Assembly (NCBI GenBank): GCA_965223845.1
Contig: CBDCXR010000004.1
Coordinates: 2,688,001 to 2,752,000, forward strand
Length of the DNA stretch: 64,000 bases
From: Planctomycetota bacterium
Lineage (GTDB): Bacteria > Planctomycetota > UBA8108 > SXIK01
Direction of reading: 5' to 3'
Shown: one piece after another, positions 1-64,000 of the stretch
How positions within the stretch are numbered: position 1 is the stretch's first letter
Layout of the letters: each line of letters begins with the position of its first letter
The notes under the pieces: model-generated
Seen by the model: the letters and a program-made list of their open reading frames with translations, nothing else
Told to the model about the DNA's origin: nothing
Database searches by the model: none
Translations under genes and position numbers: made by a program

Positions 1-2418
1 GATGTTGTTCTCCCAGGTGGTGAGCGGGAATCGTCCGCTCGGGGCGGGCAGAAGGGCTTCCTCCGCGATGTCGAGGCGCACGTCGGTCGTGAGCTTGTGG
101 AGCCGATCGAGGACGTTCTCCGGCGACAGAGCCGTATCGAGGAGCTCGTCGAGCCGCGCGAGGAGATAGCGCTGGTAGCTCTCGTTTCGAACGAGTCGCG
201 AAAGGATCAAGCCGAGCGGGACGTCCGAGCGGCCGAGCGCGTGCGTAAACGTGTTCGACGTATAGCCCCCGGGAATCCGTCCGACGCCGAACTCAGCGTC
301 CCACGACATGAAGATCCACTTGCCGTCGGGCGTACTCGCGCGCCCGGCGTACCAATTGTTGTGCGGCCAGTCGTGGTTCTGTGCCCAGATGTTGAGGAGC
401 ATGTAGTCGGTGTAGTTGGCGATATCGACGATCTCCCCTGCGCGAGCGAACACGTCCGGGTCGCGCATGTCGGCCGTGTTGAAGAACGCCTTCATCTCCG
501 ACCACGATCGATTCGGGCGCGGCCCGTCGAGAATGTCCTCGCCGGTCTTGATCACTTCCCATTCGTTGTCGAGCTCGGGGAAGTGGTCCTCGAAGAACAC
601 GTGGTCCATCCGCTCGACCACGTTGTAGAGCCCGCGGTACTGACCGTTCACGAAGAGGTTGTACCAGGCCCCCTGACTGTTCGGGTGCCCCATGTCGCCG
701 TGAACATCGCGGATCAGCTCGTCGCGGATGAGCGAAGCCTGCTGCCCGGTGCGGAAACCGTCATTGAAATTCGAGCGGAGGACGAGCTTGTCGAACTCCT
801 CGAGCCCGGAGTCCGGAATGAGCGGATAGTTCAGCTTTCCGACACCGTAGATGCGCCGGAAGTACATTTTGTAGGCCTTCTTGATATTGATGTCGCCCCC
901 GCGCCCGGCACCGCCGTGGAGGCGAAGCCCCATGCCGGTTCCGATCTGTCGCCGGCCCGCGCGGTCGAAGATCTCGACGTGCCCCGGTCGCTCGGACGGG
1001 CGACCGCGGCCGCCACTGTTATTGTGGACGTTGCTGAAGTCGCCCGGCTGCATCGCGATCGACATGATGGGATGATCGAATCGGGTCGCGCGGAGAAAGT
1101 AGCTGTGCGTCGCAACGCGACTCACCGCCGCGCCTTCGTGAAACGCCTGGGCGCGAATGACGCGCGACGACGTCAGGCGAACCGGCTCCTCGTAGCGCTG
1201 CGAGGTTGCGCGCGGACGCGACCCGTCCGTCGTGAACCGGATCTCCGCGGCAAACGGAAAGCCCGCGTCGATCTCGATTATCACTTCGCGCTCATCGAAC
1301 TTCCCACCCGGCGGCGAAAACTGCGGCTCCTGCGGAATCGGCGTATCCGACCAGACCGTCTCGTTCGGTGCGAGCGGGGTCGGCTCGAGGAGGTAGTAGA
1401 ACTGTCCGTCGCCCCCGACCGGTCGTCCGTAGGACCGATCTTGAACCTGCTCGTCCATGGCGACGACGTCGACGGTCTCCTCGTTAGGATTCGTCAGGAT
1501 GACCGTCTCGCCCGCGCGGGCGATTTCGAAGTTCGTGTGGAGCGACGGGGGTGCGGTCCCGATCGTCGGTCGGAGCGAAAGATCGCCGCTGCTCGTCCGC
1601 GCGTTGAAGAGGGCGAACGCGATCAGATTCGTCCCCGGACGAAAGTGCTCGCGCGCCGGGGCGAAATCGAACCGCCAGGGATCGCGAGCCTCACGCGACC
1701 GCCTCGCCAAGGTACCGAAGTGCGGCTCCTCCTCGTCGATTTCGACGTTCGCGACGACGACGAGCTGGCCGTTGACGTAGCAGAGAAAACCGTCGTCGAC
1801 GAAGGTCTCGAGAAAGAGCGGCGGCAGCGCAGCCGGGTCTTCGATCTCGACGCGCGTCCGGAGGAGGACTGCGCCGATGTCCTCCGGGAGAACGGTGCGG
1901 TCATCATCGTCGCCGAAGCCGAACCCCGGCTTCCCCACGTCCCACGCGGCGTCGTCGAAGTCGAGCTCGGTCCAGCCGGCGGGAAACGCGAGATCAGCCG
2001 CCTCGACGTCGCCGTAGATATAGTGGTAGTCGGCCTCCTCCGTGAGGATCGTCGGCTCGAGCTGGACCGGCGAATCGTCGGCCGTAATCGACTCCACCGA
2101 CGGAACGAAGGAGTCCTTTCCCGAACACCACACGAGGATGCGCTCGCCCGGATCGATCGTCACCGCCGGGAACACCCACCTCCGCGGATCGCTCGAATCG
2201 TCGCTGATCGCGTACCCCTCGAGATTCACCGCCTCGGCCCCGAGATTCTCGAGCTCGACCCAATCGGAGCTGTCGCCGTCCTCGTCGAAGTTGATCGCGC
2301 GATTCGAAGCGAGGACTTCGCTGATCGCCACCTGAGCGTGAAGCGCGCCGGGCGACGCGAGAAACGCGGCGATCGACAACGCGGCCAACGGAAAGCGAAC
2401 GCAACTATCGACTCTCAC
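1..2418 (-). CDS. Secreted CotH kinase family protein with N-terminal lamin-tail domain and chitobiase/Fn3-like linker (3' end runs off the window)
   Basis: Not in the ORF track (no stop inside the window); translated by hand from GTG at 2418 after GGGAGG. It reads MRVDSCVRFPLAALSIAAFLASPGALHAQ (signal peptide), VAISEVLASN..DEDGDSSDWVELEN (LTD), FSPPGG..IRFTTDGSRP (CHB_HEX_C-like), and NGQYRGLYNVVERMD / NHDWPHNNW / WIFMSWDAEFG (CotH motifs). Confidence 0.85.
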   Translation of the reverse strand, partial: MRVDSCVRFPLAALSIAAFLASPGALHAQVAISEVLASNRAINFDEDGDSSDWVELENLGAEAVNLEGYAISDDSSDPRRWVFPAVTIDPGERILVWCSGKDSFVPSVESITADDSPVQLEPTILTEEADYHYIYGDVEAADLAFPAGWTELDFDDAAWDVGKPGFGFGDDDDRTVLPEDIGAVLLRTRVEIEDPAALPPLFLETFVDDGFLCYVNGQLVVVANVEIDEEEPHFGTLARRSREARDPWRFDFAPAREHFRPGTNLIAFALFNARTSSGDLSLRPTIGTAPPSLHTNFEIARAGETVILTNPNEETVDVVAMDEQVQDRSYGRPVGGDGQFYYLLEPTPLAPNETVWSDTPIPQEPQFSPPGGKFDEREVIIEIDAGFPFAAEIRFTTDGSRPRATSQRYEEPVRLTSSRVIRAQAFHEGAAVSRVATHSYFLRATRFDHPIMSIAMQPGDFSNVHNNSGGRGRPSERPGHVEIFDRAGRRQIGTGMGLRLHGGAGRGGDINIKKAYKMYFRRIYGVGKLNYPLIPDSGLEEFDKLVLRSNFNDGFRTGQQASLIRDELIRDVHGDMGHPNSQGAWYNLFVNGQYRGLYNVVERMDHVFFEDHFPELDNEWEVIKTGEDILDGPRPNRSWSEMKAFFNTADMRDPDVFARAGEIVDIANYTDYMLLNIWAQNHDWPHNNWYAGRASTPDGKWIFMSWDAEFGVGRIPGGYTSNTFTHALGRSDVPLGLILSRLVRNESYQRYLLARLDELLDTALSPENVLDRLHKLTTDVRLDIAEEALLPAPSGRFPLTTWENNI

Positions 2419-2788
2419 GGTTTCCCTCCCGCGTCGGCCCGCTCGACCGACCTGGGGTCGGCACGGCCGCGAACCTCGAACAACACCCGGACGAACTCTC
2501 GAACTCTTCGACAACCCACGCCGCGACGGAGCGCTCGTCGGCGCGCGGGCTTACGGTCACGTCCGTTCCCGACCGCGTACGGCACCACGGCGCCGAACCG
2601 GTCCCTTCGTGTTCAGTTTCGGCGCGCGATCGGGCGTCACATCCTCTCGACTAGCCTCCGGGCTCTCGCGTGCCGCCGCAAGGAAAAAGCCCTCCGGTCG
2701 CTCGCTTCCCTCGGCCGCCGAACTCTTGGTACCATGGCCGCTTACCGATAGTAGCGGCAGCCGCAGCTCGAGCCAACGAGAGCGATTT

Positions 2789-3916
2789 ATGGTGGATCAA
2801 GCTCCTGGACTTACCCGCGTCCGCTCGGACTACCTCGGCGCGGGCACGTTCGCCGTCCTCCCGGACGACGGCGCCCTCGTCGTGAACACGACTTACGGGG
2901 TCCAGGCCGTCGGGCTCGACGGCAAGGTGTCCTGGCAGGCCGACCTCGGCGAGCGCTGCCTCGGGGTGACGCTGACCGATGACGATGACGTCGTGGCGAA
3001 CACGGTCCACGCGCAGCACAAACTCGCTCCGAACGGGGAGATTTTGAGCGTGAACAAGACGCGTCACGAGGTCGGCCATCCCCCGATCGCGTGGGGCCGA
3101 GCGACGCTTCTCGTCACGCTGTCGCGCATCTACGCGATGGAGCCCGATGGCAGCGTGCGGTGGAAGTTTCGGTTCCGCGAGGCACTAGGGGAGAGTGTCC
3201 GAGCCGTCCTCGTGCTCAGCGTGCTCCCGATCGGCGATGCCGTCGTCGTCGGAGTTGTCGACTACAACAGCGGCGTCGGCCAGGTGATCATCTTCGAGGA
3301 AGACGGTCGCATCCGCTGGCAGAGCGAGCTCGGCCCGCTCGCGAGTCTCTTTCCGATCGGGGACGATCGGTTTCTCTACACGCTCTCGGGCTACGGTCGC
3401 TTCGAGTCGTTCTGCCGCGACCTCCGCGGCGAGGAAGCGTTCCGCCTTCCAGTCGGCGGGCCCGGCGTCGAGCTCGAGGACGGACGACTCGCGATGGTCG
3501 TGGGCACGAACGAGTCGCCCGCGTGGGATCACTGGGAGCTGCGTCTCTTCGATCCGGCCGGCGACGAGCTCGACTCCCGCCCGGCACGCGGACGCGTGTG
3601 CTCTCCGCCCGTCCAGGGTCCGGATGGCCACCTCTACTTCTCGTCTTTCTTTCAGCCGCTCGACCCGGCCGAGAGTCGCATCGACTACACGAGCTATCAG
3701 CCGCAGCCCCCGTTTCTCGCGTTCGACTATCTGATGCGCGTGAAAGCAGCTTCCCATCAGTACAACGTCTCGTACTTCCGCGCGCCGATCGAAGGAGAGA
3801 TCGAAACGATCTTTTCCGATGTGGACTCCGTCGCGTTCGGGCCCCCGACGGCCGGTGACCGCCACGTGTTTCTCGTCCACAACAAAGACATCCTAGTGAT
3901 TTCGTGCGACGAATGA
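2789..3916 (+). CDS. PQQ-like beta-propeller repeat protein
   Basis: Repeated A(V/L)xxDGxVxW units (AVGLDGKVSWQ, AMEPDGSVRWK, FEEDGRIRWQ). ATG at 2789 chosen as start; no obvious signal peptide. Confidence 0.6.
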   Translation: MVDQAPGLTRVRSDYLGAGTFAVLPDDGALVVNTTYGVQAVGLDGKVSWQADLGERCLGVTLTDDDDVVANTVHAQHKLAPNGEILSVNKTRHEVGHPPIAWGRATLLVTLSRIYAMEPDGSVRWKFRFREALGESVRAVLVLSVLPIGDAVVVGVVDYNSGVGQVIIFEEDGRIRWQSELGPLASLFPIGDDRFLYTLSGYGRFESFCRDLRGEEAFRLPVGGPGVELEDGRLAMVVGTNESPAWDHWELRLFDPAGDELDSRPARGRVCSPPVQGPDGHLYFSSFFQPLDPAESRIDYTSYQPQPPFLAFDYLMRVKAASHQYNVSYFRAPIEGEIETIFSDVDSVAFGPPTAGDRHVFLVHNKDILVISCDE

Positions 3917-3968
3917 GCGCTGCGCCCACGGCGCAAATGCACCACCCGCTCGAAGTCGAGAGCCCATC

Positions 3969-5234
3969 ATGAATCTGTTTCGTCTTCTCATCGACGAGCT
4001 CGTCTACCGAAAGACCGGTTTTCTCCTCGGAATCATCGCCGTCGGCGCCGCCGGGGCGCTTCTCGTGGGCGGTCCGACGATCATCGATGCGTACCGGCGC
4101 TCGAGCGAGTCGCAGCTCGCCGCGCTCGAAGCGAAAAACAAGGCCGAGCTCGACCGCCTCGCCGACGAGACGCGAAAGCTGATGCGCGACATGGGATTCA
4201 ATCTCATGATCGTTCATAGCGAAACGAACATGGCCGACTTTTGGGCGGATGATTTCGCGAAGGCCGACATGCCGGAGGAGTACGTCCAGCGGCTCGCGAA
4301 CGCGACGAATATCACGCTCGCGACGCATCTCGTCGCCACGCTCCAGCAGAAGATCGAGTGGAACGGGCGCAAGGTCCTCCTCGTCGGCTATCTCCCCGAG
4401 ACCGCTCAAGCTCACCGCGCGAAGAAGAAGCCGATGGGCTACGTCGTCGAGCCGGGGACGGTCTACCTCGGTCACGAGCTCGCGCGCGGGCGCGCAGTCG
4501 GCGAGACCACCGAGGTGTTGGGACGGAGCTTTCGCATCGCTCGCATCCTGCGCGAGCAGGGAAGCAAGGAAGACATCACGATCGCGATGGCGCTCAAGGA
4601 CGCTCAGGCGATTACCGAGAAGCCGGGACGCGTCAATCAGATCCTCGCGCTCGGCTGCCGCTGCGCGGGCGAGCGTCTGCCGAAAGTCCGCGCGCAGCTC
4701 GCCGAGGTTCTCCCCGACACGCAGATCACCGAGTTCCGCTCGATCGCTCTCGCTCGCGCTGAACAGCGCGATTTGGTCGAGGAGCAGAGTCGAGTTCTCG
4801 AGGCGGACCTCGCGGACAACCGGGCGAAGGGACAGCAGAAGCTCGAGCGTTTGGCGGCGGTGACGACGCCCCTCGCCGTTCTCGTCGCGGCGATCTTCGT
4901 CGGACTCCTCGCGCTCGGAAACGCGCGCGAGCGTCGGAGCGAGGTGGGGATCCTGCGCGCGCTCGGGGTGAGCTCGCGACGCATCGGCTCGCTCTTCCTC
5001 GCGAAGGCCGCGCTTCAAGGGGGCGTCGGCGGCCTCGTCGGCTTCGTCGTCGGAGACGCGCTCGCCCGGACAACCGGCGGCCTGTTCGAGATCGCGCCCG
5101 AGCAATTCGCAACGGCAACGGACGTCGCCATCGGAACGGTGGTCGGAGCGCCGATCGTCACGATGCTGGCGAGCTACATCCCCATTCTCATCGCGTCGGC
5201 GGAGGACCCCGCGAAGATTCTTCGCGAGGCGTAG
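3969..5234 (+). CDS. ABC transporter permease, FtsX/MacB family
   Basis: N-terminal TM, large extracytoplasmic region, ERRSEVGILRALG motif followed by further TM helices, C-terminal DPAKILREA. Confidence 0.85.
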   Translation: MNLFRLLIDELVYRKTGFLLGIIAVGAAGALLVGGPTIIDAYRRSSESQLAALEAKNKAELDRLADETRKLMRDMGFNLMIVHSETNMADFWADDFAKADMPEEYVQRLANATNITLATHLVATLQQKIEWNGRKVLLVGYLPETAQAHRAKKKPMGYVVEPGTVYLGHELARGRAVGETTEVLGRSFRIARILREQGSKEDITIAMALKDAQAITEKPGRVNQILALGCRCAGERLPKVRAQLAEVLPDTQITEFRSIALARAEQRDLVEEQSRVLEADLADNRAKGQQKLERLAAVTTPLAVLVAAIFVGLLALGNARERRSEVGILRALGVSSRRIGSLFLAKAALQGGVGGLVGFVVGDALARTTGGLFEIAPEQFATATDVAIGTVVGAPIVTMLASYIPILIASAEDPAKILREA

Positions 5235-5375
5235 CCTGAACTCCCGCAACTCGCCCGGAGTCGCGACACCTCGTCGCAAGGTGGGAGCGTGAGACGAAGG
5301 GGTGTGCTGCGTTGACGACCGTGAGCCGAAACCGTGGACCGTAACCGTCGATCGCAGCTCGTGGAAGATCCAGAG

Positions 5376-6629
5376 ATGAATCGATGCCCTCCACGCCCCC
5401 GCACGCGAAGGACCGACTCCGTCGGCGCCTCGTCCGCCGGTCGCCTCCGCACTCGTTCTGCGCTCGCCCTGTTCGGACTCTCCGCGCTCGCAGTGCCGCT
5501 GTGCGCGTGCCCCTACTCGATCCGCGACGCCGCATTCCTCGTCCGTGACGGGTCGACTCCGTTTGCGCTCTATCTTTCCGCGGACGCTGAGCCGAACCTC
5601 GACCCGTGGATCGCCGCGGCCGCGGCGCGTCATTTCGCGGGCTCGTCCATGGTCGCTCGATCATTCGTCCTCGGCGCGGACGACGAGCGCGACCTGCCGC
5701 CGGAAGCCATGCGGGCCTTCGCCGTCCGACCTGCCCCGCCGGCCGTGTTCGTCGCCCCGAACGGCGGGGCGCTTGCGCTCGGAATCGCGTCGGATCGGCC
5801 GTGGCGCAAGGAGACCGTCAACGAGCTCATCGGGGCCGCCGCTTCGTCTCCCCTCCGTACGGCGCTCCGAGCGTCGCTCGCCGAGGCGTGGTGCGCCGGG
5901 GTGTTGGTTCCCGGCACCGACTCCGCCGCGAACTCCCGGGCGCGGGCCGCATTCGAGAGGGCGGCGAAGGAATTCGTCGGGCACGAAACCGAGCTCGGGA
6001 AGACCGTCAAGGCGCCTCCGGTCCTCTTCGAGACGACACCCGAGGAGGACGTCGTCCGGTGGAGCCAGGGGCTCGGCGGCGAGCGGACCGAGCCTCGACT
6101 CGTCCTCATCGTCGGTCGCGGGGAGCGCCGAGGATCGATTCTCGAGGGCGAGGAGATCACCCCGCCTAGGCTCACCGAGTGGTTTACCATGCTCGGCCGG
6201 AGCTGCTCGTGTACGACGGATCCTAAGTGGATGACGGGGCCGGCGATCCCCATCGTCTGGGGACCGGCGGAGGAAGCGGCGGTGCGAGCGGAGCTCGGCT
6301 TCGATCCGGCGGACCCCGACGTGCTCCGTGCCGTCAGGATCGCTCACTCCGAACCTACGACGAGCGCTCCGCCGGGTCTCGGCTACGAGGAGTTCGATCT
6401 CGAGCGGTTCGCTGAAACGCACGGAGAATCGCTGAAGGCCTCGAACACGTCAGCAGAGCGGTCGCTCGACGCAAACGAAGATCCCGAGCGAGCAGCGACG
6501 GTCACCCCCGCGCAGCGGCGCGCCACGGCTCCAAACGCGCGGTTCGGACATCGCGTCGTCCTCGCTCTCGCCCTCGCGGCGAGCATCGTTCTCGCGGCGG
6601 TCACCGCTCTCGTTCTCGGCCGGCGCTAG
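5376..6629 (+). CDS. Hypothetical exported protein with CxC motifs and a C-terminal membrane anchor
   Basis: Hydrophobic N-region ending CACPYSIRD, internal RSCSCT, C-terminal TM VVLALALAASIVLAAVTALVLGRR. Start uncertain (5334 or 5376). Confidence 0.6.
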   Translation: MNRCPPRPRTRRTDSVGASSAGRLRTRSALALFGLSALAVPLCACPYSIRDAAFLVRDGSTPFALYLSADAEPNLDPWIAAAAARHFAGSSMVARSFVLGADDERDLPPEAMRAFAVRPAPPAVFVAPNGGALALGIASDRPWRKETVNELIGAAASSPLRTALRASLAEAWCAGVLVPGTDSAANSRARAAFERAAKEFVGHETELGKTVKAPPVLFETTPEEDVVRWSQGLGGERTEPRLVLIVGRGERRGSILEGEEITPPRLTEWFTMLGRSCSCTTDPKWMTGPAIPIVWGPAEEAAVRAELGFDPADPDVLRAVRIAHSEPTTSAPPGLGYEEFDLERFAETHGESLKASNTSAERSLDANEDPERAATVTPAQRRATAPNARFGHRVVLALALAASIVLAAVTALVLGRR

Positions 6630-6776
6630 GTGCTAAGTTCGGTGACCCGGGCGCGATTCCGGGAATTCCCGATCCCGCCCGCTCGCGTCAAGCCGTAGAG
6701 TGGTGCGGTCGAATCGAAGGATCTCGTCGCCCCGAAGACGAGAACTGTCCGCTCCGTTCTCTCCGCGAGTGCCACG

Positions 6777-7094
6777 ATGCGAAATCTTCTCCTCCTCGTC
6801 GCCGTCTCGGCGACGCTCCTCTCCTGTGCGACCTCGACGCGAGAGTTCGTCGACGAGGCGGTCGGTTACTCTGTGACGCGCGGTGATCTCGTGTACGTGC
6901 GTGGCCTCGCCTTCGAGTCGCGGAATCGTCTCGCGGACGGCACCGCCGTCACGATCTCGACCTCCGATTGCGAGATCAGCCTGCGCCTCGGAGAACGCAA
7001 CGAGGTCATCTCCGCGAAGCCGAACAGCGTCCTCGTCTTCGGTCCCGATGACGACTACCTCCTTCAGCCGTACGCGGCGCGCGAAGCGCCTTAG
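6777..7094 (+). CDS. Small putative lipoprotein
   Basis: MRNLLLLVAVSATLLSC lipobox; normal amino-acid composition. Confidence 0.6.
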   Translation: MRNLLLLVAVSATLLSCATSTREFVDEAVGYSVTRGDLVYVRGLAFESRNRLADGTAVTISTSDCEISLRLGERNEVISAKPNSVLVFGPDDDYLLQPYAAREAP

Positions 7095-7132
7095 TCGGCG
7101 GAGAGTCGCGGTCGCGGCTGGGGCGTCTCGTT

Positions 7133-8086
7133 TCAGCGCCGTACGGCTCGCACGATGGTCCGGAGGAGATCGGGGACCGCCACGTCATCCTCGGGAAGCG
7201 CGAGCTCGAGCTCGATCGGCTCGAGTTCGGTGTGCGACCCATTGTTGAGGTCGAGGATGTTGCTCCGGAACGGGCCGCGGTAGACCTTGAGCCCGCTCAC
7301 GTCGAGAGTGAGCGCGTCGAGGTCCTTCAACTGTTTTCGCTCGAACGAGAGATGCAGATGGGCGGTCTTCTCGGCGAACACGAGCGCGGAGAACGGCCGT
7401 CCGATGATCGGCTTCCTCTCGCGGCGGCCCGCGTAGTAGAACCGCGCGATCCGTAGCTTGCCGGCGCGAAACCCAGCGGGAGTGATCGGCGTCTTGAGCC
7501 GGAGCTGACGCGAGCCCCCCCGCAGTTCGACGAGACCGTCGGGAAGACGCTTCTTCTCGAGCGTAAAGAGAGTCGTGCGCGGCCCCGATCGCCGCGCCGT
7601 GTTGTCGAGTCGAAGGTAGACTCCGGCGTTTCGACGGTCGAACTTTGCGCGGCGGAAGCGCGCGCGAGTCCGCGAGATCGCACGATCGTGGGAAGCTCCG
7701 TCGAGACGCTGATCGAGGTACACTCGCGCGATCGCGTACGACTCCGGGTCATCGAGGTAAACCGCGCGAGCGCGGAGCGAATTCGCCGTGGCCTCCGCGG
7801 CGCCCTTCTCGATTCGCTTCAAGTACTCGGCGATCGGTGCGGCGTCGCGCGGCGGAGCGAGGTTCTCGGGCGTCCGTGGCGCAGGCGGGCTCTTTCCGCG
7901 CGGCGGAGACTTGCCGGGTTCGGGGAGCGGCGGAAGATCCTTCCCGCACGGCTCGTCGTCGTCTGCGTCCGGCTCGGGAAGAGGAGGAAGATCCTGTCCG
8001 TGGAGTCGCTCACCGAGGACGCCGAGTGCGGAGACACAGGCGATCGCGAGCAAGACGAAGCTTCGGGGCGCGTACGCGCGGATCAT
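7133..8086 (-). CDS. Hypothetical exported protein with a Pro-rich N-terminal linker
   Basis: AGGAGG upstream, signal peptide, duplicated DLPPLPEP, then a globular region. Lies directly downstream of the opp operon on the same strand. Confidence 0.6.
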   Translation of the reverse strand: MIRAYAPRSFVLLAIACVSALGVLGERLHGQDLPPLPEPDADDDEPCGKDLPPLPEPGKSPPRGKSPPAPRTPENLAPPRDAAPIAEYLKRIEKGAAEATANSLRARAVYLDDPESYAIARVYLDQRLDGASHDRAISRTRARFRRAKFDRRNAGVYLRLDNTARRSGPRTTLFTLEKKRLPDGLVELRGGSRQLRLKTPITPAGFRAGKLRIARFYYAGRRERKPIIGRPFSALVFAEKTAHLHLSFERKQLKDLDALTLDVSGLKVYRGPFRSNILDLNNGSHTELEPIELELALPEDDVAVPDLLRTIVRAVRR

Positions 8087-8191
8087 CGCTCCTCCTTTCG
8101 TGGGTCACCGGAGATCCATCGAACCGCGCTCCGGCCCCACCGGCAAGCGGGAACTGACCGATGACTCCGCGTTCGGTTTGCTCGCACCTGC

Positions 8192-9190
8192 TCACGCCTT
8201 CGCCGATCCCGTTGCCGCCGCGGGCGGCTCGGAAACCGCCCAACAGGCGACCCGATGGCCGTCGCCGTGCTCGACCAGCGACGGACGATCGCGACGGCAG
8301 CGATCCTCGACGAGCGGGCACCGCGCGGCGAACGCGCATCCCGGCGGAGGATCGTAGGGGCTCGGAACATCCCCCTCGAGGACTTCCAGCTCGCGCCGGT
8401 CGTCCGGATCGTTCGGTGGATTCGCGGCGAGCAGCGCGCGGGTATAGGGATGCACGGCCCGTGCGTGAAGCTCCGAGCACGCGAGCGATTCGACGATGCG
8501 ACCGAGATACATCACGACGACCCGGTCGCAGAAGTGTTCGACCACCTTGAGGTCGTGCGAGATGAAGAGAATCGTTAGACCGAGCGCTTCGCGGAGGTCC
8601 GCGAGCAGATTGAGGACCTGCGCCTGGATCGAAACGTCGAGTGCAGAGACCGGTTCGTCCGCAACGAGAAACTCCGGTCGCACCGCGAGCGCTCGCGCGA
8701 TCCCGATGCGCTGCCTTTGCCCCCCAGAGAACTCGTGAGGGTACCGCGGGCGCGCGTCCGGCGACAGACCGACGCTCGCGACGAGCTCCGAGATCCACGC
8801 CTCGCGTTCGGGCGCCGGGACTACGCGGTGGAAATCGACGACCTCGCGGAGCATTCCCTCGACGGTGCGCTTCGGATTGAGTGATGCGTACGGATCCTGG
8901 AACACCATCTGGATCCGGCGGCGGAACGGGAGAAGTGCGGCTCGGCTCTTTCCCGTGATCTCTGTGCCGTCGAACTCAACCGAACCCGACGTCGCGGGGA
9001 TGAGTTGAGTGATCGTCTTTCCGAGCGTCGACTTTCCGCAGCCGGATTCGCCGACGACTCCCAAAGTCTCGCCGCGCTCGACGCTGAACGAGACGCCGGA
9101 TACGGCGTGCACGCGCCGCAGCGTTCGCCCGAGGAGTCCGCCGCGAATTGGAAACGTCTTCACGAGATCGCGGACGCGAAGGAAGCTCAT
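8192..9190 (-). CDS. oppF: Oligopeptide/dipeptide ABC transporter ATP-binding subunit (OppF/DppF-like)
   Basis: Walker A GESGCGKS, FSGGQRQR signature, LVADEPVSALD, C-terminal GCAFAARC. ATG at 9190 overlaps the oppD stop. Confidence 0.92.
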   Translation of the reverse strand: MSFLRVRDLVKTFPIRGGLLGRTLRRVHAVSGVSFSVERGETLGVVGESGCGKSTLGKTITQLIPATSGSVEFDGTEITGKSRAALLPFRRRIQMVFQDPYASLNPKRTVEGMLREVVDFHRVVPAPEREAWISELVASVGLSPDARPRYPHEFSGGQRQRIGIARALAVRPEFLVADEPVSALDVSIQAQVLNLLADLREALGLTILFISHDLKVVEHFCDRVVVMYLGRIVESLACSELHARAVHPYTRALLAANPPNDPDDRRELEVLEGDVPSPYDPPPGCAFAARCPLVEDRCRRDRPSLVEHGDGHRVACWAVSEPPAAATGSAKA

Positions 9191-10218
9191 GATCGCGGTT
9201 CCGTTTCGGAACGAAGAGGAAAATGACAGCGCACGGCGCGGCCACCGCCCACCTCCTCGAGCGCCGGAGCCGCCTCGACGCACTGCGGTTCGCGCCGGGG
9301 ACAGCGGTCGTGGAAGCGACACCCCGGAGGAAGCGCAAAGAGCGGCGGTACGACCCCCTCGATGGTCGGGAGGCGCGCGCGGCCTCGCCCCTCGCCCGAT
9401 CGCGGGATCGATTCGAGCAGCGCCTTCGTGTAGGGGTGCTGCGGGCGGTGGAAGAGGTCCCGCACGGGAGCGGCTTCGATGATCCGCCCGGCGTACATGA
9501 CGAGGACACGATCGCACACCTGAGCGACGACTCCGAGATCGTGCGTGATGAGGACGATCGCCGTCTTGAGTCGCCGCTTGAGATCTTCCATCAGGTGCAG
9601 GATCTGCGCCTGAATCGTCACGTCGAGAGCCGTCGTCGGCTCGTCGGCGATGAGCACTTCCGGCTCACAGGAGAGTGCGATCGCGATCATCACCCGCTGG
9701 CGCATCCCGCCCGAGAGCTGGTGCGGGAACTCATCCACGCGGCGTTCGGGCCGCGGGATCTCGACGAGCCGCAGCATTTCGATCGCCCGCGCCCGCCGCT
9801 CGCGCCGGCCGAGATTCGTGTGGTAGCGGAGCGCCTCCTCGATCTGCCACCCGATCGTGAACACTGGATTGAGAGACGACATCGGCTCCTGAAAGATCAT
9901 CGCGATGCGCTTTCCGCGGACACCGCGGAGCTCGCGCTCGCCGACGCGCGTGAGATCCGTATCGCCGAGGAGAACTCGTGCGCTCGGGTCGATCGTAGAG
10001 ACGTGACGGGGAAGGAGGCGAAGGATCGATTTTCCGGTGACGGTCTTGCCGCATCCCGACTCGCCCACGATCCCGAGCGTCTCACCCGGGAACACGTCGA
10101 ACGACACGTCGTCGACGGCCGTCACGTCACCGCGATCCGTGCGGAAGGAGGTCGTGAGCCGGCGTACACTCAAGACCGGCTCGGACGACGTCGGAGCTGG
10201 AGTTTCGGCGGAGCTCAT
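9187..10218 (-). CDS. oppD: Oligopeptide/dipeptide ABC transporter ATP-binding subunit (OppD/DppD-like)
   Basis: GESGCGKT, LSGGMRQR, IADEPTTALD, HPYT and GCRFHDRC motifs. Confidence 0.93.
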   Translation of the reverse strand: MSSAETPAPTSSEPVLSVRRLTTSFRTDRGDVTAVDDVSFDVFPGETLGIVGESGCGKTVTGKSILRLLPRHVSTIDPSARVLLGDTDLTRVGERELRGVRGKRIAMIFQEPMSSLNPVFTIGWQIEEALRYHTNLGRRERRARAIEMLRLVEIPRPERRVDEFPHQLSGGMRQRVMIAIALSCEPEVLIADEPTTALDVTIQAQILHLMEDLKRRLKTAIVLITHDLGVVAQVCDRVLVMYAGRIIEAAPVRDLFHRPQHPYTKALLESIPRSGEGRGRARLPTIEGVVPPLFALPPGCRFHDRCPRREPQCVEAAPALEEVGGGRAVRCHFPLRSETEPRS

Positions 10219-11393
10219 GCGACGTGTTTCGGGTCGAAGGCGTCCTGGAGGGCGTCGGTGAGAACGTTGAACGCGAGGACGAGCCCGAACATGAGGACCG
10301 TCGCGGTTCCGATCTGCCAGAAGAACCCGTTGATCACCTCTTGGCGTGAATGGCTGATCATGATTCCCCAGCTCGGTCCCTCCTTTACCCCGAGATCGAG
10401 AAAGCTGAGGATCACTTCACTTTTGATTGCACCGATGAAGAGAAGTGAAAAGTTGATGAACATGAGGTGAGCCGTGTTCGGGACGACGTGGCGAATCAGG
10501 ATATAGAGCGGCCGGAATCCGACAGCCTGCGCAGCCTGGACGTACTCGAGCTCCCGGATCTTCAACACCTCACCCCGGATCACGCGGCACGGACCGATCC
10601 AAAACGTGAGGCAGAATGCACAGTAGACGGGGATCAAAGTGTTCTCGACGGCGCGCCCCGAGAACATGAAGACGAGCACCAAGAGAAGTACGAGATTCGG
10701 GATCGACGACAGCGTCGAGTAGAGCCAGATCACCGCGTGATCAACGACGCCGCCGAAGTAGGCGGCCGCGGCGCCGAGGAGGCTGCCGAGGATGACCGAT
10801 ACCAACGCGGTGATGGCGCCCACCTCGATCGCAACCTTGATCGAATACACACCGGCCACGGAGATCGATCGACCTTGCCGGTCCGTGCCGAGGAGGGTGC
10901 GAAACGCGTAGCGAAAACCGTCTCCGCCGCGGGGAAGCGGAAAGAGACTCGAGGCGATGGCGTCGAGCTGCTCGACGACTCGTTCGGCGTCTTCTCCCGC
11001 GAGCTCGTCGAACTCATCGAGGGCGTCGAGGGTGGTCTCGAGCTCGTCGACAAGCCTCTCGACCTCCTCGACGCCGATCGATGCGACACGACGTTCGGCG
11101 AGGCGGTAATCCGCGAGTGCGGCGGCGGGATCGTCGCGCTCGAGAAGCGCCGAAATCTCTTCGAGATAGAATTCGGCACGAAGCGCCCGATCCTCGAGGG
11201 ACCCGGTACGAAAGAAACCGGGTGAGCTCGGCGCGCCGACCTTTTCGGTGGCTTCTTCGAGCGTGATGATCCCGAAGAGCCGCACGCCGAGGCCAACGGC
11301 GATGTAAGCCGCGACGACGACGAGAGCCACGACCGCCAGTCGATTGCGGAGCAGCCTACGCACGCCTCGCGACCGCGCCAGCGCCCGCATCAT
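10215..11393 (-). CDS. oppC: Peptide ABC transporter permease (OppC-like) with an acidic insertion
   Basis: LLRNRLA N-terminus, LLGTDRQGR, EYVQAAQAVG (EAA loop), PSWGIMI, DALQDAFDPK. Confidence 0.9.
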   Translation of the reverse strand: MMRALARSRGVRRLLRNRLAVVALVVVAAYIAVGLGVRLFGIITLEEATEKVGAPSSPGFFRTGSLEDRALRAEFYLEEISALLERDDPAAALADYRLAERRVASIGVEEVERLVDELETTLDALDEFDELAGEDAERVVEQLDAIASSLFPLPRGGDGFRYAFRTLLGTDRQGRSISVAGVYSIKVAIEVGAITALVSVILGSLLGAAAAYFGGVVDHAVIWLYSTLSSIPNLVLLLVLVFMFSGRAVENTLIPVYCAFCLTFWIGPCRVIRGEVLKIRELEYVQAAQAVGFRPLYILIRHVVPNTAHLMFINFSLLFIGAIKSEVILSFLDLGVKEGPSWGIMISHSRQEVINGFFWQIGTATVLMFGLVLAFNVLTDALQDAFDPKHVA

Positions 11394-12349
11394 GAGAGCC
11401 GCACCCGCGGGTCGACGATCGCGTAGAGAACGTCCGTCAGGATGTTCGAAACGATAAAGACACCGGCAAACACCGACGTAAAGACTTCGACGACGGGGAA
11501 GTCTCGCGCGGAGATCGCCGCGAGCAGAGTTCGTCCCATCCCCGGGATATTGAAGAACGATTCGAGGAGGATCGAACCGGTGATGAGAAAGGGGAGGGTC
11601 GTCATCACTCGCGTCACGATGGGAATCATCGCGTTTTTCAGCATGTGGACGAAGAGGATGCGGCCCTCACCCGCTCCCTTCGCGCGTGCAGTCGTGATGT
11701 ATTCGCGGTGGCACTCCTCCACCATCACCGCGCGGTAGAAGCGTGTGTCGTAGCCGAGCGCCACGATGACGCTGATGAGGACCGGGAGGAGGCAGTAGTG
11801 GAGCCAGTTCTCCGCTCCGGGTTCGAATCCCTCGACCGCGAAGAGCTCGTTCCCCGGACCGAGCGCCTCGTTGAGCCGGAACGCAGCGAAGTATTGGCCG
11901 AGAATGATGTAAACGAGAAAGCTGATGCTCATGCCGAGCACGGACGCTGTGACGAGCGCGCGATCGATGGCGCGTCCACGGAAGTGAGTCGAGACGAGCC
12001 CGATGACGATCGCGATCAGAGTCGTGAGCGCGAGCGCCGGGAGAGTGATCATGAGGCTCGGCACGGCGGCGGACGCGAGTAGCTCGCCGGCGGTCGCCCC
12101 GGGGTTGTCCCAGCTCTCCGCAGAGAAGTCGAGCCTCACGATGCGCCCGAGAAACTGCGTGTATTGGACGAAAAACGGCCGGTCGAGGCCCATGCGCGCC
12201 GCGAACTCGTCATACTGCTCCTGGCGTGCGTTCTTTCCTAGGAACGCCCAGACGGGGTCGTTCACCCGAAGCGCCGCCATGAGGACGAGGAGGATCCCGA
12301 GATAGACGGGAACGTTGTAGAGCAGGCGACGAAGGATGTAGATCCACAC
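11390..12349 (-). CDS. oppB: Peptide ABC transporter permease (OppB-like)
   Basis: YILRRLL, GLDRPFFVQY, EYITTARAKG, FNIPGMG, YAIVDPRVR. Confidence 0.92.
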   Translation of the reverse strand: MWIYILRRLLYNVPVYLGILLVLMAALRVNDPVWAFLGKNARQEQYDEFAARMGLDRPFFVQYTQFLGRIVRLDFSAESWDNPGATAGELLASAAVPSLMITLPALALTTLIAIVIGLVSTHFRGRAIDRALVTASVLGMSISFLVYIILGQYFAAFRLNEALGPGNELFAVEGFEPGAENWLHYCLLPVLISVIVALGYDTRFYRAVMVEECHREYITTARAKGAGEGRILFVHMLKNAMIPIVTRVMTTLPFLITGSILLESFFNIPGMGRTLLAAISARDFPVVEVFTSVFAGVFIVSNILTDVLYAIVDPRVRLS

Positions 12350-12470
12350 GCGCGCGACTCCCGGTCAGTCGGCCGACGATCAAGCTGCCGCGAGGAAGGT
12401 CCAAAGACTAACGAATCGCGTTCGCGCCGGCAAGAGTTCCACGCGTCGCCTCGCCGCGCGACAACCGCGC

Positions 12471-13691
12471 TCACTCACGAGTCTTCGTGAGCGTGAACCG
12501 GTCGATTTCGATGTCGCCGATGCGCCGCGCACTGAAGACGAACTCGTCGACGGTCGCCTCCACCAGACAGAAGTGGTGAACGCTCGCCGAGATGATCGTG
12601 AACGCGCTCGTCCCGCTCGCGTAAAGCCCTCGTCCACCTCCGCCCGTGACGACGTAGATCGATCCCTCCGCGTCGTGGATCGTGAACGAGGACGCCGTAG
12701 GTCGAACGACCTGGCCGCGAATCGGAGCCGTTCGCTCGTAGTTGTGGTCATGACCGGCGAAAACGACGTCGACGCGGTGCTCGTCGAGGAGCGCGCCGAG
12801 CGTCGCCTGGAGCTCGACGTCACTTCCGTGGAGCGATGAGCTGTACGGCGGGTGATGGAGATAGACGACCGTCCATGCGGCGTCACTCGCTCCGAGGTCG
12901 AGGTCAAGCCACTCGAACTGCGTGCTGCCCGGCGCCAGGCTCACGTTCGAGTTGAGCGCGACGAAGTGGACCGGCCCATAGTCGAACGAGTAGAAGCTCT
13001 CCGTCGCGTCGGCGCTGTTCGTCGGCAGATAGAGCGCTTCGAGTAGCGGTCGACCTCCCGCGGAGCGGACGTCGTGATTCCCGAGGCACGGGTAGAACGG
13101 TACGTGATCGATGAAGTCCGCGTAGGGTTCGAAGTAGTGCGGCCGGATCTCGTGCGGGGCGCCGCTCGAATAGACGACGTCTCCCGTGATGAGGACGAGA
13201 TCGGGATCCGTCGCCGCCGCGAGCGACGCCACTTCGAGCTGTTCCCGGCTGCCGGTCCCCGAATCGCCCCAGACGGCGAAGCGAGCACGCCCGGTTCCTT
13301 CGAGAGGTGCGGTACGAAACGAGCGCGAGCCGCCGACGATCTCGTCGTCCATCCAGATGCGATAGAAGTACGTCGATTCCGTTTCGAGGCCAGACAGCGC
13401 GAAGACGTGCTCCTTCCCTATCGAAGGCGCGGCGACGGGCTCCGACCACTCCTCGCCCGGCGCCGCGAGCTCGAGTCGACCCTCGCTCTCGACACTCGTC
13501 CGCCAGGCGACCACGATCGATGTCGGTGTGACGAGCGCGATCTGCGGCCCCGCGCTCACTTCGCGCGGGACGAGACCGGTTGTACCGGATCCGCCGCCGC
13601 ATGCGGCGAGAATCAGGGTGAGCGCCCAGACGAAGGGCCGAGATCGTCCGTTCGCTCGAACTCGACGCGGCAGTTCCACGTATCGACTCAC
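12471..13691 (-). CDS. Purple acid phosphatase-type metallophosphoesterase with Fn3-like N-domain; probable lipoprotein
   Basis: Motifs GDSG, GDVVY, GNHD, YLHHP, GHDHNYER and lipobox ILAAC. The GTG start overlaps the oppA stop (GTGA). Confidence 0.88.
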   Translation of the reverse strand: MSRYVELPRRVRANGRSRPFVWALTLILAACGGGSGTTGLVPREVSAGPQIALVTPTSIVVAWRTSVESEGRLELAAPGEEWSEPVAAPSIGKEHVFALSGLETESTYFYRIWMDDEIVGGSRSFRTAPLEGTGRARFAVWGDSGTGSREQLEVASLAAATDPDLVLITGDVVYSSGAPHEIRPHYFEPYADFIDHVPFYPCLGNHDVRSAGGRPLLEALYLPTNSADATESFYSFDYGPVHFVALNSNVSLAPGSTQFEWLDLDLGASDAAWTVVYLHHPPYSSSLHGSDVELQATLGALLDEHRVDVVFAGHDHNYERTAPIRGQVVRPTASSFTIHDAEGSIYVVTGGGGRGLYASGTSAFTIISASVHHFCLVEATVDEFVFSARRIGDIEIDRFTLTKTRE

Positions 13692-15487
13692 TCCTCGACG
13701 TCGATGTACTTCACCCAATCGTAGAACGTCTCCGTGGGCTTGAAGTTCTTGAGCCGGGAGTGCGCCAGGTAGAAGCGTGTCCGCGCCATCGAACCGCAGA
13801 ACGGAGCGTCTGCCATCACGAGGTCTCGCATTTTCTCAGCGAGCGCGGTGCGCTCGGGAGACGGCTCCATCACGAGGAGCTTTTCGTAGAGGGCATCGTA
13901 GTCCGCGTTCTTGTAGTTCGAGTGGTTCGATCCCGGTGCCTCGTTGGGCCCGTAGAAGAGGGCGAGATTGTTCTCGGCGTCCGGATAGTCAGACGACCAT
14001 GCGAATGTGAAGAAGGGAGCTTTCTTGTTCGATATCGCTTCGATCAGCGAGGAAAAATTGAGGAGGCGCGGACGGAGCTTGATCCCGATCTCGCCGAGCT
14101 GGCGCTGGACCGCCTCCGATTGCTCCTTCGAGTTTGCGGCAGTGCTCGTGTAATAGTCGAGCGCGGGCAGCCCCTTCCCACCGGGATATCCGGCCTCCGC
14201 GAGCAGGCTCCGTGCGCGGTCGACGTCGCGCGTGCGGTAGCTGATCGGACCTTCGCCATTCGACGGATGGCCATCGAGCCCCGGCGGGATCATTCCATCG
14301 TAGACAACGTTGATCGAGTTGTAGAAGAGTCGATTCTGCTCGTTCCAGTCGAGAGCGAGCGCGATCGCCTGCCGGAGTGCCCGCTTCTCTTTCGTGTACC
14401 CGCCGAGCACGGGATCTTCCATATTGAACGCACGGAAGATGAAATCGAGGAGTGGAACGGCGTAGCTTCGGATGTCCTCGCGCCGGAACGATCGTCTCAG
14501 TTTTCGCGTTCGCGGCGAGAACGCCGCAGTGAAGTTTTCCGCCGGCACCTGGGAGTAGTCGAGCTTCTTCGCGCGAAACTGAAGCCACATCGGCTGATCT
14601 TGGATGAAAAACGTCAGCTCGACGCGATCGAGAAACGGGATTCGTTTTCCCGCCGGCAAGTGAAGCCCTTCCTCCCTGTCCGCGGGCATGTGCTCGGTCG
14701 GGTAATAGCACTCGTGGTAATTCGGGTTGCGGATGAACGTCATCCCCTGGTTCGCTTTCCAGTCGGATTCCGCGAGTGTAAACGGTCCGGTTCCGACCGG
14801 ATGTCGGCCGAATCTCGTGCCGTACTTCTCGACGGCTTCTCTCGGCACTACCGACGTTTGAAACATCGCGAGAGTCCAGAGAAAGCGGTAGTACGGCTTC
14901 GTCAACCGGACTTCGAATTTTCGCTCGTCGATGATGCGGAGCCCCTCCACCGACGCATCATAGTCGAAGGTCGCCACTGCGTTTTGGGTCTCGCGGTAGG
15001 CGTCGAAGCCGACGATCGATCCCTCAAAGAGCCACCACGACTTCGGCAGGTTGTCGCTATCCGCCATCCGCTTCCACGAATAGACGACGTCGCGCGATGT
15101 GATCTCGCGCCCTTTCCCGTTCGGAAAGCACGGATCGTCGTGAAACCGAACGCCGGACTTCAGGCGAAACGAGTACGTAAGCCCGTCCTCAGATCGCGTC
15201 GGCATCGACTCTAGAAGGAGCGGCTCGAGGGCGTACGGGCGCACCAGGTATTTGTACTGAAGGAGAGGTTCGTACACCATCGACGCGCAGCGATTGTCGT
15301 AGGTGGTCGACCCGCGCACGGGGTCGAGCGACTTCGGTCCATCGGCTCGGAGTGGGAGTCGGGCGATCTTCTCGGCGGCAACGGACGGCGAGACGAAGAG
15401 GCCGGCGGCGATCGCGACGCACACCGCGGTTCGGAAGAAGGAGTGGAGGCGAGGGCCCGTGGTGCGCCCGGGAGGGTGATCGTTCAT
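13688..15487 (-). CDS. oppA: Family 5 ABC substrate-binding protein (OppA/DppA-like)
   Basis: Signal peptide, PKSLDP, YEPLLQY, HPVGTGPF, LRQAIALALD, WSSDYPDAEN. Confidence 0.9.
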   Translation of the reverse strand: MNDHPPGRTTGPRLHSFFRTAVCVAIAAGLFVSPSVAAEKIARLPLRADGPKSLDPVRGSTTYDNRCASMVYEPLLQYKYLVRPYALEPLLLESMPTRSEDGLTYSFRLKSGVRFHDDPCFPNGKGREITSRDVVYSWKRMADSDNLPKSWWLFEGSIVGFDAYRETQNAVATFDYDASVEGLRIIDERKFEVRLTKPYYRFLWTLAMFQTSVVPREAVEKYGTRFGRHPVGTGPFTLAESDWKANQGMTFIRNPNYHECYYPTEHMPADREEGLHLPAGKRIPFLDRVELTFFIQDQPMWLQFRAKKLDYSQVPAENFTAAFSPRTRKLRRSFRREDIRSYAVPLLDFIFRAFNMEDPVLGGYTKEKRALRQAIALALDWNEQNRLFYNSINVVYDGMIPPGLDGHPSNGEGPISYRTRDVDRARSLLAEAGYPGGKGLPALDYYTSTAANSKEQSEAVQRQLGEIGIKLRPRLLNFSSLIEAISNKKAPFFTFAWSSDYPDAENNLALFYGPNEAPGSNHSNYKNADYDALYEKLLVMEPSPERTALAEKMRDLVMADAPFCGSMARTRFYLAHSRLKNFKPTETFYDWVKYIDVEE

Positions 15488-15667
15488 GTGCGACTCCGAG
15501 TTGAGAGCAGCGCGAGGAAGTGAATCGGTCCGAATCGACCGTGCGCATACGGCCGAGCCGACACGCGGCGCCGGCGACTCGACGGGCGAGCTCGCGCGCG
15601 GCCTCCTCGGTGAGACGGAACGAGCGAGGCTCGGATTCAACCCTACGCAATCATCGGCCAGCCAGGC

Positions 15668-16687
15668 TCAGGAATACTGAAGAACCGCCTTTACTACGCC
15701 GGCGGAAGGATCGATCCAGCCGGGAAATTCTCCGACGAGCGAGTCGCGGTCGGCTCGGTGCGTGATCCAGGCGGAAGTGCGAACGGATCCGTCTTCGAGG
15801 GCCTTGAGGATGCGCTCAAAGTCGGACGCGAGCGAGTTTCTCGTCGCCAGGAGGGTCAACTCCCGGCGGTGAAACTCGGGATCGTCGAACGCAAGACGCC
15901 CCTGCACGAGCCCGACGACGACAAGCTTACCGGTACTCGCAACTAGCTCGAAGGACGCCTCCATCGACGGCCGACTTCCCGTTGCATCGAAGACGACACT
16001 CGGAAGCTCGCCGCCGTTCGCCTCGCGAAGTCGGTCGACGATGCCTTCGCCGCCCGAGATCGCCGCGTCGATCGCAAAATGCTCGCCCGCGAATCGGCGC
16101 CGCGACTCGCTGAGGTCGGCGACGATTACGCGTGCGCCGGCGAGAGTCGCGAACTGAACGACCGAAAGCCCGATCGGCCCGGCCCCGATGATGAGCGCCG
16201 ACTCCCCCGCTTCGATTCGAGCGCGCGCGACCGCGTGAGCACCGATGCCGAGCGTCTCGACGAGCGCGAGCTCATCGAAGGAGAGCGTCTCCGATCGGTG
16301 CAGCTTCGTGACAGGAATCTTGATGCGCTCTCGCATTCCCCCGTCGGTGTGAACGCCGAGGACTCGCAAGCGCCCGCAGCAATTCGTCCGTCCGCGGCGG
16401 CAGGCGAAGCATCTTCCGCAGTGGAGGTAGGGCTCGACCGCGCAACGATCACCCACCCGAATGCCTCGTTCGTTTCGACCGACCTCCAAGACCTCGACCC
16501 CGAGTTCGTGGCCGAGGATGCGCGGGTAGGAAAAGAACGGCTGCTCGCCGCGAAACGCGTGGAGGTCCGTACCGCAAATGCCGACGCGACGAATCGCGAC
16601 GATCGCATCTCCCGCCTCCGGCGGCTCCGGTTCTCGGGTGTCCTCGATCGCGAATCGGCCGGGCTCTTCGAGAATGATGGTATGCAT
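15668..16687 (-). CDS. Zinc-dependent alcohol dehydrogenase (L-galactonate-5-dehydrogenase-like)
   Basis: GICGTDLH, GHE, structural Zn CGRCFACRRGRTNCC, GAGPIG, FHRRELTLLATRN. Confidence 0.85.
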   Translation of the reverse strand: MHTIILEEPGRFAIEDTREPEPPEAGDAIVAIRRVGICGTDLHAFRGEQPFFSYPRILGHELGVEVLEVGRNERGIRVGDRCAVEPYLHCGRCFACRRGRTNCCGRLRVLGVHTDGGMRERIKIPVTKLHRSETLSFDELALVETLGIGAHAVARARIEAGESALIIGAGPIGLSVVQFATLAGARVIVADLSESRRRFAGEHFAIDAAISGGEGIVDRLREANGGELPSVVFDATGSRPSMEASFELVASTGKLVVVGLVQGRLAFDDPEFHRRELTLLATRNSLASDFERILKALEDGSVRTSAWITHRADRDSLVGEFPGWIDPSAGVVKAVLQYS

Positions 16688-16766
16688 GTGGCTTCGCCGT
16701 TTCTCTTCCGCTGACGTTCGCGCGTTCCCTCGTCTCGCCCCGGCCCGGTCCCATTCTCTCCGAAGG

Positions 16767-17756
16767 TCACGCCGAGTCCGAGTGCGTTTCGAGTCCGTTC
16801 ACCGATCCGTCGCCGGCCGGTGGCGGATCGCGATTCTCCGGCCGGCCAGACGGCCAGATGCGATCGCGCCAAGCTCCGAACGCAGTCCGCACCTCCGCGA
16901 CGAGCTCGACGTCGAGAGGCTGCGCAACGATCGAACGATTCTCGGCGACTTCCCGAGCGCTCGCGATCCCGACGAGCGTCGTGGCGATGCCGGCGCATTC
17001 CACCGAGTACCGCAGAGCGAGTGCGGCGATGGAAACGCCCCGTCGGCGGCACCGTTCAGCGGCTCGACGAGCCGCAGCGCGGAGCTCCTCCGGCGCGGGA
17101 TGCCACGTTGGCGGCCCCTCGTCCGTGAGGAGACCCATCGCGAGGGGCGAGGCGTTGATCACCCCGACATCCCGTTCGTCGAAGTACGGAAGCGCCGCCG
17201 CGAGCGACGCGTCGTGGAGGGTATGCCGGCAGTACGACAGCACGCAATCGACCGGTGCAGCATCGACGATGCGACGGAGTGCCTGAAGCGGGAGGCCCGA
17301 GATCCCGATGGAGCGAACCTTCCCCTCTCGCCGCAGCTCGCGAAGCGCCGGCAGAGCCTCCGCGAGAATCACCCGCGCATCGACGAACTCGACGTCGTGG
17401 CACTGGATGAGGTCGATGGTCCCGATCCCGAGACGTGAGAGGCTCTCGTCGACGCTCTGCTTCACTCGCGCGGCGCTGAAGTCGAACTCGTCGAGGCCGT
17501 AACGCCCGACCTTCGTCGCGACGAGGTAGCTCTCGCGCGGAATGCCGCGGAGCGCGCGGCCGAGCACGGACTCCGCGCGCGTGTCGCCGTAATAAGGAGC
17601 GACGTCGAAGAAATTGATTCCGTGATCGATTGCGCATCTCACCGCACGCGCCGCTTCGCGCTCGTCGACTTCCCCGAACACTCCGCCGAGCGGTGACGCT
17701 CCGAACGAGAGCGGCGATACCGACATGTCGGTCGCGCCGATGCGGCGGTACTCCAT
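16767..17756 (-). CDS. Aldo/keto reductase (L-galactose dehydrogenase-like)
   Basis: FGASPLGGVFG, FFDVAPYYG, ATKVGRY, DLIQCHDVEF, NASPLAMGLL. Confidence 0.85.
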   Translation of the reverse strand: MEYRRIGATDMSVSPLSFGASPLGGVFGEVDEREAARAVRCAIDHGINFFDVAPYYGDTRAESVLGRALRGIPRESYLVATKVGRYGLDEFDFSAARVKQSVDESLSRLGIGTIDLIQCHDVEFVDARVILAEALPALRELRREGKVRSIGISGLPLQALRRIVDAAPVDCVLSYCRHTLHDASLAAALPYFDERDVGVINASPLAMGLLTDEGPPTWHPAPEELRAAARRAAERCRRRGVSIAALALRYSVECAGIATTLVGIASAREVAENRSIVAQPLDVELVAEVRTAFGAWRDRIWPSGRPENRDPPPAGDGSVNGLETHSDSA

Positions 17757-17962
17757 CGCTGGGACACTGTGCGCGGGTGACGTCCGAGCCGCTGTTCGCG
17801 GAGCCTCGGCGCGAGGGGGCGGGCGGGTCGACGACCACCGTCGACGAGGGCGATCTCGAGAGCGTAGCAGAGGTCGCGGCGCTTCTCCACCGCACCGGAT
17901 CGAGTCCGGCGATAGAATCACACCGCGATGCTACCCACGAATCTCCGAAATGGACGGCCTCC

Positions 17963-18544
17963 ATGGGCGACGAACGCGTGAGGGGCGGAGATGCGCGGTC
18001 GAGCCTACGCGCTTTCCTCGCGGTGGATCTCACTGACGCCGTGAAGGAGAGCGTCGCAGCCGAAATCAGCCGCTTGAGGCCGCTCCTCCCGCGCGCGGTC
18101 CGCTGGACGCGCGCCGAGAACCTTCACATCACTCTCCGTTTTCTCGGAGAGATCTCATCCGATATCGTACCGAAGCTCGTCGAAGCGCTCCGCGTCCGCG
18201 TCGGTGCGTTTCCCGCGTTCGAGGCGCACCTCACCGAAGTCACCCTCTTCCCGTCGGTTCGGCGTCCGCGCGTGATCGCCGCTCGGGTCGAACCGGAGCA
18301 GGAGTTCTCCGACCTCGCGGCGGCCGTCGATTCCGTCGTCGCTGTGCTCGGCTTCCCGCGCGAATCGCGTCCCTTCCATCCGCACGTCACCGTCGGACGC
18401 TGGCGCGGACGCGCGCCGAGCGCCTGGGAGTCGAGCTCGTTCCCGCCCGCGACCGTTTCGGTCGAGGCGGTGACCCTCTTTCGCAGTGATCTCCGACCTT
18501 CCGGGCCGATCTATTCAAGGCTCGGCACCTGCCCGCTCGGGTAA
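17963..18544 (+). CDS. thpR: RNA 2',3'-cyclic phosphodiesterase (2H family)
   Basis: RAFLAV start, two HxT motifs ([16 protein letters not shown]), [13 protein letters not shown]. Confidence 0.9.
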
Positions 18545-18554
18545 GATCGAACTC

Positions 18555-19262
18555 ATGACGACAACAAACCGCTCGAACGGAGAAGGCGCATCCACACGGC
18601 CCCGCTTCGTTCCCCTCACCGGCTTTCGCGAATACCCGCCGGACGAAGTCGCCGCGCGCGCGGACCAGTTCTACGCCGAGCTCGCGCGCCGCCGGACGGT
18701 GCGCCACTTCAGCGAACGGCCGATCCCCCGCGAAGTCATCGAGCGCTGCATCCTCACCGCCGGCACGGCACCGAGCGGGGCGAACCTCCAGCCGTGGCGC
18801 TTCGTCGCGGTGGTTCGACCCGAGACGAAGGCGGCGATTCGAGTGGCGGCGGAAGCGGAGGAGAAAGAGTTCTATGCTCATCGCGCACCGCCCGAGTGGC
18901 TCAAAGCGCTCAAGGCGATCGGGACCACCCCCGAAAAGCCGTTCCTCGAGACCGCACCGTGCCTCATCGCCGTTTTCGAAGAGCGTTACTCGCTCCTCGC
19001 GGACGGCTCGCGCCGAAAGCACTATTACTCGGCGGAGTCGACCGGACTCGCGACCGGTCTCTTGATCGCCGCGTTTCACCACGCCGGACTAGCGACGCTC
19101 ACCCACACGCCGAGCCCGATGGGGTTTCTCCGCGAGATTCTAAAACGACCCGAGAACGAACGGCCGTATCTCCTTCTCGTCGTCGGCTATCCGGCCGACG
19201 ACGCGGTCGTTCCCGATCTCTCGCGGAAGAAGCTCTCGGACATCGCCCACTTCGTCGACTGA
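18555..19262 (+). CDS. Nitroreductase-fold flavoprotein, iodotyrosine deiodinase-like
   Basis: [54 protein letters not shown]. Confidence 0.85.
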
Positions 19263-19288
19263 ACGAACTCCTGTTTTCGTCAATCCCG

Positions 19289-19723
19289 ATGGCTGCCGCC
19301 CGAGACCTCGTCCTCCCCGGAAACACGATTCTCCCCGCCCGCCTGTTTCAAATCCGGTTCTCGCGCAGCGGCGGCCCGGGAGGGCAGAACGTGAACAAGC
19401 TAAACACGAAGGTCGATCTCCGACTCGATCTCGCCTCGGCGCAGGAGTTTCTCGGCGCCGAGCGCTACCAGCGCGCGTGCCGCCGTCTGGCGTCACGACT
19501 GGACGCCGACGGCCGACTCCAAATCGTCAGCAGCGAGCACCGCGAGCGCGAACGCAACATCGACGCGGCTTACGCACGCATGCGCATGACTCTCGTCGAG
19601 GCGATGCGCGCACCGCGGACACGACGGCCGACACGTCCCACCCGTGCGTCGAAAGAGCGCCGTCTGGAAGAGAAGCGGCGGCGCAGCCAGATCAAGCGCT
19701 CGCGGCGCGACCGGTGGGATTGA
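19289..19723 (+). CDS. arfB: Alternative ribosome rescue peptidyl-tRNA hydrolase ArfB
   Basis: FSRSGGPGGQNVNK (GGQ) and a basic C-tail RRPTRPTRASKERRLEEKRRRSQIKRSR. Confidence 0.93.
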   Translation: MAAARDLVLPGNTILPARLFQIRFSRSGGPGGQNVNKLNTKVDLRLDLASAQEFLGAERYQRACRRLASRLDADGRLQIVSSEHRERERNIDAAYARMRMTLVEAMRAPRTRRPTRPTRASKERRLEEKRRRSQIKRSRRDRWD

Positions 19724-19777
19724 TCACGCGCGAAGCGCTTTGGAACGACTACCTCCGCACGCCTTGACGGCGCGAGT

Positions 19778-21055
19778 CTACCGCGGAGTCTCGCTCACGA
19801 CTTCGCCCTCGATCACGACCCCGATGCAGTGCGTCGTGTACTCGAACGGATCGCCGTCGTAGAGCGCGAGGTCGCCGTCCTTCCCGACGGCGAGCGAGCC
19901 GACGCGATCGTCGACACCGAGCATTCTGGCGGCGTCGATCGTGATCGCCGCCAAAGCGCCTTCGAAGCCGAGCCCGTTCGCGGCGGCGATCGCCGCCTCG
20001 AAGAGAACGACGCGCGTCTTCGGGACGTAGCTCTCGTAGCCGCTTTGAAGTGCGACTGCGATCCCGGCCTCACGCAGCTTTGCGGCCGTCTCGAAACTCA
20101 TGTTCTCGAGGTCCCCACGCGGGCGGGCCATCGTCGGGTGGAGGGTGACGGGTACACCGGCGACGCGGAGTTCATCTGCAAGAAGATACGATTCCGCCGC
20201 TCCGTCGAGAATGAGACGGATCTCGAACTCGCGGGCGATGCGGAGCGCGCTCGCGATGTCTTGCGCGCGATGGGCGGTCACGATGAGGGGAATCTCTCGC
20301 CGGAGGACGCGCGCTAGGGCGTCGAGTCCGAGGTCGCGCGGAATGGGCGGAGGCGCGGCTCCGCCCTCGGGCGGCGGCGGAGCGCTTCGTCGACGGTCGT
20401 ACTCGCCCGCCTGAATGAGTCGACTGCGCAAGAGCGCGACCATCTTCGCTCGAGTGCCCGGTGATTCCCGCCCCTGCTTCCGCGCGGAGTTCGAGAGCGT
20501 GGCGACGACCGCCGTCGAGCTCGAGACCACCACCGACTCGACCGGCGCGGTCCGCGTCTTCACCGTCATGGTCTGGCCCGACACGAGCTCGCCGGGGGCG
20601 TGTCCGGTGTGGACGGTCGTCACACCGAAGCTTCGCACCCACGCGACGAGCGGATCGCGCGCGTTGTACGCGTCGATGGCCCGGAGCTCGGGCTGAATCG
20701 GCGACGACGCCTCGAGCTGATCGCGGTCGTGTTCGTAGTTGTAGAGCCCGGAGAGTCCGACGGTCGACCGAGCGTCCACGAGCCCGGGCGTGACGACCGC
20801 GGCCTCGAGCACGCGGTATCCCTCCGGTACGCGAACGTCGGCGGCGCGCCCGACCGCGGCGATCTTACCGTCGCGAACGATGACCATTCCGTCTTCGAGC
20901 GGCGTCCCCGCCATGGTGTACACGGTCCGACCCCGAACGGCGACTTGCCCCGAGAGACTCGGGGTCGAGCCGAGGGCGCCGAGCGTGGCAAGAACCATGA
21001 ACGCGAGACGCCCGGGCGCGGAGCGGGCTCGAATCGACCGTAAGCGCAACCTCAT
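19778..21055 (-). CDS. Amidohydrolase family protein (metal-binding HxH absent)
   Basis: PGLVDARS in place of PGxIDxHxH; GSLAVGKDGDL C-terminal motif; signal peptide; overlaps the upstream paralog by 4 bp. Confidence 0.8.
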   Translation of the reverse strand: MRLRLRSIRARSAPGRLAFMVLATLGALGSTPSLSGQVAVRGRTVYTMAGTPLEDGMVIVRDGKIAAVGRAADVRVPEGYRVLEAAVVTPGLVDARSTVGLSGLYNYEHDRDQLEASSPIQPELRAIDAYNARDPLVAWVRSFGVTTVHTGHAPGELVSGQTMTVKTRTAPVESVVVSSSTAVVATLSNSARKQGRESPGTRAKMVALLRSRLIQAGEYDRRRSAPPPPEGGAAPPPIPRDLGLDALARVLRREIPLIVTAHRAQDIASALRIAREFEIRLILDGAAESYLLADELRVAGVPVTLHPTMARPRGDLENMSFETAAKLREAGIAVALQSGYESYVPKTRVVLFEAAIAAANGLGFEGALAAITIDAARMLGVDDRVGSLAVGKDGDLALYDGDPFEYTTHCIGVVIEGEVVSETPR

Positions 21056-22371
21056 CGTCCTGCCTCCGCGCTCGGTGCGCAGCACGCCGTCCGGCGCCCG
21101 CGCTCGCCGTGATTGGCGCCGTATCCTCCGACGGCGACGAGTCGATCCTTTGGATCCGCGCGATCGAACACCTTGACGCCTTCGACCCACGTCTCCTCGA
21201 TCTTGGTGTAGACACTGAACGGATCGCCGCTGAGAACCACGAAATCGGCGTCCTTTCCCGCGGTGAGGGATCCGGTTCGATCGGCGATGTCGAGGATCTC
21301 CGCGCCCGCGAGGGTGACCGAGCGGAGCGCCGCGGCGCGGGACATCCCTGCGCGCACCGCAAGCGCCGGCATGCGCAAGAAAAGCCGCGAATCCGTGATG
21401 AGATCGTCCGTGTGAAACGCGACGAGAACGCCGGCCTTTTCCAGCGCGGCCCCCGTTTCGAACACGAGGTCGACGGCCTCCCGCTTCCCGCCGGGACTGT
21501 CGACGAGGATGAGCGAGCAGGGAGCCTTCGCCGCGGCGATCTCCTCGGCGACCTTCCAGCCTTCGCTCACGTGATGGAGAACGACGCGGAAGTTGAACTC
21601 ACGTGCGAGCCGGAGCACCGTGAGGATGTCGTCGTGACGATGCGTGTGGTGGTGCACGACGCGCCGGCCGGCGAGCACCTCTCCGAGAACCTCGAGGCCG
21701 AGATCGCGCGGCGGCAGCTTCGCCGGATCATCGCCGGCGGCGATCACCTTCGCGCGGTAATCCTGCGCCGCCGTGTACGCCTGGCGAACCAGCGCAGCTG
21801 ACTTCGCCCGCGTACCGGGGAAGGGCGGACCGCCCATCGAGTTGGTCCCGTTCGCCATCTTGAGACCGCCTAACGGTCGGCCGGCCGGACCGCGCAGCAT
21901 GAGGCCTTCGATCGTGCGCGAACCGCGCAGCTTGACGTAGATCGTCTGTCCGCTGATGAGGTGGCCCGAGCCCGGCATGATGTTGAGGGTCGTCAGTCCG
22001 CCGGCGACCGCTCGGCGGAATCCCGGCGCGGCGGGATCGATCGAGTCGTAGACGCGCGTTTCGGGCTGGATCGGGTTCGAGCCATCGCCACCTCCCGGTC
22101 CCCCGATGTGACTGTGGGTGCAGATGAGACCCGGGATCAGGGTCTTTCCGCTGACATCTCGCGTCTGCGCGTCGTCGGGGATCAGGACGTCGGCCGCGCT
22201 CCCGACCGCAGCGATGCGACCACTCTGAATCACGAGGGTGCCGTTCTCGATCGGATCGGCGTCGGCGGGCAAGATGCGCGCGCCGACGAACGCGACCGGA
22301 AGATCCTGCGCGACCGCAGCGGCGTGAATGAGGAGGGAGGTCGCGGCGATCAATGTTCGTCGCTGGAGCAT
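21052..22371 (-). CDS. Exported amidohydrolase family protein
   Basis: Signal peptide, PGLICTHSH, LKMANGTN, HTHRHDD, HTDD, GSLTAGKDAD. Confidence 0.85.
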   Translation of the reverse strand: MLQRRTLIAATSLLIHAAAVAQDLPVAFVGARILPADADPIENGTLVIQSGRIAAVGSAADVLIPDDAQTRDVSGKTLIPGLICTHSHIGGPGGGDGSNPIQPETRVYDSIDPAAPGFRRAVAGGLTTLNIMPGSGHLISGQTIYVKLRGSRTIEGLMLRGPAGRPLGGLKMANGTNSMGGPPFPGTRAKSAALVRQAYTAAQDYRAKVIAAGDDPAKLPPRDLGLEVLGEVLAGRRVVHHHTHRHDDILTVLRLAREFNFRVVLHHVSEGWKVAEEIAAAKAPCSLILVDSPGGKREAVDLVFETGAALEKAGVLVAFHTDDLITDSRLFLRMPALAVRAGMSRAAALRSVTLAGAEILDIADRTGSLTAGKDADFVVLSGDPFSVYTKIEETWVEGVKVFDRADPKDRLVAVGGYGANHGERGRRTACCAPSAEAGR

Positions 22372-22512
22372 GGCGTTCTCTCTCGTTAGCGTCTCGGGCG
22401 CAGGCCGTTCGGAGGATCCGTGCGCCGGAGCCGATTCTACCGTGTAAACTCCAGCCGGCGAGTCGAAGGCGCCCCTACAACGAACGAACGTCCCGCGGAC
22501 GAGACGGCGTGC

Positions 22513-23541
22513 TCAGTCGGCGACCCAAGGCCGAATCGCGTACTTGATGCCGCGGCCGTTCGCCATCGCGTCGAGAGCGTCCTCGAGTCCTTCGAGCGAG
22601 CGCTCGCCGCTCACGAGACTGTGGAGGTCGAGCTCGTGCCGCGCGATCCACTCTGCGGCGCGGCGCACGTCGCGCGGTCCGAAGTGAAAGCAGCCGTGGA
22701 TACTGATTTCTTCGTAGTGGAGCCGGTACGTGTCGACGGGGATGGTCGTTCCTTTCGAAAGGCCACCGAAGAGGAGAACTTGTCCACCCGGAGCGACTGT
22801 GCGGAGCGCGGTCTCCCAGCCCTCCATGCGTCCGGTGCACTCGATGACGCAATCGAAGGGGCCGGCCGACGCGAGGTGCGCGCCGGGATCACCGCGGCCG
22901 AGATCGATGACGCCGTCCAGGCCGTATCGGTTCGCGACCGCCAGTCGCTCGTCTCGTCGTCCCGCACCGACGACTGCGCCGGTCGTGGAGCGCCGGAGGA
23001 GCTGACAGAAGAGTAACCCCATCGACCCGAGACCGAGCACGAGTGCGCGACGAACGTCGCGGAGGTCGAGTTGGTCGAGTGCGTGAACGACGCAGCTTAC
23101 CGGTTCGAGGAACGCTCCGGTGAGCGCGTCGACGTCGGGCGGTCGCGCGAGGAGGTTTTTCTCCACGACGCGCGGCGGGAGGCGAAGGTACTGCGCGAAT
23201 GCGGCGAAGAAGATCTCACTCTTGAGTTCTTCGCACATACTCTCGCGCCCGCGCGCGCAGAGCTCGCACGCACCGCAGGGTGCACTGAGCACCCCCCAGA
23301 TCTCGTCGCCCGCCGCAAACCCGTCGACATCTGCGCCTACAGCGGCGATCGATCCGGAGAATTGATGGCCGAACGGACCCGGCATCGGAATGAACGGATG
23401 ACCGCGGCGATACGCCTTGAGGTCGGTCCCGCAAGTGAGTGCGCGCTCGACGCGAACGACGACTTCGCCCCGATCCGGTTCCGGATCCGGGACCTCGCGC
23501 ACTTCGATCGTACCTGGCTCGACTAGGCAGGCAGTCAGCAT
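22513..23541 (-). CDS. Zinc-dependent alcohol (polyol) dehydrogenase
   Basis: LTCGTD, GHQ (variant of GHE), CGACELC..C, GLGSMG. Confidence 0.85.
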   Translation of the reverse strand: MLTACLVEPGTIEVREVPDPEPDRGEVVVRVERALTCGTDLKAYRRGHPFIPMPGPFGHQFSGSIAAVGADVDGFAAGDEIWGVLSAPCGACELCARGRESMCEELKSEIFFAAFAQYLRLPPRVVEKNLLARPPDVDALTGAFLEPVSCVVHALDQLDLRDVRRALVLGLGSMGLLFCQLLRRSTTGAVVGAGRRDERLAVANRYGLDGVIDLGRGDPGAHLASAGPFDCVIECTGRMEGWETALRTVAPGGQVLLFGGLSKGTTIPVDTYRLHYEEISIHGCFHFGPRDVRRAAEWIARHELDLHSLVSGERSLEGLEDALDAMANGRGIKYAIRPWVAD

Positions 23542-23574
23542 GGGGCGCCATTCTGCCGCGGCCACCGACCGCGG

Positions 23575-25068
23575 TCAAAGGCGAGCCGACGACTCGGACG
23601 GCTGCGCCGCATCCGGTGCGCGGAGCATCGATCCACCGAGGGCGATCGCGAGGTTGACGCAGAGCCCGTAGAGCCCGGCGTGAATGTCGTAGACCCGTCC
23701 GTAGCCAGCCGACGCGAGCGACACGCTGACGACGATCCCCGCGACGAGCCCGCACAACGTCGGCCCGGCCGCGAGTTGCCGCCAGCGCAAGCCGAGGAAG
23801 AATCCGGGCGAGAGCTGGACGAGCAGATCGAATTTGCGATCGAGCAGCTTCATGAGTGTCGTCGCATCGCGCAGCGCCAGCGCGAGGACGACGAGGATGA
23901 CGATCAATACCCAAGAGCTGATCTTTCCGACTCGTGCGAGCTCCTGCTCGCTCGCCGATGGCTTCACGTACGGTTTGTAGAGATCCTGCGCGAGCATCGA
24001 GGAGATCGAGAGGAGTGCGGAGTCGGCCGTCGACATCAGCGCGGCCAGAAGCGCGGCGAAGAGGACGACGACGAGCCAATAGCCGAGCGCCGACTCCGCC
24101 TGGATCTCGCGCAAGAGGACGCCGAAGACGGAATCACTCGCTCCGTCGACGGGCGGGAGATGCGCGAGCGCCGTGAGGCCGACGAACACCGCCACGAGGG
24201 TCGTCGTCAGCGGCAGAAACGCCATGACCATGAGACTCCGCCGCAAAGTCGCCGCCGACCTCGCCGAGTAGATGCGCTGGATCGCCTGTGGGTAAAGAGC
24301 GCCGCCGATACCGACGAGAATGATGTAGCTTCCCCACTCCCGGCACCGCGCCGCCGACGGGGCGATCGCCTTCTCGCGGAGGTCGCCGGAGAGGAGACGC
24401 TCGGTCGTTCCGGCGAGCGTCCCGTACTTATCGAGGACGAGAACGACGAGCACTCCGAACCCGACGAACAGCATCGACCCCTGAAGGACGTCGGTCCAAG
24501 CGACCGCTCGGAGACCTCCGAGCGATTCGTAGACGACCATGATCAGCGCGAGCCCGACCACACCGACGTAGTACGCCGTCGCCGGATTCTCGGCAGACAG
24601 CCCTTCGAGCGCGTGCCCCATCGCCTTCAGTTGCCCGAGTGCGTAGTTCCCGAGGGCTACGATCATCGCGAGCGTAGCCACGGCCGAAAGCGCGGGCGAG
24701 CCGAACCGATCGCGGAGATAGTCGCTGGGCGTGATGTACCGTCGTGCGCGAGCACGCGCGTAGAGCGCCGGCGCGTAGAGTAAGTAGCAGACGACGATCG
24801 CCGTCATGAAGTGACAGCTCATCACCCACGAGTAACCGACGTCGTAGGCCTTGCCGGTGTAACCGAGGAGGGTATTCCCGCTGTACTGCGTCGCGTAGAG
24901 CGTGAGGAGGAGTACGACGAAACCGACGCCGCGGCCCGCGAGGTAGAAGTCCTGGAGCGATGACTCTCGCCGGGCGCGGTACCCCCACCATCCGATCACG
25001 AGGAGGAACGCGATGTAGATCGCGATGAAAATCCACGCGCCGATCCCGAACGGGAGGAGTCCGCTCAC
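23575..25068 (-). CDS. Sodium:solute symporter (SSS/PanF-like)
   Basis: DFYLAGR, ATQYSG, GGLRAVAWTD, AALMSTADS; many TM helices. Confidence 0.92.
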   Translation of the reverse strand: MSGLLPFGIGAWIFIAIYIAFLLVIGWWGYRARRESSLQDFYLAGRGVGFVVLLLTLYATQYSGNTLLGYTGKAYDVGYSWVMSCHFMTAIVVCYLLYAPALYARARARRYITPSDYLRDRFGSPALSAVATLAMIVALGNYALGQLKAMGHALEGLSAENPATAYYVGVVGLALIMVVYESLGGLRAVAWTDVLQGSMLFVGFGVLVVLVLDKYGTLAGTTERLLSGDLREKAIAPSAARCREWGSYIILVGIGGALYPQAIQRIYSARSAATLRRSLMVMAFLPLTTTLVAVFVGLTALAHLPPVDGASDSVFGVLLREIQAESALGYWLVVVLFAALLAALMSTADSALLSISSMLAQDLYKPYVKPSASEQELARVGKISSWVLIVILVVLALALRDATTLMKLLDRKFDLLVQLSPGFFLGLRWRQLAAGPTLCGLVAGIVVSVSLASAGYGRVYDIHAGLYGLCVNLAIALGGSMLRAPDAAQPSESSARL

Positions 25069-25319
25069 GGCTCCTCCCGCGGTGCGGACGCGTGCTCATC
25101 CGTTCGCTCCGTCGGCCAAGGGCGTCGGAGCTGGACCGCCGTGTAGATCGACACCGCCGTGGAAACGGCAATCGCGACGAACACCCAATCGGGAACGCCG
25201 GCCCAAATCGCCGGTTCACCGCGACTCCAGTACCACGGAATCGCGCCGACGAGGAGGGCGAGGTAGACCCAAGGCTGCAGGCGCCGAGCGCTCCGCTCGC
25301 GTTCCTCTGTCGACGCCAC
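25065..25319 (-). CDS. Small two-TM membrane protein accompanying the SSS transporter
   Basis: Two TM helices with IPWYW...GVPDW; 4-bp overlap with the SSS gene, a typical DUF3311/DUF997-like arrangement. Confidence 0.7.
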   Translation of the reverse strand: MASTEERERSARRLQPWVYLALLVGAIPWYWSRGEPAIWAGVPDWVFVAIAVSTAVSIYTAVQLRRPWPTERTDEHASAPREEP

Positions 25320-25359
25320 ACTCTCTCTCCTCTTCGAGGCAGACTGCCGCTTTCCGGAG

Positions 25360-26727
25360 TCAGTCTGCGGCGAGCGTCAAGTCCGGAAACGTGTAGGGCG
25401 CTCGCGGCGTCCGGCGACGAAGAGCGTTCGCTTCGTCGTCCCCTCGAAATCGCTCGGTGTCGGCGTCGAGCGCGAGCTTCCTTCCACCGAGTCGGTAGGA
25501 GATGTTTCCCATGTGGACGAGAACCGCGCTGAGATGCCCTTCCTCGATGTCCGCGTTCGGGAGCTTTCGCGTCCGCATCGCGTCGATGAAGTTCTGCTGG
25601 TGCGGAGCGTCGGGGAACCTTCCGTGAGATTCGGCTTCCACCGCTCCGTCGCTCGTGAAGACCTGCCAGCCGCCACCGTGACGACCGACGATCATCTGCC
25701 GCTTCGTGCCGTAGAGCTCGATCCGCGTCGCGTTCTGAAGCCAGTGCGGAAAGCTGTCACCCGTCCGATGCTGCCAGTTCGTCTTCTGCATGTACGGCGT
25801 GTACTGCGTCAACTCGAACGTCATGATCATGTTGTCGAAATCGAACGTAGCGACTTGAGTGTCGGGCACGGTTCGATCGTCGTCGAAGGCGAAGTTACCG
25901 CCGGTCGAGTGCGCAGCGGACGGCAGCCGGACGCCGGTGAGCCAGCGCGCGACATCGAGTTGGTGGATGCTGTCGTTCCCGAGATCTCCCCCGCAGTAGG
26001 CGTAGTGGTAGTACCAGCCGCCGTGGAAATGGCCCGCGTTGAACGGACGCGACGGCGCCGGGCCGAGCCACGCGTCATAGTCGACTCCTCGCGGCGCAGG
26101 ACCGTCGGCGGGGACGCGGACGGGTGAGCCGGGCTTCAGATTGTAGACCTTCGCGAGATGGATCTCGCCGAGGACGCCCGTACGGATCAGCTCGAGAGCC
26201 TCGTGGAGATACGGTGCGCTCCGGTTTTGGGTGCCCACCTGGACGATCCGGCTGTAGCGCCGCGCGGCGCGCACCATCTGCCGCCCTTCCCAGATCGAGT
26301 AGGACGCCGGCTTCTCGACGTAGACGTCTTTACGGGCCGCGCAAGCCAGCACCGAGGCGAGTGCGTGCCAGTGGTCGGGGGTGGCGACGATGACTCCGTC
26401 GATCGATCGATCGTCGAGGACGCGTCGCAGATCGGTCGACTCCGTCGGTCGCACCCGCGCACTCGAACCGATCGCGTCGGCGAGCTTTCGCGCTCGCCCG
26501 GCGTCGCAATCGGACACCGCGACGATCTCGGTATCCGCGCGCGCCGAGAAATCGCGCGTGAGACGCGAACCACGGCCTCCCGCGCCGATCGTCGCCAAGC
26601 GGATGCGATCGTTCGCCGAAGCGGCGCGAACGGGGCGTCGCGCCGCTCCGAGCGCAGCGCCGACCGCAATGCCGGCGGTTCGGATGGAGCTGGAACCGAT
26701 GAACTGACGACGACTGAGCTCTCTCAT
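25360..26727 (-). CDS. Tat-exported Gfo/Idh/MocA oxidoreductase
   Basis: SRRQFI Tat motif, IGAGGRG, ATPDHWH, VYVEKP, QVGTQNRS, WLGPAP. Confidence 0.92.
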   Translation of the reverse strand: MRELSRRQFIGSSSIRTAGIAVGAALGAARRPVRAASANDRIRLATIGAGGRGSRLTRDFSARADTEIVAVSDCDAGRARKLADAIGSSARVRPTESTDLRRVLDDRSIDGVIVATPDHWHALASVLACAARKDVYVEKPASYSIWEGRQMVRAARRYSRIVQVGTQNRSAPYLHEALELIRTGVLGEIHLAKVYNLKPGSPVRVPADGPAPRGVDYDAWLGPAPSRPFNAGHFHGGWYYHYAYCGGDLGNDSIHQLDVARWLTGVRLPSAAHSTGGNFAFDDDRTVPDTQVATFDFDNMIMTFELTQYTPYMQKTNWQHRTGDSFPHWLQNATRIELYGTKRQMIVGRHGGGWQVFTSDGAVEAESHGRFPDAPHQQNFIDAMRTRKLPNADIEEGHLSAVLVHMGNISYRLGGRKLALDADTERFRGDDEANALRRRTPRAPYTFPDLTLAAD

Positions 26728-26889
26728 GGAAGCTCCCCGCGCTGGATACACCGATCGAAGCTAACCGGTGCCATCATCCATACGCGAGAGCGGCGGGCGA
26801 GCGCAAGGCGCGTCTCTCCATTCGCGACCGCCGCGCTGAAGGATCGTGCGGCGGTTTCCGCCGCGCGGACTGATCCCAAGCGAGTTCGC

Positions 26890-28071
26890 TCAGGTCGTCA
26901 GACACTCGAGAGCGTCGTTCACGGTCGCCGACCCCTCGTCCATGATGCGCGCGCAATCGAGAAGGAGTCGAGTCGTGCTGACATGGACGTTTCGTCGAGT
27001 TTCACTCGACTTCGCGACCAATCGAAACGTCTTCGGCGTCGATTGGAGCACGCGATAGAACGCTTCGACGCCTTCGAACTCTTCGAGGTGAACAGCCACG
27101 ATCTGCCCGTGGACGAAGCAGATGCGCGCTTCAAGCTCCGGCAGAACGATCTCGCAGGTCTTCTGACGAAGGTTGATCGCCTGTACGATCGCCGGCAGGT
27201 CGAGCACTTCGAGCCGTCCCGAGAGATCCGAGCTCGATTCGGACGTCGTCTCCCCTTTCATGCGCATGTCGCGCGCCTTTCCGGCGAGGAATCGAGAGAG
27301 AGTCACGCTGATCTGCGGGAACTTGACGAGCATGCCTTCGAAAGCCGCTTTGGGGACTCGACCTACCGACGACGCGACGGCACACGAAAACGCGCTGCGC
27401 ACGGGATCACCGGCCATCAACTCCGTCACTGCGAAGCATTCGCCCGGACCGTAATCGCGCACAACCTTCGCACTGCAACCGATCGCGCTCTGCTCTTCGG
27501 TGACTCGTCCGCTGACGACGAAGTAAAAATACTCCGCGACGTCCCCCTGACTGAGGATGCAATGCTCCTCGGCGAGATCGACGACCACGCTCATGTCGAG
27601 AAGTCGACGACGCATCTCCGCCGGCAGTCCGTCGAGAAACGACTGCGAGTCGAGTTCGTTTTCCGCCGTGGAATCGGCGGGCGGGGGGACGGCGACCGCC
27701 TGATCCGGCGCGAGTGAAACGAGCGCGTGAAGGAAGAGGTCCTCGGTGAAGGGCTTCAAGAGATAGCCGTCCACTCCGGCCTTCCACGCCTCACGCATTC
27801 GGCGCTCGTCCGAGCAGCTCGTCACCATCAGAATCGGAATCCCACTCAGATTCTCCGTGCTCTTCAGGTGCTGGACGAGAGTGAGCCCGTCCATGTTCGG
27901 CATCATCCAGTCGACGAGGATCAGATCGACATCGAAACCGTTCTCGTCGAGTGCGAGGATCGCCTTCACTCCGTCCTCCGCTTCGATGACATCGACGTCA
28001 CCGAGGCAAGAGAGCACTTCGCGATGGAGTCGTCGCATCGCACGCGAGTCATCTACGATCAGGACTTTCAT
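26890..28071 (-). CDS. Response regulator with REC, cyclic-nucleotide-binding and DUF4388 domains
   Basis: VLIVDDS..LVDWMMPNMDG..KPFT (REC); YFVVSGRV..GECF..PVRSA (cNMP-like); LSGRLEVLDLPAIVQ..LLLDCARIMDEG (DUF4388). Confidence 0.8.
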   Translation of the reverse strand: MKVLIVDDSRAMRRLHREVLSCLGDVDVIEAEDGVKAILALDENGFDVDLILVDWMMPNMDGLTLVQHLKSTENLSGIPILMVTSCSDERRMREAWKAGVDGYLLKPFTEDLFLHALVSLAPDQAVAVPPPADSTAENELDSQSFLDGLPAEMRRRLLDMSVVVDLAEEHCILSQGDVAEYFYFVVSGRVTEEQSAIGCSAKVVRDYGPGECFAVTELMAGDPVRSAFSCAVASSVGRVPKAAFEGMLVKFPQISVTLSRFLAGKARDMRMKGETTSESSSDLSGRLEVLDLPAIVQAINLRQKTCEIVLPELEARICFVHGQIVAVHLEEFEGVEAFYRVLQSTPKTFRLVAKSSETRRNVHVSTTRLLLDCARIMDEGSATVNDALECLTT

Positions 28072-28123
28072 CGTGTCATCCCCGTGATCCGTTCTCCGAC
28101 GCCACGTCTCGTCCCGCCGGCCG

Positions 28124-29845
28124 CTACCTCGGCGCCAGGCCGAGGATCGGGATCTTTTCGTCGCGCTCGTCCCCGACGACGAGCCCCGTGGTCTCGCAGC
28201 CGCCGGAGCCCGCGGTAGCCGGGCGGACGATGACGTCGCGCGTCGCGACCCACTCGTCTACGAGGAGAGCGACCGCCTCGGTACCACTCGCGCTGAAGAC
28301 GACCTCGCGCTCGCGCTTCGCGTCGCCGATCGTCAGATCGAACAGGCGGGTCTCGCGCCCCTCGTAGGTGCACGTACGCTCCGACCCTTGCCCCGCGATG
28401 GGGCACGAAGACTCCGGGAGGTGCCCGAGCACGCAATGGCGCGGGATCCCGGCGGTCCGCTGACCGGCTCGAACCTCGACGACCGTGAGCTGACACAAAT
28501 CGTTCGGCAGCGAGAGCGTCACGCTCGCGTTTTCCGTGTCGACCTCGATCGATCCGCCGAAATCCTGGAGACGTCGGCGAATCGGGAAGAGCCGCAGATT
28601 CGACGCCGGGCCGCGCGGCAGTCGGACGCCCCGGATGTGGACCGAGTGGCGCTGGGAGTCTCGGTCGATCCCGAGCCTGAGCTCGACATCGATTCCGAGC
28701 TCACGAGCGGTGAGAGAAACCGCCGCGAGTGCGGTCTCGCAAATCCGCCGCACGAGCTCGGCGACGAGAGGATCGACCGTTCCGGTGTCACCTTCGATCG
28801 CGATGGCCTTCCCGCTCTCGCTTCGAAGTGACGAGAGGATCTCGCGGAGGCGGACTCCACGGGCGTCGGCGACGCGACGGTGCATCTGCTCAAGCGCCTC
28901 GACGAGCCGTTCGGCGACCCGATCTTTTTCAGTGGCGTCGGACGCCCGCCCGATCGTCCGCGCGAGGTCGAGAGAGGCCGCGAGCGGTGCCGCGAGTGCA
29001 TCGAGCTGAGCACGCGCGTCGGAGTCGAAGTCGGACGGGAGACTCGGTGGGAGCGCGGCAGCGTCGGTCCTTGTCTCCTCGTCGCTGGCGAGTCGGGGCC
29101 GCGAGGTCTGCGGCGTCGAACGCTCCGCGAGATCGGCGCTCGCGGGCGCCGACGAAGTCGCCGGTGTCTTCGTTCGAGGTGCGCTCCCGGCCCGAGCCGT
29201 CGAGTTACGCGCTGCGGCCGGCGCCGGAGCAGCCCGCGGTGCGCGCTCGGTCGGCGCGCTCTTTTCCTGCGACGGCGCCCGAGCGGGCGGGCGCTCGCTC
29301 GAGCCCTCGCCGTCGTTCGGGCTCGACATCGCTCCGAGCTTCATCGACGCGAGTCGACTGAGCTCAGAGATATCCGGGTGCACTTTCGGAGCGCGCGCGA
29401 GGATCTTGCGGAGATCGACGTGCGGATCGCTCGCCGGAGCTTCCTTTCGCGCGGGCGCGGCACCGGTCTCGAGCGACTCGCCAACCGCGCGCTGAAGCCC
29501 GTCAAAGTAGCCGTCCGGCCGCTCCTTGCCGTCGCGGGCAAATCCGACGTAGCGCCGCGTGCGGGTGATGAATTCCATCAACAGCGCGACTTCCCACGGA
29601 TCGTTGGCGTCGGAAGCGTCCGCGCGCCGGCGCACCAGCTCGAGGAGATCGCTCGCCACTCCCGCGAGGTCGTGGAACTCGAAGGCCGAAGCGTTCCCCT
29701 TGATCGTGTGGAGTCCGAGCTCGAGTCGGGGACGCAGCTCGCGCGCGTCGCCACCGGCCCGAATCTCTGTACAGCCCCGACCGAGGTCCGTGAGGATGTC
29801 CTGAGTTTCTTCGAGGAACTCGTCGACCGAAACCCCGAGTACCAT
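28124..29845 (-). CDS. CheA-like protein: Hpt domain, low-complexity linker, degenerate kinase core and CheW-like domain
   Basis: EFLEE..LHTIKGNA (Hpt His); GGSIEV..VTLSLP remnant; C-terminal ALLVDEWV..VIVRP..GLVVGD. No recognisable N or G boxes. Confidence 0.7.
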   Translation of the reverse strand: MVLGVSVDEFLEETQDILTDLGRGCTEIRAGGDARELRPRLELGLHTIKGNASAFEFHDLAGVASDLLELVRRRADASDANDPWEVALLMEFITRTRRYVGFARDGKERPDGYFDGLQRAVGESLETGAAPARKEAPASDPHVDLRKILARAPKVHPDISELSRLASMKLGAMSSPNDGEGSSERPPARAPSQEKSAPTERAPRAAPAPAAARNSTARAGSAPRTKTPATSSAPASADLAERSTPQTSRPRLASDEETRTDAAALPPSLPSDFDSDARAQLDALAAPLAASLDLARTIGRASDATEKDRVAERLVEALEQMHRRVADARGVRLREILSSLRSESGKAIAIEGDTGTVDPLVAELVRRICETALAAVSLTARELGIDVELRLGIDRDSQRHSVHIRGVRLPRGPASNLRLFPIRRRLQDFGGSIEVDTENASVTLSLPNDLCQLTVVEVRAGQRTAGIPRHCVLGHLPESSCPIAGQGSERTCTYEGRETRLFDLTIGDAKREREVVFSASGTEAVALLVDEWVATRDVIVRPATAGSGGCETTGLVVGDERDEKIPILGLAPR

Positions 29846-29880
29846 GCTCTCTTCTCCTCAGAGCGTCGTTTCCTCGCCGC

Positions 29881-30273
29881 TCATCCTCGCTGCGCTTCCG
29901 GCAGCACGTCCTTCAACACTTCGGACAGAATCTCGACGCGGAACGGCTTCTGCATGACCTCGTGCGCCCCGCGCTGCCTGGCCTCGTCGGCCTGGACCTT
30001 GCGCGAGTCACCGGTCAGCATGACGACCGGAAAGGATCGGTCCGGACAACGTTCCGACAGTTCGGTCAGGAACGAGAGTCCATCCATCTCGGGCATGCAT
30101 ACGTCGCAAAAGGCGAGGTCGAGTCGGTAGTTCTCCGACTCGAGAACCTCGAACGCCTCCTTGCCGTTTCCGGCGTGGAGGAACTCGCAGTCGTCGTAGC
30201 CGGCATGACCGATCGCGGACTGCAACATCCGCCTCGTCACCCGCGAGTCGTCAATCAGCAAGATCTTCGGCAT
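29881..30273 (-). CDS. cheY: Single-domain response regulator, CheY-like
   Basis: ILLIDDS, FCDVCMPEMDG, MLT, QKPF. Confidence 0.85.
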   Translation of the reverse strand: MPKILLIDDSRVTRRMLQSAIGHAGYDDCEFLHAGNGKEAFEVLESENYRLDLAFCDVCMPEMDGLSFLTELSERCPDRSFPVVMLTGDSRKVQADEARQRGAHEVMQKPFRVEILSEVLKDVLPEAQRG

Positions 30274-30769
30274 CGTCCACACCTACTGTACAGTTCGCAG
30301 CTTCGCGGAGATTGAGCTCGGCGGCAAACGTCCCCACTTCAGTCTCGAACAAGGTCAGTTCACAAGGAACGTCGCGACTGCTCCAAACAACGCGGTGCGG
30401 CCCCACAACGACGTTCGGTAGAGAGATTCGTGCTTCGCGGGAGTCGTTTCCGTCCTCGATGATCGCGAGTAGGTTGCCCGCGACGATGTTGGTCAGCTCG
30501 CCGACGCAGTCGGAAATGTCCTGCTCGGTGCACTGGTCCTCACCCTGCCGCAGCATCAGGCAAGCGAGCTTCTGGGCGACCTGGATCGGCATGCTGATCA
30601 CGATGCTTCCCCGAGCGGCCCCCGTCACTCCGATGATCCCGGAAACGTCAAACGGCGCTTCGCGGTTCATCTCTGTTCGCTTCTCGACGATACGAGCGTC
30701 CAACCGGCACATCATGAGCACGGTCTGCTGAACGACGTCCGCCAATCCGTCGGAGTATCGATCACTCAT
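30251..30769 (-). CDS. cheX: Chemotaxis phosphatase CheX
   Basis: DVSGIIGVTG, VGELTNIVAGN (ExxN), ISLPNVV. Confidence 0.88.
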   Translation of the reverse strand: MSDRYSDGLADVVQQTVLMMCRLDARIVEKRTEMNREAPFDVSGIIGVTGAARGSIVISMPIQVAQKLACLMLRQGEDQCTEQDISDCVGELTNIVAGNLLAIIEDGNDSREARISLPNVVVGPHRVVWSSRDVPCELTLFETEVGTFAAELNLREAANCTVGVDDAEDLAD

Positions 30770-30923
30770 GTCTGCTTCCCAATCTCGGAACATAGGAACG
30801 CCGATCCCCGGACCATCGGTCCCGGCTGTTCAGCGAACCAAACGATAGTCACTGCGTTTTTCCTACTTCGGTCTCGGCTCCTCTTTTCGCGAGTCTTTCT
30901 CAGCACCTAGGTCTCTGGAGATC

Positions 30924-31958
30924 TCAAGTTTGCGCAGTTCGAATGCTGATTCCGGTCAGCGCTTCCGGTATCTCGTCGAGGTCGAGGACGTGCGCCGCAG
31001 CGCCGAGGTCGATCGCCCTCTGCGGCATTCCGTTAACGACGCAGCTTTCCTCGCTCTGAACGATGGTCTCTGCGCCCCGCTCTCTCATGTGGCGCAGCCC
31101 GTACGCGCCATCGGCGCCCATTCCCGTGAGCAGGATGCCGAGTGCCTCGTCGCCCGCAGATTCTGCCACCGAGTGAAAGAGAACGTCGATCGACGGCCGA
31201 AACGCGGTGTCGATCGGCTCGATCTCGGAGCGAACGCGGTAGACGCCGGTCGGACCTCGTCGGACGACGACGTGACGATCGTGCGGCGCGATGTAGATCC
31301 TCCCGTCGCGCAAGATCGCGTTGTCTTGCGCGCTCGAGACGGTTCGGCGGCAAGACGTGTCGAGACGCTTCGTGAACGGAGTCAGAAACTGTCCCGGCAT
31401 GTGCTGAACGACGAGAATCGGCGGACCGCGGCCCGGCAACTCCGCCAGGATGCGCTGGAGAGCTCGGGGACCACCCGTCGATGCCCCGATCGCGATCAAC
31501 TTCGCGTCACGAGCGAGACAGGTTCGAGGCTGCGCCGGCGTTTTCCGGTTCGCGTCGGCGAGCGGTTTGGCCGAAACCGAGCCGTGAATCAAATCGCAGA
31601 GCGTCCGCCGGAGCGCGAACACACCCTCGGGATCTCGAGGCTTACAGACGACGTCGATGCCGCCTGCCTCAAGCGCCTCCATCGCGACGCTCCCCCCTGC
31701 CTCGGTGAGCGCCGAGACCACGATGACGGGAATCGGATTGTAGCGCATGAGCTTCCGCAGGAACGTGATCCCGTCCATCCGCGGCATGCCGACATCGAGC
31801 GTGAGCACGTCGGGCCGCAGCTCGACGACCAAGTCGCGAGCGGCGAATGCGTCGTGCGCGACTCCGACGACTTCGATCTCCGGGTCCTGCGATAGGACCT
31901 TTCGGAGGAGCCCGCACATGATGGGCGAGTCGTCGACGACGAGGACTTTGACGCTCAT
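30924..31958 (-). CDS. cheB: Chemotaxis methylesterase CheB (REC plus esterase)
   Basis: VLVVDDS..TLDVGMP; catalytic motifs GASTGG, QHMP, TGMGADG. Confidence 0.95.
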   Translation of the reverse strand: MSVKVLVVDDSPIMCGLLRKVLSQDPEIEVVGVAHDAFAARDLVVELRPDVLTLDVGMPRMDGITFLRKLMRYNPIPVIVVSALTEAGGSVAMEALEAGGIDVVCKPRDPEGVFALRRTLCDLIHGSVSAKPLADANRKTPAQPRTCLARDAKLIAIGASTGGPRALQRILAELPGRGPPILVVQHMPGQFLTPFTKRLDTSCRRTVSSAQDNAILRDGRIYIAPHDRHVVVRRGPTGVYRVRSEIEPIDTAFRPSIDVLFHSVAESAGDEALGILLTGMGADGAYGLRHMRERGAETIVQSEESCVVNGMPQRAIDLGAAAHVLDLDEIPEALTGISIRTAQT

Positions 31959-32127
31959 GGACCGAATCACCGGGCGAAAGCGGACAGGGGCGGGCGGTCT
32001 CGGGCTCCTCTGCGAACGGTGGATCACCGAACGCCCGCTAGAACGAGGCTCGATGAAGGATCCGACACGATGGCGGCGCTGGCCATCGCGGCGGTGAATT
32101 CCCCCTCGCGGCGTCTCGTGACCTCGG

Positions 32128-32154
32128 CGTACGGCCTTATCTGGTGGCGATTTA
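32128..32154 (-). promoter_or_regulatory. Possible sigma-28 (FliA)-type promoter upstream of cheB
   Basis: Minus strand TAAA-N15-GCCGTACG in the ~300-bp gap before cheB; only a partial match to TAAA-N15-GCCGATAA. Confidence 0.25.
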
Positions 32155-32254
32155 CGTCGACGCCGATCCGTCTCGGCGCGGCCGTGTGTCCGCCCGAGCG
32201 GCGACGATCGAGGGACCGACTATCGGATCGTGCGCCGGGACGGGAACGCCACGT

Positions 32255-33130
32255 TCACACCTCGAGCTGAAGCAGCGCTGGATAATCGTCGACCTGACAG
32301 CCGATCGTTGCCGGTCCTTCGAGAAGCGACTGCCACTCCGAGCCCGCGAGAGTGGTGATTTCCGGACCGGTGAGCGCGAAGGACTGATCGCCGAAAGCCG
32401 CAGAAAGAAAGTGCCCGCAGGTAACGCTCACCACTTCTCCGAGCGCATCGCGTGCCAGCTTCTGCGCGGAGTCGGCTTCGGAGTCGACTCCCATCACGTT
32501 GGCCGCGAGTACATCGCAAGCAGACTCGGGTGCGGCGAGCGTCAGCCGACCTCGCCTCGCCCCCTCGAAACGCATCGTCGCTTGGCAGACCGTTCCATCG
32601 ACGGCAGCGAGGTCGTCTTTGTCGACGATATCGCAAATCACGAACGCAAGCTTCTGAATCACCGACGCGAAGAGTTGAGCGAACTCATCGCGGACGCTCT
32701 CCGGCGACTCGGACTCTCCCCAGTGCTCGTCCACGTCGACGAGACCGTGAACGACGTCCCGCACCATCTCCGGCGTGACCGGCTTCCTCAAGTACTCGCA
32801 ACGCGCGAGCGATCTCAGATCTTGGACGCGGTCAGTATTCCCCTCGCTCGTCAGGATGATGATCGGCACGTCGCGCCAGCGAGCGTCCTCGCGCATGCGA
32901 TGAGCGAGCATCGCGCCGTCCATGATCGGCATGTTGAGGTCGACGATCGCCAGATGGATTTCGTTTTCCTCGAGCCGCGCAAGCGCGTCCCGACCGTCCT
33001 CCGCCTCGACGATCTCGCCGATCGGCAGCCCGATCAGCCGAAGCGTCTTGCTCAACATCGACCGGATGATCCCGGCGTCATCCACGATCAATACGTTCAG
33101 GTCTCTCGATTCCATCGCTTCACCTGCCAT
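32255..33130 (-). CDS. Response regulator fused to a CheX/CheC-like domain
   Basis: VLIVDDA..IVDLNMPIMDG..KP, followed by GRLTLAAP..LAANVMG..DALGEVVSVTCG. Confidence 0.8.
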   Translation of the reverse strand: MAGEAMESRDLNVLIVDDAGIIRSMLSKTLRLIGLPIGEIVEAEDGRDALARLEENEIHLAIVDLNMPIMDGAMLAHRMREDARWRDVPIIILTSEGNTDRVQDLRSLARCEYLRKPVTPEMVRDVVHGLVDVDEHWGESESPESVRDEFAQLFASVIQKLAFVICDIVDKDDLAAVDGTVCQATMRFEGARRGRLTLAAPESACDVLAANVMGVDSEADSAQKLARDALGEVVSVTCGHFLSAAFGDQSFALTGPEITTLAGSEWQSLLEGPATIGCQVDDYPALLQLEV

Positions 33131-33134
33131 CGCA

Positions 33135-33644
33135 TCAAATGACCTTGCTGATTCCGTTCGTTCGCACAATCGTTCTTCCATCCGAGACGCGGATCTTCAT
33201 CGTTCGAGCGCTGCTACCGCCGGTATCCTCACCGGCGAGGAGAATGTTGTTGCGCCACAAGACTCGTCGAAGCACGGCGCAGTTTCGTTCACCGATATTG
33301 AACGGGCATTCGTCGCTGTTCATGCTCGCTCCGCCCGCGACGCGGGCGACGATGTTCTCGCGCTCGACCCCGCAGTCGAACATCGTCTGGAGCAGGCGCA
33401 TGACGCCGAGGTCCGTGAACACACACTCCTCGGCGACAGCGCGCTGCGGATCGAGGGACGACACCGGAAGCATGCAATGGACGAGGCCGGCAATCGCCTG
33501 AACCGGATCGTAGAGCGCGAGCCCGACGCACGAGCCGAGCGAGTACGTCACGAGGGCGTCGTCCCGCGCCGAGCTCGTTCGAAGCTCTCCCAGGGGAACC
33601 ACCGTCCCGCCGGACTGCGTGAGCAGAGATCCAGACACGGTCAC
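33135..33644 (-). CDS. cheD: Chemoreceptor glutamine deamidase CheD
   Basis: TYSLGSCVGLALYD, HCMLP, VAGGA, IGERN, EDTGG..RT. Confidence 0.92.
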   Translation of the reverse strand: MTVSGSLLTQSGGTVVPLGELRTSSARDDALVTYSLGSCVGLALYDPVQAIAGLVHCMLPVSSLDPQRAVAEECVFTDLGVMRLLQTMFDCGVERENIVARVAGGASMNSDECPFNIGERNCAVLRRVLWRNNILLAGEDTGGSSARTMKIRVSDGRTIVRTNGISKVI

Positions 33645-33645
33645 C

Positions 33646-35088
33646 TCACAGGCTGAGGAGCTCTTCCTCCGTAAGCGGGATCACTTGCTCCGGAGAGCGA
33701 GCCGCGGAACGAGCGGCTTTGGTTTCGGCTCCGGATCGCGACTCTCCGACCGCGCGATCGGCCGGCGGGCCCGAGTGCGAGGAGCTCGGCGCCTCGGGAG
33801 TTGAGCCCTCCCCCGCTTCGATGCCGAGGAAATCCGTGAGGCAGCGTATGTGCTCCCCCATCTCACGAACCTGGTCGAAGACGCACTCGGCGATCGAATT
33901 CGCTTGCTGCGACGCCGCGGCGTTCTCCTGGGTCGACTGATCGATCCGCGAAACAGCCTCCGTCACCTGCGTGATTCCCTGCGCCTGCTCCACGCTGGCG
34001 CTCGACACGTGCTGAATCAGCCGCGTCACGTCGAGAGTGCGCTCTTCGATCCGGCCCAGCACCTCGGCCAACTCTTTGCACGCCGCGGCGCCATCGCCCG
34101 CGCTCTGCTTCGACGTTCCGATGAGAGTCGACGTTGTCCTCGCAGCATCGGTACTACGTTTGGCCAAGTTCCTCACCTCCTCGGCCACGACGGCGAAGCC
34201 CTTTCCCGCCTCCCCCGCACGCGCGGCTTCCACGGCGGCATTGAGGGCGAGAAGATTCGTCTGGAACGCGATCCCGTCGATGCTCTGTACGATGTCCCAG
34301 GTTCGGTTGGACGATTCGACGATGTTGGCGATCGTGTCGCTCATCCGAGTCATCGCATCTCGGCTAGCGGCGACCTCGCTCCTCGCGGCGTCCGCCGTTT
34401 GGTTCGCCTCCTTGGCGTTAGCTGCGTTCTGCTGCGTGACCGAAGCCATCTGCTGCAAAGCGGCCGAAGTCTGCTCGAGGTTTCCCGCCTGCTCAACGGC
34501 TCCGCGAGCGATCGAGTGGCTCGTGTGCGCAATCTGCGAAGCGGACTCGTAGACGACGCGCGATGTGGTGGCGAGACCACTGATCGTCTCCTCGAGCTCG
34601 CCTTCCGCCCCCAAGCCGAATCGCCGAAGCACGAAGGCCGTCACCCCGCAAGCCCCTCCGGTCGCAAGCACGAGAAAGAGAAAGCGTGTCCACACCGAGC
34701 CCGTCTCTCGAGCTTGTACGAGGACTCGTCCGAGCGTTCGCCCATCCGCGTCGGTGATCGGAGCCGCGGCACCTCCCTCCGCCGTCGAGTCCCACGTTCC
34801 GAACGTGGCCACGGGGCTCCCCGCTGACTCCACGCGAACGGAAATCTCGCTCCGCCCATTCAGCACGGCACTCAAGTAGCTCTCCGCGGCGTCTTTGCCG
34901 TCGCCGAAAATCGGAGCGAGAGTGCCGGCGAGCCCGTCGGCCGCGACTCCGAGGGCCGCATGCGCCGCTTTTGAATCGCGCCCAGAAAATGCGGGCGCGA
35001 GCAGCAGCGCGAGGAAACAGCTTCCTCCGACACAAACGAGAGCGGTGCGACTCACGCGACGTCGCAGGCTGTTTGGATTGATGACCAT
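33646..35088 (-). CDS. Methyl-accepting chemotaxis protein
   Basis: Two TM helices around a short periplasmic domain; hairpin-tip [40 protein letters not shown] at 35088 after GAGGT. Confidence 0.93.
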
Positions 35089-35098
35089 GCCGACCTCG

Positions 35099-35686
35099 CT
35101 ATTCGTGCGCCGATTCAAGGCTCGGGGAGTTGGCCGGGAGAAACTCCGTCGCGTCATCATTGTTGCCGCTAGCGTCGTCCCACACGGCGTCGACGATCGA
35201 CGAGTGCTGTGCCGCCGAAAGCAGTCGATCGAGATCGAGGAGTGTGAGCACCCACTCGTCGCTCTTCGCCATCCCCTGAATGAAGCCGCAGTCGTCATTC
35301 TCGGCGAGGAGGCGCGGCTTTTCGATGTCCTCCGGCGAGACGTCGATGACTTCACTGACCTCGTCGACGAGCAGACCGACTCGCCCGGAGTCGGACTCGC
35401 CCGAGAGCTGAACGACGATGATGCAGTTGCGTCCTTTTTCCTCGCGCGGACCGAGCTCGAACAGGATCCCGAGATCCACGACGGGGATGATCTTTCCTCG
35501 GAGATTGATCACGCCCCGAACACACGGTGGCGTGCGCGGAACTTCGGTGATGCTCACGCAGCCGATGATCTCCTGCACCCGCAGGATCTCGAGACCGTAG
35601 TGCTCGGCTCCGAGCGCGAACGAAAGGTATCGGTCGTAGCGGCGATCGGCGTGGACCTTGCTCGCCATGCGCTTCTCCTCTGTCAT
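35099..35686 (-). CDS. cheW: Chemotaxis coupling protein CheW
   Basis: [40 protein letters not shown]. Confidence 0.95.
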
Positions 35687-37731
35687 TCGATCCCGCCGTC
35701 TTCGCGGTGCTGCAAAACTCGATGGAGTTGGATCACCCCGGGAACGTCAAGTATGAGACCGACGCGGCCGTCCGGCATGACCGCCCCCCCGGAGACCCCC
35801 GGAACGGCTTGCATTCCCTCGCCCAAGGTCTTCACGACAATCTGTTGCTGTCCGGTTAGATCGTCGGCCAGCAGACCGATCACAGCGCCCTCGGATTCCG
35901 AAATGATGACCGTACCCGCGTCCTCGCGTGCGCCCCCTCCGGAGCATTCGTCCCCGGCGGAGATTCCGAGCACCTCTCGCAAGCGAATCAACGGGATCAG
36001 CTCATCTTGGACCCGGAGAAGCTCGGCTTGATTCGCAACGGTGCTGATGTCTTCGGGCCGAAAGGGCACGGCTCTTCGCATCGACAAGGTCGGAATGATA
36101 TAGTCGTATTTACCTACTCGGATGATCATGCCCTCGATCATCGCGACCGTGAGAGGCAAACGGAGCAGGACCGTGGTCCCGCGTCCGACTTCCGAACGGA
36201 TCGTGACTCGGCCGCGCAGCTGATCGACGGTCTCGCGGACGACGTCCATACCGACGCCACGGCCCGATATGCTGGTCACTTCGGCGGCGGTCGAGAATCC
36301 CGGACGGAACACGAGAGCGAGCGCCTCCTCGCGTGTGAGCGATTCGTCGGAGCCAATAAGCCCGCGCTCGACCGCTTTCCGATGCACGGCGTCGGCATCG
36401 ATGCCTCGACCGTCATCGCGGATTTCGACGAAGATGTTCCCGCCGCGCTGGAACGCGCGAAACGAGATTCGAGCGATGCGACTCTTGCCCGCCGCCTCTC
36501 GCTCGCTCGCCGCTTCAAGTCCGTGATCGATGGCGTTGCGAACGATGTGGACCAGAGCATCCTGAATCTGATCGACGATACTGCGGTCGAGCTCGATCTC
36601 TCCGCCCTCGTGTTCGAACGAGATAGGCTTCCCGAAACGCTTCGAGAGGTCTCGAACCAAGCGGCGGATCTTTCGCATCGTCGCGAGGAGCGGCACCATC
36701 CGGAGCGACATGCCGACTTCCTGCACCTGACGGGTGATCTTTCGGACCGCCATCATCTTCTCTGCCGCGAGATCGTCGTGGTCGCCGTCCGCGACGGAAA
36801 CCGCGACGACGAGCTCGCCGATCGAGTCGAGAAGAGAGTCGAGTCGCCGGGCGTCCACCTTGACCGAGTGGTCGTCCGAGCGGTACGACTCGCGAACGGC
36901 AGCCGTAGCGGCATCCAGCGACTCTAGGTCACCGGCCGACCGGTCGCGTACGCGCGCTTCCGCGGCCACGCGGCTCACGCGCCCCATCAGTTCGGCGAGG
37001 TCGTTAGATGAGACGACACGCCCGCCGGTGGCGCCGGCCTCGGTCGTGAGGGACTTCAATCGGTCGCACACCTCGAAGAGAACGTCGACCACCGCGTCGT
37101 CGCAGCGCGCCTTGCCATCGCGAAGATCCTGGAGCAGATTCTCGGTGTGATGCGTGAGCTGCGAGATGGAGTCGAGCCCGAGAAACGCGGCGACCCCTTT
37201 GATGGTGTGGATCGAGCGAAAGAGGCCGTTCAGGCTCTCCTGGTCGTTCGGCGACTCCTCGAGGTTGAGGAGGCAGGAGGCGGCGAGATCGAGATGCTCG
37301 GACGCTTCGGAGACGAACTCATCGAGGAACTCGGCGTTGCCGTGGAGAAAGGAGTCTCCGGCCCCGTCGCCACCGCGCCGGTCCTCGAGTTGACGGGAGA
37401 CCTCGTCGGCGACCCGAGCGACGGCCGTCTCGTCGACAGTGCCGGTCGCGAGTCCGCGCAGGATCTCGAGCGCTTCGCGCTGCGCCCATCCGGCGGTGAC
37501 CCCGTCGCTCAGTTCGTCGTCGAGCTCGTGCACTCGGGACACCGCGCCGACGAGGCTCACCACCGCGTCGCGATCCGATCGCTCGGGCCAGGCGTCTGCG
37601 AGCCGGCACATCTCTTCGAGCACGTACGTACGCGTCGATGCCCGTTCGAGACTCCGTCCGGTCGTACTGTCGCACAACTTGACGAGAGCGTCGCAAATGG
37701 TCTCGTAGGTGAGGGAAGCCGTTTCGTCCAT
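35683..37731 (-). CDS. cheA: Chemotaxis histidine kinase CheA
   Basis: LFRSIHTIKG (Hpt), HIVRNAIDHG (N box), DDGRGID, PGFSTA, SGRGVGMDVV, C-terminal CheW domain. Confidence 0.95.
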   Translation of the reverse strand: MDETASLTYETICDALVKLCDSTTGRSLERASTRTYVLEEMCRLADAWPERSDRDAVVSLVGAVSRVHELDDELSDGVTAGWAQREALEILRGLATGTVDETAVARVADEVSRQLEDRRGGDGAGDSFLHGNAEFLDEFVSEASEHLDLAASCLLNLEESPNDQESLNGLFRSIHTIKGVAAFLGLDSISQLTHHTENLLQDLRDGKARCDDAVVDVLFEVCDRLKSLTTEAGATGGRVVSSNDLAELMGRVSRVAAEARVRDRSAGDLESLDAATAAVRESYRSDDHSVKVDARRLDSLLDSIGELVVAVSVADGDHDDLAAEKMMAVRKITRQVQEVGMSLRMVPLLATMRKIRRLVRDLSKRFGKPISFEHEGGEIELDRSIVDQIQDALVHIVRNAIDHGLEAASEREAAGKSRIARISFRAFQRGGNIFVEIRDDGRGIDADAVHRKAVERGLIGSDESLTREEALALVFRPGFSTAAEVTSISGRGVGMDVVRETVDQLRGRVTIRSEVGRGTTVLLRLPLTVAMIEGMIIRVGKYDYIIPTLSMRRAVPFRPEDISTVANQAELLRVQDELIPLIRLREVLGISAGDECSGGGAREDAGTVIISESEGAVIGLLADDLTGQQQIVVKTLGEGMQAVPGVSGGAVMPDGRVGLILDVPGVIQLHRVLQHREDGGIE

Positions 37732-38047
37732 GCGCGACGTAGGACCGGTGCGGCGAGCGCCCACAACAGAGGGTTCGTCCCCACGCGGTGACGCATCGCC
37801 CTCGGCGAGTACACTCGGTTACAGATCGAGCTTCGGGAAATCGAGAGACGCTGCGCGTCCACTTGAACCCGGTCGTCTCGCCAGCTCCCACGCCGCCCTC
37901 GAGGCCGAAGCGCGCACTGACGAGTCCGAGAGGGGAACGGGACTCGTCACGGTCTCGTTCCTGACTTCGGCGCGTATCGCGACCGAACTGGTGACGGGCA
38001 GAACTTATCAGTCCGCGGGCGAGGCCGGCGGTCTCACTGAAGGCCCG

Positions 38048-38899
38048 TTATCGCCCGCTCGGACCGTCGTACTCGGGCCCGCGGAAGTGCTTGCTCGCGT
38101 CGCGAAGAAAGGTGAGCTCGTCGCCACTCAAGCTGTCGTAGCCGTGGGCGCTGATCTTATCGAGGAGGTGGTCGACCTGCCGACGGATCTCGCGCACGTT
38201 TCGCCGGTGCATCTCTTCCGAGCGCTCGCGGCGCAAGAGAAGCCACTGTTCGTAGCGGGGAAGCGCCCACGTGAACCCCAGCGCGAGTGGGACGCCGGCC
38301 AGCTGCGGAAGGAGGATCGGGCGCAGCTCGACTCCAGCGGCGCTGATCGGAGTCTCGATCAAATAGAGGCCCGCGCCGCCGAGAAAAATGGCCGACCAGA
38401 CGAGATACCGAACCCGCGGCAAGCTTCCCCACCGAACGTCCGGAAACAAAACGCCGGTCGCGACGAGCGAGCCGAGAGCGAGACTCGACGAACCACACGA
38501 ATACCCCCCGCCGAACCAGCCGCCGCTCGCGAGGGTCGCGACGGTCCCGCCCCACGAACAGACGAAATAGAACACGAGGAAACGCGGCGTGCCCCACCTC
38601 GACTCGAGCAGGCGCCCGAGACAGACGACGACGAGGAGATTGACGATGAGCTGGAGTCCGCTCGTGTGGTAGAGGTGCGAAGCGAGCACGCTCTCGAAGC
38701 TCGGCCCCGAGACGCCCTCCTCGGCCGCCTCCACGCTCGGGACGAGCATGACGATCTTCCAGTCGCCGACCTCGGCGACCTGACCGCCACGCCCCTGGAG
38801 CCAGAGAATCAGCGAGACGACAAAGAACACCATGACGAGCGGCGCGCGTGCGAGCCGAGCGGCAGAGCGGCTGCCCGAGCTGTTCTCTGAATGCGTCAC
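38048..38899 (-). CDS. Rhomboid-family membrane protein with a DUF6576-like C-tail; probably catalytically inactive
   Basis: GRLLESRWGTPRFLVFY rhomboid segment, GSS motif, and tail VDHLLDKISAHGYDSLSGDE. The expected His positions read Gln. Confidence 0.78.
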   Translation of the reverse strand: MTHSENSSGSRSAARLARAPLVMVFFVVSLILWLQGRGGQVAEVGDWKIVMLVPSVEAAEEGVSGPSFESVLASHLYHTSGLQLIVNLLVVVCLGRLLESRWGTPRFLVFYFVCSWGGTVATLASGGWFGGGYSCGSSSLALGSLVATGVLFPDVRWGSLPRVRYLVWSAIFLGGAGLYLIETPISAAGVELRPILLPQLAGVPLALGFTWALPRYEQWLLLRRERSEEMHRRNVREIRRQVDHLLDKISAHGYDSLSGDELTFLRDASKHFRGPEYDGPSGR

Positions 38900-39199
38900 A
38901 GCGGATTCGGCCTCCGCGCCGACTCCCTACGAACCGGTTCGTCCCTCGACACGATTGTAGCACTCGCGCCGGCGCTCGGGACGCGCCAAGATCTCACGGC
39001 CCGCACCAGCGTCGCGGAGGCGAGCGGCCGGCACGGCGTCGGATCGCGAGGAAGCGGGGACGAGAGCAGCCCGCTCGCGCCGAGAGACGCCGCGCGGCAT
39101 CCCTTCGGCGTCCGATCGCACCGCCTGCGGCGGACGATCGAGACCCACACGGAACGCGAACCATTCCGAGTCGGGCGATTCTCCCGAACGGCTCGGGCT

Positions 39200-39397
39200 C
39201 GAGAAACCCCCGGCCCGGAACAGCGAGCCAAAGGCGAGCCTCATAGGCATGAACGAAAGCCCCGACGCCTCGCGAGGAATCCTCGGCCCCGAGCAGCGAG
39301 CCAAAGGCGAGCCTCATAGGCGTGAACGAAAGCCCCGACGCTCGCGAGAAACCCCCGGCCCGGAGCAGCGAGCCAAAGGCGAGCCTCATCGGGGTGA
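39200..39397. repeat. Intergenic tandem repeat of about 72-73 bp (two full copies and one partial)
   Basis: Core CAGCGAGCCAAAGGCGAGCCTCAT at 39221, 39294 and 39366; the intervening sequence is also near-identical. Confidence 0.92.
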
Positions 39398-39398
39398 A

Positions 39399-39447
39399 TT
39401 CGTTCCGGCGAAGCCGGAACGAAGAGGGGGCTTTGCGAAAGCCCCCT
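39399..39447. repeat. Two adjacent perfect hairpins (REP-like or terminator-like) downstream of rpsI
   Basis: TTCGTTCCGGC-GAA-GCCGGAACGAA (39399-39423) and AGGGGGCTTT-GCG-AAAGCCCCCT (39425-39447), followed by an A6 run. Confidence 0.75.
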
Positions 39448-39462
39448 AAAAAACCCGCCGCT

Positions 39463-39870
39463 CTACCGCTTCGAGAACTGGAAGCTGCGGCGCGCGCCAG
39501 CGAGGCCGTACTTCTTTCGTTCCTTCTGCCGCGAATCTCGCGTGAGGAACTTTCCCTCTCGCAGGACCTCTTCGTGGGCTTCGTTCGCCGCGAGGAGGGC
39601 GCGGGCGAGCCCGAGCGAGATCGCGCCGGCCTGCCCGGACATCCCGCCGCCCCGCGCATTGACGAAGACGTCGTACGACTTGGTCTCGCGCGTGGCGAGA
39701 AGCGGAGCGCGCACGACTTGACGATCGCGCTCGTCCCCGAAGTAGTCTTTGAGCCGACGCTTGTTCACGTAGATGTTGCCCGTTCCCCCCGCCTTGAGTC
39801 GCACTCGCGCGATCGCGGTCTTTCGCCGGCCAGTGCCCCAGATGTAGGGATCGGTCTTCGCCTTCGCCAT
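39463..39870 (-). CDS. rpsI: 30S ribosomal protein S9
   Basis: GTGRRKTAIARV, GGGMSGQAGAI, LTRDSRQKERKKYG..RRSFQFSKR. Confidence 0.98.
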   Translation of the reverse strand: MAKAKTDPYIWGTGRRKTAIARVRLKAGGTGNIYVNKRRLKDYFGDERDRQVVRAPLLATRETKSYDVFVNARGGGMSGQAGAISLGLARALLAANEAHEEVLREGKFLTRDSRQKERKKYGLAGARRSFQFSKR

Positions 39871-39953
39871 GCTGTCTTCGTCTCCGGTTCGAGCCGGTCA
39901 CGCACGCGCGACGACTCGCAAAAGTTTCTGTGAACTGGGACGCCCTCTCGGCC

Positions 39954-40406
39954 TTAGGAGCTCGCCGACCGCTTCCGGGGCACGTCGACCTTTTGCGGGT
40001 TCTGCGCGGCGTGAGGATGATCGTCTCCGCCGTAGACGTGTAGCCGTCGCAGCATGCTGCGACCGAGCTTGGTCTTCGGAAGCATCCGCCGAATCGCGAG
40101 CTCGACGATGCGCTCGGGCTTCTTCTGCTGAATCTCGGTGAAGCTCTCTTCGACCAGGTGGCCTACCCAACCGGTGTGACGCCGGTACACTTTGTTCTCG
40201 CGCTTCGCGCCCGAGACGTTCACTCCCTCGGCGCCGGTGACGACGACGAAGTCGCCGCCGTCGACCCCCGGAGTGAATGTCGCCTTCTCCTTCCCCATGA
40301 GAAGGTTCGCGGCCTTGACGGCGAGATGGCCGAGGGTCTGGTCGCGGGCATCGAGATGATGCCAGGCGCGCACGACATCCTCGTTTCGCATCCTGAACGT
40401 TTTCAT
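39954..40406 (-). CDS. rplM: 50S ribosomal protein L13
   Basis: WHHLDA..LGHLA..LMGKEKATFTPGVDGGDFVVV, RRMLPKTKLGR, HPHAAQNP. Confidence 0.98.
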   Translation of the reverse strand: MKTFRMRNEDVVRAWHHLDARDQTLGHLAVKAANLLMGKEKATFTPGVDGGDFVVVTGAEGVNVSGAKRENKVYRRHTGWVGHLVEESFTEIQQKKPERIVELAIRRMLPKTKLGRSMLRRLHVYGGDDHPHAAQNPQKVDVPRKRSASS

Positions 40407-40519
40407 CGATAGCGTCTTCTGCGATCTCTATGGACGGGGTCTCATCGCCGCCCCGCCGGAAGGGGCGTGGGTCGGCTCTCGGCCGCAGACCGGCCGGAGC
40501 CCCGCGGCGAAGACGGCCA

Positions 40520-40548
40520 ATCGTACAGATCCCGCCCCCCCATTGCAA
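40520..40548 (-). promoter_or_regulatory. Sigma-70-type promoter of rplM-rpsI
   Basis: Minus strand TTGCAA-N17-TACGAT, about 115 bp upstream of the rplM start. Confidence 0.6.
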
Positions 40549-40583
40549 CCCGCTCGGACGGGGTCCCCGCACCTCCTGCCGCC

Positions 40584-41309
40584 TCAATCTCCCGGCTGCC
40601 CGAGGAGCCAGAGCGCCGCGGCCACGGCCACCGCCGTCGGAGTCCGGAGGACCGGGACGGGAAGCCGGCGGACCTCCCAGCCGAGGGACTCGGCGGCCTC
40701 CCGTTCGCTCGCCGAGAACCCACCTTCCGGACCGATCGCGACGGTACGGCTCGCCGCCCGACCGGCCGCCGCGTCGAGAAGACTCCCGGCGGGATCGAGC
40801 AGGATCCGTCTCTCCTGCGCCCCGGCGGGTCGAGCGAGCCACACGCGCAGATCTTCGGCCGCTTCGAGCTCGAGCGGCGTCGCTCGGCCGCACTGCTTCA
40901 TCGCCTCGGTGATGACTCGATCGCAGCGCGAGCGCCGCCGGGACTCGTCCCATTTCACGATCGTCCGCTCGGTCCGGAGCGGCGCGACCGCGTCGACACC
41001 GAGCTCGACGGCCGCCCGGAGCGCGGTGTCGAACGCCGCTCCTTTGACGACCGCGATCCCGAGCCGAAGGCCGCCCCCCGCGCGCGAATCGGGGGCATCG
41101 ATTTCCGCCGTGACTCGCACCCGGGCCTGACGCCCGTCCTCGTTCGCTTCGACGACTCCACGGAACACTCCGTTCGGCGCGAGGACCTCGACGCCGTCAC
41201 CGAGCCCCCGGCGGAGGACGGTGACGAGATGACGTCCTTCCGCCGCGGATAGCTCGGCGGTCGAACCGACATCGAGCGGGACGTCGACCGTGACACGCGG
41301 GGTACGCAC
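40584..41309 (-). CDS. rsmE: 16S rRNA m3U1498 methyltransferase RsmE
   Basis: HLVTVLR, AVELGVD, EAMKQCGR, IGPEGGFS, VLRTPTA. Confidence 0.93.
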   Translation of the reverse strand: MRTPRVTVDVPLDVGSTAELSAAEGRHLVTVLRRGLGDGVEVLAPNGVFRGVVEANEDGRQARVRVTAEIDAPDSRAGGGLRLGIAVVKGAAFDTALRAAVELGVDAVAPLRTERTIVKWDESRRRSRCDRVITEAMKQCGRATPLELEAAEDLRVWLARPAGAQERRILLDPAGSLLDAAAGRAASRTVAIGPEGGFSASEREAAESLGWEVRRLPVPVLRTPTAVAVAAALWLLGQPGD

Positions 41310-41417
41310 GAACGTGAGTCCTTTCTTTTCCGAAGGTCGCGGGTGGCTCGACCCCGTCCGATTCTACTTCGGCCGGTGAACGCGATTCCAAAGACGCGCT
41401 TCGCTTGCGCCGCTCCC

Positions 41418-44030
41418 CTATTCCGTCGGACGGTCGTCGATCGCCTGCCGGATCGCCTCGCGCCGCTCCTCGACGGTCCGCGAGTCGAACCCCGAGAGGA
41501 TCTGCAAGGCCTCGAGCTCGTCGCCGAAACGAACATTGCGCTCGGCGAGCAGCAGCGCGAACGACTCGTCGCGCGCGAGATTCGCGGGAAGATGGGTGGT
41601 GATCGGATCGCGCCCGACGACCGCACGAATTTGCTCGAGGTTTCGCTGCGCGCGATCCGCACCCCCGTAGAGCGATCCCGCGCCCGAATAGAGCGCCTCG
41701 CCGCGCGAGTCCGAATTGACGGGGAGTCCGACCCGCAGACCGACCCACTCGTCGACGCCGCGCGCGCCGCCGAGAAAGAGGGCGAGACGATCGACCGGCA
41801 TTTCGAGCAAGGTCGCGGCCTGGAACTTCCCCGGCGGCGCGCGGAGGGGAGCCTCGAGAGCGATCGGCTCGGCGGAGGCGACGAGGACGAGCTCTCCGGT
41901 CCCGGGCGGGCGAGCGACGAGCACCTCGGGGAAGACCCGCCGCAGCGTCCGTACGATCAAGCGCACGGTGTCCTCCTCGACCTTGTACAGCTGAAGCCAC
42001 TGAACGAGATATCCGCCCGGCCTCAGCACGGCGCGCAAGCGCTCGAAGAACTCGATCGTGAAGAGCGGCGCCGCTCCCGGCACCCACGGCTCGGACGGCT
42101 GGCTCACGATGACGTCCCACTCGCGCCCCGCGAGCTCCGACGCGAGCAACCGACGAGCGTCGCCGAAGTGAAAGGAGCACGGAACGGCGCCGGCGGGAGC
42201 GACGGCGCCGTCGAGAATCCACGCGGGAAGAAACACCTCGACGTAAGGCCGCACGCGCTCGTGACGGAGCACGCGGAGAAACTCCGGCTCGAGCTCGATG
42301 ACATCGACCGACCGCGGCCGATAGGAATCCCCGCAACCCTCGAGCAGCGCGCCGAGGGTCACGCCGCTCCCGAGTCCGATGAGCAGCGCGTCGGCGCCGT
42401 CGCGCCCGAAGCGAATCGAAGCCGCCAACTCACCGAGCAGGATCTGAGTGGGGAGATCCGCGAGGCTCGGCCGCCCTCGATCGGCCGGCACGCTTCCTTC
42501 GACCTTGCCGTTCGACTTGAAGTAGACGGTGTTCTGCTCCGCGACGAGTTCGACGGAAACGACGGCCTCCCGCCCGACCTCGGCGGCGAGAAGCGACCGG
42601 CCCTCGAGCCCGTCCGCGATCGATCGCGACCGCAGGTCTTCCGACGACCACTGGTAGACTCCGGCGAGGAGTCGGCGAAGATCCCACGGTTCCCGTGCGG
42701 CGACCCCGATCCACGCGGCGCAGCCGACGATCGCCGCGGTGCTCGCAACTGTGCAGCGCATCCGGAACGAGCGGTTCCTTCGCGCCGGTGTCTCGGTGCG
42801 CAGCGAGAGAACAGCCCCCGTCAAGGCCAGCGCGACAAGACCAACCAGGCCGGAGTGATACGCCCCTTCGAGGTCGATGACCGCCGCGGCGAGCGGCCCG
42901 CCGGCGAACGCGCCGAGAGCGGCGCCCACGGAGTTGACGGCGTAGAGGCTCCCGACTCGTTCGCGCCAGCGCGCGACGGCGAGCGGGAACAGCGAGCCGA
43001 GAAGACAATTCGGCGCGAAGACGACGGCGGCCGCACCGAGTGTTCCGACGACGAGCGGAGATGCCGCGTCCGTCCGTACGCCGACCAGATACGCAGAGGG
43101 GAGATGCGGCACGGCGAAGTACATCGCCGCGAATGCGAGCGCTACGAGCGCGGGAAGCCCCCAGACAACCCAGCCGAACGCGACGCGCCGAGACAGCAGA
43201 CTCCCAACTCCGATGCCGAGTACGACGCTGCTCGAGACGACCGCGAACGCGTAGACGGTCGTCCCGACGACGAGGACGAGGAGACGCGTCCAGAGGACTT
43301 CCCAGTAGAGGACGACGAATCCGGAGAGAAAGAGAAAGACGGCGGCGATCGCGCGTCCCCTCGGGTCGGACGACCGTTCGTGCTGAGGTCGCACCGGCGG
43401 CTCGGTTCCGCTCCGCGGCCGCACGAACGCGAGCGCCGCCGCTCCGACGCCGCCCTGCAGCGCGGTGCAGAGCGCCACGGCGCCCCACTCGCCCGCGTAG
43501 CGGATCGCGACGAGACCCGTCGCGAGTCCACCGAGCGCGGCTCCAATCGCGTTCACGCCGTAAACGGTGCGGAGCTCGCGATCGACGGAGCGGTCCCTTG
43601 GAAGCGCAGCGATGAGGAGCGGAAACGTCGCGCCGGCCGGTAGCGTCGCCGCAGCGACGACCGCGAGAAGGAGGGCATCGCCACCCGGCAGCGCCGCCAG
43701 CCAGTAACCGGCCGAGAGCACGAGCGATCCGAGAAGCGCCGCTCCGGCCGCGATGACTTCGGCGGCAGCGTACGCCGTGAGCGGGCGAGCGAATCGAGCG
43801 TGCCATCGCTCCGCGATGTACGCGCCGAGCCCGAGTCCGCCGAGGAAGCCGGCGAGAACGGCGGCGATCGCGCTCGATGTCGATCCCAGAACGCGATGGA
43901 GCATTCGCGCCCAGACGACTTCGATCCCAACGGTCGCGGCTCCGCTGAAGAAGACCAAGACGGCAACGATGAGCCAGCGGCGTCCGCGGAGGACCGCGTG
44001 AGACTCGCTCTCTGACGGAGATGCGCTCAC
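41418..44030 (-). CDS. Multi-TM membrane domain fused to a spermidine-synthase-like SAM-fold domain
   Basis: Duplicated TM repeats (EVVWARML / EVLWTRLL; YGVNAIG / YAVNSVG), then IGLGSGVT, VIELEP, GDARR, DVIVSQPSEPW. Confidence 0.88.
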   Translation of the reverse strand: MSASPSESESHAVLRGRRWLIVAVLVFFSGAATVGIEVVWARMLHRVLGSTSSAIAAVLAGFLGGLGLGAYIAERWHARFARPLTAYAAAEVIAAGAALLGSLVLSAGYWLAALPGGDALLLAVVAAATLPAGATFPLLIAALPRDRSVDRELRTVYGVNAIGAALGGLATGLVAIRYAGEWGAVALCTALQGGVGAAALAFVRPRSGTEPPVRPQHERSSDPRGRAIAAVFLFLSGFVVLYWEVLWTRLLVLVVGTTVYAFAVVSSSVVLGIGVGSLLSRRVAFGWVVWGLPALVALAFAAMYFAVPHLPSAYLVGVRTDAASPLVVGTLGAAAVVFAPNCLLGSLFPLAVARWRERVGSLYAVNSVGAALGAFAGGPLAAAVIDLEGAYHSGLVGLVALALTGAVLSLRTETPARRNRSFRMRCTVASTAAIVGCAAWIGVAAREPWDLRRLLAGVYQWSSEDLRSRSIADGLEGRSLLAAEVGREAVVSVELVAEQNTVYFKSNGKVEGSVPADRGRPSLADLPTQILLGELAASIRFGRDGADALLIGLGSGVTLGALLEGCGDSYRPRSVDVIELEPEFLRVLRHERVRPYVEVFLPAWILDGAVAPAGAVPCSFHFGDARRLLASELAGREWDVIVSQPSEPWVPGAAPLFTIEFFERLRAVLRPGGYLVQWLQLYKVEEDTVRLIVRTLRRVFPEVLVARPPGTGELVLVASAEPIALEAPLRAPPGKFQAATLLEMPVDRLALFLGGARGVDEWVGLRVGLPVNSDSRGEALYSGAGSLYGGADRAQRNLEQIRAVVGRDPITTHLPANLARDESFALLLAERNVRFGDELEALQILSGFDSRTVEERREAIRQAIDDRPTE

Positions 44031-46930
44031 CCACCCTCCTCGAGTCGCGGAATCACCTCGTCGTTCACGAACTTCCTCACGGCTTCCTTCTGCACGTCGT
44101 CCCGCTCGCTCGCGCGCTCGAGGAATCGCGTAAACGCCTCGATCGACTCCTCCCAGCGTTCGAGCGCGGCGAGGGCGTAGCCGCGAGTCGCTTCGAGAGA
44201 AGGCTCGGCAAATCCCCTCGAGGCGGCCTTCGCGCAGAGCTCGAGCGCCTCGTTCGGATCCGTTTGGCGCGTGAGCTCCGCGAGGTCCGCGAAGGCGTGA
44301 GGCTTCGCCGACTCACCTTCCGGGAGCTGCGCTAGGTACTCGCGATAGAAGCGCCTCGCATCCTCGGTCGCGTTCGCGTCGCGCGCGAGCTCGGCGAGCG
44401 CGAGGAGAGTCGGCGCGTTGGCCGGATCGCGCTCGAGTGAAGCGCGGAAATAGCGCTCGGCGTCTCCGCGCTGACCGAGGCGACGGCTGACGCCGCCGAG
44501 ACCCCGGAGGGCGATCGCTTCGTACGAAGACTCCTCGAAACTCTTTGCCTTCTCAAACAGCTCGGCGAACACGCCCCGCGCCGCGATGAGCTCGACTTTC
44601 TCGAGGTGCTCCATGCCGCGCCGGTAGAGGGCGTCGAGTAGCTCTCGCCGCCCCTCGGGCGTGTTCTCAGCCTCATCCGTGCGCCGCCGAATCGCGACCG
44701 TGCGAACGCCTTCGAGCGCTTCTTCGTTCCGCGGATCGACGGCGAGCGCCCGACGGTAGTACGACTCCGCCGCCTCGAGCTCGCCGCGGTTCGTCTCGAT
44801 TCCGCCCAGCGTCACGAGCGCGGGCAGGTACCGCGCGTCGCGCCGGAGGATGCCCTCGAGAACCGCGATCGCGGCGGTGAGCTCGCTCCGCCGATCGAGG
44901 ATCTTCGCCCGCCGCATGAGAAGATGGAGTCGCTCGGGATCGGGAACCGTGCGCGCAAGGACGGAGTCGACCCACGTGCCGGCCACGTCGAGCTCGTCCG
45001 AGTCGATGAGGGAATCCGCGAGCTCGACCGCGACGCGATACTTCTCGCCGGCGTCGTGCGGGAGTGTCTCGTAGGCGCGTCTCATCTCGGCGAGCGCGTC
45101 GTCCTTTCGCCCGTCGAGGGCGGCGATCTTGCTCCGGTAGTAGTGCGCCGCGCCGACGAGTCCGGCTGGACGACCGAGAGCGATCACCTTGGCGAAGGCT
45201 TCGTTCGCGGCCGCGTGTTCGCCGCGCTTGAGCAGCGTCGATGCGAAATCGAAATGCACCGCCGTGTGGTCCGCCGATTCGGCGATCGAGCTTCCGTCCG
45301 TGTCGCGAGAGGAGAGGATTTCGCGGTAGTCGGCAAGTGCGCGATCGAGGAGCTCGGAGCGATCGGTGCCGAGCTCGGCGAGGAGACCGGCTCGAAACGT
45401 GAGCGCCTGGAGCACGTAGCCGCGGTGAAGCGGGACGTCCGGTCGTTCGCGGAAGAGATCGAGCGCCGCGGTGTACTCGTCGATCGCCTCGCGGTGCCGC
45501 GCGCTCGCCTTCAGGGCATGCGCCCGTGCGAGGTGCGCTCGCGCGCAAGTCGGCTGAGCTTCCACGGCCGCGGTCCAGAGGCGAAGCGGCGACTGCCAAT
45601 CGAGGTTTCGCCGGATCGCAAGGGCACCGAGAGTGATCACGAGCGCCGCGCATGCGGCAGTCGCCGCGAGTCGATCTCGCCGGTAGAACCGGGCGAGGAG
45701 AGCCGCGACGACGACGATGACACCGACACTCGGAAGGTACGCAAAGCGTTCGGCGAATCGATCGGGGATCGGAACGAACTGAAGGACCGGCGTGAGCGTG
45801 CCGAGAAACCAGAGCCCCCCGAGTGCCGCGATCGGCGCCCGAGCATTCCGTGAGGTCGACGGCGCACCGTCGCCCGATCGCGGACGAATCGACCGCCAGA
45901 AGGAGAACAGCGAAACTCCGGCGAGACCGAGCCAAAGCGCGAGCGCCGGAAGCGTCGTCAGCGGCGACACGAATCCCTTCGAAGGGAGAATCGCGGCGTA
46001 GCTGTAGTCGACGCTCTGCCCGACCGGAACGAGGAGAAGTCCGAGGTAGCGCGCGACGTAGCGCGGAGCGGAGAGAAGGACGGACTCGCCGGGGTCGCGG
46101 AGCGACGCCGCGATCAACTTCTCGTTTCCGAGCGTTACGGCGATCGATGCGACCGTGATCCCCCACAGCGCCGCGTGGAGCCACCAGCGCCGAGCGCTCC
46201 AGCGAGCCCGGCGCACGCCGTCGACGAGCAGCATCGCGGGGGCGAGAGTGATCACCATCTCCTTCGTGAGCAGTCCGAAAACGAGGAGTAGCGGCGCTCC
46301 TACGAGCGCGGCGATCGAAACGTGCTCGCGTCCACTTCGCACGACGAGAGCTACCGCCGCGAGAAAGAACAACGTCGAGAGGACATCTCGCCGGCCGGAA
46401 ATATACGTGACGGCCTCGGTGTGGAGCGGGTGAACGGCAAAGAGGAGAGCGGCGACGAGCCCCGCCACCGCCGCGGCCGTCGGACGCGCCGACGACGCTC
46501 CCGTACCGATCGTGATCTGCCGGAGAAGCGAAGCGACGAGGACTCCGACGAGGAGCGAGTTGAGGATGTGAAACGCGACGTTTCCGAGACGGAAAAAAAA
46601 CGTCGGAGTTTCGCGGGCCGAGAACTCTCCGTACGTCCAGCGCGAGAGCGTGTAGTCGACGAAATACGACAGGAAACGCAGCGGACGGTAGTTCGGGCGA
46701 AGCTCCTCGTCGTCCCACCGCGTCGAGGTGACGTCGAAGGTCGCGACGAGGATTGAAGGATCCTCGTAGGCTTCGCGAAGTACGTGGTTGTCCCGGACGA
46801 GCTTGACGTCGTCGAAGACGAACGGCGCGTGGAGAACTCCCGCGTACGGGAGGAACGCCGCGGCGGCGATCGTGAGCGCGGCGAGTGTGACCGCTCGGCG
46901 CGGCCAGCGATCGTCGTTCCGATCGTTCAT
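44027..46930 (-). CDS. TMTC-like GT-C membrane glycosyltransferase with C-terminal TPRs
   Basis: FVFDD, YRPL, LFAVHPLHTEAVTYISGR, KE, AERFAYLPS, RNLDW..LW motifs as in the TMTC/DUF1736 family, followed by many TPRs. Confidence 0.85.
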   Translation of the reverse strand: MNDRNDDRWPRRAVTLAALTIAAAAFLPYAGVLHAPFVFDDVKLVRDNHVLREAYEDPSILVATFDVTSTRWDDEELRPNYRPLRFLSYFVDYTLSRWTYGEFSARETPTFFFRLGNVAFHILNSLLVGVLVASLLRQITIGTGASSARPTAAAVAGLVAALLFAVHPLHTEAVTYISGRRDVLSTLFFLAAVALVVRSGREHVSIAALVGAPLLLVFGLLTKEMVITLAPAMLLVDGVRRARWSARRWWLHAALWGITVASIAVTLGNEKLIAASLRDPGESVLLSAPRYVARYLGLLLVPVGQSVDYSYAAILPSKGFVSPLTTLPALALWLGLAGVSLFSFWRSIRPRSGDGAPSTSRNARAPIAALGGLWFLGTLTPVLQFVPIPDRFAERFAYLPSVGVIVVVAALLARFYRRDRLAATAACAALVITLGALAIRRNLDWQSPLRLWTAAVEAQPTCARAHLARAHALKASARHREAIDEYTAALDLFRERPDVPLHRGYVLQALTFRAGLLAELGTDRSELLDRALADYREILSSRDTDGSSIAESADHTAVHFDFASTLLKRGEHAAANEAFAKVIALGRPAGLVGAAHYYRSKIAALDGRKDDALAEMRRAYETLPHDAGEKYRVAVELADSLIDSDELDVAGTWVDSVLARTVPDPERLHLLMRRAKILDRRSELTAAIAVLEGILRRDARYLPALVTLGGIETNRGELEAAESYYRRALAVDPRNEEALEGVRTVAIRRRTDEAENTPEGRRELLDALYRRGMEHLEKVELIAARGVFAELFEKAKSFEESSYEAIALRGLGGVSRRLGQRGDAERYFRASLERDPANAPTLLALAELARDANATEDARRFYREYLAQLPEGESAKPHAFADLAELTRQTDPNEALELCAKAASRGFAEPSLEATRGYALAALERWEESIEAFTRFLERASERDDVQKEAVRKFVNDEVIPRLEEGG

Positions 46931-47613
46931 TCCGCTCCTCGCTCGAGCCGGTAGATACCGGCGATGGCAAACGCTCCCGGAAGCCAGCGGACGAACGGCG
47001 AAGCGATGCTGCGGACGAACGACCAGCGCGGCGGAAAGACGCTCACCGGGACCTCGTCGACAACGCGGAGTCCCGCCGCGGCGAAGAGCGAAGCGGCGGA
47101 GGAGCGATCGAAGTGGCGTACATGGGCATCCGTGTGGCCGCCGAACGGAAGTCGCCCGCAGAGGATGCGAAGGCGGGCGGGGAGGGTGATCTCGTTCGGG
47201 AGCGAGACGACGAGCTGACCGCCGGGCGCGAGGAGCGCCCCCATCTTCGTCAGAGCGCCGAGCGGGTCAAGCAAGTGCTCGAGCACCTCGAGCGCGACGA
47301 CGACGTCGGCCCGATCGGCCGCCACCGCAGTGAGATCGTCGGTCTCGATGTCGGCCCGCTCGACATCGAGACCCCGCGATCGAGCCGCCTCGACCGCGCG
47401 CGAGGAAACGTCGACACCGCGCGAACGGAATCCAGCTCGCATGAAGCTCTCGAGCGTCCAACCCGGACCGCAACCGACTTCGAGGAGGGTACGATTCTCC
47501 GCGTCACCGAGAATCCAGAGAGCGATCGCCGCGCGCTCGCGGCTCCGCGCCTCCGTGCGCGCCGTGTCGCGCTCGACCCAGTACGCGTCGTAGTACTTTT
47601 CGGCGTCAAACAT
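46927..47613 (-). CDS. Class I SAM-dependent methyltransferase
   Basis: LLEVGCGPG, GVDVS, EVLEHLLDP, SLPN, HVRHF. Confidence 0.9.
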   Translation of the reverse strand: MFDAEKYYDAYWVERDTARTEARSRERAAIALWILGDAENRTLLEVGCGPGWTLESFMRAGFRSRGVDVSSRAVEAARSRGLDVERADIETDDLTAVAADRADVVVALEVLEHLLDPLGALTKMGALLAPGGQLVVSLPNEITLPARLRILCGRLPFGGHTDAHVRHFDRSSAASLFAAAGLRVVDEVPVSVFPPRWSFVRSIASPFVRWLPGAFAIAGIYRLERGAE

Positions 47614-48862
47614 CGCTCGACACCTCGGCGATCAGCCGCCCGAGTCTCGCCCCGCGCTCGGCAGCGGTCGGTGCCCGGTCCGCGCGCGCCACGGCGTCTC
47701 GGAGGCGCTCGAGCTCGCCCGTACGAAACACGTCGAGAAGCGCCGACGCGAGCGCCGGTGCGTCGTGCGGCGGCACGAGACGGCCCGTCACGCCGTCGTC
47801 GACGAGATCGACGATTCCTCCGACGCGCGTCGCGACGACCGGAAGTCCGCGCGACTGCGCTTCGAGGATGCTGACGGGCGTCCCTTCTGAGTGCGACGGC
47901 AGGACGAATACGTCGGCCGCGTCGTACCAATCGACGAGGTCCCGCTGTGGAATCCGTCCCGGAAGACGGCAGCGCTGCGCGGAAACATCGTCCGCGAGAG
48001 CTTCGAGACACCAAGCGCGGCGCGCCCCGTCTCCGGCGACACAGAGCGTAGTCGAAGGTCGCGCGGCGGACACCGTCCGCCACGCTTCGACGAGCTCGAC
48101 GACTCCCTTCGCCGAATCGACATCGCCGACGAAGAGTAGGACGTCCCGATCGTCCTCGATCTCGAGGCGCGCCCGGGCGTCGCCGCGGCGCGCGCTCACA
48201 CCGCCCGCGAGCTCTCCCGATCCGAACACAGCACCGTCGACTCCCATAGGAAGAAGCGTGATCCGGTCGGACCCTAGCGCGTGATCGCACTCGATGCGAT
48301 CGGCGAGGTCGCGACTCACTGCCGCCACGCGGCGCGCACGCCGGAGCACCCAGGACGCGACGCGGCGGAGCAGACCTCGGCGCGCGAATTGCCGGATGTC
48401 CGATCCGTGCGCGAACACGATGAACGGTCGACGCAGCGCGAGGCTCACGATCGCGGCCACCGGTCCCATCGGGAGTACCCAGTGGGCGCAGATGACATCG
48501 ACGTGCCGTCCGCGGGCGGCTCGGAGCGCGGCCACGATCGCGGAGAGAAGATAGACGGCCTGCAGCCAGATCCGCGGGCGCGAGATCTCCTTCAGGCGCC
48601 GTCCGCCTCCGGGGTAGGCGAACCGCCGGACCGCGATCCCCCGGCGCGTCTCCGCCGCCGCGTCGGTCGCGCGGACTCGCGGAGCGACGACCGTCGCCGC
48701 GGTCACCGTCCCTCCCGGCTCGTCGAGAAGGGCTCGCGTAAGCGTCTCGATGAACACGCCGCGCTCGGGCTCCGAGTCCGCCGGATACGCGGCTGTGAGG
48801 ACGAGGAGTCGGATGGGCAGGTCGGGGGTCCGGACGTCTCCCGGCGTCGACGGAGGGACCAT
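47606..48862 (-). CDS. Glycosyltransferase family 4
   Basis: AHW, HGSD, KGV, DVFVLPSHSEGTPVSILEA (EX7E). Confidence 0.92.
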   Translation of the reverse strand: MVPPSTPGDVRTPDLPIRLLVLTAAYPADSEPERGVFIETLTRALLDEPGGTVTAATVVAPRVRATDAAAETRRGIAVRRFAYPGGGRRLKEISRPRIWLQAVYLLSAIVAALRAARGRHVDVICAHWVLPMGPVAAIVSLALRRPFIVFAHGSDIRQFARRGLLRRVASWVLRRARRVAAVSRDLADRIECDHALGSDRITLLPMGVDGAVFGSGELAGGVSARRGDARARLEIEDDRDVLLFVGDVDSAKGVVELVEAWRTVSAARPSTTLCVAGDGARRAWCLEALADDVSAQRCRLPGRIPQRDLVDWYDAADVFVLPSHSEGTPVSILEAQSRGLPVVATRVGGIVDLVDDGVTGRLVPPHDAPALASALLDVFRTGELERLRDAVARADRAPTAAERGARLGRLIAEVSSDV

Positions 48863-48865
48863 CGC

Positions 48866-49828
48866 TCAACGCGCCTCGCGCGAGCGTGAGAACGAGGTCA
48901 CTTCCGGAGCAGGGACGTCCGCGCGACCGCGGGAGGAGCGAAAGTGGTACGCGATCAGCTCGCCGAAGAACCCGAGACTGACGAGTTGAAATCCGAAGAC
49001 GATCAGAACGAGCCCCAGCGCGAGCAACGGGAAGCGGCTCTGGATCGACCCCGTCGCGAGGCGGAGGATCGCGAGGTAGAGCGAGATCGCGAATCCGGCG
49101 AGGCCCATCGCCGTCCCCGTCCCGACGAAGAAGCGGCCCGGGCGAGCTTCGTTTCGGAGGAGAAACACGACGACGACGAGATCGATCAATCCCTGGAAGA
49201 TGCGCTCTTTCCCGTAGCGCGATACGCCGTGCTCCCGCGGTCGGTGCTCGATGGCGACCTCGGTCGTTCGGAACCCGCGCCAGTGGGCGAGGAGGGGTAC
49301 GAAGCGATGAAATCCGACGGTGAGGTGAAGCGCGTCGAGGACTTCGCGACGGAACACCTTGAGGCCGCAGTTCATGTCCCGGACGCGGACGCCGCCGAGC
49401 CAACGCGCGACTCGGTTGAAGCAACGCGAGCCGAAAACTTTGAGAAACGGATCCCGGCGCCGGTGGCGCCAACCACCGACGAGGTCGTAGCCGTCGTTCA
49501 GCTTTTCGACGAGGCGCGGAATGTCCTCCGGGCTCTCTTGCAGATCTGCGTCGATCGTGGCGACGAGCTCGCCGCTGGCTCGAGAGAGTCCGGCGGCGAG
49601 CGCGACACTCTTCCCGACGTTCCGCGCGAACGTGATCACGATCGTCCCCTCGTCGGCGGCGGCGAGCGAGGAAAGTACTTCCGCCGTCCCGTCGGTGCTC
49701 CCGTCGTCGACGAACACGAGCTCGCTCCCGGCCGGAAGCGCCGCCCGCAGTCGCCGGTGGAGCTCGGCGAGCGAACGCTCTTCGTTCAGGACGGAGACCA
49801 CGACGGTCAGCGGCGGGGTAGGACTCAT
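48866..49828 (-). CDS. Glycosyltransferase family 2, polyprenol-phosphate glycosyltransferase (DPM1/ArnC/GtrB-like)
   Basis: VLNEE, VDDGSTDGT, RNVGKS, DADLQ, HRFVP, R..GVSRYG, two C-terminal TM helices. Confidence 0.92.
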   Translation of the reverse strand: MSPTPPLTVVVSVLNEERSLAELHRRLRAALPAGSELVFVDDGSTDGTAEVLSSLAAADEGTIVITFARNVGKSVALAAGLSRASGELVATIDADLQESPEDIPRLVEKLNDGYDLVGGWRHRRRDPFLKVFGSRCFNRVARWLGGVRVRDMNCGLKVFRREVLDALHLTVGFHRFVPLLAHWRGFRTTEVAIEHRPREHGVSRYGKERIFQGLIDLVVVVFLLRNEARPGRFFVGTGTAMGLAGFAISLYLAILRLATGSIQSRFPLLALGLVLIVFGFQLVSLGFFGELIAYHFRSSRGRADVPAPEVTSFSRSREAR

Positions 49829-50080
49829 GGAGTGAAACGAACCTTCGTTCGGGCTGCGCGGAGAAGAATTCGCGCGGGACCGGGGCGACCTCCTCGTTTC
49901 ACCCGTGCGAGAAGACGACGAGCCTGGCCAAGGATCGGCTCGACGCCGGAGAGAGCGGCGTCGCGAAGCGCACCACCAGCGATTCTGAATGAATCGTCGA
50001 GGATTCGCGACGAAGAGGCCGACCGAGAGATCTTGAACAGGCTCCTAGGACCGAGCCGCGCCTCCTCAATTCTTCGGGCG

Positions 50081-50806
50081 TCAAACCTCGATCCCGTACT
50101 CCTGCTTGAGGAAGTCGAGCAAGTCCCAGAAGTTCTGCGCCTCGCAGGCCGGCTGACTTTCGCTCTCCTGGTCAGCGTACTTCCCGCGTCGCATCCGCAC
50201 CGTCACCATTCCGATGGAGTTCGGCGGATCGATGTCGTTTATCGGATTGTCGCCGACGTACATGGTCTCGGTAGGCCGCAGATTGAGGTCACTGCAGGCG
50301 CGCTGGTAGATCTTCGGATTCGGCTTCGAGATGCCGAGCTGGTTCGATATGAAGATTGCGTTCGGCGCGATGTAGGGATGGAGGCGCATGCGGACGAGCT
50401 TCTCCGCCTGCTTCACGGCCAGTCCCTCAGTGATGATGCCGAGGGTGAGGTCGTCTTTCTTGGCGAGCAGACGAAAGACCTCGAACGCGTCCTCGAACGG
50501 CGCCAGGTAGCGCATCTTCGTTTCGTGGTACGCGATGACCCCGGCGGCGATGAGGACGGCGATGTTCTTTCCGCGGTAGTGGCGACGGGGAATCCGTGCG
50601 AGCAGCTTGTCGAAGTGCTGCTCGTAGTTCGACGAAAACTCGTGGATCACCTCGTCGAGCTCCTCGAGGAGGAGCTTCTTGTCGACATCGAGGCCGGCTT
50701 CGATCATCGCGTCGAGCGCAGCCGACCGAGCCCGCTCCGAGAACTCGGTGGTCGAGTAGAGCGTGTCGTCGATATCGAAGAAGATTCCTTTGAGCGAAGC
50801 GGGCAT
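50081..50806 (-). CDS. HAD-superfamily hydrolase (TIGR02253-like)
   Basis: FFDIDDTLY (motif I), IITEG..KQAEKL, SKPNPKI, YVGDNPINDI. Confidence 0.88.
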   Translation of the reverse strand: MPASLKGIFFDIDDTLYSTTEFSERARSAALDAMIEAGLDVDKKLLLEELDEVIHEFSSNYEQHFDKLLARIPRRHYRGKNIAVLIAAGVIAYHETKMRYLAPFEDAFEVFRLLAKKDDLTLGIITEGLAVKQAEKLVRMRLHPYIAPNAIFISNQLGISKPNPKIYQRACSDLNLRPTETMYVGDNPINDIDPPNSIGMVTVRMRRGKYADQESESQPACEAQNFWDLLDFLKQEYGIEV

Positions 50807-50939
50807 GCTCCGAGCTTCTCCCGGTCGTCTACGCGCTGCCTCGCCTCCGCCGGCGGATGCGAACGGCTCCGGAATCATATCGGCACAACCGAGATTTCTC
50901 AGCAGCCGAGCGAGCGCGAGCTCGAGCCGCTGCGACGAC

Positions 50940-52394
50940 TCACCGCGACGGCGGCAGCGTCCGCTCCCAGCGTTCGAGGGACGCGATCCGCTCCCGGAGC
51001 TCCTCGGCCCGCGTCGTCGCGAGATCGTCCGTCTCGCTCGGGTCCGCATCGAGATCGTAGAGCTCGTAAGTGCGGTCCGGCCGGCGGACGAGCTTGTACC
51101 GCTCGCCCACGAGCGCGGCCCAGCGGCCGTGCCGGAACGGAATCGATCGCGCGCGAGACGAGATCTCACCGTCGATGAGCGGAAGAAGATCGACCCCGTC
51201 GAAGCTCTCGGCGGGAACGCCGCGAAAGCCGACCGCGGCGGCGATGGTCGGGAAGAAGTCGCTCGTTCCGCACGGCACCGTCGTCACGCGGGGGGCGCGA
51301 ATCCGCTCGGGCCAGATGAGAAGGCCCGGAACCCGAACCCCGCCCTCGTAGAGGCTCCGCTTTCTCGCGCGAAGGCCGCCCGTCGTTCCCGGCGTGCGGT
51401 TCTCCGGTCCGTTGTCCGAGCAGAACCAGAGCATCGTATTTCGAGCGACACCGAGCTCGTCGAGACGGCGGCGCAGCCGACCGATCTGGTCATCCATCGC
51501 CGTGATCGCCCCGAAGTAGTGCTGCTCATCCGTCGACAGCCCAGAGTAGAGCTCGAGGTACTTCCCGCCGGCGACGACCGGAAGATGCGGCGTGTGAAAC
51601 CACACCACCGCGAGGAACGGCTTCCCCGCGGCGACCGCGCCCTCGATGAACGGAACCGCGCGATCGACGATGACGCGAGAGTCGTCGCCGCGGACATTGT
51701 CGGTCGCTTGGATCTCGGGTCCCGTCCAGAACCGCGTGCCGTACGGAGACCCAGGCGCGAGTCCCTTCGCACCGGCGCGGGGATGGCAACCCTCCGCGGG
51801 GACGACGAGGGGATCCCAGGTCGGGACCTTGGACTCGGTCGCGAACGACACATCGAAACCGTGCTCCCACGGCGGGGCGTAGACGCGCTCCGAACCGGGT
51901 CCGCCGCGATTGGCGTCTTTCACCTTCGTCGTGAGCGTTCCGAGGTGCCATTTGCCGAAGAAGCCCGTCGCGTAGCCGAGGCTGCCGAGCGCCTCGCCGA
52001 GAGTGACCTCGCGGTCCGGCATCCGCCCCGCGTTCGCACCCGGGATCCCGAGCCGGAGCGGATGCCTTCCGGTGAGCGCACTGCCGCGCGTCGGACTGCA
52101 CACCGGAGCGGCGGAGTAGAACCGCTCGAAGCGGAGACCCTCGCGCGCCATACGGTCGAGGTGCGGAGTCTTCAGTTTCGGGTGGCCGCGGAAACCGACG
52201 TCTCCCCAGCCCTGATCGTCGCTCATGAGGAGAATCACGTTCGGACGCGCGGAAGCGCGGGGCGCGGCGGAGCTCTCGGCGGGCTCTTCCGCGCCGGCAG
52301 ACGCGCCCAAGAGTATCACCGCGACCGCGACGGTCGACCGGACCATCCGTCGCGACCTGAAACTCAAAGCGGCAGCTTTCGGCGAATCGTTCAT
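50940..52394 (-). CDS. Exported Cys-type sulfatase
   Basis: RPNVILLMSDDQG, CSPTRGSALTG (FGly motif), GKWHLG, PHLP, SDNG, ELYDLDADPSE. Start uncertain. Confidence 0.93.
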   Translation of the reverse strand: MNDSPKAAALSFRSRRMVRSTVAVAVILLGASAGAEEPAESSAAPRASARPNVILLMSDDQGWGDVGFRGHPKLKTPHLDRMAREGLRFERFYSAAPVCSPTRGSALTGRHPLRLGIPGANAGRMPDREVTLGEALGSLGYATGFFGKWHLGTLTTKVKDANRGGPGSERVYAPPWEHGFDVSFATESKVPTWDPLVVPAEGCHPRAGAKGLAPGSPYGTRFWTGPEIQATDNVRGDDSRVIVDRAVPFIEGAVAAGKPFLAVVWFHTPHLPVVAGGKYLELYSGLSTDEQHYFGAITAMDDQIGRLRRRLDELGVARNTMLWFCSDNGPENRTPGTTGGLRARKRSLYEGGVRVPGLLIWPERIRAPRVTTVPCGTSDFFPTIAAAVGFRGVPAESFDGVDLLPLIDGEISSRARSIPFRHGRWAALVGERYKLVRRPDRTYELYDLDADPSETDDLATTRAEELRERIASLERWERTLPPSR

Positions 52395-52524
52395 TCCGCT
52401 ATCGACTCTCGCCGATGTCGACTCCATCCATCAAGAGACGATCGCGGTCCCGAAACGACGCGACCCCGCGCACTCGCTCGGAGCGCGCGGGGTCGTGTCT
52501 GATGGAACGGCGCAGGAGATCGAC

Positions 52525-55245
52525 TCAGTCGGCCGGATTGAAGATCTGCGTCTCCTGGTGACGGAGATCGACGATGCGCGCGGTCACGAGGATCACGAGG
52601 CTCCGCTTGTCGGAGAACGTCGCCTTCCGGCGGAAGAGGTTGCCGATGATCGGAATGTTTCCGAGGATCGGAATGTACGACTTCATCTTGCCTTCGTCGA
52701 GGCTCTTGAAGCCGCCGAGCATCACCGTACCGCCGTTCGGCACCGTCACCGACGTGAACGACTGCTGGAGCTTGATCTCGGGGATTCCGATCGGCACCTG
52801 GAACGCGACGTTCGTGAAGCTTCCGAGGCTGATGTTGATCGTGCTGATCACACCGCCGATCAGGGTCGCGAGCGTCGGCCGGACGTCCATCGTGACGTAC
52901 TTCTTGTCGTGCGAGATCACCGGCTCGACGTCGAGGATCACACCCTCCTGAAAGGTCTGCACGACCGGGTCGGCGACCTCGATGATCGCGAAGCCGGTAC
53001 CACCGGACACGAGCTCGTAGTCGGCAATGTACGCACGCTGCGTGATCACCGAGACGTACACGCGCTGGCCGTTCGCCGCGGTGATGATCGGCGCGGTGAG
53101 GGTCCGCACGTCCGCGCGCTCCTGGACGGCGCGGAGAATGGTGTTGATCTGGAACGGCTCGAGCCACGTCTGCTGGACCGTCAGGCCGCCGACGCCGCCG
53201 CCCGCATTGAGCGCGCCGTTCTGGCGGAAGCTGCCGGTGAAGCTGTCGATGATGTGCTGCACGCGGCCGGCCCACCGATCCTGTCCCATGATCAGGGTGA
53301 CGTCGCGCGTCGGGCTTCCTTGCTTGACGAAACCGAGATCTTGACCACCCGTGCGCGCGTCGTTGACGACGTTTCCGAAGGGGACACCGTAGTTGTTCAC
53401 GACACCGAGGGCGCGGGAGTCGATCCCGATGTCCTCGAGGAAGTTGTCGTCGATCTCGATGAACCGCGCCTCGATCACGACGAAGAGGTCCGAGTCCTTC
53501 CGAAGGTTCTCGAGGACGGTCTCGATGCGCGAGTGCATGTCGAGAGTTCCGGTCACGAGGAGGTTCCCCGTGTGGTACTCCATCGTGTTCACTTCGCCCC
53601 ACTCGTCGTCGCCGCCGGTACTCTCTCGGATGAGATCCTGGAGCTGATCGGGATCGAGCTCCGAACCTTCCTCCTCGGACTCCGCGATGAACGAGATCGC
53701 CTCGCCGCTGTCCTGATCGTTCGGTCCGCGAAGGATCAGCTCGGGGCCGGTGAAGTCGCGGATCTTATTGAGGATGTCCGAGACGTTGTAAATCCGGAAC
53801 GTCGTGTCACCCGCGACCGGGCTGTCCGCCGGAGTGATGTAGAGGACGTTGTCGCGGAACGTGTACGCGAGTCCGGCTCGGTCGAGGAGCAGGTTGAGCG
53901 CTTCGCGCGCCGACAGCCCTTGAACCTCGAGGGAGACGTTCGTTTCGTCGAGGCCGACGTCCGGATGGACGCCGATGTTGATCCCGAGGAGATCGCGAAT
54001 CTGGTTCACCACCTCGCCGAGCGGCTCGTCGTCAAACGAGAAGTCGACCTTTTGATCGTTGAGGACCGCCTTGATCCGCGTGATCTCTTCGGACTCCTCG
54101 AACGTGTCGAACTGGAGATCCTTGATCCGCTGCCGCGCGCGGTGCCAGTCCTCTTCGCCCGGGAACACGAACACGTTGTCGTACGGAATCCCGGCAGTCT
54201 TGAACGCCTGGTCGAGGAGCTCGCGATTGCTCAAGCGGTCCTCGATCAACTTCTGCCGGCGCTGCTTCAGCAGCTGATCGTGCGCATCGGCACGCCAGAA
54301 TTGGGCGATCCGGTTGCCGGGATCGAGCTCGAGGATTCGATCGCAGGCTTCGATCGCCTTTCGGTACTGGCGATTCGCGATCAGAGCGTGCGATTTTCTG
54401 AGCAGGATCTGCACGCGGTCGCGGCGGATGCGCTCGGTCCTCTCGAGCTCTTGCAGCGCGGCGTCTTCGGCCGCTGCGAGCTCGGAGGTGCGTCGCTCGT
54501 CGTCCTTCCGCGCGCGCTCGCGCCGCACCGTCTCGAGGAAGTTGCGTGCGCTCCGCGCCGAGCTCGCGTCGAAGTCCGGCATCCGGTCGATGGCGTTCAC
54601 CGCGAGCGCCGTGAGGCGCTCCGCCTCCTCGACATCGCCGGCGTCGAACGCGGCCCGCGCTCGCTCGAGATTGTTGCTGATCTGGGCGCGCTGCTGATCG
54701 TCGCGGACGCGTTCCTTTCGGCGGATGTCGTCGCTCACGGCCCCGATGGTGCCGGTGCGCTCACCGGTGAAAAGAAGCGCTTCGTTGAGACGGGAACGAG
54801 CTCCTTCGAGGCTCGGGTCGAGGTCGAGCGCGCGGCGGTAGTGCTCCGCTGCCTTCTCGTACTCGAGCCGCTCGAAGAATCCGTCGCCGACTTCGGCGAG
54901 GACGCGCGCTTCCTGGCGCCGAATCGAGAGCTGCTCGCGCAGGTCGTCGAGGACGGCTTCGGTCCCCGTCGCGCGCGCCCGCGGTGCCGGCGAGTCTTCG
55001 AGAGCGACTTCCGGCTCGTCGTCGAGCTCGGGAAGTTCCGGCTCGTCGGACGGAGCGGCCGCCTCGACGGATTCATCGGCCGTTTCGCGGTCCTGTCCGC
55101 CCGTCAGGGACATCTGGCGCTGCGCCTTCAGGCGGCGGTCGCGGATCGAGTCGGAGCTGCCGCAACCGACCGCGAGGAAGATCACCGCGAGGAGGCTAAG
55201 CCCCAACGCGGTTCCTCGTTCGGCTCTGAGTTTCTGCGTCCTCAT
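52525..55245 (-). CDS. Lipoprotein secretin with N-terminal TPR/coiled-coil region and STN-like domain
   Basis: AAGGAG RBS; lipobox LAVGC; TPRs (AAEHYRRALDLDP, ACDRILELDP); VVIEARFIEI, TAPIITAANGQ, GVILDVEP, TSVTVPNGGTVMLGG, IPILGNIPIIGNLF..LVILVTARIV (secretin C-domain). Confidence 0.9.
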   Translation of the reverse strand: MRTQKLRAERGTALGLSLLAVIFLAVGCGSSDSIRDRRLKAQRQMSLTGGQDRETADESVEAAAPSDEPELPELDDEPEVALEDSPAPRARATGTEAVLDDLREQLSIRRQEARVLAEVGDGFFERLEYEKAAEHYRRALDLDPSLEGARSRLNEALLFTGERTGTIGAVSDDIRRKERVRDDQQRAQISNNLERARAAFDAGDVEEAERLTALAVNAIDRMPDFDASSARSARNFLETVRRERARKDDERRTSELAAAEDAALQELERTERIRRDRVQILLRKSHALIANRQYRKAIEACDRILELDPGNRIAQFWRADAHDQLLKQRRQKLIEDRLSNRELLDQAFKTAGIPYDNVFVFPGEEDWHRARQRIKDLQFDTFEESEEITRIKAVLNDQKVDFSFDDEPLGEVVNQIRDLLGINIGVHPDVGLDETNVSLEVQGLSAREALNLLLDRAGLAYTFRDNVLYITPADSPVAGDTTFRIYNVSDILNKIRDFTGPELILRGPNDQDSGEAISFIAESEEEGSELDPDQLQDLIRESTGGDDEWGEVNTMEYHTGNLLVTGTLDMHSRIETVLENLRKDSDLFVVIEARFIEIDDNFLEDIGIDSRALGVVNNYGVPFGNVVNDARTGGQDLGFVKQGSPTRDVTLIMGQDRWAGRVQHIIDSFTGSFRQNGALNAGGGVGGLTVQQTWLEPFQINTILRAVQERADVRTLTAPIITAANGQRVYVSVITQRAYIADYELVSGGTGFAIIEVADPVVQTFQEGVILDVEPVISHDKKYVTMDVRPTLATLIGGVISTINISLGSFTNVAFQVPIGIPEIKLQQSFTSVTVPNGGTVMLGGFKSLDEGKMKSYIPILGNIPIIGNLFRRKATFSDKRSLVILVTARIVDLRHQETQIFNPAD

Positions 55246-55309
55246 GAGAGGTCTCCTTTGGGGTGGCTCGAGCCCGATCGTTCGCGGGCCTCTCGCGCCA
55301 CCGTTCGGT

Positions 55310-55338
55310 GGGATAAAAATCTAAGCGTTGCTGCGCAA
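55310..55338 (-). promoter_or_regulatory. Possible internal sigma-70-like promoter for the downstream secretin
   Basis: AT-rich patch with TTGCGC-N17-TATCCC on the minus strand. Confidence 0.25.
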
Positions 55339-55379
55339 AAACGTGATTCTCTTCGAATGGATACTTTGGAGCCGCCCCT

Positions 55380-55976
55380 TCAGGTGTCGTAGTCGTGCTC
55401 TTCAGCCGTCAGCGACACATCGCTGATCCCGAGGCGCTTGCAGATGTCGAGGATGTTGACAACCGACTGCCACGGCACTTGATTCTCGAAGTTGATCTCG
55501 ACCGGGAGCCCCTTGTCGCTCGCACCGGCACTCTCGAAGCGCTGGTGGCGGTACTGGAGGTACTGCTCGACCTCGCGGAAGTCCGGCGACGCGTAGTCGT
55601 AGCGAACAATGCCGCCCTCCGTCGCGTTCTCCATGCGCGTCTCGGTATGCCAGGAACCGTCGGTCAGCTGCTTCGCGTTGGGATCGAACGGGAAGGTGAA
55701 CTGCTGCCGCGTGTCCCCGTTCATCTGGTAGTTGAGCGTCGTGCAAAGCACCTTTCCGGCTTTGTCCCAAGCGAGGTAGAAGGCCACCTGATCCGAAAGC
55801 ACGGGAGGTGGTCCACTCGAGACACCGCGATCCTTGGGAAGATAGGCCTGGAGCTGCCCCTCGAACGCGATGAACTTCGCCGTGAGGACGAAGAAGATGA
55901 GAAGCTGGAAGATGATGTCGATCATCGGCGTCAGGTCCGGCTTCTGATCTTCCGTCGAACGCTCTCGAAGCTTCAT
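55380..55976 (-). CDS. exbD: ExbD/TolR family protein with an enlarged periplasmic domain
   Basis: PDLTPMIDIIFQLLIFF (conserved TM Asp); C-terminal VPWQSVVNILDICKRLGI. Confidence 0.88.
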   Translation of the reverse strand: MKLRERSTEDQKPDLTPMIDIIFQLLIFFVLTAKFIAFEGQLQAYLPKDRGVSSGPPPVLSDQVAFYLAWDKAGKVLCTTLNYQMNGDTRQQFTFPFDPNAKQLTDGSWHTETRMENATEGGIVRYDYASPDFREVEQYLQYRHQRFESAGASDKGLPVEINFENQVPWQSVVNILDICKRLGISDVSLTAEEHDYDT

Positions 55977-56058
55977 GAGAACCTCCCGTGGACGCGCTCT
56001 TCTCTCGCCACTCGCGGCGTTCTAGTTTCTCGTTTCATTGCAATCACTGTACCGCCCC

Positions 56059-56574
56059 TCACTCCGGGTCGATCGACGCGACAATCACGCGGTAGATCCC
56101 CGCCTGCCCGCACGCCCAAAACACGTCGCGCGTGAATTCCGCGCGGACGCCGCGGTCGCCGCGGACGAGCACTTTCAGCTTGGAGAGTTTCTTGCCGCTC
56201 GGCCCCGGCTCGAAGCCGTTTCCGCGACCGGCCGGGGGAGGTTCGCGGTCGTACCGCGCCTCCTCCTTCAGCCGAGCGAGGAGCTCTTCTTTCTTCAGCG
56301 TCTCGCCCCCGAACCGGATCAGCCCGGCCCGCTCTCCCCGGTCCTTCGCGAGGCCCTCGGGGTCGCGGACGATGTTGATGATGAGCGGGGCGGACGTCGC
56401 ACCGCCGCCCTCCTGCTGCTCCTCACCCTCGAGCGCCACCGGCAACTCGACCTCTTCCACCTGGACCGTGATCTTGGTCGTCAGGATGAAAAAGAGGATG
56501 AGGAGGAACACGCAATCGATGAGCGGCGTCATGTCGGGCGTCGCTCGCTCGGGTTCTCGTGTTCGCAGCTTCAC
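56059..56574 (-). CDS. exbD: ExbD/TolR family protein
   Basis: PDMTPLIDCVFLLILFF, VELPVA, VLVRGD..ACGQAGI. Confidence 0.9.
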   Translation of the reverse strand: MKLRTREPERATPDMTPLIDCVFLLILFFILTTKITVQVEEVELPVALEGEEQQEGGGATSAPLIINIVRDPEGLAKDRGERAGLIRFGGETLKKEELLARLKEEARYDREPPPAGRGNGFEPGPSGKKLSKLKVLVRGDRGVRAEFTRDVFWACGQAGIYRVIVASIDPE

Positions 56575-56608
56575 GGTTCGTTCCTCTCCGTTTCGAATGA
56601 GGTCGGTC

Positions 56609-57382
56609 TCAGGATGACTTGAACCTTCCGACGATCTCTTCGGCGATCCCGCCCACCTCGAGGACGACGTGGACGACGCGGTTCTTGAAGACCGTGTAGA
56701 GAACGGTCATCGGAATCGCGACCAGAAGCCCGAGGAACGTTGTCACGAGCGCGGTCGAGATACCGCTCGCGAGCTCGTTCGGCTTCGGCTGGACTTCCGC
56801 GCCGGCGATCGTGTTGAACGTCAGGATCATTCCGTAGACGGTACCGAAGAGGCCGAGCATCGGGGAGACGGCCGCGATCAGAGCGAGGTAGCCCACCTTT
56901 TGGTGGAGCTTCGTCGTCTCGAGCTCGCCGGCCTCTTCCATCGCCCGCTGCATCTCCTCGTAGCCGTCGTCGACTCGCTCGAGGCCCGACGCGAGGATGG
57001 CCGAGAGGAAGGAAGGATTGGCCTCGCAGACGTGGAACGCCTCGTCGTGCTCGCCGTCGTCGAGAAGCCCTTCGACCTGCTCGAGGACGTCGGGTGGGAT
57101 CAGAGCGTCGCGCTTGATCTGAAACGCGAACGTGATCGCGAGCGAGAACCCGACCACCGAACAAATCAGGATAATGAATCCGATCACGCCACCGTCGGTG
57201 ACGTAGGTGAGGGCGCTCTTCGTCGGCGCCGCGGTCTCCTGCGCGAATACGGTGTCACCGCCCGCGACGAACCAAAAGAGCGCCACGGCGGCGATCGAGC
57301 ACAAAAACGCGCACACCATTCGGCGCGCTCCGATCCCGCCGCGCCCGAGAATGGGCGTGTCGGCGATCCATTTCCGCTGCAT
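56609..57382 (-). CDS. exbB: MotA/TolQ/ExbB proton channel protein
   Basis: SPMLGLFGTVYGMI and LASGISTALVTTFLGLLVAIP; GAGGAG RBS before ATG at 57382. Confidence 0.93.
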   Translation of the reverse strand: MQRKWIADTPILGRGGIGARRMVCAFLCSIAAVALFWFVAGGDTVFAQETAAPTKSALTYVTDGGVIGFIILICSVVGFSLAITFAFQIKRDALIPPDVLEQVEGLLDDGEHDEAFHVCEANPSFLSAILASGLERVDDGYEEMQRAMEEAGELETTKLHQKVGYLALIAAVSPMLGLFGTVYGMILTFNTIAGAEVQPKPNELASGISTALVTTFLGLLVAIPMTVLYTVFKNRVVHVVLEVGGIAEEIVGRFKSS

Positions 57383-57439
57383 ATCTGAACTCCTCGTCGA
57401 TCTCTCTGAATTCACGGCCGGCTCAAACCAAGGTTGCAG

Positions 57440-58495
57440 TCAACTCTCATTGCCACGGGCGCGCGCTGCCCACTCCGACGCGCGATCCTTGTTGCCGAGG
57501 CTTTCGTACACTTTGGCCAGCGCTGCTGCCGTTCGGCGCTGGATCGGCCATTCCTTCGGGTAGAGCGCGGCGACGCGCAAAAACCAAATTTCTGCCTTTT
57601 GAAGATTCTCTCGGCCCCCGAGCCCGATGTGCGCCCGACCGACGAGGTAGGTCGCTTCGGCTCGGTGACTGTCGTAACGAAACTCGCGCACGCGCGAGGA
57701 ATCGAAGAACACGGAGTCGAGCTCCTTGATCGCGCGGTCGAACTGCTTTCGCGCGATGAAAATCCGACTGCGAAGAGTGTAGGCTTCGTGCCGGAGAGCG
57801 AACGGGATCGAACGATCGCGGGTAACGTTGTTCAGCGCCCGCGTCGCCGCTTCGTACTGTCCCTCCGCCTTCGACTCGATCGCCGCGCGGGCGCGGCCGA
57901 TCACGGCGCGCGACCCCCACTGGCCGCCGAACTGCTCGAGCGATTTGAAGGTCGTCGCGGCGGCGGAGCCATCGCCGAGAGCGGTCTGGGCGAGCCCGAG
58001 CTCGTAGACGGCACTCGGGAGCCACCAGTCCTTTTCGGCCTCCGCCGCTTGAACGTACTTTTGCAGCTGCGTTACGGCTTCGTTGTGCTTCCCCGCCTCG
58101 GCGAGTGCACGTCCGAGAAGGTACGACGCCTCGAGCTTCTCCCAGTTCTGGCCCCCGCTCGACACGCGCTCGAGCCGTCGCACGGCGTCGGCGTACCGCC
58201 CCGCGGTGAGCGACTTCCGTGCTTCGGACAGATCGCGACTCTGGGCCGCGCGAGTGATCGACGCGACGGTCGCGCCCTTCACGCTCTGCACACTCTTTGA
58301 CCGTCCCTGCCGGAACTGAATCGTGTCCCACTGCGCGCGGACGATCTCCACGTCGTCCAGCGTCTGGCCGTTGAGCTGCTCGATCGTGTCGGCGCGCGCG
58401 CTGACGGCAGCGACCCCGGCGACGATCAACGCTGCGGCGGCGCAGCGGCGAAACCGACCCATCGTGCTTCGGTAATCCATCGTCCTCGAACTCAT
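57440..58495 (-). CDS. Exported TPR protein
   Basis: Signal peptide ending ARA-D, short beta-rich N-domain, multiple TPRs (ASYLLGRAL, AVYELGLAQ, ATYLVGRAH), FLRVAALYP; 4-bp overlap with the upstream gene. Confidence 0.8.
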   Translation of the reverse strand: MSSRTMDYRSTMGRFRRCAAAALIVAGVAAVSARADTIEQLNGQTLDDVEIVRAQWDTIQFRQGRSKSVQSVKGATVASITRAAQSRDLSEARKSLTAGRYADAVRRLERVSSGGQNWEKLEASYLLGRALAEAGKHNEAVTQLQKYVQAAEAEKDWWLPSAVYELGLAQTALGDGSAAATTFKSLEQFGGQWGSRAVIGRARAAIESKAEGQYEAATRALNNVTRDRSIPFALRHEAYTLRSRIFIARKQFDRAIKELDSVFFDSSRVREFRYDSHRAEATYLVGRAHIGLGGRENLQKAEIWFLRVAALYPKEWPIQRRTAAALAKVYESLGNKDRASEWAARARGNES

Positions 58496-61431
58496 AGTCC
58501 CTTCTCTTCCTTCGCCCGCTCCAAGATCTGGAGGAAATCACTCTTCTTTCCGCCCATATCCGAGGCGGTTCGGGGCTCGATGATCCGAATGATCTCACCG
58601 AACTTGTTCGCATCGCCCGCCGAGCCGAGGAAGAGCTTCAGCTTCATCAGGGTCAGGGTCCAATCCCAGAAGGTCTGATCAAGCGACTGCGCGAGCGCTT
58701 GGAGCTCCGGGTTCTGCACGGCTTGCGCGGCAACGCTCTTCGACCGAGCCTCCATGAGCGAGCAAGCCCAGTCGTAATACTTCTCCGCGGAGAGCGCTCG
58801 CGAAGTGTTGAGCTTCCCGCTCGTTCGGTAGATCTCACCCAGGTCGCGATAGACGTACGGGTCTTCCTCGTTCCGGCCCTTCCCGGGCGAGAACTCCTTG
58901 ATGTACGCCTTGAGAGTCTTGACTGCGTCCGAGCGATCTCCCTTCGCGCGCTCCACTCGCGCGGCGACGAGGAGATATTGCCGCCGGACTTCGGGCTCCT
59001 TCGCCGAGCGGTGCTTCTTGACGCGGTCGGCGAATTGCCCCGCCGCCTTCAGGAAGGCGGTTCTACGCTTTCGACTCCCGGACTCGACCGCGCCGGCGGC
59101 GAGACGCGACGCGACCATGAGAAGCGCATCGACATCCTTGAGGTCGTCGGCCGAGCGAGGATTGAGCGCGTAGTAGAGGGTGTGGAGTGCGGTCTCGTCT
59201 GCGTTCCCGAGATCGTTGAAGCAGTCCGCGACGTTCAGCGCCGCGTACCCGAGGACTGGTTCGTCCGAGCAGGTCTTTCGGATGGAGGCGAGCTGATCTT
59301 TCGCCTTGTCACACTCGCCGGTGCGAGCGAGGCAGAGAGCGTAGTAGGCGACTCCGGTGCACCGGGAGTCCGAGTCCTCGAGCTCACTCGCGAAGCGACC
59401 GAACGCCGTCGCCGCTTCCGGCCACTCACGCTTCAGGTAGTGCGTTTGCCCGAGGGCGAGAGTCGCCGTCGCCGCGCCCGCCTCGTCGCCGGCCGCGAGC
59501 GCCTTTCCGTAGATGTCCCCGAGACTCGCGACCGCCGCCGCGAGCTCGTCCTCCCACGGGTTCTCCTCGCCTTCGAAGCGGCTCCAAAGCTCGTAGATCA
59601 TCGCTTCCGCGCTCGCCTGCGCGCGCCAGTAGAACGGGACGGCGTTCTTCTTGCCGTCCTTCTCCACGAACTCTGGCACTTCCTGGTAGCGCTTCCGCGC
59701 CTGCTCGAAGCGACCGTCCTTCGCGGCTTGGTCGGCCTCGATCAGCGTCGCCCGATGCGCCTCGAAACCACCACCTTCGAGCCGGTCGAAGAGGGTCTTC
59801 GCCTGATCATTGAGACGAGTCACCTCGGCATGAGCGGTGGCGTTCGGTGTGTTCTGAACGGTCTTCGTCGCGGCCGCGAGGAAATTCCGCGCCGACTTGC
59901 TCGCGAGCTCACTCGAGCCGAGCGCACCGCCGAAAACGTCGAACAGCTCGGCGTAGGCCACCGCGGACTCGTGGAAACGCCCGAGGAGGAAGAGCGCCTC
60001 TCCGATCTCACTCAGACAGATCGGACCGTAGGTCATGAACTCGCGCGGCGACAAGACGCCGAGCGCGGTTTGGAACGTCGTGAGCGCATCTTCCCAGCGA
60101 AGCTCCGCCTTCAGCCCCTGGGCCGCCTGATAGTAGTCCTGTCCCCGAAGAGTCACGCCCTTGATCAGAGCGACGCGCCCGAGCGCCTTCCGCGCGTCGA
60201 TGACGTAGGCTTCGGCGGCAGCGTCACCGTCGTACGCCTCGATGATCTTGTGGATGCTGTCGAGACCCCGCTCGACTTCGCCGTCGCCAGCGAGAGCTAC
60301 CGCGTGCTCGAGGCGCGTGAGGATCGCGAACTGCCGCAGAGTAGGATCGCCTTCGGCGGTCGAGAGATCGAGCTGGTCGTTCTTTCTCTCGGTGAGAACG
60401 AAGTTCTCTATGGCGAGTCGCGCCTTCTGGTAGTCGCCCGCGGCGTTCGCAGCGCGGGATCCGAAGAGAATCGCCTTGATTCGCAGGTCCTTGAACGCGG
60501 CGACGATCGCAGGCTTGTACGGCCGCGCCGAGAGCGGTTCGATGTCGTAGAGAATGCTCAGGTGGTCGTACGCCAGTAGGTTCTGTCCGAGCTCGTAGGC
60601 GATGATTCCGCGCTTCAACTGCGCGTCGTACTCCATCACGTAGAACTCCGAGCGGTTCTCGACGAAGAAGTCCGCAAAGGCAAGCGCCTCTTCGAGCGTC
60701 TTCTTCCGCTCCCCGGAGCCCCGCGGCCATTCGCGTCCGTATCGCGTGTAGAACTCGATCCGGGCGAGCTCGGCCTGGTTCCGAATGACCAGAAGCGCGT
60801 CCGCGGCCTCCGCTTCAGCCCCAGCGATCTTCGCATCGGCGTCCTTGATCTGCGCCTCGATCGCCGGCACTACCTGCTCGGAGAAGGTCTTCTTCGCACG
60901 CGTACGCAGCTTCGTGGCCTGCTCGGGCGTCCTCGAGGCGACGAACAGATCCCGGAGCGCGTTCTGAAGCGTGCTCTCGATCGTTTGCAGTCCGCCGACG
61001 GACGCTCGGCCGTGATCGGGAAACTTTCGCTGAAACTCCTTGAGCGCGGCGGCGAAGCCTTCTTCGTCACCCTTCGCCTTGAGGAGATCGAGCCGGTAAC
61101 TCTCTGTCTGGGCGAGGTCGTTCTCGCTCAGCCCTCGGCTCTCCGCCTTCGCGGCGAGCCAGCGCTCCGCGGTGTCGTAGTAGCGGAGCTCCCGGATGAG
61201 AAAGTCGGCGAACTTGCGATCCTGCTGCGTCCAAGCGCCGCCAAACGGCGTCGTATCGCTCTGCGCGGCGCCGAGGCCACCCGGAGCGGCAAGGAGCGCC
61301 GCAACGACGAGTCCCGCGACCAAGGCGCAGGGTCGAGCCGACGTCCGCCCATAGCGCGGGCGCCGAACCGGAAATGAGACGACGTCAGATCCGACGTCCC
61401 AAACAGCGTGCGCGCGTCGAGTGAGCTTCAT
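58492..61431 (-). CDS. Large exported all-helical/TPR protein (about 980 aa)
   Basis: Hydrophobic signal ALVAGLVVAALLAAPG; TPR-like units (LSEIGEALFLLGRFHESA, TLALGQTHYLKREWPEAA, VYRDLGEIY). Start uncertain (61431 or 61503). Confidence 0.75.
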   Translation of the reverse strand: MKLTRRAHAVWDVGSDVVSFPVRRPRYGRTSARPCALVAGLVVAALLAAPGGLGAAQSDTTPFGGAWTQQDRKFADFLIRELRYYDTAERWLAAKAESRGLSENDLAQTESYRLDLLKAKGDEEGFAAALKEFQRKFPDHGRASVGGLQTIESTLQNALRDLFVASRTPEQATKLRTRAKKTFSEQVVPAIEAQIKDADAKIAGAEAEAADALLVIRNQAELARIEFYTRYGREWPRGSGERKKTLEEALAFADFFVENRSEFYVMEYDAQLKRGIIAYELGQNLLAYDHLSILYDIEPLSARPYKPAIVAAFKDLRIKAILFGSRAANAAGDYQKARLAIENFVLTERKNDQLDLSTAEGDPTLRQFAILTRLEHAVALAGDGEVERGLDSIHKIIEAYDGDAAAEAYVIDARKALGRVALIKGVTLRGQDYYQAAQGLKAELRWEDALTTFQTALGVLSPREFMTYGPICLSEIGEALFLLGRFHESAVAYAELFDVFGGALGSSELASKSARNFLAAATKTVQNTPNATAHAEVTRLNDQAKTLFDRLEGGGFEAHRATLIEADQAAKDGRFEQARKRYQEVPEFVEKDGKKNAVPFYWRAQASAEAMIYELWSRFEGEENPWEDELAAAVASLGDIYGKALAAGDEAGAATATLALGQTHYLKREWPEAATAFGRFASELEDSDSRCTGVAYYALCLARTGECDKAKDQLASIRKTCSDEPVLGYAALNVADCFNDLGNADETALHTLYYALNPRSADDLKDVDALLMVASRLAAGAVESGSRKRRTAFLKAAGQFADRVKKHRSAKEPEVRRQYLLVAARVERAKGDRSDAVKTLKAYIKEFSPGKGRNEEDPYVYRDLGEIYRTSGKLNTSRALSAEKYYDWACSLMEARSKSVAAQAVQNPELQALAQSLDQTFWDWTLTLMKLKLFLGSAGDANKFGEIIRIIEPRTASDMGGKKSDFLQILERAKEEKGL

Positions 61432-61594
61432 TCCTTGATCGATCACTTCGGTCACCGGACCAGCATCTCCCCACGTCTCCACTTCTCTTCGCATCTCTTC
61501 CACCGTTGAAGTCGCGAACTTCCGAGACGCCGCGTGCCCGTCACCGCCGCTCGGGCGATCACGGGCACGTGGCGAAACATCGTCGCGCCGAAAA

Positions 61595-64000
61595 TCACGT
61601 ACCGAAGAGCCTCGCCTCTTCCTCGTGGACTACCGTCACCTTGGCGTTGATCAGAACGAACAGGTTGCGCCGGAGCGTCGAGACTCCACGCCGCCCGAGG
61701 ATCAGGTTGAGGATCGGCATATCGAGGAGGCCGGGCACGCCGATCGACGTCTTCGTCGCGATTTCCTGTTTGAGTCCACCGACCAGCACCGTACCGCCGT
61801 CGGGAACGGTGACGGTCGTCTTGATCTTCGTAACCGAGAGCACGGGCAACTCGACCGGAACCACCGTGAAGTTTCCGGACAGGTTGAGCCGTGCCACGTC
61901 GCTCTCGAGCTGCTCGGCCAGCGTCGGCTGGAGCTCGAGGACGACGTACTTGCGATCGTAGCTGAGCGTCGGTCTCACCTCGAGGATGGAGCCCGAGTTG
62001 AGGACGCCGATCACCGGGTTGATGACCGGGATGACACCCGTCTGGTTGACCTCGAGGTCCTGGATGTACGCGCTCTGCTGGACGACCAGCGTGTGGGAGG
62101 TCTGCCCGTTGAACGCGGTGACCCGCGGGGAGTTGAGGCGCCGCACTTCCTGCTCCTTCGCGACGCCGGTGAGGATCGCTTCGAGCTGGAATCGCTCGGC
62201 CTTGAGAACGTTGAGCTGGTAGACGCCGCCGCCCTCGTTCGTGAGGTTGAACGGATTCACGGCGGAGCCGAGCGGGGTGCTCAGATTGCCGATCGACGCG
62301 ATACGCGCGTTGTAGTCGCCCTGCGGGTTGACGTACTCGTACCCGGGCTGAACGCTCGTCCCTGCGCCGTCGATATCGGGAATCGTGTTCGGGAGGAAGG
62401 TATTGCTCGCACTACCGAAGTCGACGCCGATCTCCTCGAGGAAGTTGTCGTTAATATCGAGGAAGCGCGACTCGACGGTCACCATGACGCCGGTCGACTT
62501 GCGGAACTGCTTGAGGAGCTTCACGAGCTTCAAGTGATTCGCGAGCGTCGTCCGCGCCGCGAGCTTTCCGGCCATGAGGCTGATCCCGGCTTCGTCACCG
62601 CCGCCGCCATCATCCTCATCGCCGCCGCCTTCGAGCTCCTTTCGGATCAGGTCGAGCAGCACGTCCGTCTCGAGCGGCCCCTGCGCTTCGGGCTCCCCAC
62701 CGAGGTCGATGAGGCTCTCGTCGCCGCCCGTCTTTCCCGCGAGCTCGTCGAGCGCGAGCCCCGGAGCCTTGAAGTCCGGACGCGAGCTGATCAGGTCGTT
62801 GATGTCGTAGAACTTGAGGTACTTCCGCACATTCAGGGACTCTTGCGGACCGATCTGAACCGCGCCGTCCTTGATGGCGTATCCGAAACCCGTCCCCGCC
62901 TTCGATCCAATCGTCTGGAGGATGATCTTGAGGATGCTCTCGAGCGGGAGATTGTTGTACTGCGGAAGCTGGATCGTCTCCTCTTCGTGCTCCGCACCCT
63001 CGCGGGTGAGAACGAAGTTGATCGCGGAAATCTCCCGGAGGGTGTTGAGGACGTCCTTGAACGACGTCTCCTGCTCGAAGTTGAGGCTGTGCTTGGCGAG
63101 AAGCTTCGCCTTGATGTCTCGCTCGCTCGCCGTCTCGCTCGCCGCGATCTCGTCTTCGAGGCTGACGACCTTGGGCGCGAGCCGGAACCACTCGTCGCGC
63201 TCCGGATAGCGGAAGATCTGCTGGTAGACGATCGAGCTCTCCTCGATTCCGATCACCGCGAGCTCGTAGTTCTCTGCGTAGGCCTTTCGGAGTCGTTCCT
63301 GCGTCTGCGTCTGCAAGTTGTCGCGCGCGATCTTGAGGCGGAGATTCGCTTCCTTGTCTCGCGCGTCGATGAGGAGAATGCTCTCGTAGAGCGAGACCGC
63401 GCGCTTGTAGTCGCGAGCGTCCTCGGCGGCCCGCGCCTTGCGGCGGAGCTGGCGAAGCTTGTTCTCGACGATGCGGAGGTCCGAGTTTCGCTCCTTCGCC
63501 TTCTGCTCGGCGATCATCTTGCGGAACGCTTCGCGCTCGGCTTCTTCCTGCTCGCTCTTCAGCCGCTCGAGCTGAGCGAGACCGGTCTTGACTTCGGCCT
63601 CGATGGTGTCGAGATCGAGATCGAACGGATAGTTGCGAATGGACTCGAGCACGCGCTCGTAGGCGTCGATGGCCTGAGCGTACTGCTGCTCGTCTTTGTG
63701 CCTCGCCGCTTGCGTCATCAGGCGGTGGATTTCGACCCGCGCCTGTTCCTTCTGCACTTTGTGGGTGTTCACGATATCGCGAATCGTCGCCCCGACTCCG
63801 GCGCCGGAGTCTCCGAGGAGGAGACGCACTTCGTCGAGGAGGCGACCCGCGGCCTCGTTCCCCGGATCGACGGAGACGGCTTCCTCGAGCGCGGCTTCGG
63901 CCTTGAGGAGATCGGCATTCGCGCGGTGGGCTTCCGCCTGACGGACGAGCTCGGCAGCGTGTTCGCGCCGGGCTTCCTTGCCGAGACCGAGCTCGTCGAT
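61595..64000 (-). CDS. Second TPR-containing secretin (5' end outside the window)
   Basis: Frame stays open to 64000 (IDELGLGKEARREH..EEAVSVDPGNE). Secretin motifs VTVESRFLDI, NSPRVTAFNGQ, GSILEVRP, TTVTVPDGGTVLVGG, GVPGLLDMPILNLILG..LFVLINAKV. Confidence 0.9.
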   Translation of the reverse strand: MDELGLGKEARREHAAELVRQAEAHRANADLLKAEAALEEAVSVDPGNEAAGRLLDEVRLLLGDSGAGVGATIRDIVNTHKVQKEQARVEIHRLMTQAARHKDEQQYAQAIDAYERVLESIRNYPFDLDLDTIEAEVKTGLAQLERLKSEQEEAEREAFRKMIAEQKAKERNSDLRIVENKLRQLRRKARAAEDARDYKRAVSLYESILLIDARDKEANLRLKIARDNLQTQTQERLRKAYAENYELAVIGIEESSIVYQQIFRYPERDEWFRLAPKVVSLEDEIAASETASERDIKAKLLAKHSLNFEQETSFKDVLNTLREISAINFVLTREGAEHEEETIQLPQYNNLPLESILKIILQTIGSKAGTGFGYAIKDGAVQIGPQESLNVRKYLKFYDINDLISSRPDFKAPGLALDELAGKTGGDESLIDLGGEPEAQGPLETDVLLDLIRKELEGGGDEDDGGGGDEAGISLMAGKLAARTTLANHLKLVKLLKQFRKSTGVMVTVESRFLDINDNFLEEIGVDFGSASNTFLPNTIPDIDGAGTSVQPGYEYVNPQGDYNARIASIGNLSTPLGSAVNPFNLTNEGGGVYQLNVLKAERFQLEAILTGVAKEQEVRRLNSPRVTAFNGQTSHTLVVQQSAYIQDLEVNQTGVIPVINPVIGVLNSGSILEVRPTLSYDRKYVVLELQPTLAEQLESDVARLNLSGNFTVVPVELPVLSVTKIKTTVTVPDGGTVLVGGLKQEIATKTSIGVPGLLDMPILNLILGRRGVSTLRRNLFVLINAKVTVVHEEEARLFGT

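Follow-up and report, generated by a model that had tools for sequence, protein, structure and literature searches.

A locus of Planctomycetota joins the backbone of a PVC pilus-like secretin system, a second secretin and a dedicated stator and TPR module, and we propose, with a probability of about 0.55, that these parts act together on transport at the outer membrane. The window analyzed was the forward strand of a 64,000-nt stretch of DNA from a Planctomycetota bacterium (assembly GCA_965223845.1, contig CBDCXR010000004.1, positions 2,688,001–2,752,000). In the outer membrane, secretins are known to serve ATP-driven machines and phage export, and the known clients of motors of the ExbBD/TolQR type are TonB, TolA and a few others. 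The preliminary description of this DNA had envisaged a secretin gated or energized by a proton motor through TPR scaffolds. This coupling remains the best reading, since neither an ATPase or TonB set upstream nor a loss of the secretin-motor linkage in related genomes was found. The idea of a stand-alone machine had to be given up, because PilM-type genes past base 64000 make the motor and secretins part of a pilus-like system.

The seven-gene cluster and its motor

Seven genes, all on the minus strand, run in the order secretin A (61595..64000, continuing past 64000), TPR-L (58492..61503), TPR-S (57440..58495), ExbB (56609..57415), ExbD1 (56059..56574), ExbD2 (55380..55976) and secretin B (52525..55245). 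Neighboring genes either overlap, by as much as 4 bases, or are up to 134 bases apart, a spacing that is operon-like and that bears out the tight, co-oriented order first described for them.

The window holds the C-terminal 801 codons of secretin A (PF00263, E 2e-18; TPR_2, E 2e-4); the limit of its ORF lies at most at L001:3840, locus L001 carrying the full ORF. Translation probably begins at Met89 of the ORF; a lipobox (LIAAC) follows, and after it come an Asp-rich repeat, TPRs, an N0-like domain and, last, the secretin domain. Secretin B (906 aa; PF00263, E 2e-25; TPR_2, E 4e-11; STN, E 3e-6) consists of a lipobox (LAVGC), an acidic linker, TPRs at residues ~100–330, an N0/STN domain at ~390–482, an N1-like domain and the secretin domain at 589–893, and the 'GC' of its lipobox is kept in the orthologue consensus. 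Both secretins are predicted to be lipoproteins. The nearest solved secretin to secretin B is PilQ, with the PilQ N0 structure 4ar0 aligning over residues 390–482. The PF00263 domain itself is present in both proteins, and the PilQ model TIGR02515 is not reached by either (93.8 and 64.6 bits vs a cut-off of 284.35).

TPR-L and TPR-S are a large and a small TPR protein, both predicted to be periplasmic. TPR-L has at most 1003 aa, its start codon being uncertain, with a signal-peptide-like N-terminal segment at residues 54–80. This copy shows a weak TPR_6 match and weak NCBIfam PorW/SprE and YbgF matches; its orthologue in locus L041 matches TPR_14 at E 2e-18. TPR-S (351 aa) carries a predicted signal peptide, and the first 4 bases of its gene overlap the stop of TPR-L. 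It matches the NCBIfam tol_pal_ybgF model at E 9e-10 and 39.2 bits, under the cut-off of 90.1, and the closest Atlas clusters are Planctomycetota TPR proteins (0.97–0.98). The PorW/SprE matches of TPR-L and TPR-S are weak (23–26 bits, cut-off 250). Positional orthologues of TPR-L were found by tblastn in many loci, and those of TPR-S likewise. An ORF at 57447–58613 had been a candidate for the small TPR gene and was rejected, the true frame being the overlapping one at 57440–58495.

The motor consists of an ExbB/TolQ-type proton-channel subunit and two ExbD/TolR paralogues. ExbB (at most 268 aa; PF01618, MotA_ExbB, E 1e-31) shows, by hydropathy, three hydrophobic segments besides a signal-like one at the N terminus. 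Its best NCBIfam match is TolQ, at 83 bits under a cut-off of 221; the exbB model gives 62 bits where 206 are required, so that ExbB is not an equivalog. ExbD1 (171 aa) and ExbD2 (198 aa) each match PF02472 (ExbD) at E 5e-16, and the NCBIfam TolR model gave scores of 26 and 24 bits (cut-off 127). The membrane Asp reported earlier for both proteins was found at residue 20 in each, and D20 of ExbD2 does not vary among 32 aligned orthologues. The periplasmic domain of ExbD2 is enlarged.

These matches bear on an explanation that we regard as unlikely, namely that two unrelated neighbors stand side by side by inherited order: a Tol-like motor for outer-membrane upkeep or division, and a pilus-like secretin pair on which that motor does not act. 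The best NCBIfam matches of ExbB and TPR-S, to TolQ and to the Tol-Pal protein YbgF, speak for it. The cluster does share with Ton and Tol-Pal systems a MotA/ExbB-family channel, ExbD/TolR-family proteins with the membrane Asp and a CpoB/YbgF-like TPR protein, but it has two ExbD paralogues, its scores fall under the NCBIfam cut-offs, and no TonB, TolA, TolB, Pal or TonB-dependent receptor is encoded in it. Better candidates for a Tol motor exist elsewhere in the genome, in two cassettes of a giant TPR protein, ExbB, ExbD and a large PD40 protein, PD40 being a TolB-like repeat.

The PilM-type module and its counterpart in Akkermansia

Examination of the sequence past base 64000 left the gene order standing and extended the cluster beyond secretin A by three PilM-type scaffold genes. 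The operon continues with genes for a PilM-PilN-like fusion, an Amuc_1100/PilO-like protein (X331) and an FN3 protein (X362), and their presence upstream indicates that the secretins are part of a pilus-like system of the type IV filament kind. The PilM-like protein exceeds the TIGR01175 cut-off of 133 with 156.9 bits, matches PF11104 at E 4e-35 and carries a membrane helix and a periplasmic domain fused to it. Against NF045709 (Amuc_1101_fam) it scored 249.7 bits (E 7e-74, model positions 44–463) with a cut-off of 650, which makes it a probable relative of the Amuc_1101 family and not an equivalog.

X331 and X362 appear to be bitopic proteins, and X331 is Amuc_1100/PilO-like in its predicted structure. 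The ten best PDB folds for the AF2 model of X331 (pLDDT 70.9) were all Amuc_1100 (6lad, 6laf, 6kny; E 1e-5 to 2e-4; TM to target 0.49–0.62), followed by a PilO fold (2rjz, E 2e-3); X331 gave no match at the sequence level. X362 comprises a membrane helix, an FN3 domain and another beta domain, and its profile matches titin FN3 at E 3e-8. The Foldseek matches listed for X362 were FN3 and unrelated folds, with no PilP fold among them. A word-based protein search with X362 returned two proteins, the query included, and alignments were built instead from positional orthologues.

The locus shares with PilMNOPQ a PilM over the TIGR01175 cut-off, the PilO-like fold of X331 and a PilQ-like secretin with an N0 domain. 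It departs from PilMNOPQ in that PilM is fused and the secretins, under the PilQ cut-off, carry TPR domains and lipoboxes. In addition, the secretin N0 domain of PilMNOPQ is bound by a PilP-type lipoprotein, whereas the third protein here carries FN3 instead.

We take the locus to be the Planctomycetota version of a pilus-like secretin locus of PVC bacteria, which in Akkermansia, of the Verrucomicrobiota, is known as Amuc_1098–1101 or "MUL2". That locus comprises the PilM-like Amuc_1101, Amuc_1100, Amuc_1099 and the secretin Amuc_1098 (MUL2 and the adjacent secretin); Akkermansia has a second mucin locus, MUL1, separate from MUL2. Amuc_1098–1102 and the present locus share the order of a PilM-like protein, an Amuc_1100-like bitopic protein, a further bitopic protein and a secretin. 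The Akkermansia cluster has one secretin and the Planctomycetota locus two; in Planctomycetota the locus includes the ExbB-ExbD-ExbD and TPR genes; and the archaeal-type pilin-like gene Amuc_1102 is without a counterpart upstream of PilM, where the ~450 bases between PilM and UDG hold only short Arg-rich ORFs. Scores are also far below the Akkermansia equivalog cut-offs, not only for PilM but also for the secretins, of which secretin B reached 112 bits (E 2e-32) and secretin A 52.7 bits with NF042912 (Amuc_1098_fam, cut-off 750). The two secretins are homologous to the Amuc_1098 family while standing outside it. The products of the Akkermansia cluster are described as abundant envelope proteins in one report (PMC5332112), and secondary papers report the MUL genes as necessary for mucin uptake or import.

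As claimed in the preliminary description, the cluster contains no match to TonB, TonB-dependent receptor, T2SSE, T2SSF or pilin domains, and upstream of it there is neither an ATPase-platform-pilin set nor a TonB with a receptor. ATPase, platform, pilin and TonB genes were likewise absent from 106 related loci (1.7 Mb in total). The genome has three TonB_C and five TonB-dependent receptor matches, all at other loci, and its Ton systems each have their own TonB. It further holds 11 T2SSE, 12 T2SSF and 27 pilin-motif (N_methyl) matches elsewhere, including an orphan PilB-PilB-PilC set.

These genes, together with the PilM-type scaffold, are compatible with an ATP-driven machine of the T4P or T2SS kind whose ATPase, platform and pilins are encoded elsewhere and in which ExbBD and the TPR proteins only aid assembly, by secretin insertion, piloting or wall anchoring. 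Type IV filament systems often have their ATPase encoded elsewhere, and TPR lipoproteins (PilF/PilW/Tgl) pilot PilQ in known systems. With 11 T2SSE matches elsewhere, the missing cluster ATPase does not establish ATPase independence, nor can such independence be judged by absence across genomes, since T2SSE occurs in 200 of 201 genomes of the phylum. We nevertheless hold this explanation to be quite unlikely, because none of the 106 related loci has an ATPase or platform gene, a canonical pilM-to-secretin locus is already present at 0.74 Mb of the same genome, and we know of no precedent for a proton motor that serves assembly alone.

Conservation of the locus and its neighbors

The locus is old and phylum-wide in Planctomycetota. 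In a first sample of 20 loci, which had been selected for two secretin matches, ExbB lay between the two secretins in 16. A second sample was drawn with the secretin-B profile alone, and the best 80 of 525 loci were considered. ExbB lay between two secretins in 34 of these 80; a further 19 had ExbB/ExbD adjoining a secretin on a short locus, 10 had two secretins with no motor between them, and 17 were uninformative. ExbB and/or ExbD therefore adjoins a secretin in 53 of the 63 informative loci among the best 80 of 525, in agreement with the linkage suspected at the outset. The titles of these 80 were nearly all Planctomycetota, along with two labelled as Bacillota and Proteobacteria MAGs and a few of 'uncultured bacterium'; an anammox MAG that bears the label Ca. 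Kuenenia carries the cluster as well. In several distant lineages, no PilM module was detected beside secretin A.

The two secretins belong to two old paralogue clades that go back to an ancient duplication. In a tree of 107 tips, the labels upstream and downstream need 3 changes, compared with a mean of 37 when shuffled, and secretin A falls in the upstream clade and secretin B in the downstream one.

Because the layout recurs across Planctomycetota, it is far from chance. Gene order here can nonetheless persist without shared function, as the UDG upstream and the HAD-family hydrolase downstream (TIGR02253 type; 50081..50812, minus strand; 173 bits, over the cut-off of 169.75), both apparently unrelated housekeeping genes, are as conserved in position as the motor. 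This weakens the argument from gene order and favors the separate Tol-like motor introduced above, as do the 10 of 63 informative loci without a motor between the secretins and one genome in which the motor module is on another contig than the secretins. It is countered by the nesting of the motor between paralogous secretins, with operon-like spacing and the 4-base overlap, which has been held at 28–30% identity, a very deep divergence.

Of the 66 loci that extend far enough to show it, 56 have the HAD gene downstream of the last secretin, at a distance of no more than 2.5 kb. Farther downstream, a block at 41418..49828, also on the minus strand and assigned with Pfam and NCBIfam, encodes an ArnC-like polyprenyl-phosphate sugar transferase (GT2, 48866–49828), a GT4 (47606–48862), a methyltransferase (46927–47613), a 967-aa TPR protein (TPR967, 44027–46930) and U870, a protein of 870 aa with spermidine-synthase-like parts (41418–44030). 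In the same 66 loci, GT2, GT4 and TPR967 were found downstream of the last secretin 37 times each, U870 22 times and the methyltransferase 11 times. The block is conserved at the class level and is possibly a glycosylation arm, with a putative link to the machine. A link to sulfated glycans was considered and dropped: the sulfatase in the window (50940–52427, CSPTR motif) is not conserved beside secretin B in relatives, and the 'Sulfatase+TPR' gene that another subclade has within its cluster is without the C/SxPxR motif in 8 of 8 cases.

TPR967 gave the sole Glt match, to GltE, at 32 bits with a cut-off of 225. This weak match and the make-up of the cluster speak for a motor of surface motility or transport of the Myxococcus Agl-Glt/Nfs kind, which would move cargo along the envelope with the secretins as its outer-membrane parts. 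The cluster's one ExbB, two ExbD and two TPR proteins resemble this system, as AglR/AglQ/AglS are one TolQ-like and two TolR-like proteins and the machinery has large TPR proteins. Its Glt part comprises the TPR proteins GltD/E, the TonB-like GltG/J and outer-membrane barrels. No Glt family was found at its NCBIfam cut-off among the cluster proteins, the cluster has no TonB-like proteins of the GltG/GltJ type, and to our knowledge there is no secretin among the parts of Agl-Glt. We also know of no gliding report for the anammox group of Ca. Kuenenia, in which the cluster occurs, and we consider a motor of this kind very improbable.

How the parts may act together

The preliminary description did not recognize the cluster as a characterized system. 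For its pilus-like half this no longer holds, given Amuc_1098–1101, and a motor cassette of similar make-up was published in 2025. For the combination the statement stands, since full-text searches of the literature brought up no paper that describes a secretin-ExbBD cluster from Planctomycetota. [quoted passage not shown] The order of a TPR, one tolQ-like and two tolR-like genes is common to the two. The next gene in the cassette encodes an inner-membrane-tethered vWA protein with a TonB-like His helix, while here it encodes a lipoprotein secretin. Neither a vWA domain nor a TonB-like conserved-His helix was found in any cluster protein; such a His was likewise absent from the membrane helix of 12 PilM orthologues and from the X331 and X362 consensus sequences. 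Taken together, this cassette and the two PD40 cassettes of the genome suggest a rule by which the gene following the tolR-like genes is the client of the motor.

We infer the following course of action for the reading that we prefer. The PilM-PilN-like fusion, the Amuc_1100/PilO-like and FN3 bitopic proteins and the lipoprotein TPR-secretin A would form the backbone, and secretin B, the anciently duplicated lipoprotein with TPR, N0 and secretin domains, would close the locus. Between the secretins, a stator of the TolQR/ExbBD type would work with the two periplasmic TPR proteins. An ExbB pentamer with the ExbD1/ExbD2 pair may use the flow of protons to generate force or rotation in the inner membrane. 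Without TonB or TolA, the enlarged ExbD2 domain, the TPR proteins or both may relay this force to the periplasmic TPR and N0 parts of the secretins, where it could serve to open the pores, to hold them or to assemble them. Alignment of the channel would fall to the PilM platform, which may cooperate with a PilB/PilC set encoded elsewhere. A complex prediction for ExbD2 (45–198) with the N0-N1 region of secretin B (385–588), run with alignments, gave 0.00 vs a mark of 0.32 and counts neither way.

T9SS offers a likeness to such an arrangement, by analogy only, in its proton-driven motor, TPR proteins and large outer-membrane channel. It is made up of the GldLM motor, the TPR lipoprotein PorW/SprE and the SprA translocon; in contrast, no homologues of GldL/M/K/N or SprA were seen in the cluster, and the channel is a secretin.

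The most likely job of the system is the movement of large substrates across the outer membrane. Our preference is for polymer uptake into the periplasm, after the mucin import of Akkermansia; the direction of transport and the substrate are taken purely by analogy. Some Planctomycetota are described in the literature as importing polysaccharides 'via an unknown mechanism'. More tentatively, and well short of even odds, the locus could encode a secretin import machine for whole polymers that is powered by the proton gradient, with the stator opening or driving two different rings through the TPR proteins, without TonB and perhaps without a dedicated ATPase, and it may form the protein core of crateriform pits and fibres.

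If the parts work together as we propose, they would represent a new class of client for ExbBD/TolQR motors and a new way to power or gate a secretin. The locus is a candidate for moving large molecules across the planctomycete outer membrane, and it provides a defined set of about ten genes. Should the import reading be true, it would be the long-sought apparatus by which Planctomycetota take up whole polymers into their enlarged periplasm.

Composition and extent of the secretin locus

The host genome is 7.9 Mb in size with a G+C content of 65%. All seven genes described previously as a cluster are on the minus strand, and the spacing between neighbors ranges from a 4-base overlap up to 134 bases. 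From the upstream end they encode secretin A (61595 to past 64000; Pfam Secretin, E 2e-18; at most 1081 aa for the whole protein), the large TPR protein TPR-L (58492-61503), the small TPR protein TPR-S (57440-58495; YbgF-type TPR model, E 9e-10), ExbB (56609-57415; Pfam MotA_ExbB, E 1e-31), ExbD1 (56059-56574) and ExbD2 (55380-55976), both with Pfam ExbD at E 5e-16, and secretin B (52525-55245; Pfam Secretin, E 2e-25, with additional TPR and STN domains). These matches and coordinates bear out the co-oriented order of secretin, TPR, TPR, exbB, exbD, exbD and secretin in the preliminary description. The TPR signal is weak in the window copy of TPR-L; its orthologue in another locus, L041, is strongly TPR. 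An ORF at 57447-58613 was considered as the small TPR gene and rejected for the overlapping frame at 57440-58495. The membrane Asp was indeed present in both ExbD1 and ExbD2, as had been claimed, and that of ExbD2 does not vary across 32 aligned orthologues. Both secretins are predicted to begin with a lipoprotein signal sequence, and a 'GC' is kept at this position in the consensus of the secretin B orthologues.

Examination of the DNA past base 64000 revealed three further genes on the same strand upstream of secretin A. The first encodes a 362-aa bitopic protein (X362), whose family profile matches FN3 (titin, E 3e-8) and whose beta-rich model has FN3 and unrelated folds as its listed structural matches. 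The product of the second is X331, a bitopic protein of 331 aa. When its AF2 model (pLDDT 70.9) was compared with the PDB, Akkermansia Amuc_1100 took all of the first ten places (E 1e-5 to 2e-4), with PilO next. The third is a 653-aa PilM fusion: it exceeds the TIGR01175 cut-off of 133 with 156.9 bits, matches Amuc_1101_fam at E 7e-74 and, like its PilM orthologues, has both a membrane helix and a periplasmic domain. Genes for a UDG, a MiaB-like enzyme and a cytidylyltransferase lie further upstream. The seven genes were listed correctly; together with X362, X331 and the PilM fusion they form a locus of ten genes, of which they are the downstream two-thirds. The upstream third matches Akkermansia Amuc_1101-1100-1099-1098 in order and kind.

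Poly-Asp tracts cluster in this region (L001:4371-8541, that is C4:2753371-2757541, plus 61595-64000 in the window). Of only nine runs of at least eight Asp codons in the entire 7.9 Mb, three form the tails at the C-termini of X331 and the PilM fusion. Past its lipobox, secretin A also has an Asp-rich repeat, some 100 aa long. Relatives carry Lys/Glu-rich tails in place of poly-Asp.

Conservation and flanking synteny

Of 201 genomes sampled from the phylum, 183 have relatives of secretin B at E 1e-20 or better; many have two such matches on one strand at a distance of 6-14 kb. Among 20 loci picked for such a double match, 16 encode ExbB between the secretins, one encodes only ExbD and three encode neither; PilM lies upstream in nine. 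A second sample comprised the best 80 of 525 loci found by a secretin-B profile and was not picked for a double match. ExbB lies between two secretins in 34 of these 80, ExbB/ExbD lies beside a secretin in 19 where the locus is too short to show a second one, and two secretins, often directly adjacent, occur without motor genes between them in 10. With the 17 uninformative loci set aside, ExbB and/or ExbD is linked to a secretin in 53 of 63. The preliminary description had named a lack of conserved secretin-exbBD linkage in related genomes as evidence against its proposal; the linkage is conserved. In one genome of 12.3 Mb (G104), a TPR-L-like gene, ExbB and four ExbD paralogues (L139:2533-9910, on contig C82) are on a contig apart from the adjacent secretin pair, indicating that the motor module can be unlinked from the secretins.

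On a FastTree phylogeny of 107 secretin C-terminal regions, the label 'upstream' or 'downstream' changes three times versus a mean of 37 after shuffling, so the secretin duplication is old and both copies have been retained. PilM was not detected between UDG and secretin A in several distant lineages. What stays most constant is thus a core of secretin, TPR, TPR, ExbB, ExbD(s) and secretin.

UDG is directly upstream of the locus here and in six other loci examined, and a TIGR02253-type HAD hydrolase gene follows secretin B in 56 of the 66 loci with room for it. The order of genes in this region is unusually stable, even for genes without an evident tie to the machine. Since this stability extends to UDG and HAD, conserved order is weaker evidence of joint function here than usual. 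The downstream block (41418-50812, minus strand) consists of the HAD gene, conserved phylum-wide, followed by genes conserved at the class level for a GT2 (an ArnC-like polyprenyl-phosphate sugar transferase), a GT4, a methyltransferase, a TPR protein of 967 aa and a protein of 870 aa in which some parts resemble spermidine synthase. The block may serve the machine as an arm for periplasmic glycosylation, or it may simply be syntenic. The secretin locus is followed, at a distance of 15-20 kb downstream, by a chemotaxis cluster (CheB, CheX-type response regulator, CheD, CheW and CheA; 30924-37764, minus strand).

The gene that separates secretin B from the HAD gene encodes a Cys-type sulfatase (50940-52427, minus strand; CSPTR motif; PF00884, E 1e-50). 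Since none of the relatives examined has a sulfatase at this position, it looks like a lineage-specific insertion and not a part of the cluster. In one large subclade, a 'Sulfatase family + TPR' gene of about 640 aa follows the last ExbD and precedes secretin B (L035:14320-16203, L036:13820-15796, L037:14580-16436, L038:3374-5203, L039:3204-5129, L040:14902-16869, L041:14854-16767 and L050:10567-12510). In all eight of these proteins a TLP[SA]H-like sequence takes the place of the C/SxPxR sulfatase motif, a sequence of the type seen in phosphotransferases with a Thr nucleophile, such as LtaS, EptA and PptA.

ATPase, pilin and Ton components elsewhere in the genome

Pfam and NCBIfam searches found no TonB, TolA, TolB or Pal domain in the seven cluster proteins of the window. 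The three TonB_C domains and five TonB-dependent receptors of the genome are all at other loci, where they adjoin other ExbB copies. The genome also has 11 T2SSE, 12 T2SSF and 27 pilin N_methyl matches, every one of them outside the cluster. The reported lack of TonB, receptor, ATPase, platform and pilin genes in the cluster consequently holds. Nor does an ATPase, platform and pilin set, or a TonB with a receptor, lie upstream, where X362, X331, the PilM fusion and UDG are found instead. When eleven ATPase or platform proteins of the host were searched against 106 related loci, which together span 1.7 Mb, none had a match at E 1e-10.

Since ATPase, platform and pilin genes are present elsewhere in the genome, independence of the cluster from an ATPase cannot be claimed; with T2SSE nearly ubiquitous in the phylum (200 of 201 genomes), phyletic absence cannot decide the question either. 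Besides a canonical pilM-to-secretin locus, located at 0.74 Mb, the same genome harbors one Tad cluster and two clusters resembling type II secretion. An orphan set (L144:3811-10407; C4:7.537-7.543 Mb) combines a signal peptidase S26 with two MshEN-containing PilB/GspE-type ATPases and one PilC-type platform; secretin and pilin genes are missing from its surroundings, and it is a candidate for energizing a pilM/secretin locus at another site.

Proposed motor coupling and possible function

Five motor sets were identified in the genome: two Ton sets, both accompanied by TonB and receptors, two giant-TPR/PD40 cassettes and the one in the secretin locus. In each of the paralogous cassettes (L142:3149-11888, C4:1.460-1.469 Mb; L143:2971-11865, C4:2.011-2.020 Mb), genes for a giant TPR protein (approximately 1170 aa), ExbB and one ExbD accompany the gene for a 1300-aa protein that combines PD40 repeats with a terpene-cyclase-like part; these cassettes may be Tol-like systems of the organism. 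Together with a published PVC cassette of a TPR gene, one tolQ-like and two tolR-like genes and a vWA force transducer (PMC12204202), the pattern suggests that the client or arm of a motor is encoded by the gene following the tolR-like genes. As secretin B follows ExbD2 in this locus, a stator acting on the secretins is favored. We propose that ExbB and the ExbD1/ExbD2 pair would form the stator, that its force could be transmitted to the TPR/N0 periplasmic parts of the secretins through the enlarged ExbD2 domain and/or TPR-L and TPR-S, and that the PilM platform may align the channel. This stator-secretin coupling is inferred. No TonB-like helix with a conserved His was found among the membrane helices of the PilM orthologues examined.

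The preliminary description had not recognized this as a characterized system. Full-text literature searches turned up no account of a secretin-ExbBD linkage in Planctomycetota, and in that respect the claim stands; however, both halves of the locus have published relatives. According to secondary papers on Akkermansia, mucin accumulation inside the cell needs MUL genes 'encoding pili and periplasmic protein complexes', MUL2 comprises amuc_1099-1102 including a PilM and a pilin-like protein, mul1A (amuc_0544) is termed a mucin transport gene, and the MUL system is viewed as an unusual import system. A genomics study of Planctomycetota describes polysaccharide import in the phylum 'via an unknown mechanism'. 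Purely by analogy, our leading guess is that the locus may function in uptake.
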